DNA of 64,000 nucleotides, from the NCBI GenBank assembly GCA_964648865.1, contig CAZYLV010000001.1, positions 18,476 to 82,475 of the forward strand, written 5' to 3'. Under the pieces are notes generated by a model. That model saw only the letters and a list, made by a program, of their open reading frames with translations. It was not told the DNA's origin and made no database searches. Made by a program: the position numbers and the translations under genes. This stretch comes from an uncultured Gammaproteobacteria bacterium. GTDB taxonomy: Bacteria > Patescibacteriota > Patescibacteriia > 2-12-FULL-57-11. Of the stretch, positions 1-64,000 are shown piece by piece. Every line of letters starts with the position of its first letter. Within the stretch, counting starts at the first letter, position 1.

Positions 1-146
1 AACACGTTCGGGTAGCCGTCGGAGTCGGTGACGTGCGCGCAGCCGTCCAATCCACTGCCCGTTGAGTGCTCTCCGGGCTGTATCGCATTCGGCATCGCAA
101 TGCCCTGGATGCGCGCACCAAGTATCCTCATTTTTTGAATCATCAT
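1..146 (-). CDS. Partial hypothetical protein; the C-terminus runs off the window start. It encodes ...TDSDGYPNVF and shares a 34-nt repeat with the next gene. The start is uncertain (several in-frame ATG at 93-146).
   Basis: The minus-strand frame is open from before position 1 to beyond 380. The C-terminal motif TDSDG(Y/C)PNVF matches the gene at 377-1054. No Shine-Dalgarno (SD) sequence was found. Confidence 0.25.
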   Translation of the reverse strand, partial: MMIQKMRILGARIQGIAMPNAIQPGEHSTGSGLDGCAHVTDSDGYPNV

Positions 147-376
147 GCGACGCGCTCGGGCAAACCGTGGTCGGCCGGACTCTGGACGCATGCGAAACGG
201 ATTCGGCAGCGGGAAACCTTGGTCTCCCACGTACGCGCCTACTACCGCGTCCAGTATACCTGAAAAAGAAACACGGCCGGCCTCGCACTCCCCAACTTCG
301 GGAAATGTGAGACCGGCCGCTGTCCAAGGACCAAGAGACCGAGGGCTGAACCCAAGGGCCTGAGGTCCAAGGACCA

Positions 377-1054
377 CTACTTGCCCGGAGCGACGAACAC
401 GAGGCGGTGCCCGGGATTCCAGCGATCGCTCGGCCCCGCATCGTCGCTGCCCAGCCACCGCCCGAAGCCGCCGCGCCCGACCCCGAACACGTTCGGGCAG
501 CCGTCGGAGTCGGTGATCGGTTCCATGCCGACCCAATACCAGTCGTCCTGGGGCTGGTCGGCGTCGGCGAGCCGCAGGTGGGGGCCGACCTCGGCCGGAC
601 AGAGGGTGAGACCGAACTTCCCCGCGCGCTGCCAGATGCTCTTCGTGGTCGCGCCCTTGCGGAAGCCGAGCTCCGCCACGGTGACGCGCACCAGGGCGAG
701 TTCGATGGACTCGGGGGACGTGGTGAACGCCTTCTTGCCCATCATGTCGCGCGCCCAGTCGCCGATCTTGAAGCCCTTCGACTCCATCTCGGCGATGAGC
801 GCCTCCTTGGACTTCCCCCCGATGGTGATCCGCTTCCAGACCTCGAAGGTCGGGGTAGGCGGCGCATCGCGGTACGGGTTGCCGCCGCGGGGCTCGCTGA
901 ACGCGACCTCGGGCACGCGGCCCTCGATGATGGCCTGCAGCCCGTCGAGCGCGGCGTCGACGTCGACCGAGCCCTCGCGCACCCGTCGGAACAGATCGTG
1001 CTGGCGCCGGGCCAGAATGCCCAGCTGCTCGTCGCTGACAACGTTCTTCGTCAT
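377..1054 (-). CDS. Hypothetical protein of about 225 aa (starts MTKNVVSDEQ...), no recognised domain.
   Basis: ORF with an AAAGGAGAGG SD 8 nt upstream of the ATG at 1054. It has a long structured leader and a consensus promoter upstream. Confidence 0.6.
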   Translation of the reverse strand: MTKNVVSDEQLGILARRQHDLFRRVREGSVDVDAALDGLQAIIEGRVPEVAFSEPRGGNPYRDAPPTPTFEVWKRITIGGKSKEALIAEMESKGFKIGDWARDMMGKKAFTTSPESIELALVRVTVAELGFRKGATTKSIWQRAGKFGLTLCPAEVGPHLRLADADQPQDDWYWVGMEPITDSDGCPNVFGVGRGGFGRWLGSDDAGPSDRWNPGHRLVFVAPGK

Positions 1055-1245
1055 GACAAACACCTCTCCTTTCGACTGCCGTTGGGCGTCTTGACGCAGG
1101 GAAACGCCCCTGCGTCCGGACACTCGTTGAAAACGGCATCTTGTCGTTCTGGATCCCCGCTTCCGCGGGGATGACAACTGCAAGATGCCGCTTTCAACCT
1201 GTGGCGAGCTACGTCGAACCACGGTGCGGGGTTCTAAAGAACAAC
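1055..1245 (-). ncRNA. Structured 5' leader: a candidate cis-regulatory RNA (riboswitch or attenuator) for the gene at 377-1054.
   Basis: Minus-strand RNA contains GGTTC...GAACC. An 18-bp stem (GTTGAAAGCGGCATCTTG / CAAGATGCCGTTTTCAAC) encloses CCCCGC-GGAA-GCGGGG. A GACGCAGGG-gcgtttc-CCTGCGTC hairpin lies just before the SD. Confidence 0.35.
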
Positions 1246-1250
1246 GAACC

Positions 1251-1279
1251 AATATAGCGGAATTAGCTGATTTTGTCAA
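1251..1279 (-). promoter_or_regulatory. Sigma70-type promoter: TTGACA, 17-nt spacer, TATATT.
   Basis: Minus strand reads TTGACAaaatcagctaattccgcTATATT. The -35 box overlaps the queA stop codon. Confidence 0.55.
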
Positions 1280-2310
1280 GAGTTCGTATCATGTCTACGC
1301 ATGATGAACATGGCGTCGCCGAAGGAGTAGAAGCGATACCTCTTTCTGATGGCCGCGGCGTAGGCCTGGAACACGAAGGTACGGCCGGCGAAAGCCGAGA
1401 CCAGCGCGAGCAACGTCGAGCGCGGCAGGTGGAAGTTGGTGATGAGCGCGTCGACGGCACGAAAGCGGTAGCCGGGGGTGATGAACATGCCGATCCACCC
1501 GGCCTTCTTGCCGCCAAGCCCTTCGAGACAGCGCACCGTCGTCGTGCCCACGGCGACGACGCGCCCGCCGCGCTTCCTCGTCTCGGCGATGGCCCGGCGC
1601 GTCGCGGCGGGGATCTCGCCCCACTCCTCGTGCATCTCGTGCGCCTCGAGCGTCGCCGCCGTCACCGGCCGGAAGGTGCCGAGCCCCACGTGGAGCGTCA
1701 CCGAGGCGAAGCGGACGCCCTGCCTCTTGAGGCGGGAGATGAGCCGCGGCGTGAAGTGGAAGCCGGCCGTCGGCGCGGCCACGCTCCCCCGCCGTTTGGC
1801 GTAGACCGTCTGGTAGTCGGCCAAGGTCTTGGGCGCACGGCCGACGTAGGGCGGCACCGGGATGGCGCCATGGCGGTCGGCGAAGGCCATCATGTCGGCG
1901 GCCGAGAGCGGCGCATGGAGCACCGCCGTGCCGTCGGCGTGCTTGCGCAGCACCGTGAACGGCACCCGCGCCACCGTGAGCCCGTCGCCTTCCTTCACCT
2001 TCTTGCCGGGCTTGAGCAGGCAGGCCCAATCGCTCGAGCCGGTGCGCTCCGCGACCGGACGCAGCAGGAACACCTCGACGTTGCCGCCCGTCGCGCGACG
2101 CGCCGGGAGCCGCGCCTTGAAGACCTTGCTGTCGTTGACCACGAGCAGGTCGCCCGGACGCAGGTATTCCCCGACCTCGAAGAACCGTCGGTGCGCCATG
2201 GTCCGGGCGAGGGGGTCGAGCACGAGCAGCCGGGAGCGGTCCCGCGGCCGGACGGGCCGCTGGGCGATGCGCTCCGGGGGCAGGCGATAGTCGAAGAGCG
2301 CGGTTTTCAT
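1276..2310 (-). CDS. queA: S-adenosylmethionine:tRNA ribosyltransferase-isomerase.
   Basis: Translation [20 protein letters not shown]...VNDSKV...FHFT is QueA-like. The likely start is the Met at 2310 within ORF 1276-2346. Confidence 0.9.
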
Positions 2311-2379
2311 GGTCCGGATGATAAGCGGGCCCCCGCCACTTGCCAAGCGGCGGACCCTCTGCTACCATCCCCGCGACGT

Positions 2380-2676
2380 ATGAAGAAGGAAATCCACCCG
2401 GAATACCACGCGGACGCCAAGGTCATCTGCGCCTGCGGCAACACCTTCACCACCGGCTCGACGGTCCCCGAGATCCGCATCGAGCTGTGTTCGCAGTGCC
2501 ATCCGTTCTACACGGGCAAGCAGAAGCTGGTGGACACCGCCCGCCGCGTGGAGAAGCTCGCCGAGCGCCGCGCCAAGCAGGCCACCACGGTCCGCGGCGG
2601 CAAGAAGGCCAAGGTCGCCAAGCGCGTCGCCAAGAAGGCGGCCGCCCGCGCCGAATCCGAGAAGGCCGCGGCTTAG
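2380..2676 (+). CDS. rpmE: 50S ribosomal protein L31 with a Lys/Ala-rich C-terminal extension.
   Basis: [28 protein letters not shown]...[14 protein letters not shown] TGcTACCAT -10-like element lies upstream. Confidence 0.9.
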
Positions 2677-2730
2677 GTATACAAAAACGGCCCCACGCAC
2701 CTGGGCCGTTTTTGTTTTGCCGACTATCCT

Positions 2731-3812
<1,082 letters not shown>

Positions 3813-3816
<4 letters not shown>

Positions 3817-4229
3817 CCCCACCTATGGCCGAACTCTTCCGTAAACCGCAGGAGTACATCGAAGAGATGGAGCGTCGTGATCCGAAGGAGCTGCATCCGA
3901 TGCTGCCCGAGGGCATGCGCAGCGCCTACCGCGAGCTTGCCGAAAAGCACCTCCTGCTGGAGCAGCGGTTGGACGGGCACGAGAAGCGCTACCACGAGTT
4001 GGCCAAGACCTACGCGCAGCTCGGCGAGGCGCTCGACATCCCGGAAGGTCCTGGACGCGAGGCCCTGCTCCAGAAGCTCGAGAGCCTCCAGGGCGCCGCA
4101 GACGATGCCCGCGCCGATTACGAGGAAGCCATGAGCGAACTGGACGTGGTCGGCGAGGCCCTGAACAAGCTGATCCGTGAGGGACGCGAGACGCTCAGGA
4201 GCATCACCTCCCGCGGCGGACAAGCATGA
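3813..4229 (+). CDS. Hypothetical acidic helical protein (138 aa) inserted between prfA and prmC.
   Basis: ATGA overlaps at both ends (3813-3816 and 4226-4229). Very high GC3 in this frame. Confidence 0.6.
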
Positions 4230-5176
4230 CCATCGGCGAGGCGCTGCGCAGACCCGGCATCGACCCGATCGATGCCGAGCTGCTGCTGGCCCACGCGCTC
4301 AAGAAGCCGCGCGAGTTCCTGCTCGCGCACCCCGAGGGACGCATCCGACCGGCGCAGCGGCGCCGGTTTCGCGCGTCCGTCGCACGCCGCAGGAAGCATG
4401 AACCGGTGGCTCTCATCATCGGCCACAAGCATTTTTACGACCTGACCCTCGCCGTGGCGCGCGGCGTGCTCGTCCCCCGCCCGGAGACGGAGCTGCTGAT
4501 CGATGCGGTCTTACAGCGGGCGGGTGACGCCGAAGGCGGGTTCCCTGCCGCGCGGACTGTGGAGCACGGCAGGGTGCCGCAGGCGGCAGGACCCGTCCGC
4601 GTGGACAGGACCCGCGCCGTGCGGCACCGCTTTGGCATGACGATCATCGATGTCGGCACGGGCTCCGGCGCCATCGCGCTCGCCCTGGCCAAGCACGTGC
4701 CGACGGCGCGCGTCGTGGCCACCGACCTCTCCCCTGCCGCGCTGCGCCTGGCCAAGAGGAACGCGCGCTCACTCGGCCTCGCCGGCCGCGTGCGCTTCCT
4801 CAAGGCCGACCTGCTGCCGGACAGGGGCGTGATGAATCACGCCCCAACGCTCATCGTCGCCAACCTTCCCTACCTGCCCACGGCCGTCTGGCGCAGCGCG
4901 CCGCCGGACGTCCGGCGCTACGAGCCGCGCAGCGCGCTCGACGGCGGCCGCGACGGGCTCGACGCCTATCGCGCGCTCTTCGCACGCATTGCCGAACAGG
5001 GCGTGATGGATCACGCCCCTACAACGATCATCATCGAGATCGACCCGACGCAAAAACGCCTCCTCCCGAAGGCGGTGAAGGCGTCCTTGCCTGATGCGCG
5101 CGTGGGGTTCCGCAAGGACCTGGCGGGACGCTGGCGCGTAGCCGTCATCGCTGCCCGCTCTCGGTCTCCTCGATAG
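4226..5176 (+). CDS. prmC: Release factor glutamine N5-methyltransferase (HemK/PrmC).
   Basis: SAM motif IIDVGTGSGAIALAL and NPPY-like motif VANLPYLP. It follows prfA. Confidence 0.85.
   Translation: MTIGEALRRPGIDPIDAELLLAHALKKPREFLLAHPEGRIRPAQRRRFRASVARRRKHEPVALIIGHKHFYDLTLAVARGVLVPRPETELLIDAVLQRAGDAEGGFPAARTVEHGRVPQAAGPVRVDRTRAVRHRFGMTIIDVGTGSGAIALALAKHVPTARVVATDLSPAALRLAKRNARSLGLAGRVRFLKADLLPDRGVMNHAPTLIVANLPYLPTAVWRSAPPDVRRYEPRSALDGGRDGLDAYRALFARIAEQGVMDHAPTTIIIEIDPTQKRLLPKAVKASLPDARVGFRKDLAGRWRVAVIAARSRSPR
4824..4845. repeat. Perfect 10-bp-stem palindrome (GGGGCGTGAT-ga-ATCACGCCCC) in frame inside prmC.
   Basis: Seen in the sequence. It encodes GVMNHAP. Confidence 0.7.
4998..5020. repeat. 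Second copy of the palindrome (GGGCGTGAT-gg-ATCACGCCC) in frame inside prmC.
   Basis: Seen in the sequence. It encodes GVMDHAP and the flanks resemble those of the first copy. Confidence 0.7.
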
Positions 5177-5612
5177 CCACCTTGCTGCGGTCCTCGGCGT
5201 CGTAGCGCACCCGGACCGTCTTGCCCGGCTGGAACTCCGGCAGGTAGACAGGATTGATGATCATCGTCGTTTCTGCCTCATAGGCCGCGCCATCCGCCGG
5301 ACGCACCTCCAGACGGATCTCCACCTGCGGCTGGTCGTTGAAGGTGCTGCCCGTGGGCTCGATGCCGAGGATGACGGCCTCGGCAGGAAGCCCGCGCTCG
5401 AGGAGTTGGGAGCGCTGGTACTCCGGCCAGAAGAACAGGAAGCCCGGGATGCCGATGCCGATCAGCAGGATGACGGCGGGGATGAGGAAGGACCAACGCC
5501 CGTTGGGCTTGGAGGATGGGGAAGCGGTCGGGACGGGCGTCGGGGTCGGCGTCGGCATGGGGGTCTGTTGCATATGCGCCATCATCGCAAAGACGCCGCG
5601 ATGTGGCAACAA
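5145..5612 (-). CDS. Hypothetical membrane-anchored protein: Pro/Thr-rich N-terminus, one TM helix, beta-rich C-terminal domain.
   Basis: ORF with a TM segment FLIPAVILLIGIGIPGFLFFW. Convergent overlap with the prmC 3' end. Confidence 0.5.
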   Translation of the reverse strand: MLPHRGVFAMMAHMQQTPMPTPTPTPVPTASPSSKPNGRWSFLIPAVILLIGIGIPGFLFFWPEYQRSQLLERGLPAEAVILGIEPTGSTFNDQPQVEIRLEVRPADGAAYEAETTMIINPVYLPEFQPGKTVRVRYDAEDRSKVAIEETESGQR

Positions 5613-5633
5613 AAAACGAGGGCCCTGCCCCCG

Positions 5634-5774
5634 CTAGCGGCTCTCCGTGGACTTCCGGTCGATGTGCTTCTCGATCCGCTCGAGCTCGGCCTCGAGACGC
5701 GCGACGAACGCCGCCGCCTCGTCGCGGAGCCCGGAGCGCGCTTCCCTCAGGTTCCGGAGCTCCATGACGCTCAT
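5634..5774 (-). CDS. Small coiled-coil protein of about 46 aa (MSVMELRNLREARSGLRDEAAAFVARLEAELERIEKHIDRKSTESR).
   Basis: Near-100% G/C at codon third positions in this frame. It overlaps the end of the upstream gene. Below the ORF-track size cutoff. Confidence 0.35.
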   Translation of the reverse strand: MSVMELRNLREARSGLRDEAAAFVARLEAELERIEKHIDRKSTESR

Positions 5775-5823
5775 CCCGCGGAGGTCGTCGTCCGCATATT
5801 CCCTGTAGGCCACCGCGTCCTCC

Positions 5824-6915
5824 TCACTGCAGCTCCTTGCCGCCGGAACGCACGGGCATGCCGCGCGTCACCACTTCGATCCAGGTCGGCCCCGGAGCGA
5901 AGACCACTTCCTTACCATCGACATGCTCGAAGCGCAACCGGCTGCCGGCCGAAGCCTTCTTCCAGCGGACCTCGAGCAGCCGGCCGTCGCGCAGCACCCA
6001 GGCCGGACCCTGGCCGGTGGTGCGCAGGCGCAGCCGGCCGACCGCGTCGACCACCTCGGCATCGGTGCGCAGGACGACGACGTTGGCGGCGATGATGGGC
6101 GTGCCGTCCTTGTCCGAGTGCGGGTCGCGCGCCTGGATGCGGCGATACCCGCCGTCCTCGGGGAGCCAGCGCCACTCCACGCGATAGCTCGGCGCGGAGA
6201 ACTCGATGACCGCGCTCTGCGTCGAGGTCGTCCGCTCCCCCTCCGGCGCGGCGGAAAAACGCCAGGCCGGCGCGGTGGAGCTCGCCGACCAGCCGCGCTC
6301 CTCGCGCACGCCCTGGAGGAGCTCCAACGAAGTGTATGCGTTATGCGGCGCGTACCGGCGGGAAGAACGCCAGAAGGCCGTGGCGCCCCAGGCGAACTCG
6401 TCGATGTCGTTGATGTCGCGACGGGCGAGCTGGGAGAAGGCTTCGGGAGAACCGCCGACGTGGACGTAGTCGGCGCCCAGCTCCTCGGCCCAATCCAGGA
6501 AGTACGGACGGGCGCTGCGCACCGGACCGATCTCCGGCACGGTGCCGGTGGCGGAGAAGACCGCCAAGAAGCGCGTGATGCCGCCTTCGACCGGCGCCTC
6601 GAAGACCAGCCGCGCGGCGGCGAGGCCGGACGGCGGGCGCGAGTCGGTGTGGTTCTCGATCATGACCGCGAAGGGCCGCAGCGCGCCGCCGTCGCTCGGC
6701 GTGCCGTCGAGCCAATCGGTCCCCGCGGGCTCCGTCGGCTCCTCGACGACGGACGCCGACGGCGCGGGCTCCGTCGGCTTGGGCGCGAAGAGCACGATGC
6801 CGACGCTCGCGAGAAGCACCGTGAACGCGCCGGCGGCGACGGCGGCCGCGGCGATGGCCAGCCGCGGATTGGCCTTGGCCCAAGCGATGGCTTCTTCCTT
6901 CGTGGGGATGCGCAT
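5824..6915 (-). CDS. DUF3048-like (YerB-type) membrane-anchored protein.
   Basis: Starts MRIPTKEEAIAWAKANPRLAIAAAAVAAGAFTVLL (TM helix) followed by a large extracytoplasmic domain. The ORF track extends it spuriously upstream. Confidence 0.65.
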   Translation of the reverse strand: MRIPTKEEAIAWAKANPRLAIAAAAVAAGAFTVLLASVGIVLFAPKPTEPAPSASVVEEPTEPAGTDWLDGTPSDGGALRPFAVMIENHTDSRPPSGLAAARLVFEAPVEGGITRFLAVFSATGTVPEIGPVRSARPYFLDWAEELGADYVHVGGSPEAFSQLARRDINDIDEFAWGATAFWRSSRRYAPHNAYTSLELLQGVREERGWSASSTAPAWRFSAAPEGERTTSTQSAVIEFSAPSYRVEWRWLPEDGGYRRIQARDPHSDKDGTPIIAANVVVLRTDAEVVDAVGRLRLRTTGQGPAWVLRDGRLLEVRWKKASAGSRLRFEHVDGKEVVFAPGPTWIEVVTRGMPVRSGGKELQ

Positions 6916-6956
6916 GGATGCGAAATCCCGCCCCCTCGCGAGGGGCGGGATGGGGC

Positions 6957-7646
6957 TTATTCCTTCTTGGCTTCCGCCTCGGGAGCCGCCTCTTCGGCGC
7001 CCTCCTCGCCTTCCTTCTTCTTCTCGACGACCTCGACCTGCGAGACGTCGCCGGGGCCGGCGCTCTCCATGGCCTTGATCTGCTCTTCGGTCAGCGCGGC
7101 GGAGACGGTGACGACCACGTCCTCGGCGTCGGCCTGGACCGCAAGCCCGGCCGGGATCGTGAGGTCGCGGATGCGGATGGTCTGGCCGACCTCGGTAAGC
7201 GCGGAGAGATCCACGGAAATCTCGTGCACCAGGTCGCCCGGGAGACACTCGACCTCGAGGCTGTCGCGCACCTGGGTGACGACCGCGCCCTGGGCCTTGG
7301 CCACGGGGGCCTCGCCGACGAGGGACAACGGGATCTCGGCGGTGATCTTCTCCTTCATGTTCACCGCGCGCAGGTCGGCATGGGCGATGCGGCCGGAGAT
7401 GGGTTCCTCCTGCACCTCGGCGATCAGCACCTTGACCGGCGCGCCGCCGTCGACGACGAGGTCCACGAGCGAGGACTCGCCGGCGGCGGAGAAGACCTTG
7501 GCGAAGGCCTTGGCGTCGAGCTCCAGGTTCTTGGGATCGGTGCCGTGGCCGTAGAGCACGGCGGGCACGCGCCCCTGGGCGCGGAGGGTCTTCACCGGCT
7601 TGCCGGTGATGGTGCGGATGGTGGCGGCGAGCGTCATGGTCTGCAT
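6957..7646 (-). CDS. rplY: 50S ribosomal protein L25 (general stress protein Ctc form) with an acidic C-terminal tail.
   Basis: MQTMTLAATIRTITGKPVKTLRAQGRVPAVLYGHG... is L25-like. Confidence 0.85.
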   Translation of the reverse strand: MQTMTLAATIRTITGKPVKTLRAQGRVPAVLYGHGTDPKNLELDAKAFAKVFSAAGESSLVDLVVDGGAPVKVLIAEVQEEPISGRIAHADLRAVNMKEKITAEIPLSLVGEAPVAKAQGAVVTQVRDSLEVECLPGDLVHEISVDLSALTEVGQTIRIRDLTIPAGLAVQADAEDVVVTVSAALTEEQIKAMESAGPGDVSQVEVVEKKKEGEEGAEEAAPEAEAKKE

Positions 7647-7654
7647 AACGGGTT

Positions 7655-7996
7655 CTAGAGGAGGCGCCGCAGGAGCGCCGCGCCGTCCACGGTGAGGGCG
7701 TGGGCGGCGAGCACGTCGTCGGCGCTGACGGGATCGGATTCGCGGAAGCGGAGGACGTCCTCGTAGCTGAGGTCGGTGACGAGCCCCACCGAGGACACGC
7801 CCACGCTCGAGAGCAGCACCAGCGCCAGCACGGCGTGGCCGCAGCCCGCGCACGAGAGATGCACGAGATGCGCGTCGTCCTTGGCGCCGACCATCTGCGC
7901 GGCCTCCGGACCGTAGGCGGCCTGACAGAGAGGGCAGCGCGTCAGGACGCGCGCCCCGTCCTGGTCGGGACGACGGTCACGGCGGCGGTTCGGCAT
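7655..7996 (-). CDS. Hypothetical zinc-ribbon protein (CPLC...CAGC).
   Basis: ORF with a four-Cys motif. Located immediately upstream of rplY. Confidence 0.45.
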   Translation of the reverse strand: MPNRRRDRRPDQDGARVLTRCPLCQAAYGPEAAQMVGAKDDAHLVHLSCAGCGHAVLALVLLSSVGVSSVGLVTDLSYEDVLRFRESDPVSADDVLAAHALTVDGAALLRRLL

Positions 7997-8037
7997 GGGT
8001 TTGGGTTCCCCTCAAGGGTAGCCCAACGCGCGGGACC

Positions 8038-9174
8038 TTACCACTCGCGCCCCAGCACGTCAATGGTCTGGAGGTTTGCCGACCGTTGGCGCACGGCGAC
8101 GCTCTGCAGGATGCCGACCAAGGCCATGGAGGCGATGAGCGAGGAGCCGCCGTAGGAGATGAAGGGCAGGGCGATGCCGGTGACCGGCATGAGCCCCATG
8201 TTCATGCCGACGTTGATGGCCACCTGGATGGTGAAGAGGATGGCCACGCCCGAAGCCACGTAGACGGTGAAGGTGTCCGTGGCCTGCCGGGCCAGGCGCA
8301 ACGCCCGCCAGACGACGAGCGCGTAGAGGCCGAGCACCACGGCCACGGCCACGAACCCGAGCTCCTCCGCGACCACGGCGAAGATGAAGTCCGTCTGCGC
8401 CTCAGGCAGGAACTTGAGCTGGCTCTGCGAGCCGAACCCGAGCCCGCGGCCGAAGACGCCGCCGGAGCCCACCGCGATCACCGACTGCGTGAGGTTGTAG
8501 CCGCGGCCCAGCGGGTCGCGGGACGGGTCGAGGAAGGTCAGGATGCGCTCCTGCTGGTAGGGCTTGAGGGCGAACGTCCAGCCGAGCGCCGCCGTGGCCA
8601 CGGCCAGCCCCAGAAGCGCCACGATGTAGGTCTTGCGGGTGCCCGAGAGCAGCAGCATCGCCACCCAGGCGGAGAGCAGCACCATGGCCGAGCCGAAGTC
8701 CGGCTGCATCAGCGTCAACCCGACGAGGACGAGCGCGCCGATGCCGCTGCCCGCCAACGAGCGCAGGTCGCGGCGGTAGGCGTGCGCGGAGAAGTAGCGC
8801 GCCAGGAAGATGACCAGCACGATCTTGGCGGCCTCGACCGGCTGGAAGCTCCAGCCGGCGATGTTGAACCAGCCGGTGGTGCCGCGCACGGTGGTGCCGA
8901 AGAAGAGCACGGCCACCAGCAGCGCCGCGCCCAAGAGGTAGAAGACGCGCGCCGCCGGCTCGAAGGCCCGATAGTTGACCGCGCCGACGGCGAACATCAG
9001 CACCAGCCCGATGCCGAAGGCCACGGCCTGCTTGATGAGTCCGGAGGAGTCGGGACGCGCCTGGGAGAGGGTGACGCTGGCGATGGCCGCCATGCCGATC
9101 AACACCAGCGAGACCGTCGCGGCGAAGAGCACCCAATCGAAGTCGCGGACGGCGCGGAGGGTCCGGCGGAGCAT
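8038..9174 (-). CDS. SEDS-family peptidoglycan glycosyltransferase (FtsW/RodA).
   Basis: Polytopic membrane protein with FtsW/RodA motifs (NxGMNMGLMPVTGIALPFISYGGSS). Confidence 0.85.
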   Translation of the reverse strand: MLRRTLRAVRDFDWVLFAATVSLVLIGMAAIASVTLSQARPDSSGLIKQAVAFGIGLVLMFAVGAVNYRAFEPAARVFYLLGAALLVAVLFFGTTVRGTTGWFNIAGWSFQPVEAAKIVLVIFLARYFSAHAYRRDLRSLAGSGIGALVLVGLTLMQPDFGSAMVLLSAWVAMLLLSGTRKTYIVALLGLAVATAALGWTFALKPYQQERILTFLDPSRDPLGRGYNLTQSVIAVGSGGVFGRGLGFGSQSQLKFLPEAQTDFIFAVVAEELGFVAVAVVLGLYALVVWRALRLARQATDTFTVYVASGVAILFTIQVAINVGMNMGLMPVTGIALPFISYGGSSLIASMALVGILQSVAVRQRSANLQTIDVLGREW

Positions 9175-9189
9175 ACGTGCCGATCCTAG

Positions 9190-12171
<2,982 letters not shown>

Positions 12172-12180
12172 CCCCCGCCT

Positions 12181-12282
12181 ATGACGAAGGAGGTCAAGAC
12201 CGTCGTCGCCGTGCTGCTCGCTCTCGCAGGCATCGCCGCCGCCGCCTGGGCGGTGTGGTGGAAGCTCATCCTGGTGCGATAA
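12181..12282 (+). CDS. Small hydrophobic peptide (33 aa).
   Basis: MTKEVKTVVAVLLALAGIAAAAWAVWWKLILVR. High GC3. No clear SD. Confidence 0.3.
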   Translation: MTKEVKTVVAVLLALAGIAAAAWAVWWKLILVR

Positions 12283-12325
12283 AGAAAAGGACGACGCCGA
12301 AGGACCCGTGCGGTCCGCTTCTGCG

Positions 12326-12988
12326 TCAGGGCGCGAGACGGATCTCGACGCCCAGGCCCGACACGCAGAGATGCCGCGCGTCGCGGAACCCCGCCGCCAG
12401 CGACTCGATGCAGACCCGCGGCAGGAAACGGAGCCCGTAGCGGCTGAAGCGCTCCTCGCCGGTCAGCGTCCAGTCCGCGCAGACCCCCTCGACGGCCCGC
12501 ATGAGCCGCGCCGCCATCATCGCCGGGTCGGCGAGCACCGGGCCGCGCTCGCCGTGCGGCGCCACCGGGTACTCGCAGAAGAGGTCGTAGGGCACGACCG
12601 GGGCGCAGACGTGCCCCTCGGCGCGCGCCACCACCTGGCGGACGCGCTTGGCCATGGCCTCCCCCGGCTCGGCACGCAGCAGCACGCGGCAGTACCGCCC
12701 GGTGTAGAGGGTCTCGCCGACCGCGCGGATGGCCTGCGCGGCGGCGTCGAGCCCGATGTCGAGATCCACGATCTCGGCCCGTCCGTGCATGAGCAGGATG
12801 GTCACCCGCGGATCGTCCTGCGGGCAGAGCTCCTGCATCATCTCGAAGGGGAAGCCCAGGACCTCCTCCTGGGTCGCCGGAGGCTGATGGCCAGACAGCA
12901 GCAGGTTGATCCGCCCGTAGCGGACGACCTGCGCGGCGCATGCCAGGCCGTGGTCGATGGTGTCTCCGGACGTCGTCGCTTCCGTCAC
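12326..12988 (-). CDS. Hypothetical protein (220 aa), family not recognised.
   Basis: GTG start at 12988 with a strong SD (AGGAGGAGG) 5 nt upstream. Confidence 0.5.
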   Translation of the reverse strand: MTEATTSGDTIDHGLACAAQVVRYGRINLLLSGHQPPATQEEVLGFPFEMMQELCPQDDPRVTILLMHGRAEIVDLDIGLDAAAQAIRAVGETLYTGRYCRVLLRAEPGEAMAKRVRQVVARAEGHVCAPVVPYDLFCEYPVAPHGERGPVLADPAMMAARLMRAVEGVCADWTLTGEERFSRYGLRFLPRVCIESLAAGFRDARHLCVSGLGVEIRLAP

Positions 12989-13121
12989 GTTGCCTCCTCC
13001 TGTGTTCCGCCATTGCGGCGGGCAAGACCATACCGCCCTGGCGCCCCCTTGTCAAAGCCCGGGCAGGGTGATACGCTCCGGTCGATGCCCCCCGCGGGGG
13101 GTTTTTTGGAAGGAACACCGT

Positions 13122-13325
13122 ATGAACGCCGCACACAACCCGGTCCTCAGCTACGTGCAGAGCTCCATCGTGGAGCTGCGGAAGGTCACCTGGCCGAGCC
13201 GCCGCGAGGTCACGACCCACACCGTCCTGGTGCTCGCCGTGACGGCGGGCGTGGCCGCGGTCTTCGCGGGCGTCGACGCCCTGCTCAACCTGGGGCTGAC
13301 CGCGCTCCTCGACGTGGTGCAGTAG
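13122..13325 (+). CDS. secE: Preprotein translocase subunit SecE.
   Basis: 67-aa protein with one TM helix, immediately upstream of nusG. Confidence 0.8.
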   Translation: MNAAHNPVLSYVQSSIVELRKVTWPSRREVTTHTVLVLAVTAGVAAVFAGVDALLNLGLTALLDVVQ

Positions 13326-13326
13326 T

Positions 13327-13872
13327 ATGCCCAAGCAAGTCATCAAGCACGGCCGGCGCTGGTACGCCATCCATACCTACTCCGGCTACGAGGAGAACGT
13401 CGCGCAGAACCTGCGCACCCGCATCGAGTCCTTGGACATGCAGGAGAAGATCTTCAACGTCCTGGTGCCCAAGGAAAAGAAGATCAAGATCAAGAACGGC
13501 AAGCGCAAGGTGGTCGAGGAGAAGATCTTCCCCGGCTACGTGCTGGTGGAGATGGTCGTCGAGGACGACTCCTGGTACGTGGTGCGCAACACGCCCAACG
13601 TGACCGGCTTCATCGGCACCGGCACCACCCCGACCCCCATCGACGAGGCCGAGATCAAGTCGCTGCAGAAGCGCATGGGCGTGGAGGAGCCGCAGTACAA
13701 GATCGACATCGGCGTCGGCGACCCGGTGCGCATCAACGACGGCCCGTTCAAGAACTTCGAGGGCAAGGTCAGCGACATCGACGAGACCCGCGGCAAGGTC
13801 AAGGTCCTGGTCTCCATGTTCGGCCGCGAGACCCCCGTCGAGCTGGACTTCTTGCAAGTCAAGAAGATCTGA
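13327..13872 (+). CDS. nusG: Transcription termination/antitermination factor NusG.
   Basis: NGN and KOW domains (WYAIHTYSGYE, GDPVRINDGPFKNFEGKV). Confidence 0.95.
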   Translation: MPKQVIKHGRRWYAIHTYSGYEENVAQNLRTRIESLDMQEKIFNVLVPKEKKIKIKNGKRKVVEEKIFPGYVLVEMVVEDDSWYVVRNTPNVTGFIGTGTTPTPIDEAEIKSLQKRMGVEEPQYKIDIGVGDPVRINDGPFKNFEGKVSDIDETRGKVKVLVSMFGRETPVELDFLQVKKI

Positions 13873-13889
13873 TGTAAGAACCTGCTGCT

Positions 13890-14318
13890 ATGGCCGCCAA
13901 GAAAGTCAAGACCCTCATCAAGCTGCAGATCCCGGGTGGGCAGGCCAACCCCGCTCCCCCGGTCGGTCCGGCGTTGGGCCAGCACGGCCTCAACATCGCC
14001 GAGTTCTGCCAGAAGTTCAACGCCGCCACCAAGGACAAGATGGGCGAGGTGACGCCGGTCGTCATCACGGTCTACGAGGACCGCAGCTACGAGTTCGTCA
14101 CCAAGACCCCGCCCGCCGCCGAGCTGCTCAAGAAGGCCGCCGGCATCCAGAAGGGCTCCGGCAAGCCGCTGACCGAGAAGGTCGGCTCCGTGACGCTGGC
14201 CCAGGTGCGTGAGATCGCCGAGAAGAAGCTTCCCGACCTCAACACCACGGACGTCGACGCCGCCGTCGAGACCATCAAGGGCACAGCCCGGCAGATGGGC
14301 CTCGAGGTCAAGGAGTGA
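13890..14318 (+). CDS. rplK: 50S ribosomal protein L11.
   Basis: Motif [14 protein letters not shown]. Confidence 0.95.
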
Positions 14319-14333
14319 CCCCGCCCGAAGGAC

Positions 14334-14370
14334 GAAACCCGGTCATCCGACCGGGTTTCGTGTTATACTT
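14334..14370 (+). terminator. Rho-independent terminator after rplK.
   Basis: GAAACCCGGTC-atcc-GACCGGGTTTC followed by a U-rich tail. Confidence 0.5.
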
Positions 14371-14411
14371 TCCGGCGACCATCGTAATTCATCGCGTAGC
14401 CATCGGCTGAT

Positions 14412-15311
14412 ATGGCGAAAAAGAAGAAAGCAATGACCACGGCACCCGCAGCCCCCGCCCCGGCATCCAAGGGGCCGGACGGCAACGCCACCACCTACCT
14501 CATCGCCCTCGGCATCCTGCTGGCGCTCTTCGCCGGCACCGTCGTGCTGCTGCTCTCCACCCCCAAGGGCAAGGAGCTGCTCGGCCGCGCGCCTGCCCCG
14601 AGCGGCGTCGAGGGGCCGGCGGCAAACGCGCCGGCCATGGCCAACGGAAACGCCAACGTCCCGCCACCCGGGCCGGCGCTGAACGAGATGGGCTTGCCGG
14701 AAGGCGGGCGCGTCGAGCTCGTGGACACCTTGGACGCGGACGGCGTGATGGTCGTGGACCAGAAGGTGGTCTGGCGCTCCGAGAGCGGCGACATCACGCT
14801 CGTGGAGCATGCCTCGGACCTGTTGCCCGCGCTCAAGGAGGGCAGCAGCGCGCTCGGCATCGTCGGACGGCCGAGCGGCTCCACGCGCGTCATCTTCGCC
14901 TTCGGCTGCGCCGGCGGCTGCGATGCGCCCGGCCTGTACCGCCCTATGGCCTTCGATCCGGCGCTGCGCGCCTTCATCCCGCTCATCAACGCCCCGGACC
15001 ACTACATCGGCGCCGGCCAGCTCTCCCCCAACGAGCGGCGCATGTGGTTCACCGGTCCCAGCGACGACATCGAGCAGCGCGAGCTCTGGGTCTATGACTT
15101 CGTGAACGACAAGCAGACCCTGGCGATCCGCCTGCCGAACAGCGAGACGCTCACGGCCTACGAACCGGAGATCGGCCCCAAGGCGGTGACCATCCGCTGG
15201 GTCGACCCGACCCAGCTCGAGTACAAGGTCTACCGCGCCTCCGCCGCCGTCCCCAGCTACGAGCGGCCGCGGACGGAGATCGCCACCCGGACCGCCTCGG
15301 TCCCGCAATAA
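14412..15311 (+). CDS. Hypothetical membrane-anchored protein (299 aa) inserted between rplK and rplA.
   Basis: N-terminal TM helix (LIALGILLALFAGTVVLLL) and extracytoplasmic domain. Flanked by terminators. Confidence 0.6.
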   Translation: MAKKKKAMTTAPAAPAPASKGPDGNATTYLIALGILLALFAGTVVLLLSTPKGKELLGRAPAPSGVEGPAANAPAMANGNANVPPPGPALNEMGLPEGGRVELVDTLDADGVMVVDQKVVWRSESGDITLVEHASDLLPALKEGSSALGIVGRPSGSTRVIFAFGCAGGCDAPGLYRPMAFDPALRAFIPLINAPDHYIGAGQLSPNERRMWFTGPSDDIEQRELWVYDFVNDKQTLAIRLPNSETLTAYEPEIGPKAVTIRWVDPTQLEYKVYRASAAVPSYERPRTEIATRTASVPQ

Positions 15312-15329
15312 CCGATCACGATGTCCTGT

Positions 15330-15362
15330 AGGGGCGGGTTTCAAACCCGCCCCTACTTGATT
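15330..15362 (+). terminator. Rho-independent terminator (perfect palindrome AGGGGCGGGTTTcaAACCCGCCCCT).
   Basis: Seen in the sequence, then acttgattgttt. Confidence 0.55.
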
Positions 15363-15444
15363 GTTTCACGGGCATCGTGTAGGGTCCCGCCATATTCCCG
15401 TGGGAGGACCATCCGGTCCGCCAACACCACGTAACGGAAACCCT

Positions 15445-16128
15445 ATGCGCAGCAAGCGCTACCAGGAGGCCAAGAAGCTCGTCGACAGCAAGAAGACCTA
15501 CGTCCTCGAGGAGGCCGTGACCCTGGCCAAGAAGACGGCCACCGCCAAGTTCGACGCCACCATCGAGCTGCACGTGCGCCTCGGCATCGACCCCAAGAAG
15601 GGCGAGCAGCAGGTGCGCGGCACGCTCTCGCTGCCGCACGGCACGGGCGGCGCGGCCAAGAAGGTCATCGCCTTCGTCTCCGGCGACAAGGAGAAGGACG
15701 CCAAAGACGCCGGTGCCGACATCATCGGCGGCGAGGAGCTCATCGAGGAGCTGGCCAAGACCGGCAAGATCGATTTCGACATCGCCGTGGCCACGCCCGA
15801 CATGATGCCCAAGCTCGCCAAGGTGGCGAAGGTCCTCGGCCCCAAGGGCCTCATGCCGAACCCCAAGACCGAGACGGTCGGCGCGGACGTCAAGAAGATG
15901 GTCGGCGAGCTCAAGAAGGGCAAGATCGCCTTCAAGACCGACGACGGCGGCAACGTCCACATGCCCGTCGGCAAGGCCTCCTTCACCGAGGGCCAGCTGC
16001 TCGAGAACGCCACGGCCGCGCTCGAGGCCCTGAAGCGCCTCAAGCCTGCCTCCTCCAAGGGCGTCTACCTGGAACAGATCGTGCTCGCGGCCACCATGGG
16101 CCCGGGCGTCAAGACCACCTACGCCTGA
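15445..16128 (+). CDS. rplA: 50S ribosomal protein L1.
   Basis: MRSKRYQEAKK... is L1-like. An roughly 80-nt leader precedes it. Confidence 0.9.
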   Translation: MRSKRYQEAKKLVDSKKTYVLEEAVTLAKKTATAKFDATIELHVRLGIDPKKGEQQVRGTLSLPHGTGGAAKKVIAFVSGDKEKDAKDAGADIIGGEELIEELAKTGKIDFDIAVATPDMMPKLAKVAKVLGPKGLMPNPKTETVGADVKKMVGELKKGKIAFKTDDGGNVHMPVGKASFTEGQLLENATAALEALKRLKPASSKGVYLEQIVLAATMGPGVKTTYA

Positions 16129-16137
16129 GCCACGGGA

Positions 16138-16164
16138 CCGGCTGGACCCTCCAGCCGGTTTTTT
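16138..16164 (+). terminator. Rho-independent terminator after rplA.
   Basis: CCGGCTGG-accct-CCAGCCGG followed by TTTTTT. Confidence 0.6.
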
Positions 16165-16191
16165 GGTACGGTTCCCCTCCTGACCCGGCCT

Positions 16192-16671
16192 ATGCCTCCG
16201 CTCGCCCGCCCCTCCTGGGACCAGTACTTCATGAGCATCGCCCACGAGGTGTCGCGCCGCAGCAACTGCTCGGCCCGCCAGGTGGCGGCCATCGTGGTGC
16301 GCGACAAGCGCATCATCTCCACAGGCTACAACGGCACCCCACGCAACACCAAGAATTGCTTCGAGGGCGGCTGTCCGCGCTGCGCGGCGCGGACCGAAGC
16401 CACGGCCGGGACGCGGCTCGAGGAGTGCACCTGCTCGCACGGCGAGGAGAACGCCATCGTCCAGGCGGCCTACCACGGCATCTCGCTCAAGGAGTCGACG
16501 CTCTACTCCACCTACTCGCCGTGCCTGCTCTGCGCCAAGATGATCATCAACGCGGGAATCAAGGAGGTCGTCTACGCCGCGGACTACCCGCTCGCCGCGA
16601 TGGCCACCTCCCTCATGCGTGAGGCCGGCGTCATGCTCCGGCAGCACGCACCGACCCCCCTGACCTCCTGA
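16192..16671 (+). CDS. dCMP deaminase (ComEB/cytidine-deoxycytidylate deaminase family).
   Basis: Zinc-binding motifs HGEENAI and SPCLLCAKMI. Confidence 0.8.
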   Translation: MPPLARPSWDQYFMSIAHEVSRRSNCSARQVAAIVVRDKRIISTGYNGTPRNTKNCFEGGCPRCAARTEATAGTRLEECTCSHGEENAIVQAAYHGISLKESTLYSTYSPCLLCAKMIINAGIKEVVYAADYPLAAMATSLMREAGVMLRQHAPTPLTS

Positions 16672-16672
16672 C

Positions 16673-17251
16673 ATGCCCACGCTCATCCTCGGACTCGTCG
16701 GCGAGAAGGCCGGCGGCAAAGGCACCATCGCCGCGCACCTCAAGGAGAAGCACGGCGCGCCCAGCTACTCCTTCGGCGGCATCCTCAAGGACATCCTGGT
16801 GCGCCTGCACCTGCCGCTGTCGCGGGAGAACTTCATCAAGATGTCGGTCAACCTGCGCGCCACCTTCGGCGAGCCGCTCTTCGCGCACGTCATGGCCGAG
16901 GACGTGACCAAGGAAGCGGCGCCGCTCGTGGTCGTCGACGGCATCCGTCGCCCGGCGGACATCGAGGAGCTCCGCAAGCTCCCGGGTTTCCATCTCCTCT
17001 ATGTCACGGCGGACGCCAAGGTCCGCTGGGAGCGCTCCGTGAAGCGCGGCGAGAAGGCCGGGGAATCCGAGACGACCTTCGAGCAGTTCATGGCCGAGGA
17101 GCTGGCGCCGACCGAGACCTCCATCGCCGACGTGGCGCGGGAAGCGGAGATCACCATCGACAACAACGGCACCTTCGACGCGCTGCACGAACAGGTGGAG
17201 CGCGCGGTGGCCACCTTCGGCTATGCAGGTCCGGATCTCGCGCATCGATAA
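16673..17251 (+). CDS. P-loop nucleotide kinase, likely a dNMP or dephospho-CoA kinase-like enzyme.
   Basis: Walker A motif GEKAGGKGT. Sits between dCMP deaminase and dut. Confidence 0.55.
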   Translation: MPTLILGLVGEKAGGKGTIAAHLKEKHGAPSYSFGGILKDILVRLHLPLSRENFIKMSVNLRATFGEPLFAHVMAEDVTKEAAPLVVVDGIRRPADIEELRKLPGFHLLYVTADAKVRWERSVKRGEKAGESETTFEQFMAEELAPTETSIADVAREAEITIDNNGTFDALHEQVERAVATFGYAGPDLAHR

Positions 17252-17657
17252 GGCGCTGCCGCTCCCCCGCTACGAGACGGACGGCGCCGTCGCCTTCGAC
17301 CTCATCACCCGCGAGACGACCGTCGTGCCGGCGCACGCCTTCGCGCTGGTGCCGGTCAACGTCGTGGTCATGATCCCCGACGGCCACGCCCTGCTGCTGA
17401 CCACGCGCTCGTCCACGCCGCGGAAGAAAGGCCTCATCCTGCCGATGGGCGTCATCGACCAGGACTACTGCGGGCCGGAGGACGAGCTCAAACTCCAGGT
17501 CATCAACTTCACGGGAGAGCCGAGCACCGTGGAGCGCGGCGAGCGCATCGGCCAGGCGATCTTCGTCGCCATCGGCAAGGCGCGCTGGGAGGAGGTCGAG
17601 CGCATGGAGGGCCCGAACCGCGGCGGCTTCGGCACCACGGGCGGCTATGTCGGGTAA
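17223..17657 (+). CDS. dut: dUTP diphosphatase.
   Basis: dUTPase motifs GVIDQDY and RGGFGTTG. Confidence 0.85.
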   Translation: MQVRISRIDKALPLPRYETDGAVAFDLITRETTVVPAHAFALVPVNVVVMIPDGHALLLTTRSSTPRKKGLILPMGVIDQDYCGPEDELKLQVINFTGEPSTVERGERIGQAIFVAIGKARWEEVERMEGPNRGGFGTTGGYVG

Positions 17658-18369
17658 GGGATTCCACGTGATCGTCGACGGCATCGACGGCTCCGGCAAG
17701 AGCACCGTCGTCACGGCCATCCGCGAGGCGCTCGCTGCGGAGGGCAAGCGGGTCCTCGACGTGCCCGCGACCTGGAAGGGACGCGGCGACTACCCCACGC
17801 CGGAGGAGATCGCCGCGGCCGACGTCGTCGTGACTGCGGAGCCGTCCACCGTCTGGGTGGGTGCGGCCATCCGGGGCGAGCTCATCCGCGCGGGCGCCGC
17901 CTACGGGGACCGTTCGATCGCCCAGGCCTTCGCGCTGGACCGCGAGATCCACTACCGCCGGGTGGTCATCCCGGCCCGGGAGGCAGGGAAGGTCATCCTC
18001 CAGGACCGCGGCGTCTCCTCCTCGCTCGCCTACCAATCGCTCCGGACCGGGCTCACGATCGAGGAACTCTCGGCGCTGCCCGGCAACGCCCTGGCGCTCG
18101 CGCATTCCCCGGACGCGCTCGTCTTTGCTACACTGTCCGTGGAGACCGCGCTCGCGCGGCTCGAGGCGCGGTCCGAGAAGAAGGACCACTCACGGTACGA
18201 GAAGCGCGCCGACCTCGAGGGGTTGGCCGAGCGCTACGCCGCGCCGTGGTTCCGGACGCTGTTCACCGACCGGGGCACGACGGTGCTCGGACTCTCCACG
18301 GAAGAGGACCGCACCGCCGTGGCCGCAGCCGCCGTCGCACTGTTCCGTTCCCTTCTTTCCCACGATTAA
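17647..18369 (+). CDS. tmk: Thymidylate (dTMP) kinase.
   Basis: P-loop DGIDGSGKST and DRGVSSSLAYQ. Confidence 0.8.
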   Translation: MSGKGFHVIVDGIDGSGKSTVVTAIREALAAEGKRVLDVPATWKGRGDYPTPEEIAAADVVVTAEPSTVWVGAAIRGELIRAGAAYGDRSIAQAFALDREIHYRRVVIPAREAGKVILQDRGVSSSLAYQSLRTGLTIEELSALPGNALALAHSPDALVFATLSVETALARLEARSEKKDHSRYEKRADLEGLAERYAAPWFRTLFTDRGTTVLGLSTEEDRTAVAAAAVALFRSLLSHD

Positions 18370-18471
18370 CGAGCGAACCGTCGTCCGCGCAGCGCGCGAG
18401 GACTGTCTGAGGAGCGCACCGTCCCTTGTGGCCGAGGCGCGACGAGTTCCGCAGCGCGCGGAGCGGACACG

Positions 18472-19248
18472 GTGAGCGACACCCGTATGGCCTTGCTCGG
18501 CGCCGCAGACATCATCGACCGCTCCTGGGAAGTCGTCCGCCGCAACGTGGGTCCTGTCCTGGCGCTGGTGGGCGTCTTCCTCGTGCCCTCGCTCGCGGCG
18601 AGCGCCGGCTTCGCCGTGCTCCAGTCCCGCGGACTGGAGGGCACGCAGCTGGTATCGGCCGGCGCGGCCATCTTCCTGCCCGTGGCCCTGCTCTCCCTCC
18701 TCGAGACGGTGGCCTTGGTACGGGTCGTCGCCGGCGGCATCACCGGCGCGCCCATCCCGACGCTCGGCACGCTGCTCCGAGAGGCGCTGCCCCTCGTCCC
18801 GGCGACGTTCTTCGCTTCGCTGGCGCTCTCCCTGCTCATGGCCGCGGGCTTCATCCTGCTCGTCGTCCCGGCGGTCGTCTTCGCGGTCTGGTTCGCCTTC
18901 GTGCTCCAGGCCATCGCCCTGGACGGCACCGGCTGGATGGCGGCCTTCTCCCGCAGCAAGGCGCTCTCGGCGGGCCGCTTCTTCCCGGTGCTTTGGCGGC
19001 TGGCCGCGCCCTATGTCTTCTGGCTGCTGGTGAGCTGGGTGCTCTCGGCGGCCCTCGTCTTCCTGCTCAACGGCGCGGCCGGCAGCTTCACCATCCGCCT
19101 GGCCGAGGACGCGCCGCTGTGGCTCTCGCTCTCCGCCGAGCTCGTCACGGACACGATCGGCGCGCTGGTGGCCCCCTTCTTCATCGCCACCTCGACGGCG
19201 CTCTACCTCAACCTCAAGGCCGAGATGCCTGGTGAGCGCCCCGCCTGA
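18472..19248 (+). CDS. Hypothetical polytopic membrane protein.
   Basis: GTG start at 18472 (alternative ATG at 18487). Multiple TM helices. Confidence 0.5.
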   Translation: MSDTRMALLGAADIIDRSWEVVRRNVGPVLALVGVFLVPSLAASAGFAVLQSRGLEGTQLVSAGAAIFLPVALLSLLETVALVRVVAGGITGAPIPTLGTLLREALPLVPATFFASLALSLLMAAGFILLVVPAVVFAVWFAFVLQAIALDGTGWMAAFSRSKALSAGRFFPVLWRLAAPYVFWLLVSWVLSAALVFLLNGAAGSFTIRLAEDAPLWLSLSAELVTDTIGALVAPFFIATSTALYLNLKAEMPGERPA

Positions 19249-19249
19249 T

Positions 19250-20800
19250 ATGCGCTACGAGCCCGTCATCGGGCTGGAGGTGCACGTCCAGCTCGCCACC
19301 AAGACCAAGATGTTCTGCGGCTGCGGCATCGCCGCGGAGGACGCCGCGCCCAATACGAGCGTCTGCCCGGTGTGCATGGGCCATCCCGGGACGCTGCCCG
19401 TGGCCAACGCCGAGGCCGTGCGCCTCGGCGTCCGCGCCGGTCTGGCCTTGGGCTGCACCATCCCGGCCCAGGCCAAGTTCGACCGCAAGCACTATTTCTA
19501 CCCGGACCTGCCCAAGGGCTATCAGATCTCCCAATACGACGAGCCGATCTGCCGCGACGGCGCGCTGGCGGTGGAAGTCCCGGGCGAGGGCGGGATGCGC
19601 GAGGTGCGCGTGTCCATCGAGCGCGCCCATCTCGAGGAGGACGCCGCCAAGAACGTGCACGCCGGCGACCGTCTCGGCGTGGCCGCGGAAGGCGCCACGC
19701 TCGTGGACTACAACCGCGCCGGCACGCCGCTGCTCGAGATCGTCAGCGGGCCGGACATGCGGTCGGCCGCCGAAGCCAAGGCCTACCTCCAGGAGATGCG
19801 CGCCCTGATGCGCGCGCTCGGCGTCTCGGACGCCGACATGGAGCGCGGCCACATGCGCTGCGACGCCAACATCTCCCTGCGGCGCTACGAGGACGACGGC
19901 AGCGCCATCGACCTCACGCTGAACCCCAAGACCGAGATCAAGAACCTCAACTCCTTCCGCGCCGTGGAACGTGCCCTGGAGCACGAGATCCGCAGGCAGA
20001 AGGCCCTTTTCGAAGCCGGCACCCCGCCGGGCGCGCGCGAGACGCGCGGCTGGAACGACGCCACCGGCGAGACCGAGCCGCAACGCGCCAAGGAAGGCGA
20101 GGCCGACTACCGCTACTTCCCGGAGCCGGACCTCCCGCCGCTGCTGCTCGCCGACGTGGCGGCGCGCGAGCGCGGCCGCCTGCCGGAGCTGCCCGCGGCC
20201 AGGCGTCGCCGCTTCGCCGCGGAGTACGGCTTCTCCGGCGCCGACGTCCGGCAGATCGTGGCCGATCCCGACCTGGCGGAGTACGTGGAGCGCGTCGTCT
20301 CCGAACTCAAGAGCTGGCTGGCCTCGCTGCCGGAGGCCGACGGCACGGCGGACGAGCTCTGGGAACGCGACAAGGGGAAACTCGCCAGGCTGGTCTCCGG
20401 CTGGCTGCTGTCCAAGCTCGCCGGACTCATGGCGGAGAAGGGCGTCGGCTGGGCGGCGCTCCCGGTGGACGCCGAGAACATGGCCGAGTTCCTCTCCCTC
20501 GTCTGGACCCAGCAGGTGAACTCGACCGGCGCGCAGGCCATCCTCGCCGAGATGCTGGCGACCGGGAAGGATCCCAGCCACATCATGGAGGACCGCGGGC
20601 TCGGGCAGATCTCGGAGCCCGAGGAGCTGCGCCCGACGGTGCGCGACGTGCTCGCCAAGAATCCGGACCTCGCGGCGCAGGTACGCTCCGGCAAGACGCA
20701 GGTCGTGAAGATGCTCCTCGGCATGGTCATGAAGGCCACCGAGGGCCGCGCCCATCCCAAGACGACGGAGGCGCTGCTGCGGGAGGAGCTCGAGACATGA
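19250..20800 (+). CDS. gatB: Asp-tRNA(Asn)/Glu-tRNA(Gln) amidotransferase subunit B.
   Basis: MRYEPVIGLEVHVQL...CPVCMGHPGTLP. ATG 2 nt after the upstream stop (alternative GTG at 19232). Confidence 0.9.
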   Translation: MRYEPVIGLEVHVQLATKTKMFCGCGIAAEDAAPNTSVCPVCMGHPGTLPVANAEAVRLGVRAGLALGCTIPAQAKFDRKHYFYPDLPKGYQISQYDEPICRDGALAVEVPGEGGMREVRVSIERAHLEEDAAKNVHAGDRLGVAAEGATLVDYNRAGTPLLEIVSGPDMRSAAEAKAYLQEMRALMRALGVSDADMERGHMRCDANISLRRYEDDGSAIDLTLNPKTEIKNLNSFRAVERALEHEIRRQKALFEAGTPPGARETRGWNDATGETEPQRAKEGEADYRYFPEPDLPPLLLADVAARERGRLPELPAARRRRFAAEYGFSGADVRQIVADPDLAEYVERVVSELKSWLASLPEADGTADELWERDKGKLARLVSGWLLSKLAGLMAEKGVGWAALPVDAENMAEFLSLVWTQQVNSTGAQAILAEMLATGKDPSHIMEDRGLGQISEPEELRPTVRDVLAKNPDLAAQVRSGKTQVVKMLLGMVMKATEGRAHPKTTEALLREELET

Positions 20801-20853
20801 AAAAAAGGACCCTCTTGGGATCCCACGCGGGCGGCGCCTCCGGGCGCCGTCTT

Positions 20854-21243
20854 TCAGTTCTTGGTCAAGCCGACGATGCGCTGACGGAGCTTCTCCGGAC
20901 GCATCTCGTGCGTGACCAGGATGGCCGTCACCGCCAATCCCCGACCACGGGCCTCGTTGACCGACCGGGCCACGCGCTGGTCATAGGTGCAGACGAAGCG
21001 GCGCGCGCGGCGATCGCTCCCGGTCACCGAGAAGACCGACGAGACCTTGGGTTCGTGCGGCGACGGGCCGTCGTGCTCCCAGCCGGAGATGGCCTCCTGC
21101 ATCTCCAGGAGCTCGAGCTGCCGGATGATCCGGCAGTCGAGCTCGTGCATCCGCAGCCGCTCGCGGCCCGCACGGCGGTCCTCGATGCCGCTGTCGCGGC
21201 GACGCCTGTCCGACCGCTCCTCGCTTCTCGCGTGTCGTGCCAT
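20854..21243 (-). CDS. Hypothetical Arg-rich protein (129 aa).
   Basis: ORF with a GGAGGAG SD before the ATG at 21243. Confidence 0.4.
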   Translation of the reverse strand: MARHARSEERSDRRRRDSGIEDRRAGRERLRMHELDCRIIRQLELLEMQEAISGWEHDGPSPHEPKVSSVFSVTGSDRRARRFVCTYDQRVARSVNEARGRGLAVTAILVTHEMRPEKLRQRIVGLTKN

Positions 21244-21297
21244 CGCTCCTCCATCGTTGGGCGACCCGACGGAAGGTACGCGAGCGGCGCGGCGCCG

Positions 21298-22203
21298 TCA
21301 AGCGCCCAGGAACGTCCGGACCAGCGGCAGGGCCTCGTCCGGATCGCGGAGCCAAAGGATGCGCGTGTCCTTGCGGAACCAGGTGAGCTGACGGCGGGCG
21401 TAGGCATGGCTGTCCCACTTGATGCGCTGCACGGCCTCGGCTTCGGTAAGCGCGCCATCGAGATGGGCGATGATCTCGCGGTAGCCGATCCCGGAAAGCG
21501 CCGGCGGGCCCGTGCCGTAGCGTCCCACGAGGCGGCGCACTTCGGCGAAGAGCCCGCGGGCCACCTGCTCGTCGACACGGACGTCGATGCGCCGGTAGAG
21601 CTCCTCGCGCGGCAGGTCGATGCCCAGCTGCAGCGTCCGGAGACGCGGCCATGCCTTCCCCTCCCCGGCGGGCGCGGCGCGGGCCACCTCGAGCGCCCGG
21701 ATGAGCCGGCGCTTGTTGCGCCGATCGATGGTCTCGGCGCGCTCCGGGTCCAGGTCACGCAGCTCCCAGAGGAGCTCCGCCGCGGTCTTGCGCTCCAACC
21801 GTCGCCGCAGTGCCGCGTCCGGGGGCACGCGCGGGATCTCCAGCGCATCCACCACGGCACGGATATAGAGCCCGGTCCCGCCGACCAGGATCGGTACCCT
21901 CCCCCGCTCCCGGATGGCGGCGATGGCCGCGAAGGCCCGCTCCTGCCAATCGGCCACGGTGAAGGACGCATCCGGATCGATGATGTCGATGAGATGCTGC
22001 GGCACCCCGAGCACGGTGGGCACGCCGCCCGGTCCGGGCAACGGATCGCGCTCCTTGCCGGTGCCGATGTCCATGCCCCGATAGACCTGTCGGGAATCGG
22101 CGCTCACCAGCTCGCCGCCGAACGCCAAAGCCAGCCGCACGGCGAGCGCGGTCTTCCCGGAGGCGGTGGGGCCGACGACGGCCACGAGCTTCCCTGCGTC
22201 CAT
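21298..22203 (-). CDS. miaA: tRNA dimethylallyltransferase.
   Basis: P-loop GPTASGKT and MiaA motifs (DSRQVYRGMDIGT). Confidence 0.9.
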   Translation of the reverse strand: MDAGKLVAVVGPTASGKTALAVRLALAFGGELVSADSRQVYRGMDIGTGKERDPLPGPGGVPTVLGVPQHLIDIIDPDASFTVADWQERAFAAIAAIRERGRVPILVGGTGLYIRAVVDALEIPRVPPDAALRRRLERKTAAELLWELRDLDPERAETIDRRNKRRLIRALEVARAAPAGEGKAWPRLRTLQLGIDLPREELYRRIDVRVDEQVARGLFAEVRRLVGRYGTGPPALSGIGYREIIAHLDGALTEAEAVQRIKWDSHAYARRQLTWFRKDTRILWLRDPDEALPLVRTFLGA

Positions 22204-22259
22204 GGCTCCTCTATACCCGAAACGGCCCGTTGGCTACAATGGGCGCAACCACTTCCCCT

Positions 22260-24428
22260 ATGGCACGCGAAGGTTTCTCCCCCGCTCCGGAATCCGCCCG
22301 CAAGGCCTTCCCCAAACCGGAAGGCTACAAGCCGCCCAAGCGGGAGGCCGTGCCGCCGCCCATCCCGGAGGCGGCACGCCGGCCCAAACCGCCGTCCGAG
22401 AAACCGCCGCCGCCGCGCATCGACGTCACTGGCGCGACGTTCCTGGCACCCAAAGAGGTCTCATTGACCGGCATCGAGACGCCGGCACAGGCCACGGATC
22501 TAGTCGAGAAGCGGACGATGCCGGCGCGCGGCGAGAAGCTCAAGGCCCGCGAGGAGGAGAGGCAGCGCGAAGCCGCCGAACGCGGTCCGCAGTTCGAGGC
22601 CGGCACCAACGCCGCCAAGGAGAAGGGTGCCGCGGCCTTCGCCGACCCGGACAAGGGGACGTTCCTGTTCGTCGCCTCGGAGAAGGCCGGCCCGGCGACC
22701 GTCGGCGCTCTCGCTGAGCAGATGGCCGCGCCCATGGAAGCTGCAGCGGCCCGCGCCCAGCAGGAGGAGGCCGCGCTCTTGCTGACAGGTGCCGAGGAGG
22801 TCGCCCGCGGCCGCGCATCGACGGTCGATGGCGGTCTGCTGAAGGCTCAGAGCGTGGGAACGGAGGCCGCGATCCTCACCGAGAACGCCCACCTCGTGGC
22901 GCGCGGCGATAAGGCCACGACCATCGAAGTGCCACCATTCGTGGCCGGCACGGTCATCGACGAGGAGATCTCCCCCATCGAGTTCTACGGAGACGTAAAG
23001 GGTGCCCGCGAGCAGATCGGGGCGATCCTCGACGGGGAAGGCGGCGCCGCCGGCGCCGAGCGGCGCCTGGAGCAGGAAATCGCGGATGCCCAGGCCGCGC
23101 TCGATGCCAAATATGCCGAGATCACATCATGGATGGGCGGGCAGGACCCCTACGAGACGTTCCCCAGCCGCGACGATCTGCTCCAGGCGGTCGAAGACGG
23201 GAAGATGCTGCCGGAGGCGATGACCTACCTCGAACAGGTCTATCCTGCGCCCGAAGATACGGTCCGCACCAACCCTTCGCTGGTCGACATCCGCGACAGC
23301 GCCAAACGGACCCGCACGCAATACGAGTTCCCGCTCGGCATCGCCCGGACGCTCGAGAAGAAGATCGCCGACATGCGCCAGGCCCGACTCACCCAGAAGG
23401 GCGAGGACTTCGACGAGAGCTTCCGTGACCTGCTCGACGATCCGGACGTGACGGAGCTTGCGCCCGGCAGCCGCGTCCTGCTGCTCGAGAAGCTCCGTGA
23501 GCCGGTCGCGCTCACCCCGGAAACCGCGAAGGACATGGCCGCGCCGACACTCGACGACGCCGCCGAAGCGCGCGTCGAGGAGGAGGCCTTCGCGCTTTCC
23601 CGGGCTTTTGAAGAATACAAGAAAGCCAAACCGGAGGAGCAAGCCAAGGCGCTTGCGGTCATCAACGGCGTACTGGACGCGCCCGAGATGAAGCAGGTCA
23701 TGGACACGCCGGCGGAGCGCCTCGCGCTCTACCGGAAGGTCGCGGACGCCTATCCTGCGGGAGACCGCAGCATCGACATCCTGTTCCGACGCGACATCAA
23801 GGCTGTCCCCTCCGAACGGGCTCTTGCCGAGCGGCTCACGGAGCCGACGCTCTCCCAGGAGGAACGCGGCACGGTCGGCGACATCGTCTACGAGATGCGC
23901 CGGGACAAGGCCTTCGACGAAGGCGTGCTCAAGAAGGATCCGCGCTTCCAGCAGCTCTCGCGCGAGGGCAAATTCGCGCTGGTCAAGCGGCTGGAGAACG
24001 AGGACATCGCCTCCGAAAAACAGGCGGCGGAGCTGCTGCGCACCAAGAGCCTCGTGGTGCGCGGCCGGCCAGGCGACAAGCTGGCCATGCTCAAGGTCAA
24101 CCGCACCGGCGAGATCACCCGACTCGACGACAAGTTCGTGAAACGCGCGGAGCAGGACCAAGTCCAACTGGGCGGCGCCGAGCGGACCGTCGAGCAGCAG
24201 GCGGCCACCTCGCTCAGCGTACCGGTCGAGGCCGGCGACCAGATCATCGTCGTCCCAAAGGAATTCGTCGAATCGCGCTTCGGCGTCGAGGAGACCGAGG
24301 GCATGGGGCGTATCGAGCAGCTCATGGCGGAGATCAAGGGCGACCCCAACCGCAGCGCCAAGACCACCTCGCAGAAGCTCAAGGACCTCTCGGACCGTCC
24401 GCACCTGGCGCTCAAGATCCCGCTGTAA
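22260..24428 (+). CDS. Large hypothetical acidic protein of about 720 aa, with no TM helix and no enzymatic motif.
   Basis: ORF. The start is ambiguous: ATG at 22239 or 22260, or the TTG at 22230 used by the track. TGGCTACAAT lies at 22231-22240. Confidence 0.5.
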   Translation: MAREGFSPAPESARKAFPKPEGYKPPKREAVPPPIPEAARRPKPPSEKPPPPRIDVTGATFLAPKEVSLTGIETPAQATDLVEKRTMPARGEKLKAREEERQREAAERGPQFEAGTNAAKEKGAAAFADPDKGTFLFVASEKAGPATVGALAEQMAAPMEAAAARAQQEEAALLLTGAEEVARGRASTVDGGLLKAQSVGTEAAILTENAHLVARGDKATTIEVPPFVAGTVIDEEISPIEFYGDVKGAREQIGAILDGEGGAAGAERRLEQEIADAQAALDAKYAEITSWMGGQDPYETFPSRDDLLQAVEDGKMLPEAMTYLEQVYPAPEDTVRTNPSLVDIRDSAKRTRTQYEFPLGIARTLEKKIADMRQARLTQKGEDFDESFRDLLDDPDVTELAPGSRVLLLEKLREPVALTPETAKDMAAPTLDDAAEARVEEEAFALSRAFEEYKKAKPEEQAKALAVINGVLDAPEMKQVMDTPAERLALYRKVADAYPAGDRSIDILFRRDIKAVPSERALAERLTEPTLSQEERGTVGDIVYEMRRDKAFDEGVLKKDPRFQQLSREGKFALVKRLENEDIASEKQAAELLRTKSLVVRGRPGDKLAMLKVNRTGEITRLDDKFVKRAEQDQVQLGGAERTVEQQAATSLSVPVEAGDQIIVVPKEFVESRFGVEETEGMGRIEQLMAEIKGDPNRSAKTTSQKLKDLSDRPHLALKIPL

Positions 24429-24442
24429 AAAAGAGAGCGCTT

Positions 24443-24838
24443 CTAGGCGCTCTGCCGCATGACGTTCTCGAGATCCTTGGTCTCGGAGCCGTAGCTGACC
24501 CGCAGGGACACCACCTGCGGGTTTCCGCGCGCGTCCGTGGGGACGGGCTTCGCCGGACGGGCGATGGTCCGGACCGGGAACCCCGAGCGCTGCGTGTGCT
24601 CGACGATCTCGAGCGGGACTTCGGTGCCGTCCTCGAGCACCAGGCGAGGGTTGAGCCGGGCGAAGACGTCGTGGACGCCGATGCGGTCCTCGGCGTCGAC
24701 CGAGACCAGCAGGTCGCCTCCCCCATGGGCCATGATGCGTGCCTTCACCAGGCAGCGGTACAACCATCCCGGGTGGGCATCCATGCGGAACACCCGGGCG
24801 AGAGCATCGGAAAGACTCGACACGAGTGACCTCCACAT
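24443..24838 (-). CDS. Hypothetical protein (131 aa).
   Basis: ORF starting MWRSLVSS... The longer 162-aa track version is N-terminally low-complexity. Confidence 0.4.
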   Translation of the reverse strand: MWRSLVSSLSDALARVFRMDAHPGWLYRCLVKARIMAHGGGDLLVSVDAEDRIGVHDVFARLNPRLVLEDGTEVPLEIVEHTQRSGFPVRTIARPAKPVPTDARGNPQVVSLRVSYGSETKDLENVMRQSA

Positions 24839-24991
24839 GTGGAAGCATGGTAACGCGACGGTGAGGGAAAGGGAAAGGGCGGAAGGTGCGGCCGGCGGCC
24901 GCCCCCGTCCGCGGCGCGGACCGCACACCATAGCCGTCTTCCCCCCAATCCGTCAAGGGTCGGGAGAACCGGGAGCGCGACGTCCGGAGCC

Positions 24992-25001
24992 GTTGTACAG
25001 C
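24992..25001. promoter_or_regulatory. Operator-like near-palindrome GTTGTACAGC followed by an ATTGACG (-35-like) box.
   Basis: Seen in the sequence. Second copy at 25060. Confidence 0.4.
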
Positions 25002-25059
25002 GGCGATTGACGGCGCTTTCCTGCGGTTCCTCACCTCTCGGGCGTCTCCGTCAGCCGAC

Positions 25060-25069
25060 GCTGTACAGC
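25060..25069. promoter_or_regulatory. Operator-like perfect palindrome GCTGTACAGC followed by an ATTGACG (-35-like) box, upstream of the gene at 25121.
   Basis: Seen in the sequence. Confidence 0.4.
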
Positions 25070-25120
25070 CGTCCATTGACGCGCCGCGTCGTGCATGGTG
25101 TCGTGCGGACGGAGGCGACC

Positions 25121-25522
25121 ATGCACCATGTTCCTGCCGAGCTCTGGGTGCTCCTGGTGAGCGCCACGGAGGACGGACTGTTCATCCACTGCCTGCCGAA
25201 CAGGGACGGCCGCGTCCCGGACGGCATGGAGACGCTCCGCTGGAGCGTCGAGACGGCCAACGGCGGAGCGCAGCTGCGGGTCCTCAAGACCGAGCGCTTC
25301 AGCGGCGACCTCACCGTCGGGCTGACGTGCGTCGGGCGTCGCGCCCGGGACCGCGCCCTGCTCACGGCCACGCGACGCTTCGCGGAGGGGGTCCCCTTCG
25401 CCATCGATGCCGTCCGCATCGAGATCGACGAGCACGCCCTGCGCTTCGCCGCGACGCCGGGCTGGACCCGCGCCGGCAGCCGCCGCTACGAGAAGGCCGA
25501 CGCCGGAGAACGCGCTGCCTGA
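25121..25522 (+). CDS. Hypothetical protein (133 aa).
   Basis: ORF starting MHHVPAELWVLL. Confidence 0.4.
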   Translation: MHHVPAELWVLLVSATEDGLFIHCLPNRDGRVPDGMETLRWSVETANGGAQLRVLKTERFSGDLTVGLTCVGRRARDRALLTATRRFAEGVPFAIDAVRIEIDEHALRFAATPGWTRAGSRRYEKADAGERAA

Positions 25523-25535
25523 CCGCAGCGCTTTT

Positions 25536-26843
25536 TTATTCTGCGGCGGATGCCCGCAACGTCTCGATGAGCCCCTGCGCCGCCTGACGCGACGCGCGTT
25601 CGGTCGAGACGGCGCGTTGCAGGCGATCCACCACGTCCGCCCAGTCCGCCTTCTTCTCCTTCGGGGCACGCGCCATCCTCTCCACGGCCAACTCGAGCAT
25701 GCCGTCGAAGACGCGCTCCGCATCATCCGCGGCCTGGATGCGCAACATGGCGTAGTCGAGCCCGGTGACGTCGGCGTTCTTCGCCGCCAGCCCGTCGTAG
25801 TGGGCCTTCACCGCGTCGCTGATGATCTGGCTGAACTCGTGGAGGTCCTTGCTGGCGAGCGCTGCATCCTCCCAGTCGGCGGCGGTGATGGCCCGCTCGG
25901 CGCGGACCGTCCGCCCCTCCATGGTCCCGACGGCGGACTCGAGACCCGCCACGGAGCGCTCCGCGGTCGGCTGATCGATTTCCACCATCCCGATGCCGCT
26001 GAAGATGTCCTCGACGTCCTCGACGACGGTGTCGAGCGAGGCGGTCCTCAGCATCGCCGTCTCCGCCTCCAGCTCCTCGGCCGGCGGGTACTCCGAGACC
26101 GCGCGCGCGGCGCGGGGAGCCTCGATCTCCTCCGTGATCCGCTCCGCGGCCAGGTCGATGCGCTCGGCCTGCTTCCTGCCGGCGATCGTCATGATGCGTT
26201 GTTCATGCGCGATGTCGCCGTCGAGCCGCCCGATGAGCTCGCCGCAACGCTCGATGATCTGCTGCTGGTCGGACCGCAGCAGGAGGCCGACGACGGCGCC
26301 GCGCATCTCCTGGAAGGAGCAGATGGCGTCCCGTGCCGCGCGGATGCGCATGCCGAGCTCCACGCCTTCATTGAAGGCCTTGCGGCCCTCGACGGCCTGG
26401 GCGAGGTTCAGCGAACGCAAGGTGTCCGTGGCCTGGGCGAGCCGGTGGAGCTCCTCAGCCTCGGCGCGCAGCGCGGCGAAGCGCTTGGCGTCGATGGCCG
26501 CTTCCTCGCGCAGGCGGTCGGACGCGGCCAGGGCCTCGATGTCCTTTTCGGCCTCGCGCATGGCGTCGGTACGGGACTCGACGAAGGCCAGCATGCCGTC
26601 CACGGCCTTCTCGAGCGTCGCCATCTCCTCTTTGGAGAGCGCGGGCTTCTCACGGAGCTCCTGCAGCTTCATGACGTCGGCGATGGCCTCGCGGACGTCC
26701 TCGGAGGGCGCCATCATCTCGGCGAGGAGCTCTTGCGTCTCGGTACGCGCCTTGCGCCGCTCGAGCGGGACAGGGGCGGCCTTCTCGGCGTCCTTGCCGA
26801 GTTCGAATTCGACGTCTTGGGGGCGGATGCGACGCTCGGGCAT
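25536..26843 (-). CDS. Hypothetical coiled-coil protein (435 aa).
   Basis: Long E/R/A-rich helical ORF with an ATG start. Confidence 0.5.
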   Translation of the reverse strand: MPERRIRPQDVEFELGKDAEKAAPVPLERRKARTETQELLAEMMAPSEDVREAIADVMKLQELREKPALSKEEMATLEKAVDGMLAFVESRTDAMREAEKDIEALAASDRLREEAAIDAKRFAALRAEAEELHRLAQATDTLRSLNLAQAVEGRKAFNEGVELGMRIRAARDAICSFQEMRGAVVGLLLRSDQQQIIERCGELIGRLDGDIAHEQRIMTIAGRKQAERIDLAAERITEEIEAPRAARAVSEYPPAEELEAETAMLRTASLDTVVEDVEDIFSGIGMVEIDQPTAERSVAGLESAVGTMEGRTVRAERAITAADWEDAALASKDLHEFSQIISDAVKAHYDGLAAKNADVTGLDYAMLRIQAADDAERVFDGMLELAVERMARAPKEKKADWADVVDRLQRAVSTERASRQAAQGLIETLRASAAE

Positions 26844-26930
26844 AGGTGGGGGTTATGCTCGCCTCCAGTATACCCTTGACGGGTGCCCCGGAAAAGCGTA
26901 TGGTGAGGCGTCCCAAAGGAGGGGCAACCG

Positions 26931-27371
26931 ATGGCTGGGACGACCAAGGCACGGACGCCGTGCCGACCTGAGTTCATCCTGCAGCTGCAGTTCGAGGAGC
27001 ATGAGGGCACGCTGGAGCGCGCGCTGCTCCTCTACCCGCGGGCCCGCGCCGACGGCGCGCTGCCGTCGGAAGCGGACTTCGCCGGGCTCCGAGTGGCCTA
27101 CGAGAGCGCGGGGCGCTCGCGCAGGCGCCGCCTGGTCCCCTACCGCGTCACGGCTGCGCACCCGCTGCTCCCCCGCTCGATGGGCAAGCGGCAGGGACGC
27201 ATGCTCTGGCTCGAACCGGCCAGCGTGCTGGCCGGGGAGGTCGAGGCGCTCGCGCGGCAGCGGGACGCCGAGGGCCGGGCGATCTCGTCCATCCACCTGC
27301 GCTGGCCAGACGGCCACGAGGAGCGGTACGACCGCGTCCTCGACGACGGGCTCTGGTTCTTCCGGTCCTGA
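26931..27371 (+). CDS. Hypothetical protein (146 aa).
   Basis: SD AAAGGAGGGG before the ATG, and GCGTATGGT as a -10-like element. Confidence 0.45.
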   Translation: MAGTTKARTPCRPEFILQLQFEEHEGTLERALLLYPRARADGALPSEADFAGLRVAYESAGRSRRRRLVPYRVTAAHPLLPRSMGKRQGRMLWLEPASVLAGEVEALARQRDAEGRAISSIHLRWPDGHEERYDRVLDDGLWFFRS

Positions 27372-27432
27372 CCACAGGGCCGTTCTTCTTTTTTTATGCT
27401 ATAGTGATGGGGATTTCCACAAACGTTAGCCT

Positions 27433-29313
27433 ATGCCCGAAGGCGCCCGCCGCATCGAGAGCGACTACGAGAAACTTGGGGTCGAGCCCGAGGAACTCGA
27501 GGATTACATCGGCAATGCCGTGGTCCGCGTCTCCGAGCTCCAGGCCGAGAAGGCACAGCTCGAGGGCGAGGGCGCGCCCAAAAAGGAGATCGCCGAAAAG
27601 AACCGCGAAATCCGCACGCTGCAGAAGCTCATCCGCGACAACGAGAACGCCTTCCGCAGGGCGGACGAGCGCCGGAAGGAGACGACGGCCAAAGCCAAGC
27701 AGGACCAGCTCATCTCCCGGACGAAGGCCGCAGTGGCCCGGGCCAAGGTCGGACGCATCGCCAAAAAGGAAGCGCCCGCCGAGCCGGAAGAGCGGACCGA
27801 CGAGGAGATGGCCAAGCAGGCCGAGCTCATCGAGCGCACCAAGGCGGCGGTCAAGACCAAGACGCTCATCGAACGGACCAAGGCGGCCGTAGCCCGTAAG
27901 GAGAAGGCCGACAAGGAAGCCCGCGACATGGACGAGGCCGAGCGCGCCGCCGCGGAGTTCCGCGCGCGGCTCGAGGCGCGCAAGCAGGCGCGCGAGGCCA
28001 CCGAGAAGGAGCTGATGAACCAGCTCGTCGCCGCCATGGAGGCCGGGCCGGTCACGGAGAGCAAAGAAGAACGGCCGTTCCGCGAGCAGGCCGAGGTGAA
28101 CGGCATCCAATTCTCGGTCGGCTGGGCGGAGCCGGACAAGCGGTACGAGGCGTACTTCCCCCAAATCGACTTCATGTCCCGTACGGCGAGGCAGTACGGC
28201 ATCCACGATCAGGTCTTCATCCTGGATGCCGAGACGCCGGCAGAAGCGCGCGCGGCGTTCCAGAAGATCAAGGACGCCATCAAGGACGAGTCGGACCCGT
28301 ACCGCGCCTACGCCAAGGCCGAGGCCGCCGTGTACGGCGAGAAGTTCGAGGAACCGGCACCGGAAAACCTGCCTGTGGACGAGGAAGAGACCTACGAGCG
28401 GAACGTCTCCGACGCGGACGTCTCCGCCCGAGTCCGCATCTGGGCCGGGCTAAACAAAAAGGGGCGCGAGGGGATGGAGGCAATGCTCTCGGACGCTGCA
28501 TACGGCCCCAAATATATCAAGGAACGCACTCGGGCGTTCCTCGCCCAAGAGTACCCTGGCTGGGACCGCGGGGATTTCCAAGAACTGCTCGAACAGATCG
28601 CCCTCGAGCGTGACCGGCTGGAGACGGAGAAGGCGCGCAGCAAACGGTTCAAGGAAGAAGCCACCGAGCTGGCGACCGAGCGGCTCGTCGAAAAGCCGAC
28701 CGCGCGCATCGACGCCCTGCGCGAGAAAATCCGCAAGCTCAAGGAGGAGGCCAAGACGGAGCGCGAGCGCCTCGGCACCATGACCGGCGACACCGAGGCC
28801 GAGGAGCGGTTCTTCGAGCAAGGGTCCAAACCGGAGGAGCTCGCCCGCCGCGAGCGCGCCAAGGACCTGTATCCCGAGGAGACGCCGGATGAGGCCGTCG
28901 CGCAGATGGAGAAGATCGAGGCCCAAAGCGCCCGCGACTTCGAGAACGAGCAGGACTTCGCCACGGCCTTTACTGACGCGGTCAGGAACGATCCCGCGCG
29001 GCGCCTCAACCCGGACGTCGCCAAGGAGTACGCCGCGCAATACTGGAAGCTCCTCCAGAAGGACAACCGGCGCCTGGCCGAAGCCATGAAGCCCCAGCCC
29101 AAGGTCGGCTTCTTCCGCCGCATCTTCGGCGGCGCGCCCAAGCCCAAGCAGGTGATGACGCCCCAGGAGATCGTCCAGTTCCAGAAGATGGACAAGATGG
29201 TCCGCGAGATCATGGAGAAGCCGTCGACCTCGCTGCGCTCCGTCCGCGTCGGCGCCCGGTCCGCGTCGCGCGGCCCCGGCGCGCCCACGACCATGGGTCG
29301 GCCGCCCCGTTGA
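27433..29313 (+). CDS. Hypothetical coiled-coil protein (626 aa).
   Basis: Long E/K/R/A-rich ORF. TGcTATAGT extended -10 upstream. Confidence 0.5.
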   Translation: MPEGARRIESDYEKLGVEPEELEDYIGNAVVRVSELQAEKAQLEGEGAPKKEIAEKNREIRTLQKLIRDNENAFRRADERRKETTAKAKQDQLISRTKAAVARAKVGRIAKKEAPAEPEERTDEEMAKQAELIERTKAAVKTKTLIERTKAAVARKEKADKEARDMDEAERAAAEFRARLEARKQAREATEKELMNQLVAAMEAGPVTESKEERPFREQAEVNGIQFSVGWAEPDKRYEAYFPQIDFMSRTARQYGIHDQVFILDAETPAEARAAFQKIKDAIKDESDPYRAYAKAEAAVYGEKFEEPAPENLPVDEEETYERNVSDADVSARVRIWAGLNKKGREGMEAMLSDAAYGPKYIKERTRAFLAQEYPGWDRGDFQELLEQIALERDRLETEKARSKRFKEEATELATERLVEKPTARIDALREKIRKLKEEAKTERERLGTMTGDTEAEERFFEQGSKPEELARRERAKDLYPEETPDEAVAQMEKIEAQSARDFENEQDFATAFTDAVRNDPARRLNPDVAKEYAAQYWKLLQKDNRRLAEAMKPQPKVGFFRRIFGGAPKPKQVMTPQEIVQFQKMDKMVREIMEKPSTSLRSVRVGARSASRGPGAPTTMGRPPR

Positions 29314-29323
29314 TACGGTGCAG

Positions 29324-29351
29324 AAAACCCCCGGCACCTGCCGGGGGTTTT
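29324..29351. terminator. Bidirectional terminator between convergent genes.
   Basis: AAAACCCCCGG-cacctg-CCGGGGGTTTT. Confidence 0.55.
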
Positions 29352-29359
29352 CTGTCCGT

Positions 29360-31207
29360 CTACGAGACGTGGCCGGCGATCTCCTTTTGGACCTTCTTCA
29401 CGAACGCGCCGAGCATCATGGTCTTCTGCGCCTGCTCGCCGCGTTTGCGGACCGTGACCTTCTTGAGGGCCTTCTCCTTGTCCCCCACCACCAGCATGTA
29501 CGGGACTTTGGCCTTCTCGGCCTTGCGGATCTTGTAGCCGACGCTCTCGTTGGCGTCGTCGTCCTCCGCGCGGATGCCGGCCTCCGCGAGCATCTTGGCG
29601 AGCTTGGCCGCTGCCTTGAGGTGCCCCTTGCCGACAGGGATGACGGCGACCTGCACCGGCGCGAGCCAGGTCGGGAAGGCGCCGGCGTAGTGCTCGATGA
29701 GGATGCCGAGGAAGCGCTCCACCGAACCCAAGATGGCGCGATGCACCATGACCGGGCGCTTCTTGGTGCCGTCGGCCGCCGTGTACTCGAGCCCGAAGCG
29801 CTCCGGCTGGTTGAAGTCGAGCTGGATGGTGGCCAGCTGCCACGTGCGGCCGATGGCGTCTGTGGCGATGAAGTCGAGCTTGGGGCCGTAGAAGGCGGCG
29901 TCCCCTTCGCCGATGTCGTAGTCGACCTTGTTCTTCTTGAGGACGTCCTTGAGCGTCCCTTCCGCCATCGTCCACACCTCATCCCCACCCAGGTACTTCT
30001 CCGGCTTCTGCGGGTCGCGCACCGACAGCTGGACGCGCAACGGCATCTTGAAGACCTTGTAGAAACTCTTGATCACCCGGTAGACGTTCTGGATCTCCTT
30101 CTCGGCCTGCTCCGGCGTGCAGAAGAAGTGCGCATCGTCCTGGGTGATGGCGCGTACGCGCGTGAGGCCGGCGAGCTGGCCGGTGTTCTCGTCGCGGTAG
30201 ACGGTGGTGTTCTCGGCGTAGCGGATGGGCAGGTCGCGGTAGCTGCGCGGCCGGCTGGCGTAGATCTGGGTGTGATGCGGGCAGTTCATCGGTTTGAGCA
30301 CGAACCGCTCGTCGGACTTCTTGGAGGAGACATGGAACAGGTCGTCCTCGAACTTGTCCCAGTGACCGGAGGTCCGGTAGAGGTCGGCCTTGGTGATGTG
30401 CGGGATCCAGACCCGCTTGTAGCCGTACTTGGTCTGCAGCGAGGCCACGAATTCCTCGAGCGCGCGCCGCAGCATGGTGCCGCGCGGGGTGAAGAGCGGC
30501 AGCCCCGAGCCGACGAGCGGCGAATAGACGAAGAGATCGAGCTCGGCGCCCAGCTTGCGATGGTCGCGCTTCTCGGCTTCTTCCAGCATCTTCCGGTGCG
30601 CGTCGAGCTCCTCCTGGGTGGCGAAGGCCAGCCCGTAGATGCGGGTCAGCTGCGGGTTCTTCTCGTCCCCGCGCCAGTAGGCCCCGGCGACCTTGGTGAG
30701 CGAAAAGGCGCCGAGGTCGCGCGTCGTAGCCACGTGCGGGCCGCGGCAGAGGTCGACGAACTTCCCGGTGCGGTAGACGGACGCCACGTCCGGCCGGGCC
30801 GCATCCACATCCTGCGCTTCCTCGGCCTTGATCTTGGTGGTCCCCTTCTCCTTGAGGTCGGTGAGGAGCTCCACCTTGTAGGGCTGGCCCATCTCGGTGA
30901 AGAAGGCGATGGCCTGGTCGAGCGGCATCTCCTCGCGCGCGTAGGCCTCGCCGCGCTCGGCGATCTTGCGCATGCGCTTCTCGATCCTCGGGAGATCGCC
31001 CGCCGTGATCGGCTGCGGCGTCTGCAGGTCGTAGAAAAAGCCGTGCTCGACCACCGGCCCGACGCCGAGCTTGGTGCCCGGATACAGCTCCATGACCGCG
31101 GCGGCCAGGAGGTGCGCCGTGGAATGACGGACGGTGTCGATGGGGAAGGCCTGTTTCTCGTGGGGCATAACGGCATCAATCTTGCCGGTTCTCATGGCAA
31201 AAAGCAA
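29360..31207 (-). CDS. thrS: Threonine--tRNA ligase lacking the N-terminal TGS domain.
   Basis: Editing-domain HSTAHLL motif and class II catalytic motifs. Alternative start MPHEK at 31168. Confidence 0.9.
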   Translation of the reverse strand: MLFAMRTGKIDAVMPHEKQAFPIDTVRHSTAHLLAAAVMELYPGTKLGVGPVVEHGFFYDLQTPQPITAGDLPRIEKRMRKIAERGEAYAREEMPLDQAIAFFTEMGQPYKVELLTDLKEKGTTKIKAEEAQDVDAARPDVASVYRTGKFVDLCRGPHVATTRDLGAFSLTKVAGAYWRGDEKNPQLTRIYGLAFATQEELDAHRKMLEEAEKRDHRKLGAELDLFVYSPLVGSGLPLFTPRGTMLRRALEEFVASLQTKYGYKRVWIPHITKADLYRTSGHWDKFEDDLFHVSSKKSDERFVLKPMNCPHHTQIYASRPRSYRDLPIRYAENTTVYRDENTGQLAGLTRVRAITQDDAHFFCTPEQAEKEIQNVYRVIKSFYKVFKMPLRVQLSVRDPQKPEKYLGGDEVWTMAEGTLKDVLKKNKVDYDIGEGDAAFYGPKLDFIATDAIGRTWQLATIQLDFNQPERFGLEYTAADGTKKRPVMVHRAILGSVERFLGILIEHYAGAFPTWLAPVQVAVIPVGKGHLKAAAKLAKMLAEAGIRAEDDDANESVGYKIRKAEKAKVPYMLVVGDKEKALKKVTVRKRGEQAQKTMMLGAFVKKVQKEIAGHVS

Positions 31208-31243
31208 AGGGGCGGACGCATGGGTCCGCCCCGACGCTCGTCC

Positions 31244-32749
31244 TCATTTGAACTCCAGGTCGATGTGGTCGGCGAGGTTCGGCAACCGCTTGAGCCAGGC
31301 CGGCGTGACATCGATTTCGGCGTCGGAGACGCCGTCTGCGGACTCGAGCTGCGCTTCGGCCTCCTCGAGCGACAGGCCCGTGAGCCGCTCGCGGTCGAAG
31401 GCCTCGCTGGATTCCTTGAGGGCCGACTCGCCATGGGCCGTGACCGAGAGCGTGGCGCTCTTGGACGCCAGGTCGCTGCCGGCGAGCGTCACCTCCAGGC
31501 GCTCGGCATCGAGCCGGACGATCTCCTTGTCCTCGGGCGCGGCGGCACGCAGCTGCGCCTCGGCGACGCGCGCCAGGGCGTCCTTCTCGTAGAAGACGGC
31601 CTCGACATGCACGGCCACGGTGACGTCAAAGACATCCTGCTGCTCGCCGACCGCGGCCGTGGTCTCGCGGCGGACGATCGATTCCTTGAAGAACACGCCG
31701 CTGCCGACCTCCGGCCGGGAGAGCAGCGCCTTGAGCTTGTCGGCGGCCTCCGCCGCGACTTCCTTGGCTGCCGCGGCGTACGCGGCGTCGAGCTCCTCCT
31801 GGGTGACGATCGAGACCTCGCGGGCGCCGCCGGTCATGCTGGCGGTCGACACGGCGTACGTCAGCTCCTGCAGCGACGCCGGCAGGCCGGGGATGGTGAA
31901 GCGCGTCGGGTCGATGTCGCCGCCGGCGCCGGGCTGGTCGGCGCAGGCCCGCGTCTCGAGCCGGCCGTCGGCGGGCACGGAGACGGTGCTCTCGAGGCGG
32001 AAGAGCACGCCATCCGGGGAGAGCAGCCGCGTGGTGGCCACGAGCGCCTGGGTGCGGGATTGGGTATTGATGATGGTCACCGCGCCGCAGGCCTTGCCTT
32101 CCACCAGCCGTTTCTCGCCGGATGCCTGCACGGTGCGGGTGCCTTCGACGACCGTCTCGAGCACCGCGCCAGGCACGGCCTCGGCGTCGGCCGGCTCCGG
32201 GGAGACGGTCACGGTGAAGGCCGTGGACACAGGCAGCGGCGCGCGGGTCACGACGACCGTGGCGCGGGTGAAGGACAGGTAGAGGACGAAACCGAGCAGG
32301 AGGATGGCCAGGCCGATGAACGTCGTGGCCAACTTGCGGTACAGGGAAAGATGCACGGCCGGGCGCGGCGTGCGGCGCGGTTGGGAAAAGCGCGAGGGTC
32401 CGCCCTGCGACGGCGCCGCGGCGGGAGACGCCGCGCTCGGGCGGGGCTCGGCGTGGTCGATGGACATGTCGTGCGCCTCGGCCGCGGGCCGGATGGCCAA
32501 CGTCGCCGGACGCGCGGCGTCGACGTCGAGCGGCACGCGCTGTTCCTCCGGCACCACCGCCGGCGGCGGCACGAAACCGGCCGGAGGCACGGAGACCTCA
32601 TGCGGCGTCTCGGCGGAAAGCAGCGCCTCAAGCTCCGGCGCCAACGGCTTGGCCTCGGGCGACGGCGCGGGCGGCGGAGGCGGCGCGGCAGCCTTAGGCT
32701 TGCGCGCCGTGGCCTTTTTCTTTCCGCTCGGCTTCTTCTTCGTGGGCAT
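31244..32749 (-). CDS. Hypothetical membrane-anchored protein: Lys/Pro-rich N-terminus, one TM helix, large extracytoplasmic domain.
   Basis: ATG at 32749 preceded by a GGAGGA SD and a TGGTATAGT extended -10 (32779-32787, minus strand). Confidence 0.5.
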   Translation of the reverse strand: MPTKKKPSGKKKATARKPKAAAPPPPPAPSPEAKPLAPELEALLSAETPHEVSVPPAGFVPPPAVVPEEQRVPLDVDAARPATLAIRPAAEAHDMSIDHAEPRPSAASPAAAPSQGGPSRFSQPRRTPRPAVHLSLYRKLATTFIGLAILLLGFVLYLSFTRATVVVTRAPLPVSTAFTVTVSPEPADAEAVPGAVLETVVEGTRTVQASGEKRLVEGKACGAVTIINTQSRTQALVATTRLLSPDGVLFRLESTVSVPADGRLETRACADQPGAGGDIDPTRFTIPGLPASLQELTYAVSTASMTGGAREVSIVTQEELDAAYAAAAKEVAAEAADKLKALLSRPEVGSGVFFKESIVRRETTAAVGEQQDVFDVTVAVHVEAVFYEKDALARVAEAQLRAAAPEDKEIVRLDAERLEVTLAGSDLASKSATLSVTAHGESALKESSEAFDRERLTGLSLEEAEAQLESADGVSDAEIDVTPAWLKRLPNLADHIDLEFK

Positions 32750-32795
32750 AGTCCTCCATCCCCTCAAATGTCCTCCCTACTATACCACATCGCGT

Positions 32796-35700
32796 TCAAG
32801 AACCCACGATACGCGCGCCGCCGATGCCGGGCAATGCGCAGATGCGGCCGGCGACGACGGGGCTCCAGCCGATGCGGAACTGCGTCTCGATCCGTTTGGG
32901 ACGCTCGCCGGCGCCGACCTCGAGGTAGACCTGCAGGCCGCCAGGCGATTCCTCGAAGACCTTCTTCAGCGCCTCGGCGAGCTCAGGCGTCGGCGCCTCA
33001 GGCAAGGCGATGGTCACGCTCGGTCCGGCGTCGGGCAACGGACGGGGTGCGGCATCGCGCTCGCGCGGAGCCTGCGGCGGCGGCGAAGCGCTCGGCCGCT
33101 CCCCGGGCAGGAAGGCGCCGGAGCGCAACGCGGCCACGGCCTGGCGGACCGTCTCGGGCCTGACCACGATGGCCCGGTTGGCCAGGAAGCGCAGCTCGTC
33201 ATCCTTGTCCGAGATCTTGCCGGAGACGACGAGCGACGCGTCCGGCGCCCAGAGGACGCTGTCGGCGGCGTAGACGCGCGGGAAGACGACGATCTCGACG
33301 GTGCCGGACTCGTCCTCGATGCGCACGAAGAGCATCGTCTCGCCGTTCTTCGTGGTGATGCGCTTGGGTTCCTGGAGCGTGCCGCCGATGACGGCGAAGC
33401 CGCCCTTCTTGATGCCGGACAGCTTGGCGATCGGCAGGAGGTCGCCGCCCGCGGCCGCGGCCGTCTCGCGGAAGGGGTGCTCCGAGACGTAGATGCCGAG
33501 CAGCTCCTTCTCCCAGGTGAGCACCTCCTTGCGCGAGGCCGGTGGCGCCTCCTTGAGCCGCACGCGCTCCTCACCCAACCCGGCGGCGCCGAAGAGCGAG
33601 GCCTGGTTGCTGGCGGCCCGCGCGGCGGCGTCCTTGTTGAAGCCGGTCAGCTCCTCGAGGTTGGCCAGGATGGCGGCCCGCTCGCCCAGGCCGTCGAGGG
33701 CGCCGGACTTGGCCAGCGCCTCGAGCGCCTTCTTGTTGAAGACCTTGGTCGGCAGGCGGCGCGCAAGGTCGGTAAGGTCGCGGAACGGCCCGCCCGCCTT
33801 GCGTTCGGCGATGAGCGCGGCCACGGTGTCCGAACCCAGGTTCTTGATGGCATTGAGGCCGAAGCGCACGTGCGTGTCGTCGATGTAGGTGAAGGTGGCC
33901 AGGGACGAGTTGACGTCCGGCGGCAGCACGGTGATCCCCATCTTGCCGCACTCGGCGATGGCCGCGGCGACCGTCGGGATGTCGCCGGACTCGTTGGTCA
34001 TCACCGCGGCCATGTACTCGGCCGGATAATTGGCCTTCATGTAGGCCGTCTGGTAGGCGATGATGGCGTAGGAGGCGGCGTGGGCCTTGTTGAAGCCGTA
34101 GGCGGCGAACGGCTCGATGAGCTTCCAGAGCTCGAGCGCCTTGTCCTCGGTCATGCCGCCCGTGACGCACCCGGCCAGGAACTTCTCCTTCTGCGCGGCC
34201 ATCTCCTTGGGGATCTTCTTGCCCATGGCCTTGCGCAGCTTGTCGGCCTCGGCCCAGTCGTATCCCGCGAGATGGATGGCGATGAGCAGCACGTCGTCCT
34301 GGTAGGTGATGATGCCGTAACTCATGGAGAGGATCTCCTTCATCCGCGGGTCGAGCACGCGCACCAGCCGCGGGTTGCGCTTGCGGCGGATGTACTCGGG
34401 GATGGATTCGATCGGGCCCGGGCGGTAGAGCGCCACCATGGCCATGATGTCGAAGATCGTGGCCGGCTGCAGCTCCACCACGTACTTGGTCATCCCTTCT
34501 CCCCCGAGCTGGAAGAGCCCGGTGGTCTGGCCCCGGGCGAGAAGCTCGTAGGTCTTCTTGTCGTCAAGCGGCAGGTCGAGCAGGTCGACCTCCGCGCCTT
34601 TGGTCTTCTTCACGATCTCCACGGCCGTGGCCAGGATGGAGAGGTTGCGGATGCCGAGGAAGTCCATCTTGAGGATGCCGGCCTGCTCGCAGGCGTGCAT
34701 CTCGTACTGGGTGATGACGCTCTCCCCGCCCGCTTCCTTCTGGAGCGGGATCCACTCCGTGAGCGGTCCGGGCGCGATGACCACGCCGGCGGCGTGCACG
34801 GAGACGTGGCGCGCGCAGCCTTCGATCTTCTGCGCCAGATCGATGACCCGCTTCACGTCCGGTTCGGTGTCGTAGGCCTGGCGGAGCTCCGGCGTCTCCT
34901 TGAGCGCCCGGGCGATGGTCATGTGGAAGCCCTGCGAACCCATGGGGATCATCTTGGCGATGCGGTCGGCGAAGCCGTACGGGTAGCCGAGCGCCCGGGC
35001 CACGTCGCGCACAGAGCCGCGCGCCGCCATGGTGCCGAAGGTGCAGATCTGGGCCACGCGGTCGGCGCCGTACTTGTCCTTGACGTACTGGAGCACCTGG
35101 TCGCGCTTGGCGTCCGCGAAGTCCATGTCGATATCGGGCGGCGACGGACGGAAGGGGTTCAGGAACCGCTCGAAGGGCAGCTTGTAGGCCAACGGGTCGA
35201 CCGTGGTGATGCCGATGGCGTAGGAGACCACGGAGCCCGCGGCCGAGCCGCGGGTGGTGGAGATGATACCCTGGCTGCGCGCCCACTTGGTGTAGTCGGC
35301 GACGACCAGGAAATAGGTGGCGTAGCCCTTGGTCTTGATGATGTCGAGCTCGTAGGCGAAACGCGTCTCGTACTCGGGGGTGAGCTGCCCCTTGGCGCGC
35401 AGTCCCTCGACGACCTGGGCGCGCAGGAAGTCGTCGGCCGTCATGCCGTCCGGGATCGGGAACTGGGGGAAGGTCCATTTGCCGAGCTCGAGGGCCACGG
35501 CGCAACGGTCGGCGATGCGCGCGGTGTTCTCGATGGCGTCGGGCCGGTGCGCGAAGGCCCGCGCCATGTCCTCCGCCGAGGCCAGCGAGTAGTCGGCGTC
35601 GCGCATCGAGAAGCGCGTCGGGTCGTCGAGCGTCTTGCCCGTGCCGATGGCGAGCAGCACGTCCTGTGCCTCGCGGTCCTCGGCGTGGATGTAGTGGCAG

Positions 35701-36317
35701 TCCTTGGTGGCGACGACCGGCACCGAGAGGCGGTCGGCCAATGCCAGCAGCTGGGTATTGCGGTCCACCTGCTCCGGGAGCTCCGGGTGGTCCTGGACTT
35801 CGATGAAGAAACCGTCCTTCCCGAAGATGTCCTGATAGGTGCGCACCAGTCCCTCGGCCTTGGGCTCATCCCCGGCCTCGAGCGCCCGGGCGATCTGCCC
35901 GTTGAGGCAGCCGGAGAGCGCGATGATGCCCTCGGCGTGCTTCCGCAGCAGCTCCAGGTCGACGCGCGGCTTGTAATAGAAGCCGTCGAGGTAGGCGGCC
36001 GAGGTCAGGGCGATGAGGTTCTTGTAGCCGACGAGGTTCTCGGCCAGCAGCGTGACGTGGTAGGCGCGGTCGTCGACGCGCGCCGCCTTGTCCTGCATGC
36101 CGCGAGGCGCCACGTAGGCCTCCATGCCGAGGATGGGCTTGATGCCTTGCTTCTGGCATTCCTCGTAGAACTCGATGATGCCGTACATCGCCCCGTGGTC
36201 GGTGAGGGCCAAAGCGTCCATGCCCAATTCCTTGGCCCGGGCCACGAGCTCGGAGATCTTCCCGAGGCCGTCCAGGAGCGAATAGTGGGAGTGGACGTGG
36301 AGGTGGACGAAGCGCAT
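32796..36317 (-). CDS. dnaE: DNA polymerase III alpha subunit.
   Basis: PHP domain (HLHVHSHYSLLDG), polymerase core and OB domain. 1173 aa. Confidence 0.95.
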   Translation of the reverse strand: MRFVHLHVHSHYSLLDGLGKISELVARAKELGMDALALTDHGAMYGIIEFYEECQKQGIKPILGMEAYVAPRGMQDKAARVDDRAYHVTLLAENLVGYKNLIALTSAAYLDGFYYKPRVDLELLRKHAEGIIALSGCLNGQIARALEAGDEPKAEGLVRTYQDIFGKDGFFIEVQDHPELPEQVDRNTQLLALADRLSVPVVATKDCHYIHAEDREAQDVLLAIGTGKTLDDPTRFSMRDADYSLASAEDMARAFAHRPDAIENTARIADRCAVALELGKWTFPQFPIPDGMTADDFLRAQVVEGLRAKGQLTPEYETRFAYELDIIKTKGYATYFLVVADYTKWARSQGIISTTRGSAAGSVVSYAIGITTVDPLAYKLPFERFLNPFRPSPPDIDMDFADAKRDQVLQYVKDKYGADRVAQICTFGTMAARGSVRDVARALGYPYGFADRIAKMIPMGSQGFHMTIARALKETPELRQAYDTEPDVKRVIDLAQKIEGCARHVSVHAAGVVIAPGPLTEWIPLQKEAGGESVITQYEMHACEQAGILKMDFLGIRNLSILATAVEIVKKTKGAEVDLLDLPLDDKKTYELLARGQTTGLFQLGGEGMTKYVVELQPATIFDIMAMVALYRPGPIESIPEYIRRKRNPRLVRVLDPRMKEILSMSYGIITYQDDVLLIAIHLAGYDWAEADKLRKAMGKKIPKEMAAQKEKFLAGCVTGGMTEDKALELWKLIEPFAAYGFNKAHAASYAIIAYQTAYMKANYPAEYMAAVMTNESGDIPTVAAAIAECGKMGITVLPPDVNSSLATFTYIDDTHVRFGLNAIKNLGSDTVAALIAERKAGGPFRDLTDLARRLPTKVFNKKALEALAKSGALDGLGERAAILANLEELTGFNKDAAARAASNQASLFGAAGLGEERVRLKEAPPASRKEVLTWEKELLGIYVSEHPFRETAAAAGGDLLPIAKLSGIKKGGFAVIGGTLQEPKRITTKNGETMLFVRIEDESGTVEIVVFPRVYAADSVLWAPDASLVVSGKISDKDDELRFLANRAIVVRPETVRQAVAALRSGAFLPGERPSASPPPQAPRERDAAPRPLPDAGPSVTIALPEAPTPELAEALKKVFEESPGGLQVYLEVGAGERPKRIETQFRIGWSPVVAGRICALPGIGGARIVGS

Positions 36318-36405
36318 GGTGCCGGCATCTTACCGGCACGCTTCCGCCGACGGCAACCTTGACGGCGGACGCGTGCCGTGCCTACCGTGGCGGCGGAGGT
36401 ATGGC

Positions 36406-36990
36406 ATGGATTTTCTCCCGTGCGCGCTCTGCGACATCGACGCCGGTATGCCCGTCCCCGGCGGCATCCTGCTCGAGCGGGACACGTGGTGCGCGGTCCA
36501 TCTGCCGCCGCCGCGGAGCGCCCCGCGCTGTCTGGTCCTCTTCCCCCGCCGGCACGTCCTGCGGACGGAGGACCTCGACGAGGGCGAACGGCTCGGGCTG
36601 CTCGGCATCCAGGCGGACGTCCGCGCGCTCCTGGCCGCGGCGTTCGACGACGACACGCACTTCCGTCAGGAGGACCTGATGCTCGGGCATCTCTGCTGGC
36701 TGGCCTGGCGTGCCGGCGACGGGACGGACGTCCGCGGTCGGTTCAGGGCCTACGGCGAGGCCGAGGTGACCGCCTGGGCGGAGCCGCTGCGGGACGTCGC
36801 GGCCGTGGTCCGGCTCCTCGCCCACGGCGGACGCCTGCCCCCGCCGGCACCGCTGCCGGGGGACGCCCAACGCCTGCTGCTGACCCGCAGCCCCCTGGCG
36901 CGCTACTGCTCCCTGTGCGGGAACCGCCTGCACACCCAGGACCACCGCGATGCCCGCTGCCGCACCTGCGGCAAGAGCATCCCGCCGTAA
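36406..36990 (+). CDS. Hypothetical HIT-like protein with a C-terminal zinc ribbon.
   Basis: MDFLPCALCDI... then CSLCGN...CRTCG. GGAGG SD 6 nt before the ATG. Confidence 0.4.
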   Translation: MDFLPCALCDIDAGMPVPGGILLERDTWCAVHLPPPRSAPRCLVLFPRRHVLRTEDLDEGERLGLLGIQADVRALLAAAFDDDTHFRQEDLMLGHLCWLAWRAGDGTDVRGRFRAYGEAEVTAWAEPLRDVAAVVRLLAHGGRLPPPAPLPGDAQRLLLTRSPLARYCSLCGNRLHTQDHRDARCRTCGKSIPP

Positions 36991-37037
36991 CGAACGGCGT
37001 CCCGCAACGCGGGACGCCTTTTTCCATGCGGTCGAAG

Positions 37038-37337
37038 TCAGCGACGGCGCTTCTCCTCGCGGCGTTCCTCCCGCCGCTCCATGATGTAGCCGACCGCCGT
37101 CTTGATGCCCTCCCCGATCATCGGGGCGATGTTGAACAGGGATTCCGCCTTCTCGCCGACGCCCTTGATGAACGCCTCGAGGCGGTCCAAGCGCTCCCGG
37201 GTCTCATGCACCATGATGCGGATGTCGCGGAGCATCATGATGATGTAGTACATCATCCACGCCAAGAACACCGACACCAACACCACCGCGAAGGCGATGG
37301 ACAGCCAGAGGATGTCTTGGGACGTCTCGATGATCAT
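37038..37337 (-). CDS. Small membrane protein (DUF948-like topology).
   Basis: N-terminal TM helix and C-terminal basic tail. Confidence 0.5.
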   Translation of the reverse strand: MIIETSQDILWLSIAFAVVLVSVFLAWMMYYIIMMLRDIRIMVHETRERLDRLEAFIKGVGEKAESLFNIAPMIGEGIKTAVGYIMERREERREEKRRR

Positions 37338-37373
37338 GTGCGGGACCGGGGTGCCTCTTCCGCGGGCACTATA

Positions 37374-39800
37374 TCACGCGCGCAACTCCGCGGCGAAGGC
37401 GCGGGTGTGGGTAAGCGCCGCGACCACGGCGGCGTGCGCCTCGTCGGCCTCCGCCGCGGTCAGCGTCCGGTCGGCGGCGCGATAGACGACGTGGTAGGCG
37501 ACGCTCTTCTTGCCGGCGGGCACGCCCTTGCCGCGGAAGACATCGAAGAGCGTGACTTCGGCCACCAGCGGATGCGCGCCGCGGATGGCGGCGGCGAGCG
37601 CCTCGTGCGTGGCCCGCGCCGCGACGAAGGCGGCCACGTCGCGCTTGACGCCCGGATAGAGCGGCGGCGGCGCGTAGGACGGCACGGCCGGTCGCGCCAG
37701 GAGCGCTGCGGGGTCGAGGGCGACGACGGCCACGCGGGCCTCGATCCCGAAACGCGAGAGGATGGCCGGATGGACCTCGGCGATGCTGCCCGCGGGTGTC
37801 TCGCCGAGCAGCACGTCGGCGCGCCGCCCGGGGTGGCTCACCTTCTCGGGCCAGGCGCTCGCCCGCCCTGCGACGACGACGTGATCCGCGGCGAACGTCC
37901 GACAGAGATGCTCGGCCGCGCCCTTGGCGCGCAGGAACTGCTCGCCGTCGGGCGAGGCGCCCCAGCAAGCCAGCAGCAAGCGGGGCTCTTCCTTGGGCAA
38001 GCCGTCTCCCTGCGGCAGATAGACGTTGGCCAGCTCGAAGAGCGCGGCCTCGGGCCAGGCCTCCTGGTTGTCGGCGACGACCTGGAGCATCGAGGGCAGC
38101 AGGTCGGTGCGCAGCTCGGCCAGATCGGCCGTGAGCGGGTTGGCGATCCGCGCGGCGGGCGCATCCATGCCGGCCTTGGCGCGCAGCGCGGCGGAGACCA
38201 TCGAATAGCTCATGGTCTCCGTCCAGCCGGCGCCGCGCAGCGACGCCTTGATGCGGTCCTCGAGCAGCAGCAAGGGGTCCTCGGGACGCAGCGGCGGCGC
38301 GCCGGGCGGCAGTACGGACGGCAGGTTGTGATAGCCCCAGACGCGGGCCACCTCCTCGACCAGGTCGCGCTCACCCTCGATGTCGCGGTCCCGCCACCAC
38401 GGCACGGTCACGGTGATGCTCGCGCCGCGGCCTTTGACGGTGCAGCCGAGCGCGGCGAGGATGGAGATCTGCTTGGCGGCCGGCACCGGCGCGCCGATGA
38501 GCGCCGCGGCCTTGGCGGGACGGTAGGCGAAACTCGGCGCTTTGTAGGGCCTCTCGCGCACGTCCTTGGGCTTGCCGGCGACGCGGCCGCCGGCAAGCTC
38601 CACGATGAGCCGTGCCGCGCGCGCCAGGGCCGGTGCGGTCCCCTCGGGGGACAGGCCTTTCTCGAAACGCAGCGAGGAGTCGGAATGCAGGTTGAGCGCC
38701 CGGGCCGTGCGGCGCACCGAGACCGGATCGAAGGTCGCCGCCTCGAGCACCACGGCCGTGGTCTTGGCGCCGACCCCGGTTGCCTCCCCGCCCATGATGC
38801 CGGCCACGGCCACCGGTCGCGCGCGGTCGGCGATGACCAGCTCCCCGCCGGCGAAGGCGTAGCTGCCGCCGTCGAGCGCGGCGATGGTCTCCTTGGGCTT
38901 GGCGGCGCGCACCACGACGGCGCGGTCCTCGAGCGCGTGGTAATCGAAGGCGTGCAGCGGCTGGCCGAGCTCGAGCATGACGTAATTCGTGGCGTCGACG
39001 ACGTTGGAGATGGAACGGATGCCGGCTTGGGCCAGGCGGCGACGCAGCCACCACGGCGAGGGACCGACAATGACGCCGTCGATGACGAGCGCCTGGTAGC
39101 GCGGGCAGAGCCCTTTGGCCTCGACCTCCACGCTGAGCGGCAGCGCGTCCTTGGCGGGCGTCGGCGGCAGGGCCGTGGCCTCGGCCAGGCGGCGCTGCTG
39201 GAACTTGGCGCCGACCACGGCAGCGGCCTCGCGGGCCATCCCGACCACGGACAGGGCGTCCGGCCGGTTGGTGGTCACTTCGATGTCGAAGATGACGTCG
39301 TCGTAACCGAGCGCCTCGGCGAGCGGCGTGCCGGCCGCGGCCTTCTCGAGGAAGGACAGGTCGAGGATCTCCCGCTCCCCCGCCGCGGGAAAGACGTCCG
39401 CCAGGCCGATCTCGTCCGCCGCGGCGATCATCCCGAAGCTCTTGACCCCGCGGATTTCCGCCTCGCCGAGCGCGATGGGATCGCCCTGGCCGTGCCAGCG
39501 CACGCGGCTGCCCACCTTGGCCACGGCGACCTTCTGGCCGACGGCGAGGTTGGACCCGCCGCAGACGATCTCGAGCAACTCCTTGCCGACATCGACGATG
39601 GTCACCTGGAGCCGGTTGGCGTTGGGGTGCGGCCTGAGCTCAGCGATGCGGCCGACGACGACATGCTCGAGCTGCGCCGCCAGGCGGCGGATACGCTCCA
39701 CGGCCGGACCGGAGAGCGAGAGCTTGCGCGCGAAGTCCTCCGGCGCGAGGTCGGTCTTGGCGTACTCCTTGAGCCAGTTGTAGGAGAGGAGGAAGTTCAT
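37374..39800 (-). CDS. pheT: Phenylalanine--tRNA ligase beta subunit.
   Basis: MNFLLSYNWLKEY..., B3/4, B5 and FDX-ACB domains. 808 aa. Confidence 0.9.
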   Translation of the reverse strand: MNFLLSYNWLKEYAKTDLAPEDFARKLSLSGPAVERIRRLAAQLEHVVVGRIAELRPHPNANRLQVTIVDVGKELLEIVCGGSNLAVGQKVAVAKVGSRVRWHGQGDPIALGEAEIRGVKSFGMIAAADEIGLADVFPAAGEREILDLSFLEKAAAGTPLAEALGYDDVIFDIEVTTNRPDALSVVGMAREAAAVVGAKFQQRRLAEATALPPTPAKDALPLSVEVEAKGLCPRYQALVIDGVIVGPSPWWLRRRLAQAGIRSISNVVDATNYVMLELGQPLHAFDYHALEDRAVVVRAAKPKETIAALDGGSYAFAGGELVIADRARPVAVAGIMGGEATGVGAKTTAVVLEAATFDPVSVRRTARALNLHSDSSLRFEKGLSPEGTAPALARAARLIVELAGGRVAGKPKDVRERPYKAPSFAYRPAKAAALIGAPVPAAKQISILAALGCTVKGRGASITVTVPWWRDRDIEGERDLVEEVARVWGYHNLPSVLPPGAPPLRPEDPLLLLEDRIKASLRGAGWTETMSYSMVSAALRAKAGMDAPAARIANPLTADLAELRTDLLPSMLQVVADNQEAWPEAALFELANVYLPQGDGLPKEEPRLLLACWGASPDGEQFLRAKGAAEHLCRTFAADHVVVAGRASAWPEKVSHPGRRADVLLGETPAGSIAEVHPAILSRFGIEARVAVVALDPAALLARPAVPSYAPPPLYPGVKRDVAAFVAARATHEALAAAIRGAHPLVAEVTLFDVFRGKGVPAGKKSVAYHVVYRAADRTLTAAEADEAHAAVVAALTHTRAFAAELRA

Positions 39801-40129
39801 GCCTTGAGGTTCACGAGGACCACGGCGACGAGCGCCAGACCCACCCCGATCCAGTTGACCGGCGAGAGCCGCTCATGCAGCACCAGCACGCCCAGGAGCG
39901 GGGTGATGATGAGCGCGAAGAGGCCGAGGAAGATGGTGGTCCGGGAGAGGTCGTAGCGGGAGAGCGCGTACCAGTGCACCATCATGCCGATGACGCCGAT
40001 GGCCGAGACCGCGAGGAAGCGCGGATTGGCGAGCGCCGCCGGGAAGGCGATGTCGCGGAAGACGATCTTCTTGAGCAGGTCGGAGAGGCTGTAGAAGGCC
40101 TGCGCGACCAGGATGAGCAGCGGATACAT
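39797..40129 (-). CDS. Small EamA/DMT-like 4-TM membrane protein inserted between pheS and pheT.
   Basis: Starts MYPLLILVAQAFYSLSDLLKK. ATGA overlap with pheT. One nt separates it from the pheS stop. Confidence 0.5.
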   Translation of the reverse strand: MYPLLILVAQAFYSLSDLLKKIVFRDIAFPAALANPRFLAVSAIGVIGMMVHWYALSRYDLSRTTIFLGLFALIITPLLGVLVLHERLSPVNWIGVGLALVAVVLVNLKA

Positions 40130-40130
40130 A

Positions 40131-41198
40131 TCAGAACTGCCGCAAGAAACCGAGCTCGTTCCTGTAGAGCACGCGGATGTCGTCGATGCGGACACCGGCC
40201 TTCATCATGAAGGTGCGCTCCAGGCCCCAGCCGAAGGCGAAGCCGCCCCACTCCTCGGGATCGACGCCCGTGGCCTTGAGCACGTTGGGGTGCACCATGC
40301 CGGCGCCGCCGAGTTCGACCCACCCCTGCTTGCACAGCCGGCAGACGGATCCGTCCGCGAGCAGCCCCGTACCGCCGCAGATGCCGCAGGAGATGTCGAC
40401 TTCGAAGGAGGGCTCGGTGAAGCGGAAGTGGAAGGGGCGCAGGCGCGTCCGCCGCTCCGGGCCGAAATACGCCTTGGCGAAGTGGTCGAGCACGCCTTTG
40501 AGGTGGGTGATGCTGATGCCCTTGTCGATGACCAACCCTTCGAACTGATAGAACATCGGCACGTGCGAGACGTCGGACTGCCGGCGGTAGCACTTGGAGA
40601 TGTTGATCATGCGGATCGGCAGCTCCTTGCGCTCGAGCTCATGGATCTGGCCGTTCGACGTATGCGGAGTGAGGACGACCTTGCCCTTGTCCCCCGCCGG
40701 AAGATCCACGAAGAAGGTCTCCCACTCGTCGCGGGCCGGATGATCCGGCGGCATGTTGAGCGCCTCGAAGGCGTACCAGTCCCAGTCGACCTCGGGGTAA
40801 CGCACGCGCGTGAAGCCGAGCCGCCGGAAGATGCCGACGATCTCCTGGATGGCCTGCGTGCTGAGGTGGAGATGCCCCTCGGGCACCGGCGTCCCCGGCG
40901 CGGTGACGTCGATCCACTCGGTGTCCGCCAACGCCGCGGCCGCGGCCAGCGTGAAGCCCGCCTCCTTGCGGGCGATCTCCTTTTCGACGTCGGCCTTGAT
41001 GCGGTTGGCCATCTCGCCGGCGGCCTTGCGCTCCTTCTCCGGCAGGGCGGCGATCTCCTTGAGGCGTGTCGTCAGCTCGCCCTTGCGACCGAGGTAGTGC
41101 ACCTGGACGCGATCAAGCTCGGCCGCGTCGGAGGCGGCGAGCACGTCTTTGACGGCGGCGGTGCGGAGTTTCTCGAGCGCCTCGCGCAGCGTGGGCAT
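40131..41198 (-). CDS. pheS: Phenylalanine--tRNA ligase alpha subunit.
   Basis: Class II motifs (FRFTEPSFEVD, GFAFGWGLER). Confidence 0.9.
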   Translation of the reverse strand: MPTLREALEKLRTAAVKDVLAASDAAELDRVQVHYLGRKGELTTRLKEIAALPEKERKAAGEMANRIKADVEKEIARKEAGFTLAAAAALADTEWIDVTAPGTPVPEGHLHLSTQAIQEIVGIFRRLGFTRVRYPEVDWDWYAFEALNMPPDHPARDEWETFFVDLPAGDKGKVVLTPHTSNGQIHELERKELPIRMINISKCYRRQSDVSHVPMFYQFEGLVIDKGISITHLKGVLDHFAKAYFGPERRTRLRPFHFRFTEPSFEVDISCGICGGTGLLADGSVCRLCKQGWVELGGAGMVHPNVLKATGVDPEEWGGFAFGWGLERTFMMKAGVRIDDIRVLYRNELGFLRQF

Positions 41199-41238
41199 AA
41201 CGCAGATACTCTACGGAAAACCGGGGTCGGAAGCAACG

Positions 41239-42348
41239 CTACCGGAACATCCCGCCGATGCCGTCGATGATGCCGCCGCCGAAACGCCGGACGTCCTGGA
41301 AGGTCACGAGCAGCGCGAGTAGCAGGAGAAGCGCGAAGCCGATCTGGTGGACGATGCCCTCGAGCGCGCGGTCCACCGGCTTGCGGCGGATCTTCTCGAT
41401 GGCCAAGAAGAGCACGCGCCCGCCGTCGAGCGCCGGCAGCGGCAGCAGGTTGATGACCGCCAGGTTGATGGAGAGCAGCGCCGTGAACTGCAGGAGATAC
41501 GTGAAGCCGAGCCGCGCCACCTGCCCGGTGGCCACGGCGATGCCGACCGGTCCGGCGACGTCGGCCGTGACCCCGTTGCCGGAGAAGATGCTCACCACGA
41601 GAGAACCGAGCGCGGCGAAGACGGCGATGGTGTTGCGCCAGGTGAGCTCGAGCCCGCGCAGCGGCGCAAGATACCAGGGGTAGGAGACGATGCCGCTCTC
41701 GACCAGCCCGACACCGATGCCGGGCTTGCCGGTCTGCTCCAGCACGACCGGCGTGACGGCGACGTTCCGCGTCCCGTCGCTGCCCCGCCGCACCTCGAGC
41801 GTCACCTCGCGCCCCGCGGAGACCGCGATGCGCTCCGTGAGATCGACGAAGGAGACCACGGCCGCGCCGTCGATGGCGGCGATGCGGTCGCCGTAGGAGA
41901 GTCCCGCGCTCTCGGCGGGAGAGCCGGGCAGGACGTCCGTCACGGTGATGGAACGCTCGCGGATGCGCGCCGCGGACGGCTGGCCCTCGAGCGCCTCCGG
42001 CAGGCCGATGGCCGCACCGATCGTGAACAGTCCCCAGGCGAGCAGCAGGTTCATGAGCACGCCCGCGGCGAGGATGAGCAGCCGGCGCGGCGCGCTCTGG
42101 CGGACGAAGGAATCCGGATCGCGTCCGTCCTCGCCGCTCTCGCCCTTGATGCGCACGAAGCCGCCCAGCGGGATCCAATTGACCGAATACGTCGTCCCCC
42201 CGCGCTTCACCCCGAAGGCGCGCGGCGGGAACCCGAAGCCGAACTCCTCGACCTTCACGCCGAGGCGTTTGGCCGAGAAGTAGTGGCCGAACTCGTGCAC
42301 GAAGACGAGCACCGAAAGGACGACGAGGAAGAGGATGATGGTGGTCAT
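41239..42348 (-). CDS. rseP: Site-2 protease RseP (zinc metalloprotease with PDZ domain).
   Basis: HEFGH motif in TM1, PDZ domain, LDGG. Confidence 0.8.
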   Translation of the reverse strand: MTTIILFLVVLSVLVFVHEFGHYFSAKRLGVKVEEFGFGFPPRAFGVKRGGTTYSVNWIPLGGFVRIKGESGEDGRDPDSFVRQSAPRRLLILAAGVLMNLLLAWGLFTIGAAIGLPEALEGQPSAARIRERSITVTDVLPGSPAESAGLSYGDRIAAIDGAAVVSFVDLTERIAVSAGREVTLEVRRGSDGTRNVAVTPVVLEQTGKPGIGVGLVESGIVSYPWYLAPLRGLELTWRNTIAVFAALGSLVVSIFSGNGVTADVAGPVGIAVATGQVARLGFTYLLQFTALLSINLAVINLLPLPALDGGRVLFLAIEKIRRKPVDRALEGIVHQIGFALLLLLALLVTFQDVRRFGGGIIDGIGGMFR

Positions 42349-43151
42349 GGGAGGGTGACGCGCCGGAAGGTCACCGGCGCACCGAGGAAACGCGAGGCCA
42401 GGGCCGAGACGGCGCCGGCGTCAGCCGTCGTATCATACGCGCGGTCGCCGGTTTGGTCGATGCGGCCGGCGAGCTCCGGATGGCGGGCGAGATAGGCGGC
42501 GAGCTTGTCCGCGACGGTGGCCTCCTGCGTGAGGAGCGTCACGCCGGGCAGCTGCGCGCGGAAGGCATCGGCGACGAACGCGAAGTGCGTGCAGGCCAGG
42601 AGCGCGGCGTCCGCGCCCTGGGCCTTGGCGCAGGCCGAGGCGATCTCCTCGGCGGCGGCCCAGCTCCCCTCCTCACCGCGTTCGATGGCGCCGGCCAAGG
42701 TCGGGCAGGCGATCTCCTCGACCGTGGCCCCCGCGCGCAGCGCATGCACCTCACGTCCGTAGGCGCCGCTCGCGACCGTCGCGCGCGTGCCGAAGACGGC
42801 CACCGTGCCGCTGCGCGTCGCCGCGGCCAGGGTCTCCGCGCCCGGACGCACCACACCGAGCACGCGCCGATCCGGGAACTCGCGCGGCAGGACCTCCTGC
42901 TGGATGCGCCGCAACGCCCCGGACGACGCCGTGTTGCAGGCCAGGATGACCAACGGGCAGCCAGCCGCGAAGAGACGCCGCACGCCCTGGAGCGCGAAGG
43001 TGAAGATCTCCTCCTGGCTGCGCGGGCCGTACGGTGCGCGGGCGTTGTCGCCGAGATAGTGCGTGGCGAGCGTCGGCACGCGGGCCTGCACGGCGCGCAG
43101 CACCGTCAGCCCGCCGACGCCGGAATCGAAGACACCGAGCGGTCCGGTCAT
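42345..43151 (-). CDS. murI: Glutamate racemase.
   Basis: VFDSGVGGLTV and ACNTAS motifs. Start at the Met at 43151 within the longer ORF. Confidence 0.8.
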   Translation of the reverse strand: MTGPLGVFDSGVGGLTVLRAVQARVPTLATHYLGDNARAPYGPRSQEEIFTFALQGVRRLFAAGCPLVILACNTASSGALRRIQQEVLPREFPDRRVLGVVRPGAETLAAATRSGTVAVFGTRATVASGAYGREVHALRAGATVEEIACPTLAGAIERGEEGSWAAAEEIASACAKAQGADAALLACTHFAFVADAFRAQLPGVTLLTQEATVADKLAAYLARHPELAGRIDQTGDRAYDTTADAGAVSALASRFLGAPVTFRRVTLP

Positions 43152-44500
43152 GTCCGGCGGATCAGCGCGCTGAGCTCGTCGCGCATCTCCTCCATGCGGG
43201 GGCGCGTCTTGCCTTCGACGTTGAGGCGCAGCACCGGCTCGGTGTTCGAGGCGCGCACCGAGCACCACCAGTCGGCGTACTCGATGCGGAGCCCGTCGAT
43301 CTCGATGACCCGGACCGCTCCGGGCGCGAAGCGCCCGCGGATGCGCTCGATCGCGCCGGCCTTATCCTCGACGGCGAAGTTGAGCTCCCCGGAGTGCGCG
43401 TAGCGACGCAGCGGCGCGACGAGCGCCGAGAGCGGCTTCCCGCTGCGACGGATGAGGTCGACGACCATGAACGCGACGGCGTCCGGGCATTCCACGCCGA
43501 AGAAATCCCGGAAGTAGAAATGGCTGGAGAGCTCACCGGCGAAGGCGGCGCCCTCCTCGCGCATCTGCCGCTTGATGTGGGCGTGCCCGACGCGGCACAT
43601 GACGTGCCGGCCGCCGGCCCGCTCCACCTCCTCGGCCACGGTCCAGCTGCAGCGCACGTCGGAGAGCACCGCGGCACCCGGGTGCGTCTTGAGGATCTCC
43701 GGCGCGAGCAGTGCGATGACCAGGTCCCCCGGCACGGTCTCGCCGGTCTCGTCCACGATGCCGATGCGGTCGGCGTCGCCGTCATAGGCGATGCCGAGCG
43801 CGGCGCCCCGCTCGCGTACCGCGCGCTTGAGGTCGGCGAGCGTCTCCTCCTTGATGGGGTTGGCCTCGTGGTTGGGGAAGGTACCGTCGAGCTCGAGGAA
43901 CAGCGGGACGAGGCGCACGTCGGGCAAAGCCGCGAAAAGCGTCTGCACCACGTGCCCGGCCATGCCGTTGCCGGTGTCGACCGCCACGGTCATCACGGCG
44001 TCCGGTGCGTCCGGGACGAGGGACGCGACCTTCCCGACGTAGGGCGCCAGGTAATCCTCCGCGCGCACGTTCCCGTGCCGCGTCGCCTCCGGAAAGGAGC
44101 CGGCGAGCGCCAGGTCGCGGATCTCCTCCATGCCGCTGCCGCTGCCGATGGGCATGGCGTCGCCCAAGCAGAGCTTGAAGCCGTTGTACTGCGCCGGATT
44201 GTGCGAGGCCGTGACCATGATGCCGCCGTCCGCGCCCGAGGTCGCGACGGCGAAGTAGAACATCGGCGTCGTGGTCAGGCCCATGGCGATGACGTCCGCC
44301 CCCTGGCCGACGATGCCGGCGATGAGCGCCTCCGTGAGTCCGGTCGACGTGGCGCGCATGTCGCGGCCCACCAGGACGGTTTTGGCCCCGGTATGGACCA
44401 CGAAGGCCCGGCCCAACGTTTCCGCGAGCGCGGCGTCGATCTCGCCCGGGGAAAGGCCCCGGATATCGTAGGATTTGAAGACGCCGGGAGGGATGGGCAT
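43148..44500 (-). CDS. Phosphomannomutase/phosphoglucomutase.
   Basis: TASHNPAQYNGFK active-site loop. Confidence 0.85.
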   Translation of the reverse strand: MPIPPGVFKSYDIRGLSPGEIDAALAETLGRAFVVHTGAKTVLVGRDMRATSTGLTEALIAGIVGQGADVIAMGLTTTPMFYFAVATSGADGGIMVTASHNPAQYNGFKLCLGDAMPIGSGSGMEEIRDLALAGSFPEATRHGNVRAEDYLAPYVGKVASLVPDAPDAVMTVAVDTGNGMAGHVVQTLFAALPDVRLVPLFLELDGTFPNHEANPIKEETLADLKRAVRERGAALGIAYDGDADRIGIVDETGETVPGDLVIALLAPEILKTHPGAAVLSDVRCSWTVAEEVERAGGRHVMCRVGHAHIKRQMREEGAAFAGELSSHFYFRDFFGVECPDAVAFMVVDLIRRSGKPLSALVAPLRRYAHSGELNFAVEDKAGAIERIRGRFAPGAVRVIEIDGLRIEYADWWCSVRASNTEPVLRLNVEGKTRPRMEEMRDELSALIRRT

Positions 44501-44561
44501 AGCGCTTGTCAGCTGCGCGAATCGCGCCTATAGTATAGAGGAAGATTGACTCCCGCAACCT

Positions 44562-45116
44562 ATGTACCTGGCTTGGATCCTGCTCGGCGTCGTGGTGCTC
44601 CTGGGCGCCTGGTTCGTCCTCACCTACAACAACCTCATCACCAAGCGCAACCGCGTCGACGAGGCGTGGTCGGACATCGACGTCCAGCTGAAACGCCGCT
44701 ACGACCTCATCCCCAACGTCGTCGAGACGGTGCGCGGCTACGCCAAGCACGAATCCTCGACCTTCGAGAACGTCATCAAGGCGCGCAGCATCGCCATGGG
44801 TGCGCAGACGCTCGAGGAGCACGCCAAGGCCGAGAACATGCTCACCGGCGCGCTCAAGTCGCTGTTCGCGGTGGCCGAGGCCTACCCGGAGCTCAAGGCC
44901 TCCACCAACTTCCTGCAGCTGCAGGATGAGCTGCGCGACGCCGAGGACAAGATCCAGGCCGCGCGCCGCTTCTACAACGGCAACGTGCGCGACTTCAACA
45001 CCGCGCTGCAGGTCTTCCCGACCAACCTCATCGCCGGCATGTTCGGCTTCACCGCGCGCCAGTTCTTCGAGCTCGCCAACGAGGCGGAACGCGCCGCCCC
45101 GCAGGTCAAGTTCTGA
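44562..45116 (+). CDS. lemA: LemA family protein.
   Basis: N-terminal TM helix and LemA core. TATAGT -10 upstream. Confidence 0.8.
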   Translation: MYLAWILLGVVVLLGAWFVLTYNNLITKRNRVDEAWSDIDVQLKRRYDLIPNVVETVRGYAKHESSTFENVIKARSIAMGAQTLEEHAKAENMLTGALKSLFAVAEAYPELKASTNFLQLQDELRDAEDKIQAARRFYNGNVRDFNTALQVFPTNLIAGMFGFTARQFFELANEAERAAPQVKF

Positions 45117-46000
45117 TGGCCTCGCCGATCTACACCCAGATCGCCGACAACAAGCGACGCACCTTCCTCCTCATCGCCCTGTTCGTCCTGCTCATCGTGG
45201 CCCTCGGCGGATCCTACGCCTGGCTCACCGACGCGGGCCTCGGCCCGCTCGGCCTGGCCGGGGCCTTCGCCGCGGGCGCCGCGCTGGCCTCCTACTACGC
45301 CGGAGACACGATGGCGCTGTGGAGCGCCGGCGCGGTGGGGCCGCTCGAGAAGCGGCAGCAGCCGTACCTCTACCGGATGCTCGAGAACCTGACCATCGCC
45401 GCGGGCGTGCCGATGCCCAAGCTCTACGTCATCCCGGATCCGGCCATCAACGCCTTCGCCGCCGGCCGAGATCCGCGGCACGCCTCCGTGGCGGTGACCG
45501 TCGGTGCCGTCGAGAAGCTCACCAACGAGGAGCTCGAAGGGGTGCTGGCGCACGAGCTCTCGCACATCCGCAACTACGACATCCGGGTGATGACCATCGT
45601 CGTGGTGCTGGCCGGGACCGTCGCCATCCTGGCGGACTGGTTCCTGCGCATGGGCCTCGGCGGACGGCGGCGTGAGGGCGGCCTGCTGCCCCTGGCGCTG
45701 ATCGGGCTCCTGCTCGCGCTCCTGGCCCCGCTGGCGGCCGAGCTCATCAAGCTCGCCGTCTCGCGGCGGCGCGAGTACCTGGCCGACGCTTCCGGCGCGC
45801 TGCTCACCCGCTTCCCCGAGGGCCTGGCGCGGGCCCTGGAGAAGATCGGCCGCGAAGCGCGACCGATGCTCCGCCGCAACACGGCCACGGCCCACCTCTT
45901 CCTGAGCGAGCCGGCCGCCGGCCGCTGGCAGTCGCTCTTCTCCACCCATCCTCCGCTCGCGGACCGCATCCGCATCCTGCGCGGCATGACCGCCGGCTGA
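45116..46000 (+). CDS. htpX: Zinc metalloprotease HtpX (M48).
   Basis: HELSHIRNYD motif. ATGA overlap with lemA. Confidence 0.85.
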   Translation: MASPIYTQIADNKRRTFLLIALFVLLIVALGGSYAWLTDAGLGPLGLAGAFAAGAALASYYAGDTMALWSAGAVGPLEKRQQPYLYRMLENLTIAAGVPMPKLYVIPDPAINAFAAGRDPRHASVAVTVGAVEKLTNEELEGVLAHELSHIRNYDIRVMTIVVVLAGTVAILADWFLRMGLGGRRREGGLLPLALIGLLLALLAPLAAELIKLAVSRRREYLADASGALLTRFPEGLARALEKIGREARPMLRRNTATAHLFLSEPAAGRWQSLFSTHPPLADRIRILRGMTAG

Positions 46001-46009
46001 CGACGACCT

Positions 46010-48532
46010 ATGGATCCCGAACTGCTCGAAAAATTCACCTCGCACCTCAAGAGCGTCCTGGTGCGCGCCTATAACCTGGCGCATGAGCTCGGCGTGCCGA
46101 CCATCGGGGTCGAGCACCTGCTGTGGTCGTTGGTCACCGAGCGCGGCTCCATCGGCGCGGAGATCCTCACCAAGGCCAAGCTCGCGCCGGACGCGCTGCG
46201 CGAGCGCATCGCCGCCAAGGCCCTGGAGGGCACCGCCAAGAGTGACGCCCCGCTGCCGCCGCAGCTCGGCGAGGAGACCAAGCGGGCCATCGAGAAGGCC
46301 GTGCACGCCGCCAACCAGCACGAGCACAAGTACGTCGGCACCGAGCACCTGCTCTCCGGGATGCTGGCCGCCGATGACGGTACGCTCGCGGAGCTGCTGC
46401 GCGCCCAACAGGTGGACCCCGCCGGCATCAAGGAGCAGCTCGCCACGGTGCTCAAGTCGACGTCCAAATTCCCGGACATCGCCGAGGGCCTGCCGGTCGA
46501 GGACCGTCCGCGCGCGCCGGAGGTGCCGAGGCCCGAGCAGCAGGGCAAGAAGAAACAGGCCGGCAAGACCCCGGCGCTCGACTATTTCACCGTGGACCTC
46601 ACCGGTGCCGAAGCCCAGAAGCGCATCGACCCGGTCGTCGGCCGGGAACGCGAGATCGAACGCGTCATCGAGATCCTCAGCCGCCGCACAAAGAACAATC
46701 CCCTGCTCCTCGGCGAACCGGGCGTCGGCAAGACGGCCATCGTCGAAGGGCTGGCGCGACGCATCGTGGCCGGCGAGGTGCCGGACGCGCTGCGACGCAA
46801 GCGCATCCTCTCCTTGGACCTGGCGCTCGTCGTGGCCGGCACCATGTACCGCGGCGAGTTCGAAGGCCGCCTCAAGCAGATCATCGACGAGGTCAAGGCG
46901 CACCCGGAGGTCATCCTCTTCCTGGACGAGGCCCACACCATCTCCGGCGCCGGATCGGCCTCCGGCTCGCTCGACGCCGCCAACATCCTCAAGCCGGCGT
47001 TGGCGCGCGGCGAGATCCGCTGCATCGGCGCCACGACCTTCGACGAGTACAAGAAGCACATCGAGTCCGACAGCGCGCTCGACCGGCGCTTCCAGAGCCT
47101 CGAGGTGCGCGAACCCTCGGCGGCCGAGACGCGCGAGATCCTCGCGGGGGTCAAGACGCATTACGAGAAGTACCACAACGTGCGTATCCAGGACGCGGCC
47201 TGTGCCGAGGCGGTGTCGCTCGCCGAGCGCTACCTCTCGGAGCGCCGCTTCCCCGACAAGGCCCTCGACCTCATCGACGAGGCCGCGGCCGGCGTCAAGG
47301 TGCGCGCCGGCGGCGAGCCGCACGCCCAGGAAAGCCGCACGCTCGAGGCGGCCATCGACCAGGCCAGCCGCCGCAAGCAGGATGCCGTCTCCGGCGAACG
47401 CTACGTCGAAGCCTTGGAATGGAAGGAGCGCGAGAACCGGCTGCGCGCCAAGCTCAGCGAGCTGCTGGAGCGCGTCGGACGCAAGGGCCGCGAGCCCGTC
47501 GGCGCGGTAGGCCGCGCCGACGTCGCCGCCGTGGTGGCGCGCATGACCGGTGTCCCGGTCGAAGAGCTCACCCAGTCGGACGCCGAACGGCTGCTGACGC
47601 TCGAGGACGACCTCCGTCGCCACGTCGTCGGGCAGGACCACGTGCTCGGCGGGTTGGCCGATGCCGTGCGGCGCGCCCGCGCCGGCCTCGCCTCGCCCGA
47701 CCGCCCGTCGGCCTCGTTGCTCTTCATGGGCCCCTCGGGCGTCGGCAAGACCGAACTCGCCAAGGCCCTGGCAACGACCGTCTTCCACGACCCCAAGGCC
47801 CTCATCCGCATCGACATGTCCGAGTTCGGCGAGGCCTTCACCGTCTCCAAACTGCTCGGCTCCCCGGCAGGCTACGTCGGTTACCGCGACGCCAACAAGC
47901 TGACCGACGCCGTGCGCCGCCGCCCGTACAGCGTGGTGCTGTTCGACGAGTTGGAGAAGGCGCACCCGGACGTGCTCAACCTGCTGCTGCAGATCCTCGA
48001 CGAGGGGCAGGTCACCGACGCCGCCGGCCGCACCGTCTCCTTCCGCCAGACGATCGTCGTCATGACCTCGAACGTCGGGCTGGAGCGCTACCTGCGCGGA
48101 CCCTTCGGCTTCACCGACGCCGGCACGCGCGCGGACCTCGACGAACAGGACCTGCGCCGCGAGGCGCTGGCCCACTTCCGGCCGGAGCTCGTCAACCGCA
48201 TCGACCGCGTCTTCGTCTTCCGTCCGCTCACCGCCGAGCATCTCGAGGCCGTCGTCGCCAAGGAGATCCGCGGCCTGGCCGTCCGGCTCGAGGAGCGGCG
48301 CGTGGCGCTCCATGCCAGCCCGGCCGCGGTGCGTCGCCTGGCCGAAATGGCCGACCAACCCGAGAAAGGCGCCCGTGCCGTGCGCGCGCTGGTGCAGGAG
48401 CACGTCGAAGGTCCGGCCGCGCGCATGCTGCTCGCAGCCGGGGACAAGCGTATCCGCAACCTGATGCTCGAGAAGAAGGGTGACGCGCTCACGCTGGTCA
48501 CCCGGACGGCCCGCCGCACCAAGGCGGCCTGA
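46010..48532 (+). CDS. clpC: ATP-dependent Clp protease ATP-binding subunit (ClpC-type AAA+).
   Basis: Two AAA+ modules (GEPGVGKTAIVEGLA, GPSGVGKTELAKALA) and an N-terminal Clp_N repeat. Confidence 0.85.
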   Translation: MDPELLEKFTSHLKSVLVRAYNLAHELGVPTIGVEHLLWSLVTERGSIGAEILTKAKLAPDALRERIAAKALEGTAKSDAPLPPQLGEETKRAIEKAVHAANQHEHKYVGTEHLLSGMLAADDGTLAELLRAQQVDPAGIKEQLATVLKSTSKFPDIAEGLPVEDRPRAPEVPRPEQQGKKKQAGKTPALDYFTVDLTGAEAQKRIDPVVGREREIERVIEILSRRTKNNPLLLGEPGVGKTAIVEGLARRIVAGEVPDALRRKRILSLDLALVVAGTMYRGEFEGRLKQIIDEVKAHPEVILFLDEAHTISGAGSASGSLDAANILKPALARGEIRCIGATTFDEYKKHIESDSALDRRFQSLEVREPSAAETREILAGVKTHYEKYHNVRIQDAACAEAVSLAERYLSERRFPDKALDLIDEAAAGVKVRAGGEPHAQESRTLEAAIDQASRRKQDAVSGERYVEALEWKERENRLRAKLSELLERVGRKGREPVGAVGRADVAAVVARMTGVPVEELTQSDAERLLTLEDDLRRHVVGQDHVLGGLADAVRRARAGLASPDRPSASLLFMGPSGVGKTELAKALATTVFHDPKALIRIDMSEFGEAFTVSKLLGSPAGYVGYRDANKLTDAVRRRPYSVVLFDELEKAHPDVLNLLLQILDEGQVTDAAGRTVSFRQTIVVMTSNVGLERYLRGPFGFTDAGTRADLDEQDLRREALAHFRPELVNRIDRVFVFRPLTAEHLEAVVAKEIRGLAVRLEERRVALHASPAAVRRLAEMADQPEKGARAVRALVQEHVEGPAARMLLAAGDKRIRNLMLEKKGDALTLVTRTARRTKAA

Positions 48533-48537
48533 CGCCT

Positions 48538-49338
48538 ATGGCGGAGGAACTCACCATCGACGGTCCCGGCGCCGAATTCGCGGCGGCCGCGGACCTCACC
48601 CGCGCGCGCCTGCAGGCGCAACGCGCGCAACCTTCCCCGCCCCCGGCGGCGCTGCTCGAGGCTGCTGCGGCGGATGAAGAGGAGCAGCTCCTGGCCGAGG
48701 AAGAAGCCGAGCAGGACGCCCGCCGGCTGCTCGCGCGCTCCCGCCGCGCTGCCGGCGCGCGCGGCGGTGCCGACGAGGGCGCGGCATCACTGGGCTCGGA
48801 GCTCACCAGCTACGCGGAGGAGCTCATCGAAGTCATCACCTTCTTCGTGCAGATCGAGACCATCATCGTGCCGTTCGCGCTCTTCTTCAAATGGTCGCTG
48901 CAGTTCTGGGGCGGGAACCTCGGCCTCATGCCCAGCCTGATCGGCCCGGCCGTGAAAGGGCTGGAAAAGGTCGCGGAAGCCGCATCGGCAGGCACCAAGA
49001 CCGCCGCCAAGGCGGGCTCCACGGGCGTGACGCAGGCCACCGGCCAGACCGCGAGCGCCTCCGGCGGAGGCGGCCTGCAGTCCGCCGCACAGCAGCTGGC
49101 AGGCGGAGGCGACGAGGGCGTCAAACCCATCTCCATCGGCCTCATCTTCCTGACCACGCTCATCTGGATCGCCCTTGGCGTCCTGATCGTCGCGAACTTC
49201 CTGGTGGTCGTCGCCGTGCCGCTTCTCCTGGCCGGCGGCGCGGCCGGCGTCTTCGTGGGCGTCTGCTCCGCGCTCGGCGACCTTTGCACAAACGAGACGT
49301 TCTCGAGCATCATAGAGTGGTTCTCGTCCATCTTCTAG
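48538..49338 (+). CDS. Hypothetical membrane protein with multiple TM helices and a Gly/Ala-rich loop.
   Basis: ORF starting 6 nt after the clpC stop. Confidence 0.5.
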   Translation: MAEELTIDGPGAEFAAAADLTRARLQAQRAQPSPPPAALLEAAAADEEEQLLAEEEAEQDARRLLARSRRAAGARGGADEGAASLGSELTSYAEELIEVITFFVQIETIIVPFALFFKWSLQFWGGNLGLMPSLIGPAVKGLEKVAEAASAGTKTAAKAGSTGVTQATGQTASASGGGGLQSAAQQLAGGGDEGVKPISIGLIFLTTLIWIALGVLIVANFLVVVAVPLLLAGGAAGVFVGVCSALGDLCTNETFSSIIEWFSSIF

Positions 49339-49343
49339 CGACT

Positions 49344-50558
49344 ATGCTCAGGAGGATCCTCGTCATCGCGGCGTTCGCGGCATTCACCCTCAGCATGGGG
49401 TTCGCCTTGTGGTGGTTCTTCTTCCGTCCGCCCACGGAACGGCTGCCGACGGTCGTCACCAACGCCAACGTCGCACCGCCGACGGGGCTCCCGGGCGCCG
49501 GCGTCGGACTCCCCGGCGCGGTCAACGCGCCGCCGGGCGGCGCGCCCCCTCCGGCTGCGCGCATCGCCAGCGGCGGGTTGACCCTGGCCGCGGCCGTCAC
49601 CCCCATCGCCGTCGACGCGGCGTCGCTCTCCCCCGACGGCGACGGGGTGCGGTTCTACGATCCGGACGAAGGCAAGTTCTACCGCGTCGATCCGGACACC
49701 GGGGAACGCACGGCGCTCTCGGACAAGCGCTTCCCCGACGTCGAGACCGTGGCCTGGGCGCCGACGGAAGACAAGGCGGTGCTGGAGTTCCCGGATGGCT
49801 CCAACGTGATGTTCGATTTCGGCTCGCAGCGCCAGGTGACGCTGCCCAAGCACTGGGAGGAGTTCCAGTTCTCCGCCGACTCGCGCAAGCTGGCGAGCAA
49901 ATCGCTCGGCATCGACCCGTCCAACCGTTGGCTGGTGGTCTCCAACGCCGACGGCTCGAGTGCCGTGCCCATCCAGGAGCTCGGCAACAACGAGGCCAAG
50001 GTCAACGTCAACATGTCCCCGACCGGACAGGTGGTGGCCTTCTCACGGACCGGCGAGGCGCAGGGCTTCGGCCGTCAGGAGATCCTGCTCATCGGCCAGA
50101 ACAAGGAGAACTTCAAGGGGCTCGTCGTCGAGGGGCTCAACTTCCAGGGCCAGTGGGCGCCGGACGGCAAGCGCCTGCTCTACAGCGCCGTCTCCCCGAC
50201 CGACGACTACCGCCCGATGCTCTGGGTCACCGATGCCTTCGGCCAGGACATCGGCAACAACCGCCGCAAGCTCAACCTCAACACCTGGGCGGACAAGTGC
50301 ACCTTCTCCGGCACGGCGACCCTCTTCTGCGCGGTGCCGCGCGAGCTGGAACGCGGCGTCGGCCTGGAACGGCGCATCGCCGACAACGTGCCGGACGACC
50401 TCTACAGCATCGACCTGGCCACCGGCGCGCGCCGGCTCGTCGCCCGTCCGGACTCGGACTCCACGATGACGCAGCTGATGGTCTCGCCGGACGGCCGCAC
50501 CCTGACCTTCGTCGAGCAGGGCTCGAACATCCTGCGGCAGATCCGTCTGGCGCCGTAG
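49344..50558 (+). CDS. Membrane-anchored TolB-like / PD40 beta-propeller protein.
   Basis: N-terminal TM helix and repeated beta-propeller-like segments (SPDG...). Confidence 0.5.
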   Translation: MLRRILVIAAFAAFTLSMGFALWWFFFRPPTERLPTVVTNANVAPPTGLPGAGVGLPGAVNAPPGGAPPPAARIASGGLTLAAAVTPIAVDAASLSPDGDGVRFYDPDEGKFYRVDPDTGERTALSDKRFPDVETVAWAPTEDKAVLEFPDGSNVMFDFGSQRQVTLPKHWEEFQFSADSRKLASKSLGIDPSNRWLVVSNADGSSAVPIQELGNNEAKVNVNMSPTGQVVAFSRTGEAQGFGRQEILLIGQNKENFKGLVVEGLNFQGQWAPDGKRLLYSAVSPTDDYRPMLWVTDAFGQDIGNNRRKLNLNTWADKCTFSGTATLFCAVPRELERGVGLERRIADNVPDDLYSIDLATGARRLVARPDSDSTMTQLMVSPDGRTLTFVEQGSNILRQIRLAP

Positions 50559-50559
50559 T

Positions 50560-51204
50560 ATGCCGCGACCGCCGCTCGTCGTGCTCTTCCTGTTCTCCCT
50601 CTCGGCGGTCCTGCTCGTGATTTTCGGCATGCTGGTCTTCCGGGACGACGGCCGGCAGCCGCCCGAGCCCGCTCCCCTGCCCGAGACCCGCAGCGCGCCC
50701 GAGGTGACGGTCGCGGACCCGGTGCGCGGCAACGCCGCGGCGGATGCGCCGACGATCGTCGTCTTCGGCGACTACCAATGCGAGTATTGCCGCCAGCTCG
50801 AGACGACGCTGGCCGAGATCGAGGTCGGACGTCCGGACGTGCGCATCGCCTGGAAGAACCTGCCGCTGCGTCTCGAGCATCCCCAGGCCCAATTGGCCGC
50901 GGAAGCGGCGCTCTGCGCCGGCCGCCAGGGGCGCCACTGGGAGATGCACGACCTGCTCATGGGCGTCGCCCTGCCGACGACGGCGGAGCTGGCCGTCCCC
51001 TTGGCCGAGGAGGTCGGCATCGACGCCGAAGCCTTCCGGACCTGTCTGGCGACCGGCGCCACACGGCCGCTCGTGGACCGGACCGTGGAGGAGGCGCTGG
51101 CGCTGGGCGTCGACGGCGTCCCCTACCTCTTCGTCGGCAGCCAGCGCTTCTCCGGATTCGTGGAACCCGCGGCGATCCTTGCGGCGCTCGAGGCGCAACG
51201 CTGA
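50560..51204 (+). CDS. dsbA: DsbA-family thiol:disulfide oxidoreductase.
   Basis: N-terminal TM helix and CEYC (CxxC) active site. Confidence 0.7.
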   Translation: MPRPPLVVLFLFSLSAVLLVIFGMLVFRDDGRQPPEPAPLPETRSAPEVTVADPVRGNAAADAPTIVVFGDYQCEYCRQLETTLAEIEVGRPDVRIAWKNLPLRLEHPQAQLAAEAALCAGRQGRHWEMHDLLMGVALPTTAELAVPLAEEVGIDAEAFRTCLATGATRPLVDRTVEEALALGVDGVPYLFVGSQRFSGFVEPAAILAALEAQR

Positions 51205-51226
51205 GCTGTGCTACAATAGGCCGCGT

Positions 51227-52681
51227 ATGCGGGCGCTCCGATTGTGCGCGGTCCCCGTGCTCGTCGGGGCGCTGTTGTCTCTGCTTGGCGTATCGTCCGC
51301 CGCGGCAGCGCCCGGCGCCATCGGACAGGAATGCCTCTCCGGAGACCGTTGCGATGCCGGACTCACGTGCGTGGACCTGGACGCAGGGGCCGCCGTCGCC
51401 AAGCGTTGCACCAGGACCTGCACGGACACCGGGATCGGTTCGCGCGACTGCCCGGAGCCGACCTCCTGCGTGGACGTCCCCGGTACCGGGCGCTACTGCG
51501 TGGACCTGACGGGCGCGACGTGGGAGGGGAGCTTCTTGACCGACACCGACTCCCCGGGAGGACCTCCCACGGAACCCGCATCCAACAGCAATGTCCCCTT
51601 CACGCCCGTGGCGCCGACGCTCGCGCTGCCCATCCCCACCTTCGGAGGTTTCTCCACCCTGCAGGTGCAGGACGTCGGCGGATCCCGGTTCATCGACATC
51701 CCCTTCGTCGCGGAGTACGTCGTCGCCCTCTACCGATACGCCATCGGGATCCTCGTCACCCTCGGCACCGTCATGGTCGTGGTGGCCGGATTCCAGTACC
51801 TCACGGCGCGCGGCAACGCGTCCGTCATCCAGGCGGCGCGCGGGCGGATCCTCAACGCGCTGATCGGCATCGGCATCGCGCTCGGGAGCTACCTCATCCT
51901 CGCCGCCATCAACCCGGAGCTGGTCAACTTCCGCAACATCCGGGTGAACCTCATCCAGACGGTGGACGTCGAGAGCGTGCTGCGGACGACGAGCGAAGCC
52001 ACCGGTTCCGACAGCCCGACGAATCCCGAATGCGATCCGTCCTCCGGCGGCTACGCGCCCGGCGCGAGCGGATCGTCGGCGGGCGGCGGCAGCTGCCCGG
52101 TCTCGCTCGAGGCCCCGTTCGTCGACGGCGGCGGGCGACGTCCGGAGCGTACCGAGGAATTCTTCCGCGAGTACGGCAGCGCCTCGGTCTCCGGCGGCAC
52201 CCCCCGCGAGCGGGTCATCCGCGCCGCACAGGCGGCGGCCTCCTGCGAACTGGTCATGGGCTCCTGCGGCAACACGGTGGAATCGATCTACGAACTGGCG
52301 GGCGTCCGGCTGCGTACGACGCATGAGATCGGCTCCGAGAACGTCCGCTACCTCCTCAGCATCAACACCTGCGAACGGGGCGACCGCACATGCAAGCAGG
52401 CGGCGCGCTGCTCGGCGTACGACCGTTTCGAAGGGGACATCGACGGATGGCCGGATGCCTGGGCGCGCGAACTGCAGCCCGGGGATGCCTTCTGGATCTA
52501 CAACGCGAACGCGGCACCGGCCGGCCAACACGCCGCCGTCTTCATGGGTTGGGCGGGCGGCGGCCGCGCCAATGTCGTGCAAGGCGGCAACAGCGGTGAG
52601 ACCTGGCGCGTCCGCGGCGGGACCATCTGCATCACGAGCGCCTGCGGCGGCGTGCTCACGAGGACACAGCGGCCGGAGTGA
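51227..52681 (+). CDS. Secreted cysteine-rich protein with an embedded VirB2/TrbC pilin-like two-TM module.
   Basis: Signal peptide, Cys-rich domain, module YVVALYRYAIGILVT...ARGNASVIQAAR...LILAAINPELVNFRNIR, then a second Cys-containing domain. TGtGCTACAAT extended -10. Confidence 0.6.
   Translation: MRALRLCAVPVLVGALLSLLGVSSAAAAPGAIGQECLSGDRCDAGLTCVDLDAGAAVAKRCTRTCTDTGIGSRDCPEPTSCVDVPGTGRYCVDLTGATWEGSFLTDTDSPGGPPTEPASNSNVPFTPVAPTLALPIPTFGGFSTLQVQDVGGSRFIDIPFVAEYVVALYRYAIGILVTLGTVMVVVAGFQYLTARGNASVIQAARGRILNALIGIGIALGSYLILAAINPELVNFRNIRVNLIQTVDVESVLRTTSEATGSDSPTNPECDPSSGGYAPGASGSSAGGGSCPVSLEAPFVDGGGRRPERTEEFFREYGSASVSGGTPRERVIRAAQAAASCELVMGSCGNTVESIYELAGVRLRTTHEIGSENVRYLLSINTCERGDRTCKQAARCSAYDRFEGDIDGWPDAWARELQPGDAFWIYNANAAPAGQHAAVFMGWAGGGRANVVQGGNSGETWRVRGGTICITSACGGVLTRTQRPE
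51594..51975 (+). repeat. Duplicated pilin-like module, copy 1 (about 75% nt identity to 53414-53792).
   Basis: Seen directly. Confidence 0.6.
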
Positions 52682-52726
52682 CGGCGGGCCCGCGGCGGTC
52701 CGCTTTTTTGGTACAATCGTGGGGAT

Positions 52727-54511
52727 ATGACCCGGATGCATCGAGCGCTTACGGTCGCCGCCCTCGCCTGCCTGCTCCTGCCTCCATCTCCGGTCGCCGC
52801 GGAGGGGCGGCGCATCGCCTGCTTGGGCGATTCCATCACCAACCAGTACGGACCGGTCTTCGAGACCGCCGACGGCGAACGGTGCACGGTCGTGGCGCGT
52901 GACGGCGCCTCCACGGGCGCCATCCTTGACCTGTTCCGCGAACGGGTGCTCGGCGGCGGGTTCACCGACCTCATCGTCCGCGCGGGACGCAACGACATCT
53001 ACTCCGGCCGCGGAGTCGGCAACGCCAGGACGAACCTCGGCACGATCTACGAGGAGGCGCGGCGGGCGGGCATGCGCGTCGTCGCCGTGAGCATGCTTCC
53101 CCACAAGGGCTATGCCAGCTGGAACGATTCCGTCCAACGGCAGACGGACGAGCTGAACGCGTGGCTCGCATCGGCCCCGGTGGACCGGTTCGTGGACGCG
53201 GACGCGCACCTGGCCGCATCGGACGATCCGGACCGCCTGAACCTCGCCTACGACCGCGGCGACCACCTGCACCTCTCCAACGACGGGAAATGCGCCTTGG
53301 CGAGCTTCATCGCCGAGCGCGCCTTCGGGGGCTCCGGCGGCTGCTCGCCGAGCGGCCGGAGCTCCCCCGCCAGCACCGGCGACGGAGGCGTCTCCCTCGA
53401 GGAGACCGACACGCCCTTCGAGCAGATCGTGCCGACGCTCCAGCTGCCCATCCCGACCTTCCCGGGCTTCTCCGACATCCAGGTGCTCCAGGACGGCGAG
53501 AACCGCAGCATCGACATCCCTTTCCTGGCCGAGTACGTCGTCGCCCTGTACCGCTACGCCATCGGCATCATGGTGACGATCGCCATGGTCATGGTCGTGG
53601 TGGGCGGCTTCCAGTGGACGACGGCGCGCGGCAACGCCTCCGCCATCCAAGAGGCCAGGGACCGCATCACCAACGCCGTCATGGGCATCGTGCTGGCGCT
53701 CGGCAGCTACGCCATCCTGGCCGCCATCAACCCCGAGCTCGTCAATTTCCGCAACATCCGCATCGACCTCATCCGGCGGCGCGAGGTCATCTACCGGGAG
53801 AACGGCGGCATCGAGGAGGGTTGCCGCGGCGGCAGCTGCGGGACCCGGCGGCCGATCGCCAATACGGACTTCGACGAGCTCTTCCAGCGCTACGCCGGCT
53901 GCGCCGGGGTGGACTGGCGCATGCTCAAGGCCGTGTCCTACATCGAATCCGGACTGAACCCGGAAATCGTCAACCGCTACGGCTTCGTGGGCCTTTTCCA
54001 GATCGCGCCGCGCTTCTGCCACCTCTCGCGCCAGACCTGCACGGAAGAGGCGCTGCTCGACCCGGAGATCAACACCTACGTCGCCGCCACCCAGCACCTG
54101 CGCAACGGCGCGCGTATCGTCCGCGACACCTGCCCGAGCATCACGGACGCCCACACCTTCGCCACCCTCATGTACTACGCGCACAACAGCGGCGCCGGGG
54201 CGCTGCGCGCGGTGCTCAACCCGCGGCCGAGCCGCTACCTGCCTGAGGGTGGCGCCGGCTGCACCAACGACCTGGAGGTGCTGACCCGGACCGCCGCGAC
54301 CTTCCAGCGCAATTTCCGCCCCGACATCCCCAACGCCGAGGGCCGCATGACGACCGCCCGCCGGGTCGGCGACCGGGCGCGCGAGCTCGGCGTCACGGAT
54401 CCGCTCGCCGACGGCTCCTGCCCGTCCGAGCCCGCCCCCGGCAGCCGGTCGTCCTCGAGTGACGCTCCGGAACCCGGCGTCGGCGGCGGTCCAGGCACCT
54501 CCGAACTCTGA
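52727..54511 (+). CDS. Secreted multidomain protein: SGNH/GDSL hydrolase, VirB2/TrbC pilin-like two-TM module, SLT lytic transglycosylase.
   Basis: GDSITNQ (SGNH block I), the conserved module, and SLT motifs (YIESGLNP, GLFQI). TGgTACAAT extended -10. Confidence 0.65.
   Translation: MTRMHRALTVAALACLLLPPSPVAAEGRRIACLGDSITNQYGPVFETADGERCTVVARDGASTGAILDLFRERVLGGGFTDLIVRAGRNDIYSGRGVGNARTNLGTIYEEARRAGMRVVAVSMLPHKGYASWNDSVQRQTDELNAWLASAPVDRFVDADAHLAASDDPDRLNLAYDRGDHLHLSNDGKCALASFIAERAFGGSGGCSPSGRSSPASTGDGGVSLEETDTPFEQIVPTLQLPIPTFPGFSDIQVLQDGENRSIDIPFLAEYVVALYRYAIGIMVTIAMVMVVVGGFQWTTARGNASAIQEARDRITNAVMGIVLALGSYAILAAINPELVNFRNIRIDLIRRREVIYRENGGIEEGCRGGSCGTRRPIANTDFDELFQRYAGCAGVDWRMLKAVSYIESGLNPEIVNRYGFVGLFQIAPRFCHLSRQTCTEEALLDPEINTYVAATQHLRNGARIVRDTCPSITDAHTFATLMYYAHNSGAGALRAVLNPRPSRYLPEGGAGCTNDLEVLTRTAATFQRNFRPDIPNAEGRMTTARRVGDRARELGVTDPLADGSCPSEPAPGSRSSSSDAPEPGVGGGPGTSEL
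53414..53792 (+). repeat. Duplicated pilin-like module, copy 2.
   Basis: Seen directly. Confidence 0.6.
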
Positions 54512-54550
54512 CGCCTTGCGCCGCCGCTGTAGGGCTGCTGAAATGGCAGC

Positions 54551-55879
54551 ATGCCCAAAAGCGCTCCCCTCTTCCGCTGCGGCAACTGTGATGCCCAGTT
54601 CCCCAAATGGAGCGGGCGTTGTTTCGGCTGCGGCCGCTGGGGGACGGTCGAGGAGAGCGCGCCGGCCCCGCCTGAGGCCGCCGGCCGACCGACCGCCGCG
54701 GCGGCGAAGAGCCTGCCCGCCGCACAGGTCGCCGGCCGCGCCCCGGAGCGCGTGCCCACCGGCAGCGCGGAGCTCGATCGGGTGCTCGGCGGGGGGCTCG
54801 TGCCCGGCTCGCTCGTGCTCGTCGCCGGGGAGCCCGGGGTCGGCAAGTCCACGCTGCTGCTCTCGCTCGCCGAGCGCCTCGGCCGACCCGTGCTCTACGT
54901 CTGCGGCGAGGAATCGCCGGAGCAGATCGCCCTGCGCATGCGGCGCATGGGCTGTGCGGGCGAGCGGCTCTCCTTCCTCACCGAGACCGACGCCGCCGTC
55001 GTCGCCGCGACGGCCCGCGCAGAACGCCCGGCGCTCGTCATCGTCGACTCCGTGCAGACCCTGCGCGCCGCGGAGGGCGGCGGCGAGCCCGGCGGCATCG
55101 GGGAGCTGCGCGCCGCCATCGCCCGGCTCGCCGAGGTCGCCAAGAAGGACGGCATCACGACGCTGCTCATCGGGCAGGTCACCAAGGACGGGAGCGTGGC
55201 CGGCCCCAAGACGCTCGAACATCTCGTCGACGTGGTGCTGACCGTGGAGGGCGACGGCGTGCGCCCGCTGCGCATGATGCGGGCGGCAAAGAACCGCTTC
55301 GGCTCGAACCGCGAGGTGGGGCTCTTCGAGATGGCCGACCGCGGACTCGTCGACGCCGCGGACGTCCACGCCGCCGCCCTCGACGCCCGCGCCGCGCCCG
55401 TGCCCGGGACGGCCATGGCCGTGGTCCGTGAAGGCAACCGCACCTTGCTCCTCGAGGTGCAGGCGCTGACCAACAAGACGGCCTTCGGCTATCCGGTGCG
55501 TCGCGCCTCCGGCTTCGACACCAACCGGCTGAACGTGCTGCTCGCGGTGCTCGAGCGCCGCGGCGGACTGTCGCTCGCGCAGCACGACGTCTACGTCAAC
55601 GTCGCCGGCGGACTGAGCCTCGAGGAGCCGGCGGCCGACCTGCCGGTGGCCATGGCCATCGCCTCCTCCGCCCTCGGCACGGCCTTGCCTGCGCGCACCG
55701 GGCTCTACGGCGAGATCGGCTTGACCGGGGAGATCCGGGCGGCCCCGGACGCCAAGGAGCGCGCCGCCGACGCCGCACGCCTGGGGCTCACGGAGACCCT
55801 CGGCCCTGCGACCCTCGGCGACGTCCGCGCCGCCATCGCCTGGCTCAAAAAGAAAAACGCGCCGCAGGGCGGCGCATGA
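54551..55879 (+). CDS. radA: DNA repair protein RadA/Sms.
   Basis: Zinc finger CGNC...CFGC and Walker A GEPGVGKSTLLL. Confidence 0.9.
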   Translation: MPKSAPLFRCGNCDAQFPKWSGRCFGCGRWGTVEESAPAPPEAAGRPTAAAAKSLPAAQVAGRAPERVPTGSAELDRVLGGGLVPGSLVLVAGEPGVGKSTLLLSLAERLGRPVLYVCGEESPEQIALRMRRMGCAGERLSFLTETDAAVVAATARAERPALVIVDSVQTLRAAEGGGEPGGIGELRAAIARLAEVAKKDGITTLLIGQVTKDGSVAGPKTLEHLVDVVLTVEGDGVRPLRMMRAAKNRFGSNREVGLFEMADRGLVDAADVHAAALDARAAPVPGTAMAVVREGNRTLLLEVQALTNKTAFGYPVRRASGFDTNRLNVLLAVLERRGGLSLAQHDVYVNVAGGLSLEEPAADLPVAMAIASSALGTALPARTGLYGEIGLTGEIRAAPDAKERAADAARLGLTETLGPATLGDVRAAIAWLKKKNAPQGGA

Positions 55880-55898
55880 CGCGGAACGGTCGGGCTGC

Positions 55899-56360
55899 TC
55901 AGGCCGAGACGAGCGCGAGCTTCGGGCCCTCGACGGGCACGGCGGGCCGGACTTCCAGGTTGAAACGCCGCAGCACCGCGACGACGGTCTCGATCCACGA
56001 CCAGAAGGTCGTGTCGCTCACCTCGAGCGCCCTGCAGACCGTCCTGCTCGGCAAGGCCATCAGCTCCTGGAACATGTCCTGCACGGCCTCGGTGAAGACC
56101 GCCGGGCGCCTGCGCGTGTCTCGGGAGAGGCGCTCTCGGAGGGCGTCCCAGGGCCGGCGGTCGTAGTCCCGCATGGCCCGGACGATCGGCAGCAGCTGCC
56201 GGCGGGCGATACGGAACTCGCGGAAGGCGCAATCCCGATGCGCCACCCAGACGAAGCCGCGCGTCGGGACGTAGACGCCCGTCATCACCTCGTCCGGGTT
56301 GCCCCGATCCACCAAGCCGCATCCGGCGCACGCCACCGGGTGCAGATCGATCAGTCGCAC
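55899..56360 (-). CDS. Hypothetical protein with a possible C-terminal HTH.
   Basis: GTG start at 56360 with an AAGGGAGG SD. Located between radA and recG. Confidence 0.35.
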   Translation of the reverse strand: MRLIDLHPVACAGCGLVDRGNPDEVMTGVYVPTRGFVWVAHRDCAFREFRIARRQLLPIVRAMRDYDRRPWDALRERLSRDTRRRPAVFTEAVQDMFQELMALPSRTVCRALEVSDTTFWSWIETVVAVLRRFNLEVRPAVPVEGPKLALVSA

Positions 56361-56430
56361 GTGTCCTCCCTTCTCGCGGCGGACCGCGAAGATGCGCGCA
56401 AGGTAGCGGAAAACGGCCGCCGCGTCAAGC

Positions 56431-58518
56431 TCACTCGGGGTGCACGACGTCCTCGAAGCGGGCCAGCCGTCCGCGGAGGGCCGGATGCGCGTCCAGCGAG
56501 GCGTCGATGTCGAGCAGCTCCCGGCAGCTCTCCTGGAGCGCGGCGATCCGCCGGGCGTCGAGCAGCGCCGGCGACCAGACCCCCTGCATGCCGGATTGCG
56601 CCGTCCCCCAGAGCTCGCCGGGGCCGCGCAACGCCAGATCCGTCTCGGCCAGGGCGAAACCGTCGGACGAATCCACGAGGGCCTGCAGGCGGGCCGCTGC
56701 GGCAGGCGTCTCGTTGTCCGTGAGCAACAGGCAGGTCCCCGGCGCGCTGCCGCGGCCGACCCGCCCACGCAGCTGATGGAGCTGGGCCAACCCGAAGCGG
56801 TCGGCCGAACGCACCACGATGAGCGCGGCCCGCGGCAGGTCGATGCCTACCTCGATGACCGTCGTGGCCACGAGCACGTCCCCCTCCCCCGCCGCCATGG
56901 CCCGCATGACGGTGCGCTTCTCGACGCTCTTCATCTTGCCGTGCAGCAGCAGGACGCGCGCCTCGGGCAAGGCCCCGACAAGCCGCCGGTGCTCGTCGAT
57001 CGCGGCCTCGGCGGCGGCGTCGGCGCGCCCGGCGATGGACGGGCAGACCACGAAGGCCTGGTGCCCCTGCGCGACGCAGGCGGCGAGCGCCGCGTCCGCG
57101 GCCGCGGTCTCGCCCAGGAGCAGCCGCGTGGCCACCGGCCCGCGCCCGGCCGGACGGGCCGCAAGCACCGAGACGTCCAGGTCGCCAAACAGCGAGAGGG
57201 TCAGGGTGCGCGGGATGGGCGTGGCGGTGAGCGAGAGCAGGTGCGGCAACGCCCCGTCGGCCCGCTTCTTGCGGAGCGCCTGCCGCTGACGGACGCCGAA
57301 GCGATGCTGCTCGTCGACCACGGCCAGGCGCAGGTCGGCGAAGGCCACGTCGCCCTCGATGAGCGCATGCGTGCCGACGACGAGCGATGCCGTGCCGGAT
57401 CGCACCGCGTCGCGGACCGCCTCCTGCCGCACGCGCGCCGAACCCGGCAGCGGCAGATCCTCGCCGCGGCGCATCAGGCGCTGGGAGCCGGCGGCGAGCA
57501 GGGCGAGGACGACGTCCGTACCCGCGAACATCGAGGCCAAGGTGCGCAGGTGCTGCTCGGCCAGGACCTCGGTGGGCACGAGCACCGCAGCCTGGGCCCC
57601 GGCCGCAGCCACGGCCCGCGCCGCGATGGCCGCGACGGCCGTCTTGCCGGAACCGACGTCGCCGTTCACCAGCCGGTTCATGGGCCGCGGCCTGCCGAGG
57701 TCCTGGATGGCCTCCCAAGCGGCGCGGCGCTGCCCGTCGGTCAACGGGAACGGCAGGCCGGCCACGAAGGCCTTGATGTCCGCCTCCGGGAACGGGACCG
57801 GCGGGGCGCTCGCCGAGGTGAGGTCGCGCCGGGCGCGCTCCGAGACGAGCACGCGCAGGAACATGTCCTCCACGGCGAAGCGCTCCAGCGCGGCGTCGAG
57901 CGTCCGCTGGTCCGACGGGAAGTGGACGGCCCGGGTCGCCGAGGCGATGTCCGGCAGGGAGAAGCGGCTCCGCACGGCGTCGGGCAGCCACTCCGTGAGC
58001 GCGGCGGCCGCGGGCAGCGCAGCCTTGGCGGCCAGGCGCAGATGCTTGACGGAGAGCGTCCCGGCGGTCGGATACACGGGGACGATGCGGCCGGTGTGCG
58101 TCTGCTCGGCGCGGACAGCCTCGATGGTCGGCGAGAGGAACTGCAGCCCGTAGGCGGTGCGGCGCGCCTTCCCGGCAAGGAAGACGTCGCTGCCCGGCTT
58201 GTGGGTCTTCACCAAAAAATGCTGACCGAACCACAGGACCTTGGCCTTGCCGCTCCCGTCGGCGACGACGGCCTCGGTCATCAACCGGCGCGGCCCGCCG
58301 AAGCTGCGGCGGTTGCGGATCTGTTCGAGCCGGACACGGACGGTGGCTTCCTCGCCCGGGACGACGGCGGACAGCGGCAGCGTCCGCGAGTAATCCTCGT
58401 ACCGGAACGGGTGGTGAGCCAGCACGTCGGCGAGCGTGACGAGACCCAGGCGCTCCAGGGACCTGGCATGGCGGCGCAGCAGCGGCATCGCGGAAAGGAG
58501 GGGGGTCTCAAGCGGCAT
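56431..58518 (-). CDS. recG: ATP-dependent DNA helicase RecG.
   Basis: Helicase motifs GDVGSGKT and DEQHRFG, wedge domain. 695 aa. The track ORF extends spuriously over the tRNA genes. Confidence 0.9.
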   Translation of the reverse strand: MPLETPLLSAMPLLRRHARSLERLGLVTLADVLAHHPFRYEDYSRTLPLSAVVPGEEATVRVRLEQIRNRRSFGGPRRLMTEAVVADGSGKAKVLWFGQHFLVKTHKPGSDVFLAGKARRTAYGLQFLSPTIEAVRAEQTHTGRIVPVYPTAGTLSVKHLRLAAKAALPAAAALTEWLPDAVRSRFSLPDIASATRAVHFPSDQRTLDAALERFAVEDMFLRVLVSERARRDLTSASAPPVPFPEADIKAFVAGLPFPLTDGQRRAAWEAIQDLGRPRPMNRLVNGDVGSGKTAVAAIAARAVAAAGAQAAVLVPTEVLAEQHLRTLASMFAGTDVVLALLAAGSQRLMRRGEDLPLPGSARVRQEAVRDAVRSGTASLVVGTHALIEGDVAFADLRLAVVDEQHRFGVRQRQALRKKRADGALPHLLSLTATPIPRTLTLSLFGDLDVSVLAARPAGRGPVATRLLLGETAAADAALAACVAQGHQAFVVCPSIAGRADAAAEAAIDEHRRLVGALPEARVLLLHGKMKSVEKRTVMRAMAAGEGDVLVATTVIEVGIDLPRAALIVVRSADRFGLAQLHQLRGRVGRGSAPGTCLLLTDNETPAAAARLQALVDSSDGFALAETDLALRGPGELWGTAQSGMQGVWSPALLDARRIAALQESCRELLDIDASLDAHPALRGRLARFEDVVHPE

Positions 58519-58596
58519 GGCGCGATTGTAGCCGTCTCCGCCGCTCCTTGACAAAAGGCGGTTTTTGCGGTACAGCTGCGCAGGAGGAGGACGTTC

Positions 58597-59568
58597 ATGA
58601 GAATCTGCACCCTGTTCCTGCTGGCGTCGGCGCTCATGCCGACGCAGGCCGTCGCCCAGGAGTCCGTGCTCGTCATGGACATCGCCGTGGACGACACCCA
58701 GTTCCAGGCCGCCGGCGAGCTGGTCACAGACCAGCTGCGTGAGGGCATCGCCGCGGTGCGGGGCTGGGATCTCAGCCCGACGCGGACGACGCTCGACGCC
58801 GAGCGACGGAGGCACGGCTGCCGTGACGGGTTCACGGACCACGACTGCCTCGCCGCCATCGCGGCGGACGCAGGCGTCGGCCACCTCGTCTTCGGACGGC
58901 TGCGCGCCCGTGTGGGCAGCCCCGGCGAGTTCACGATCGAGCTGCAGCACTACGAGGTGGCAGCCGGCCGCTTCGTCGGCAGCACCTTCCGGTCGCTGCG
59001 CGTCGAGGGGATCGACACGGCGGACGCCGAGCTCCTGGCCCGCATCCAGACCATCCTCGGCGAGGACGACCTGCGGATCATGCCGCGCGCGCCGGTCTCG
59101 ACCGCGTCGACGCGACCCCGTCCGACCGGCCCGCCGAACCGCGACCTGACGGTCGGCTTCGGCATCGCGTCGCTCGCGGTCGGCGCGCTCTTCCTCGGAG
59201 GGGCGACCGTCTCCTGGGTGGCGATGGCCGACCTCGGACGCGACAGCGACTTCCAGGCCTATCGCCAGCGCGTACCCATGGGCAGCGCCACGGACGTCTG
59301 CGCCGAGGCCCGTGCCGACCGCGGCTGGGAGCGCGGGCAGGTGTCCGCGGACGTGGCTGCCGCCCAGACGGCCCGGGTGCGCACCATCTGCTCGGACGCC
59401 GCTTCGCTGGAGGTCTGGGAGTGGGTCCTGCCGCTCGCGTCGGCCGCCTTCGTGGGACTCGGCATCGGCCTCCTGCTGTTCGACCCGGGTCCGGGCGAAC
59501 CCCAGGTCACGGTGACCCCCCGCGTCGGCCTCAGCCACGCCGGACTCTCGATCAGCGTCGCGTTCTAG
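58597..59568 (+). CDS. Hypothetical secreted protein with a C-terminal TM anchor.
   Basis: Signal peptide MRICTLFLLASALMPTQAVAQE and AGGAGGAGG SD. Confidence 0.55.
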   Translation: MRICTLFLLASALMPTQAVAQESVLVMDIAVDDTQFQAAGELVTDQLREGIAAVRGWDLSPTRTTLDAERRRHGCRDGFTDHDCLAAIAADAGVGHLVFGRLRARVGSPGEFTIELQHYEVAAGRFVGSTFRSLRVEGIDTADAELLARIQTILGEDDLRIMPRAPVSTASTRPRPTGPPNRDLTVGFGIASLAVGALFLGGATVSWVAMADLGRDSDFQAYRQRVPMGSATDVCAEARADRGWERGQVSADVAAAQTARVRTICSDAASLEVWEWVLPLASAAFVGLGIGLLLFDPGPGEPQVTVTPRVGLSHAGLSISVAF

Positions 59569-59624
59569 GCCTCGGACACCCCGTCCAGGCCTCTTTTCTT
59601 TTCCCGGACGATGCCGCCCGCGGC

Positions 59625-59654
59625 GTTGACACGGCGGGTCCGGACGGCTACACT
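59625..59654 (+). promoter_or_regulatory. Promoter for the tRNA-Ser pair (TTGACA, 18-nt spacer, TACACT).
   Basis: Sits 14 nt upstream of the tRNA 5' end. Confidence 0.5.
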
Positions 59655-59667
59655 GTCGGCGCGGTCT

Positions 59668-59761
59668 GGAGAGGTACCCAAGTGGTTGAAGGGGGGAGAT
59701 TGCTAATCTCCTAGGTCGGGGTTTTCCCGGCGCGAGGGTTCGAATCCCTCCCTCTCCGCCA
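59668..59761 (+). tRNA. tRNA-Ser (anticodon GCT).
   Basis: Cloverleaf with long variable arm and encoded CCA. Confidence 0.85.
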
Positions 59762-59771
59762 GAAGGTTCGC

Positions 59772-59861
59772 GGAGAGGTGCCCGAGTGGTTGAAGGGAAC
59801 GGTCTTGAAAACCGTAAGGCCCGCAAGGGTCTCGGGGGTTCGAATCCCTCCCTCTCCGCCA
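59772..59861 (+). tRNA. tRNA-Ser (anticodon TGA).
   Basis: Cloverleaf with long variable arm. Acceptor and T arms identical to the first tRNA-Ser. Confidence 0.85.
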
Positions 59862-59882
59862 ACGTGGTACACTACCCCTCGT

Positions 59883-60383
59883 ATGGCGGACGAACCCAAG
59901 CTCCGCGGCGAACACGGCCTGGTCCACCTGGCATGGATGGTCGATGAATACCCCGCCTACCGCCGCGGCTGGCGCTGGTACGCCATCGCCTTCCTGGTCG
60001 GCGCCGGCCTCGTCGTCTGGGCGCTGGTCACGCTGAACTTCCTGTTCGCGCTGATCGTCGTCATCTTCGCCATCGTGCTGGCGCTGTCCTCGGCGCGCAA
60101 GCCGGTCCGCCTGCGGTTCGCGGTCTGCGAGGACGGCCTGGAGATGGGGCACCGCTTCATCCCCTGGACCGACGTCTCGCGCTTCTGGATCGTCTACGAG
60201 CCGCCGACGGTCAAGTCGCTGTACGTCGACTTCAAGAGCGCGCTCGTGCCGGACCTGATGGTCCCGCTCGAGCAGATGAACCCAAACGCGGTCCGCAAGA
60301 CGCTGCTGGAGTACGTCGACGAGGATCCGTCCCGCGATGCCGAGCCGCTCTCGGACTTCCTGGCACGGGTACTCAAGTTTTGA
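59883..60383 (+). CDS. Hypothetical membrane protein (two TM helices plus a bacterial PH-like C-terminal domain).
   Basis: ORF starting MADEPKL. Confidence 0.5.
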   Translation: MADEPKLRGEHGLVHLAWMVDEYPAYRRGWRWYAIAFLVGAGLVVWALVTLNFLFALIVVIFAIVLALSSARKPVRLRFAVCEDGLEMGHRFIPWTDVSRFWIVYEPPTVKSLYVDFKSALVPDLMVPLEQMNPNAVRKTLLEYVDEDPSRDAEPLSDFLARVLKF

Positions 60384-60389
60384 AGGAGA

Positions 60390-60466
60390 CGCAGCCATAG
60401 CTCAGCTGGATAGAGCGTCAGCTTGCGGAGCTGAAGGTCGCAGGTTCGACTCCTGCTGGCTGCACC
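60390..60466 (+). tRNA. tRNA-Arg (anticodon reads GCG).
   Basis: Cloverleaf GCAGCCA...TGGCTGCACCA. Confidence 0.75.
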
Positions 60467-60467
60467 A

Positions 60468-60505
60468 TGAAAAGACGTCCACGTCCGTGGACGTCTTTTC
60501 TGTCT
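60468..60505. terminator. Bidirectional terminator.
   Basis: GAAAAGACGTCCACG-tcc-GTGGACGTCTTTTC. Confidence 0.6.
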
Positions 60506-60511
60506 GCGGGA

Positions 60512-61186
60512 TCAGTCGGCGGCGAATGTCCAGGCGGCGATCCGCGTCGCGCCACCCTGCCGCAGGGCGGCGGCAGCGGCCGTGAGCGTCGCCCCCGTGG
60601 TCACGACGTCGTCGACGAGGAGATACGCCGCGCCGGGATCGACGGCGCCGCGCACGGCGAAGGCGCCGTCGACGTTCTTGGCGCGCGCCGCGCGGTCGAG
60701 GGCCGTCTGGGTCACGGTCCGCCGGACCCGGACGAGCGGCTGCGTCACCGCCCCCAGGCCACGGCCGGCGAGCGACCCCGCCAGCGTCGCCGCCTGGTTG
60801 GCGCCGCGCCGACGCAGGCGGGCGGCATGCATGGGCACCGGGACGATGGTCCAGCGCGTCGGCCTGAGCGCGCCGAGGCCCGACCAGCGCCCCAGGGCCT
60901 CGTCCGCGAGCGCGGCGGCCTCCGGACGCCGCTCGTACTTGAGGGCATGCACGACCATGCGCACCGCGGCGTCCTGGAAACGCGTCACGCTCCAGACCGC
61001 GAGCGCGTCGAGCCGCCGCGCCTCCGGCACGAGCGGGATGGCGCGCCAGCAGTCCGGGCAGGCGACGGCGCCTTCCCGTCCGCATCCTCCGCAGAAATCA
61101 GGAAAGAGCGCGTCGAGCACGCCCTTCCGGAACCGAGCGAGGGCGGCCGTCACTGGGCCGACCAGGTCGCGGAGTCCACCAGCCAT
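60512..61186 (-). CDS. comF: ComF family phosphoribosyltransferase.
   Basis: Zinc finger CGGCG...CPDC and PRTase motif LLVDDVVTTGATL. Confidence 0.75.
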   Translation of the reverse strand: MAGGLRDLVGPVTAALARFRKGVLDALFPDFCGGCGREGAVACPDCWRAIPLVPEARRLDALAVWSVTRFQDAAVRMVVHALKYERRPEAAALADEALGRWSGLGALRPTRWTIVPVPMHAARLRRRGANQAATLAGSLAGRGLGAVTQPLVRVRRTVTQTALDRAARAKNVDGAFAVRGAVDPGAAYLLVDDVVTTGATLTAAAAALRQGGATRIAAWTFAAD

Positions 61187-61776
61187 AGGTCGCCGCTGCG
61201 GCGGAATGCCAGGGTCAGCGTGCGGTAGTCGACGGTCGGCTGGTCGTCGCCGGATTGGGTCGAGCGCTGCGCGGCGACCGTGACCGTGGCGCGGCCGCCG
61301 GTCGCGTCGAGGGATGCGAGCGTCGTGGAGACGGCGCGCGTGGTCACGCCCACGTACCCGTCCCCGCCGCCCCCGGCCGAGCGGGCCTGGGCGATGGTTC
61401 GCTCCGTTGCCTCGCGCATCGACGCCGTCATGAGCGGATAGAGGTCGACGAGGTTCTGGAAGTCGGCCTGGTTGGAGTAGGTGCCGAACCGCTCTGCGAA
61501 CTGCCCGGCCGAGGAGACGAGCCGCTGCTCGAGGATCTCCTGATCCGAGGCGCGGGTGAACGTCTCGGCGGGTGCGGCGGGCGCGGACGCCGTCGGGACG
61601 TTGGCGTTGACCTGCGGCAAGCCTCCGGCCGGAGCGAGCGACGCCGTCGGCGTCGGCGCTTCGGCGGCGGGCTCCTCGGGCGCCGGCGCCGGACGCAGCA
61701 GGACGGCGGCCACGGCCGCCACCACGGTGACGAACACGACGACCCCGGCAACGATCAAGAGCATCCGCCGGCTCAT
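61150..61776 (-). CDS. Hypothetical membrane-anchored protein, a possible VirB8-like component.
   Basis: N-terminal TM helix and Pro/Ala linker. ATGA overlap with the upstream VirB4 gene. Confidence 0.45.
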   Translation of the reverse strand: MSRRMLLIVAGVVVFVTVVAAVAAVLLRPAPAPEEPAAEAPTPTASLAPAGGLPQVNANVPTASAPAAPAETFTRASDQEILEQRLVSSAGQFAERFGTYSNQADFQNLVDLYPLMTASMREATERTIAQARSAGGGGDGYVGVTTRAVSTTLASLDATGGRATVTVAAQRSTQSGDDQPTVDYRTLTLAFRRSGDLWLVDSATWSAQ

Positions 61777-63671
61777 ACGCCGCCCTCCTGTTCGGCGAGC
61801 TGCTGCTGGAACTCCTTCTTGGCCTGCTCGATCTCAAGCAGCTGGCGCGGATCGGTGGTGATGACCTGGTCCTCGGCGTACGAGGCGACGATCTTGATGG
61901 CGGCGTGCTTCTGGCCGGCGAAGAAGATGCCCTCGCCCACCCCGCTCTCGAGCAGCAGGTACTTCTCCCCCTGCGTGAGCAGGAAGGTCTTGGTGACCAG
62001 CTCGATGGAGGCCGGCGACTGCTTGAGCAGCAGCTGGATGGAGGAGTTGGTGACGATGGCCTGCCCGTAGGGCGAGGTCAGGAAGTCGTTGACGTCCTGG
62101 GTGATGGTGGTCACCCCGAGGTAGTACTTGCGGCAGCGTTTGACGAGCGCGAAGACGAACTTGGCCGAATCCTCCTGCTGCATCAGCCACCAGGCCTCGT
62201 CGATCACGAGGATGCGCCGCTTGCGCTCCGAGCGCACCACGTTCCAGATGTAGTTGACGATGCTGTAGATGGCCAGCGGCCGCAGCTCGTCTTCCAGGTC
62301 GCGCACCGAGAAGATGACCAGCGTGTTGCGGATGTCGACCGTGGTCGGCGAGTTGAAGAGCCCGGCGAAGGTGCCCTCGGTGTACTTCTTGAGCCGTTCC
62401 ACCAGGTCGCCGGATCCCTCCATGCCTTGGAGGACCTCCTGGAAGTCCTGGAAGATCGGCGGCTCGACGCGCGCCAGGTCGACGCCGGGGACGATGTCCT
62501 TCTTGGCGTAGGTCTCGAGCAGCGCCCGGTCGATGATGGAGTCCTCGGCGGTCGTCAGCTTGCCGCCGAGCATCAATCGGACGAGACCCTTCAACGTGAT
62601 GACGGCGCTGCGGATGATGTCCTCCACGGAATACTGCTCCCCCACCGGCCGGGGCAGCTCGAAGGGGTTGATCTTGGAATCCGAGGCCAGCGAGATGTTG
62701 ATGTACGTGCCGCCGACGGCGTCCGAGAGATGCTTGTATTCCATCTCCGGGTCGATGATCAGCACCTCGGAGCCGAGCATCAGCGACCGCAGCACCTCGA
62801 GCTTGACGGCATACGATTTTCCGGCGCCGGAGGTCGCGAACACGACCATGTTGGCGTTCTGGAGGGAAAAACGGTCGAACAGGATGAGCGAGTTGTTGTG
62901 GCGGTTGATGCCGTAGAGGATGCCGTTGTCCGACGTCAGGTCCGCCGAGGTGAACGGGAAGCTCGAGGCGATCGGCGAGCTGTTCATGTTGAAGGTCACC
63001 TGCAGCTCGTCGTTGCCGAGCGGCAGCGTGGAGTTGAAGCCCTGCTCGGCCTGGTAGAAGACGCGCTTGGAGTAGATGAGCTTGGCGCCGAAGACGTTCT
63101 CGATGTCGAGCGAGAACTTGTCCAGCTCCTCCTTGCTCTTGCCGTAGATCGTGATGTACAGCGCGAACTGGAAGAAGTGCTCGACGCCCTGCGTAAGGTC
63201 GTCGCGGAGCTTCTCGATGTCCCGCAGCGCCGTCTCCCGGAGCGGATCGCGCGGCGCGCCCTTCTCGGCATCGGAGAGGATCTGCGCCTCGAGGGTGCCG
63301 ACCTTGTTCTTGAGCTGCTTGAGGATGACGTGCGCCTTGACGGGGTAGAAGAACATCCCCACGTCGAGCATCTGGTTGATGTTGAGGATGGGCGTGAACC
63401 ACCCCACGCCCACGTAGCGCGGATAGGTGACCACGAAGACGGTCCGCACGTAGAGGTCACCGAGCAGCACGAAGGACGGCTCGACCTTCATGGCCGCGGG
63501 GGCGATGAGGTCGCGGATGGAGACGGTGCCTTTCCGGTAGACACGCTCCTCCTCGAGCGCCTCCTTCTCCACGGCGACCTTCTTTGCGGCTTCCGTGTCC
63601 GTCACCAAGGTCCCGCCCACCTCGACGGGGGCCCGCTTGCCGCGCAGCGCTTTGAACGGGTTGATGGCCAT
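61773..63671 (-). CDS. VirB4/PrgJ-type conjugation/T4SS ATPase.
   Basis: Walker A FATSGAGKSY and Walker B VIDEAWWLM. Confidence 0.8.
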   Translation of the reverse strand: MAINPFKALRGKRAPVEVGGTLVTDTEAAKKVAVEKEALEEERVYRKGTVSIRDLIAPAAMKVEPSFVLLGDLYVRTVFVVTYPRYVGVGWFTPILNINQMLDVGMFFYPVKAHVILKQLKNKVGTLEAQILSDAEKGAPRDPLRETALRDIEKLRDDLTQGVEHFFQFALYITIYGKSKEELDKFSLDIENVFGAKLIYSKRVFYQAEQGFNSTLPLGNDELQVTFNMNSSPIASSFPFTSADLTSDNGILYGINRHNNSLILFDRFSLQNANMVVFATSGAGKSYAVKLEVLRSLMLGSEVLIIDPEMEYKHLSDAVGGTYINISLASDSKINPFELPRPVGEQYSVEDIIRSAVITLKGLVRLMLGGKLTTAEDSIIDRALLETYAKKDIVPGVDLARVEPPIFQDFQEVLQGMEGSGDLVERLKKYTEGTFAGLFNSPTTVDIRNTLVIFSVRDLEDELRPLAIYSIVNYIWNVVRSERKRRILVIDEAWWLMQQEDSAKFVFALVKRCRKYYLGVTTITQDVNDFLTSPYGQAIVTNSSIQLLLKQSPASIELVTKTFLLTQGEKYLLLESGVGEGIFFAGQKHAAIKIVASYAEDQVITTDPRQLLEIEQAKKEFQQQLAEQEGGV

Positions 63672-63674
63672 AGC

Positions 63675-63989
63675 TCAGGCTTCCTCCACGCGGAGCTTGC
63701 CGACGTCGGTGAGCTTCTCGGCGTCGGAGACGATGGGGTTATAGGCGTTGTAGTAGAGCTCGATGAGCGACTGCGTGTCGAGCATCACCGCGCTCACCCC
63801 CATCGAGCCGAGGTTCGCGGCCACCGTATCGACACGCAGCAGCAGGTCCTTCCGTCGTTCCTGGAAGCGCGCCTCCTGGAGCCGGATGGTCAAGGCCGGC
63901 GTGATGGCCTCCTGCATGCGCTGGAAGAACCCCTTGCGCTTGTTGGTGAACGGGTCGAACGGGACGACCACGTAGAAGCGCTTGCTCAT
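63675..63989 (-). CDS. Hypothetical small protein upstream of the VirB4 gene.
   Basis: ORF with an ATG at 63989, 1 nt from the VirB4 start. Confidence 0.4.
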   Translation of the reverse strand: MSKRFYVVVPFDPFTNKRKGFFQRMQEAITPALTIRLQEARFQERRKDLLLRVDTVAANLGSMGVSAVMLDTQSLIELYYNAYNPIVSDAEKLTDVGKLRVEEA

Positions 63990-64000
63990 GATCTGCCCGA

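Follow-up and report, generated by a model that had tools for sequence, protein, structure and literature searches.

The closest described relatives of the system discussed here are the T4SSs of Patescibacteria, for which TrsD, VirB3/PrgI, VirB6 and VirB2, and no relaxase, have been reported (Quinonero-Coronel et al., 2025; PMC12102498). VirB8 is rare in these systems and occurs in class ABY1, in which comF, recG and radA are also found near virB4 (PMC12102498). In S. epibionticum the T4SS is essential (Wang et al., 2023; PMC10633639), and epibiotic growth of Saccharibacteria depends on a homologous T4SS. More distant counterparts are the plasmid-borne conjugation modules of the Trs type (TrsC-TrsD-TrsE of pGO1/pSK41) and of the CD1110 family (Pontibacillus, NZ_CP062975.1), which share a layout of a small VirB3-like gene, a TrsD-like gene for a protein of ~230-270 aa and a gene for a VirB4 of ~620 aa. 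The Prg/Pcf system of pCF10 reportedly possesses a relaxase, a coupling protein and surface adhesins, and is said to lack a VirB2-like pilin. One further example is the ComB system of Helicobacter pylori (with ComEC and ComFC), also a T4SS without a relaxase or a coupling protein and with a ComF-family protein in the same pathway, but of the diderm MPF_T type and with comF outside its operon.

The window, a stretch of 64,000 nucleotides, ends within a chromosomal T4SS gene cluster whose genes are on the minus strand. We consider it about 85% probable that the locus is the 3' half of a chromosomal T4SS operon of a high-GC, Uhrbacteria-like patescibacterium, which we take to belong to GTDB class ABY1. 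The cluster is ordered as a polytopic protein of ~900 aa (the VirB6 candidate), a protein of ~470 aa, PrgI/VirB3, a TrsD-like protein, VirB4, a VirB8-like protein and ComF, with genes overlapping or tightly spaced (median projected intergenic gaps of 13-36 nt in the loci of relatives). The genes upstream lie outside the window and are known from an identical 4-kb contig and from close relatives. As originally predicted, the locus continues past the window end: Logan contig L001 is 100% identical to the window across 2858 nt and runs 1308 nt further, L004 likewise extends the locus, and L087 (94% identical) displays the genes upstream of the ORF cut by the window end, as do relatives. The four reading frames within the window were verified on the minus strand, and as their GC3 is 0.86-0.95, against a second-position GC of 0.35-0.60, and all four have numerous homologues that keep this gene order, they are real genes rather than artefacts of the high GC content. 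The order of the cluster is kept in ~75 of 80 related Patescibacteria genomes.

While the cluster is real, T4SS clusters of this kind were already described for Patescibacteria in 2025 (PMC12102498), and we see no difference in kind. The systems of this clade (PMC12102498; S. epibionticum SEML1_0006-0019, PMC10633639) are likewise chromosomal, and have no relaxase. Their VirB4 is of MPF_FATA ancestry, virB4 has TrsD-like and PrgI/VirB3 genes beside it, and PF18895 VirB2-like proteins are encoded nearby; the ABY1-specific neighbours comF, recG and radA are common to the window, and VirB8/PrgL-like proteins are detectable in the class.

The gene at 61773..63671 (minus strand) encodes a VirB4-family T4SS ATPase of 632 aa, MPF_FATA/CD1110-like by Pfam, NCBIfam and PDB matches. 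It matches Pfam P-loop_TraG (1.5e-25) and the NCBIfam model of the CD1110 family, NF045971 (337.6 bits, cut-off 325, E 1.5e-100, profile positions 178-730 of 752), and its C-terminal ATPase domain resembles that of solved VirB4 proteins, the best solved relative being the Thermoanaerobacter VirB4 (4AG5, 7.8e-49, residues 243-605). Walker A (GAGKS at 282) and Walker B (VIDEAW at 489) are intact, and the motifs that had been pointed out in the original prediction are located at residues 57 (APAAMKVEP) and 83 (YPRYVGVGW). These matches assign the protein to the monoderm (MPF_FATA) type of VirB4. By identity, it is a candidate member of the Patescibacteria clade, being 73-91% identical to the VirB4 of 80 Patescibacteria MAGs versus at most 36% to any plasmid VirB4, the best plasmid relatives all originating from Firmicutes or Actinobacteria. 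Its earlier designation as PrgJ-type holds in the broad Gram-positive sense, given the NF045971 match and these plasmid relatives, and not otherwise. A PrgI-family VirB3 (Pfam 3e-9) is shared with pCF10, and the 208-aa protein resembles PrgL in profile and fold, but the VirB4 found here fits the CD1110 model.

The full N-terminal region is absent from the VirB4 polypeptide, the match to NF045971 beginning at position 178 of the profile. Positions 2-104 are covered instead by a separate protein of 227 aa, and the same split is found in the Firmicute plasmid. The C-terminal 108 codons of this TrsD-like protein lie at 63675..64000 (minus strand), the gene being cut by the window end. What had been taken for a separate ORF of 104 aa, with VirB3 as a possible identity, is in fact the C-terminal part of this gene: the presumed ATG is an internal Met, the stop codon is at 63675-63677, and the complete gene is found at 951-1634 of L001, with the PrgI/VirB3 gene as the next one upstream. 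Nor does it overlap virB4, as had been assumed; its stop codon and the VirB4 ATG are separated by 3 nt. The match of the 227-aa protein to the NCBIfam TrsD model (NF041427) amounts to 30.9 bits, below the cut-off of 200 (E 2.1e-7), its precomputed Pfam family is PF26593 (TraC-like), and the best 14 Foldseek matches of its model (of moderate confidence, pLDDT 68) are all to TrwK/VirB4. An hhalign comparison with the protein encoded upstream of the Firmicute VirB4 gave a probability of 99.7% (E 1.2e-26), and the two are clearly homologous. Taken together, these comparisons show that the protein is homologous to the N-terminal segment of long VirB4 proteins but is encoded on its own. The Trs/CD1110 modules share this layout, but they serve plasmid-borne conjugation, the window VirB4 is at most 35% identical to theirs, and in the Pontibacillus plasmid VirB4 is followed by an M23 peptidase, versus a VirB8-like protein and then ComF here. 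Further upstream, the polytopic protein of ~900 aa is encoded in 61 loci and in L087; Pfam TrbL matches were obtained in just two of 36 members of this family (the best at 1.8e-4), and no PDB match was found for the family. We tentatively view it as a VirB6 candidate.

The likeness to plasmid modules raises the question of whether the cluster may be a decayed remnant of a conjugative element integrated from a Gram-positive donor, with VirB4 left over. The order of the VirB4, TrsD-like and PrgI genes is indeed that of the Firmicute plasmid, and the nearest relatives of VirB4 from outside Patescibacteria, at 35-36% identity, are plasmid-borne. However, all the genes of the cluster are intact and catalytic motifs are retained, codon usage is native (GC3 of 0.95 for VirB4), and the cluster is flanked by housekeeping genes, with GyrB, GatB, ThrRS, DnaE, PheST, GlmM, RF, QueA, FtsW and MiaA all encoded in the window. 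The same position and order are found in 80 species-level genomes, and VirB4 is better conserved than RecG or RadA (median identities in the same genomes of 77% for VirB4, 47% for RadA and 41% for RecG). According to the literature, the T4SS was acquired at the root of the phylum. The intact genes, native codon usage, housekeeping context and conserved order effectively refute such an origin, which we regard as extremely improbable. The system is a chromosomal, lineage-wide machine and most likely not a conjugative element. The alternative allowed for originally, of VirB4 as an isolated remnant among genes of unrelated functions, does not apply, as its neighbours are T4SS partners. Overall, the original observation is confirmed, and its interpretation as part of a translocation system is supported.

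Downstream of VirB4, a gene at 61150..61776 (minus strand) encodes a bitopic membrane protein of 208 aa, VirB8/PrgL-like by profile match, AF2 model and Foldseek. The gene starts within the VirB4 stop codon, in an ATGA overlap (61773-61776), the one that stands of the overlaps proposed for VirB4 with its neighbours. In the AF2 model (pLDDT 83 overall, >90 in the globular domain) MSRR is followed by a transmembrane helix (residues 3-26), a disordered Pro/Ala-rich linker and an NTF2-like domain (78-205). The proposal that this protein is VirB8-like with an NTF2-type fold is supported, with sequence and structure E-values that are marginal (~1e-3 to 1e-4). PrgL (7AED, 8.7e-4) is the sole PDB match of the family profile at E <=10, and the Foldseek matches of the model include IcmL-like 5CNL (4.2e-4) and PrgL 7AED (5.3e-4), along with DotI, CagV, TcpC, TrwG, TraE and Brucella VirB8. 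Target-normalised TM-scores are 0.58-0.73 for single-domain VirB8-class chains and drop to 0.35-0.46 with TcpC and 8RTD, whose chains are longer, and among the matches listed ~23 of 50 chains, from 11 distinct entries, are T4SS proteins of the VirB8 class.

Alternatively, the 208-aa protein may have no relation to VirB8 and be some membrane-anchored protein of the general NTF2/SnoaL-like type, perhaps wall-associated or lipid-binding, that merely rides in the operon. Other NTF2-like folds (ARC6, the CaMKII hub, bile-acid dehydratase) do score almost as high in Foldseek as the VirB8-like proteins, the Pfam search gave no VirB8 match, one homologue carries a SnoaL_4 annotation, and the cytoplasmic tail has just ~4 residues, compared with ~40 in classical VirB8 proteins. 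The bitopic topology, however, fits VirB8, as do the PrgL profile match and the share of VirB8-class chains in Foldseek, and the gene, with its start overlapping the VirB4 stop codon, is fixed in position, a homologue being found immediately after VirB4 in 77 of 80 loci. The latter count exceeds the ~50 VirB8 homologues reported in PMC12102498, according to which PrgL/VirB8-like proteins near virB4 are almost confined to class ABY1. We thus find an unrelated NTF2-like protein improbable, and a VirB8-like identity is favoured by the modelled fold and the profile match.

The last gene of the unit, at 60512..61186 (minus strand), encodes a ComFC-type ComF protein of 224 aa, identified by NCBIfam, motifs and synteny, which agrees with the ComF originally recognized here. 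Its first 37 nt are shared with the end of the 208-aa gene, while an alternative start, a GTG at 61153, would produce a GTGA overlap. The match to TIGR00201 extends over positions 1-189 of 190 (78.2 bits, under the cut-off of 233.55, E 7.2e-22), and GntX is matched at 4e-21; Pfam DZR_2 and Pribosyltran matches are weak. A four-Cys zinc ribbon (CGGC at residue 32, CPDC at 43) is recognizable, as is a PRTase-like domain carrying the PRPP-type motif LLVDDVVTTGAT (residue 189), and by these features the protein is a divergent but full-length member of the ComF family. In 59 of 70 loci comF comes after the VirB8-like gene with no more than 150 nt projected between them, yet at a median identity of 32% ComF is among the least conserved proteins of the cluster. 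From this arrangement comF appears to be co-transcribed with the T4SS genes, its functional link to the machine remaining putative. The operon end may be marked by a candidate bidirectional terminator at 60470..60499, a perfect 9-bp hairpin (GACGTCCAC / GTGGACGTC) with a 4-nt loop and AAAA/TTTT flanks, located in the gap that separates the ComF stop codon from the 3' end of a convergent tRNA-Arg gene (60391-60467); its plus-strand version was picked up by a terminator scan, and the hairpin itself was read from the sequence.

Pilin candidates had been proposed at 51-54.5 kb, and both of the proteins encoded there, 7-12 kb from virB4, indeed carry the VirB2-like T4SS_pilin hairpin (PF18895). One is a secreted protein of 484 aa (51227..52681, plus strand; PF18895 at 0.0051 with the whole protein), with a Cys-rich N-terminal region, the hairpin (51614-51952) and a C-terminal domain without annotation. 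The other, of 594 aa (52727..54511, plus strand), contains a GDSL hydrolase domain (Lipase_GDSL_2, 2.2e-9), the hairpin (53432-53770; T4SS_pilin, 1.1e-4, or 9.9e-6 with the hairpin segment alone) and an SLT lytic transglycosylase domain (8.1e-10), and thus, by its Pfam domains, is VirB2-like and VirB1-like in one polypeptide. Hairpin segments of the window and its relatives were aligned, and all 16 match PF18895 (best 2.3e-13). In Saccharibacteria there are arrays of small pilins, whereas here the hairpins are part of large multidomain proteins. Next to these genes are RadA/Sms (54551..55879, plus strand; Pfam KaiC/AAA_25/ChlI/Lon_C and a zinc ribbon), syntenic in many relatives, and the RecG helicase (56431..58518, minus strand; helicase-type motifs read in translation), whose synteny in relatives comes with E-values as low as 6e-290. 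Both are conserved neighbours and only putatively members of the machine.

By analogy with VirB4, VirB3 and VirB8 of solved T4SSs, a VirB4 hexamer would act as the motor, docked at the membrane via the two-helix PrgI/VirB3 and the separately encoded TrsD-like N-terminal module, while the 208-aa protein would present an NTF2-like scaffold domain on the outside of the membrane. The VirB2-like hairpin proteins, one of them fused to cell-wall hydrolase domains, may contribute to the pilus or channel and open a way through the wall. Of the partner genes originally suggested as worth seeking, a VirB6 candidate was found, upstream of VirB4, but not a relaxase or a VirD4-type coupling protein, for which no Pfam family match was obtained in the 42 window ORFs scanned, a set that takes in all GC3-supported ORFs from about 400 aa upwards. 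Because neither was found there, the machine is most likely not conjugative, although the genome may carry either gene outside the window. Its most likely role is an exchange with a host bacterium that depends on contact, a role proposed for the T4SS of Saccharibacteria, with cargo and direction putative.

A more specific proposal would be that the machine imports nucleic acids, in analogy to ComB of Helicobacter or the archaeal Ced. The T4SS would draw in DNA (or RNA) from the host or the environment, and the co-transcribed ComF would take ssDNA on the cytoplasmic side of the envelope and hand it to RadA/RecG. The place of comF, closing the transcription unit in overlap with the VirB8-like gene and tightly spaced in most relatives, speaks for this, as do the synteny of RadA and RecG, here and in PMC12102498, and the fact that ComB has no relaxase or coupling protein, neither of which was found in the window. 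In addition, VirB4 shows weak matches to the DNA-import ATPases CedB and CedD, ComFC is reported to bind ssDNA and to act in DNA transport (PMC9005727), and Patescibacteria are missing nucleotide synthesis (PMC10633639). However, the CedB and CedD scores are far under their cut-offs, ComF is poorly conserved, its adjacency is confined to one class (PMC12102498), and conserved order carries little weight when tRNA and unrelated small genes are syntenic as well. Furthermore, in S. epibionticum the T4SS is essential, yet ComEC, ComF and DprA are dispensable, and competence needs ComEC (PMC10633639), which sets Saccharibacteria apart from ComB. We therefore consider import unlikely, the patescibacterial uptake function being putative, and favour contact-dependent exchange. 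If import were nevertheless true, it would explain why comF, recG and radA have stayed beside the T4SS in ABY1, and the T4SS of this class would have been converted into a monoderm counterpart of ComB or Ced, used for feeding on host DNA or RNA.

The locus at the end of the window belongs to a system that has been described before, as an ordinary representative of it and not as a new kind of secretion machine. A Patescibacteria-specific VirB4 clade, sister to MPF_FATA, has been reported, in which TrsD is the most abundant VirB4 companion, in which PrgI/VirB3, VirB6 and PF18895 VirB2-like pilins are among the T4SS components, in which VirB8/PrgL-like proteins are nearly confined to class ABY1 and relaxases are almost absent, and for which the ABY1 loci are explicitly noted to contain comF, recG and radA (Quinonero-Coronel et al., 2025; PMC12102498). 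The original prediction, of a T4SS- or competence-like translocation system, is supported with corrections, and the observation of the locus itself is confirmed.

At a G+C content of about 69%, the window has long ORFs in all frames; its last 7 kb alone contain 43 that reach 50 aa or more. Four minus-strand frames are singled out by codon-position composition (GC3 0.86-0.95, GC2 0.35-0.60) and by homology, encoding VirB4 (61773-63671, 632 aa), a VirB8-like protein (61150-61776, 208 aa), ComF (60512-61186, 224 aa) and the 3' part of a TrsD-like gene (63675 to the window end, frame open), which is cut by the window end. Of the ATGA overlaps proposed for VirB4 with its neighbors, one is real, the VirB4 stop and the start of the 208-aa gene sharing ATGA, and the other is not, the upstream gene lying 3 nt from VirB4. 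With the 208-aa gene, the ComF gene shares 37 nt; should it in fact start at the GTG at 61153, only GTGA would be shared. A perfect 9-bp hairpin at 60470-60499, flanked by AAAA and TTTT, lies 19 nt past the ComF stop codon and directly adjoins a convergent tRNA-Arg at its 3' end, a candidate bidirectional terminator between the two genes. This tRNA-Arg (GCG; 60391-60467) and two adjacent tRNA-Ser genes (GCT and TGA anticodons; 59668-59861) lie just downstream of the operon, and the long "ORFs" that run across the tRNA genes, such as 56431-59862, are high-GC artefacts.

VirB4 matches the Pfam P-loop_TraG family (1.5e-25), PDB 4AG5 (7.8e-49) and, above the curated cut-off, the NCBIfam CD1110 VirB4 family, with intact Walker A and Walker B motifs. 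On plasmids, its closest relatives, at identities of 36% or less, belong without exception to Firmicutes or Actinobacteria, in agreement with the Gram-positive type originally assigned. Within Patescibacteria, 80 MAGs, mostly Uhrbacteria, Falkowbacteria and Magasanikbacteria by name, encode VirB4 proteins of 73-91% identity. Between the window and these relatives' loci (L004-L083), which were selected by VirB4 similarity, VirB4 has a median identity of 77%, followed by the TrsD-like protein (59%), PrgI (51%), RadA (47%), RecG (41%), the VirB8-like protein (34%) and ComF (32%), VirB4 being far more conserved than its housekeeping neighbors.

More of the locus does lie past the window end, as had been expected. 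A Logan contig, L001, shares 2858 nt with the window at 100% identity and reaches 1308 nt further, carrying the rest of a 227-aa gene, a gene for a 144-aa two-helix protein of the PrgI family (VirB3-like; Pfam 3e-9) that precedes it and, upstream of the latter, the C-terminus of a larger protein. The 104-aa ORF initially called upstream of VirB4 is therefore not a small gene, as it begins at an internal Met of the 227-aa gene. The 227-aa protein matches NCBIfam TrsD (2.1e-7) and, within the CD1110 VirB4 profile, the initial ~100 positions, the 632-aa VirB4 covering positions 178-730; its family counts 3494 matches and has the precomputed Pfam assignment PF26593, "TraC-like." The AF2 model is of moderate confidence (pLDDT 68), TrwK/VirB4 chains take all of the first 14 places among its structural matches, and the next follow only at E ~0.5; the TrsD-like family profile gave no meaningful match in the PDB. 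One alternative, of a duplicate of an N-terminal domain retained in VirB4, is ruled out by hhalign, which finds no similarity between the 227-aa protein and the first 280 residues of VirB4. Taken together, the TrsD and CD1110 matches, the family, the structural matches and this null result identify the 227-aa protein as the predicted N-terminal module that is absent from the 632-aa VirB4. A Pontibacillus plasmid has the same layout, of a small VirB3-like gene, a gene for a 274-aa homologue (hhalign E 1.2e-26) and one for a 621-aa CD1110 VirB4, and because of this the separate TrsD-like gene with a short VirB4 is, as judged from gene order and homology, a Firmicute-type layout inherited from monoderm conjugation modules and not a patescibacterial innovation. 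In one relative's locus (L077; CAZMOB010000004.1, 2243-9682) 7.4 kb separate the TrsD-like gene from VirB4, there of 711 aa, with no Pfam match for the nine ORFs scanned in this insertion, and another, L081, has ~1.2 kb in the corresponding place.

Searched with profiles and phmmer, the 80 loci reveal one gene order, seen in nearly all genomes whose flanking sequence is long enough: a polytopic protein of ~900 aa, an optional protein of ~430 aa, a protein of ~470 aa, PrgI, the TrsD-like protein, VirB4, the VirB8-like protein and ComF, with projected median gaps of 13-36 nt. Look-ups of VirB4 and of the 208-aa protein returned only Logan contigs of 2-4 kb, and scanning metagenomes for an exact 50-nt stretch of L001 gave no match; for the upstream genes we used L087, a close relative's contig with 94% DNA identity to L001, which carries the same genes. 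The polytopic protein is weakly indicated to be VirB6-like, with a TrbL match in 2 of 36 family members and no meaningful match of the family profile in the PDB. The upstream proteins of locus L004 (433, 174, 474, and 902 aa) have no Pfam matches. The 174-aa protein among them, Cys-rich and with C-terminal transmembrane helices, is encoded on the opposite strand within the upstream part of the cluster (L004, 6727-7251, minus strand; L087, 4569-5093, minus strand) and was found in the closest relatives only (three loci and L087).

A homologue of the 208-aa protein directly follows VirB4 in 77 of the 80 loci. Against Pfam and NCBIfam the protein itself yields sub-threshold noise only (Bd3614_N, Rv0361_Cterm), and a 40-sequence profile of its globular domain has a single match in the whole PDB at E up to 10, to PrgL, the VirB8-like protein of pCF10 (8.7e-4). 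The word-index homologue search found 10-18 sequences, even with the 40-sequence profile, resulting in a shallow AF2 alignment, despite which the globular domain is modeled at pLDDT above 90 (mean for the protein 83). In the model, an N-terminal transmembrane helix is followed by a disordered linker rich in Pro and Ala and then by three helices and a curved sheet of four strands, and Foldseek aligns the model in the PDB with the IcmL-like 5CNL, PrgL, DotI, CagV, TcpC, TrwG, TraE and Brucella VirB8, with other NTF2-like folds interleaved at similar scores. The earlier guess of a VirB8-like protein with an NTF2-type fold thus gains support from the predicted bitopic topology, the fold, the PrgL match and the fixed position, the E-values being marginal and the cytoplasmic tail very short. 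A VirB8/PrgL-like scaffold gene would then directly follow virB4 in nearly all relatives examined, and therefore the VirB8 counts published for the phylum are probably too low.

As to the pilin candidates located ~8 kb from VirB4, both do contain a VirB2-like PF18895 segment, and both are large multidomain proteins. The 484-aa protein (51227-52681) has a Cys-rich N-terminal region, the hairpin and a C-terminal domain without annotation, while the 594-aa protein (52727-54511) has GDSL hydrolase, hairpin and SLT transglycosylase domains, so that a single polypeptide would have both VirB2-like and VirB1-like functions. All 16 aligned hairpin copies match PF18895 (best 2.3e-13), and the hairpin profile gave no meaningful match in the PDB. 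Immediately upstream of these genes are a TolB/PD40-like beta-propeller protein (49337-50558) and a DsbA-like thioredoxin (50560-51204), preceded by a 266-aa protein with hydrophobic C-terminal segments and no family match (48538-49338).

Both hairpin proteins are syntenic in many relatives, along with RecG, RadA and a small membrane protein. In many relatives, the T4SS/ComF/RecG block also has beside it, in a constant position, a ~160-aa two-helix membrane protein with weak DUF3093 similarity (59895-60383) and a 323-aa secreted or anchored protein (58597-59568), neither of which is assigned to a family. The remainder of the window consists of chromosomal core genes (GyrB, GatB, ThrRS, DnaE, PheS/T, GlmM, Clp ATPase, RF, PrmC, QueA, FtsW, MiaA, RseP, HtpX), and four ORFs of 438-811 aa with good codon-position signal (21993-24428; 25536-26852, minus strand; 27430-29313; 31244-32776, minus strand) have no Pfam match at E up to 0.05. 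Relaxase and coupling-protein families, raised originally as possible partners, were not seen among the window ORFs scanned. The reading of the locus as an ICE remnant is ruled out by its conservation, codon usage and chromosomal context.

The ComF call stands, with a full-length match to TIGR00201 (7.2e-22) that is under the curated cut-off, a further match to GntX, two CxxC pairs and a PRPP-type loop, indicative of a divergent ComFC-type protein. The operon link of comF permits a less likely reading of the T4SS as an import machine, with ComF receiving nucleic acid; the genetics of Saccharibacteria, however, count against ComF as an obligate partner, as ComEC, ComF and DprA of Saccharibacteria species S. 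epibionticum are dispensable and serve transformation (Wang et al., 2023; PMC10633639). The T4SS and pilus have also been speculated to serve as a channel for signals or in uptake from the host (2025 nomenclature review; PMC12857230). The link to comF is the sole feature here able to yield a testable idea of the substrate.

Overall, the sequence provides a part list, a gene order, overlapping genes, a chromosomal setting and strong conservation. By analogy with solved T4SS structures, a VirB4 hexamer would dock on PrgI/VirB3 and the TrsD-like module, the VirB8-like scaffold would be extracytoplasmic, on the outer face of the membrane, and the polytopic channel protein, VirB2-like subunits and wall hydrolases would complete the machine. 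The refinements proposed here, of a VirB8-like gene present across almost the whole set of relatives examined, and of a TrsD plus short-VirB4 layout from Firmicute-type modules, are incremental, and the window presents a clean example of the ABY1 layout. Few envelope machines are common to most members of the Patescibacteria, a very large group of bacteria that depend on hosts, and the T4SS is among them; S. epibionticum, the one species tested genetically, requires the homologous system to grow as an epibiont (Wang et al., 2023; PMC10633639).
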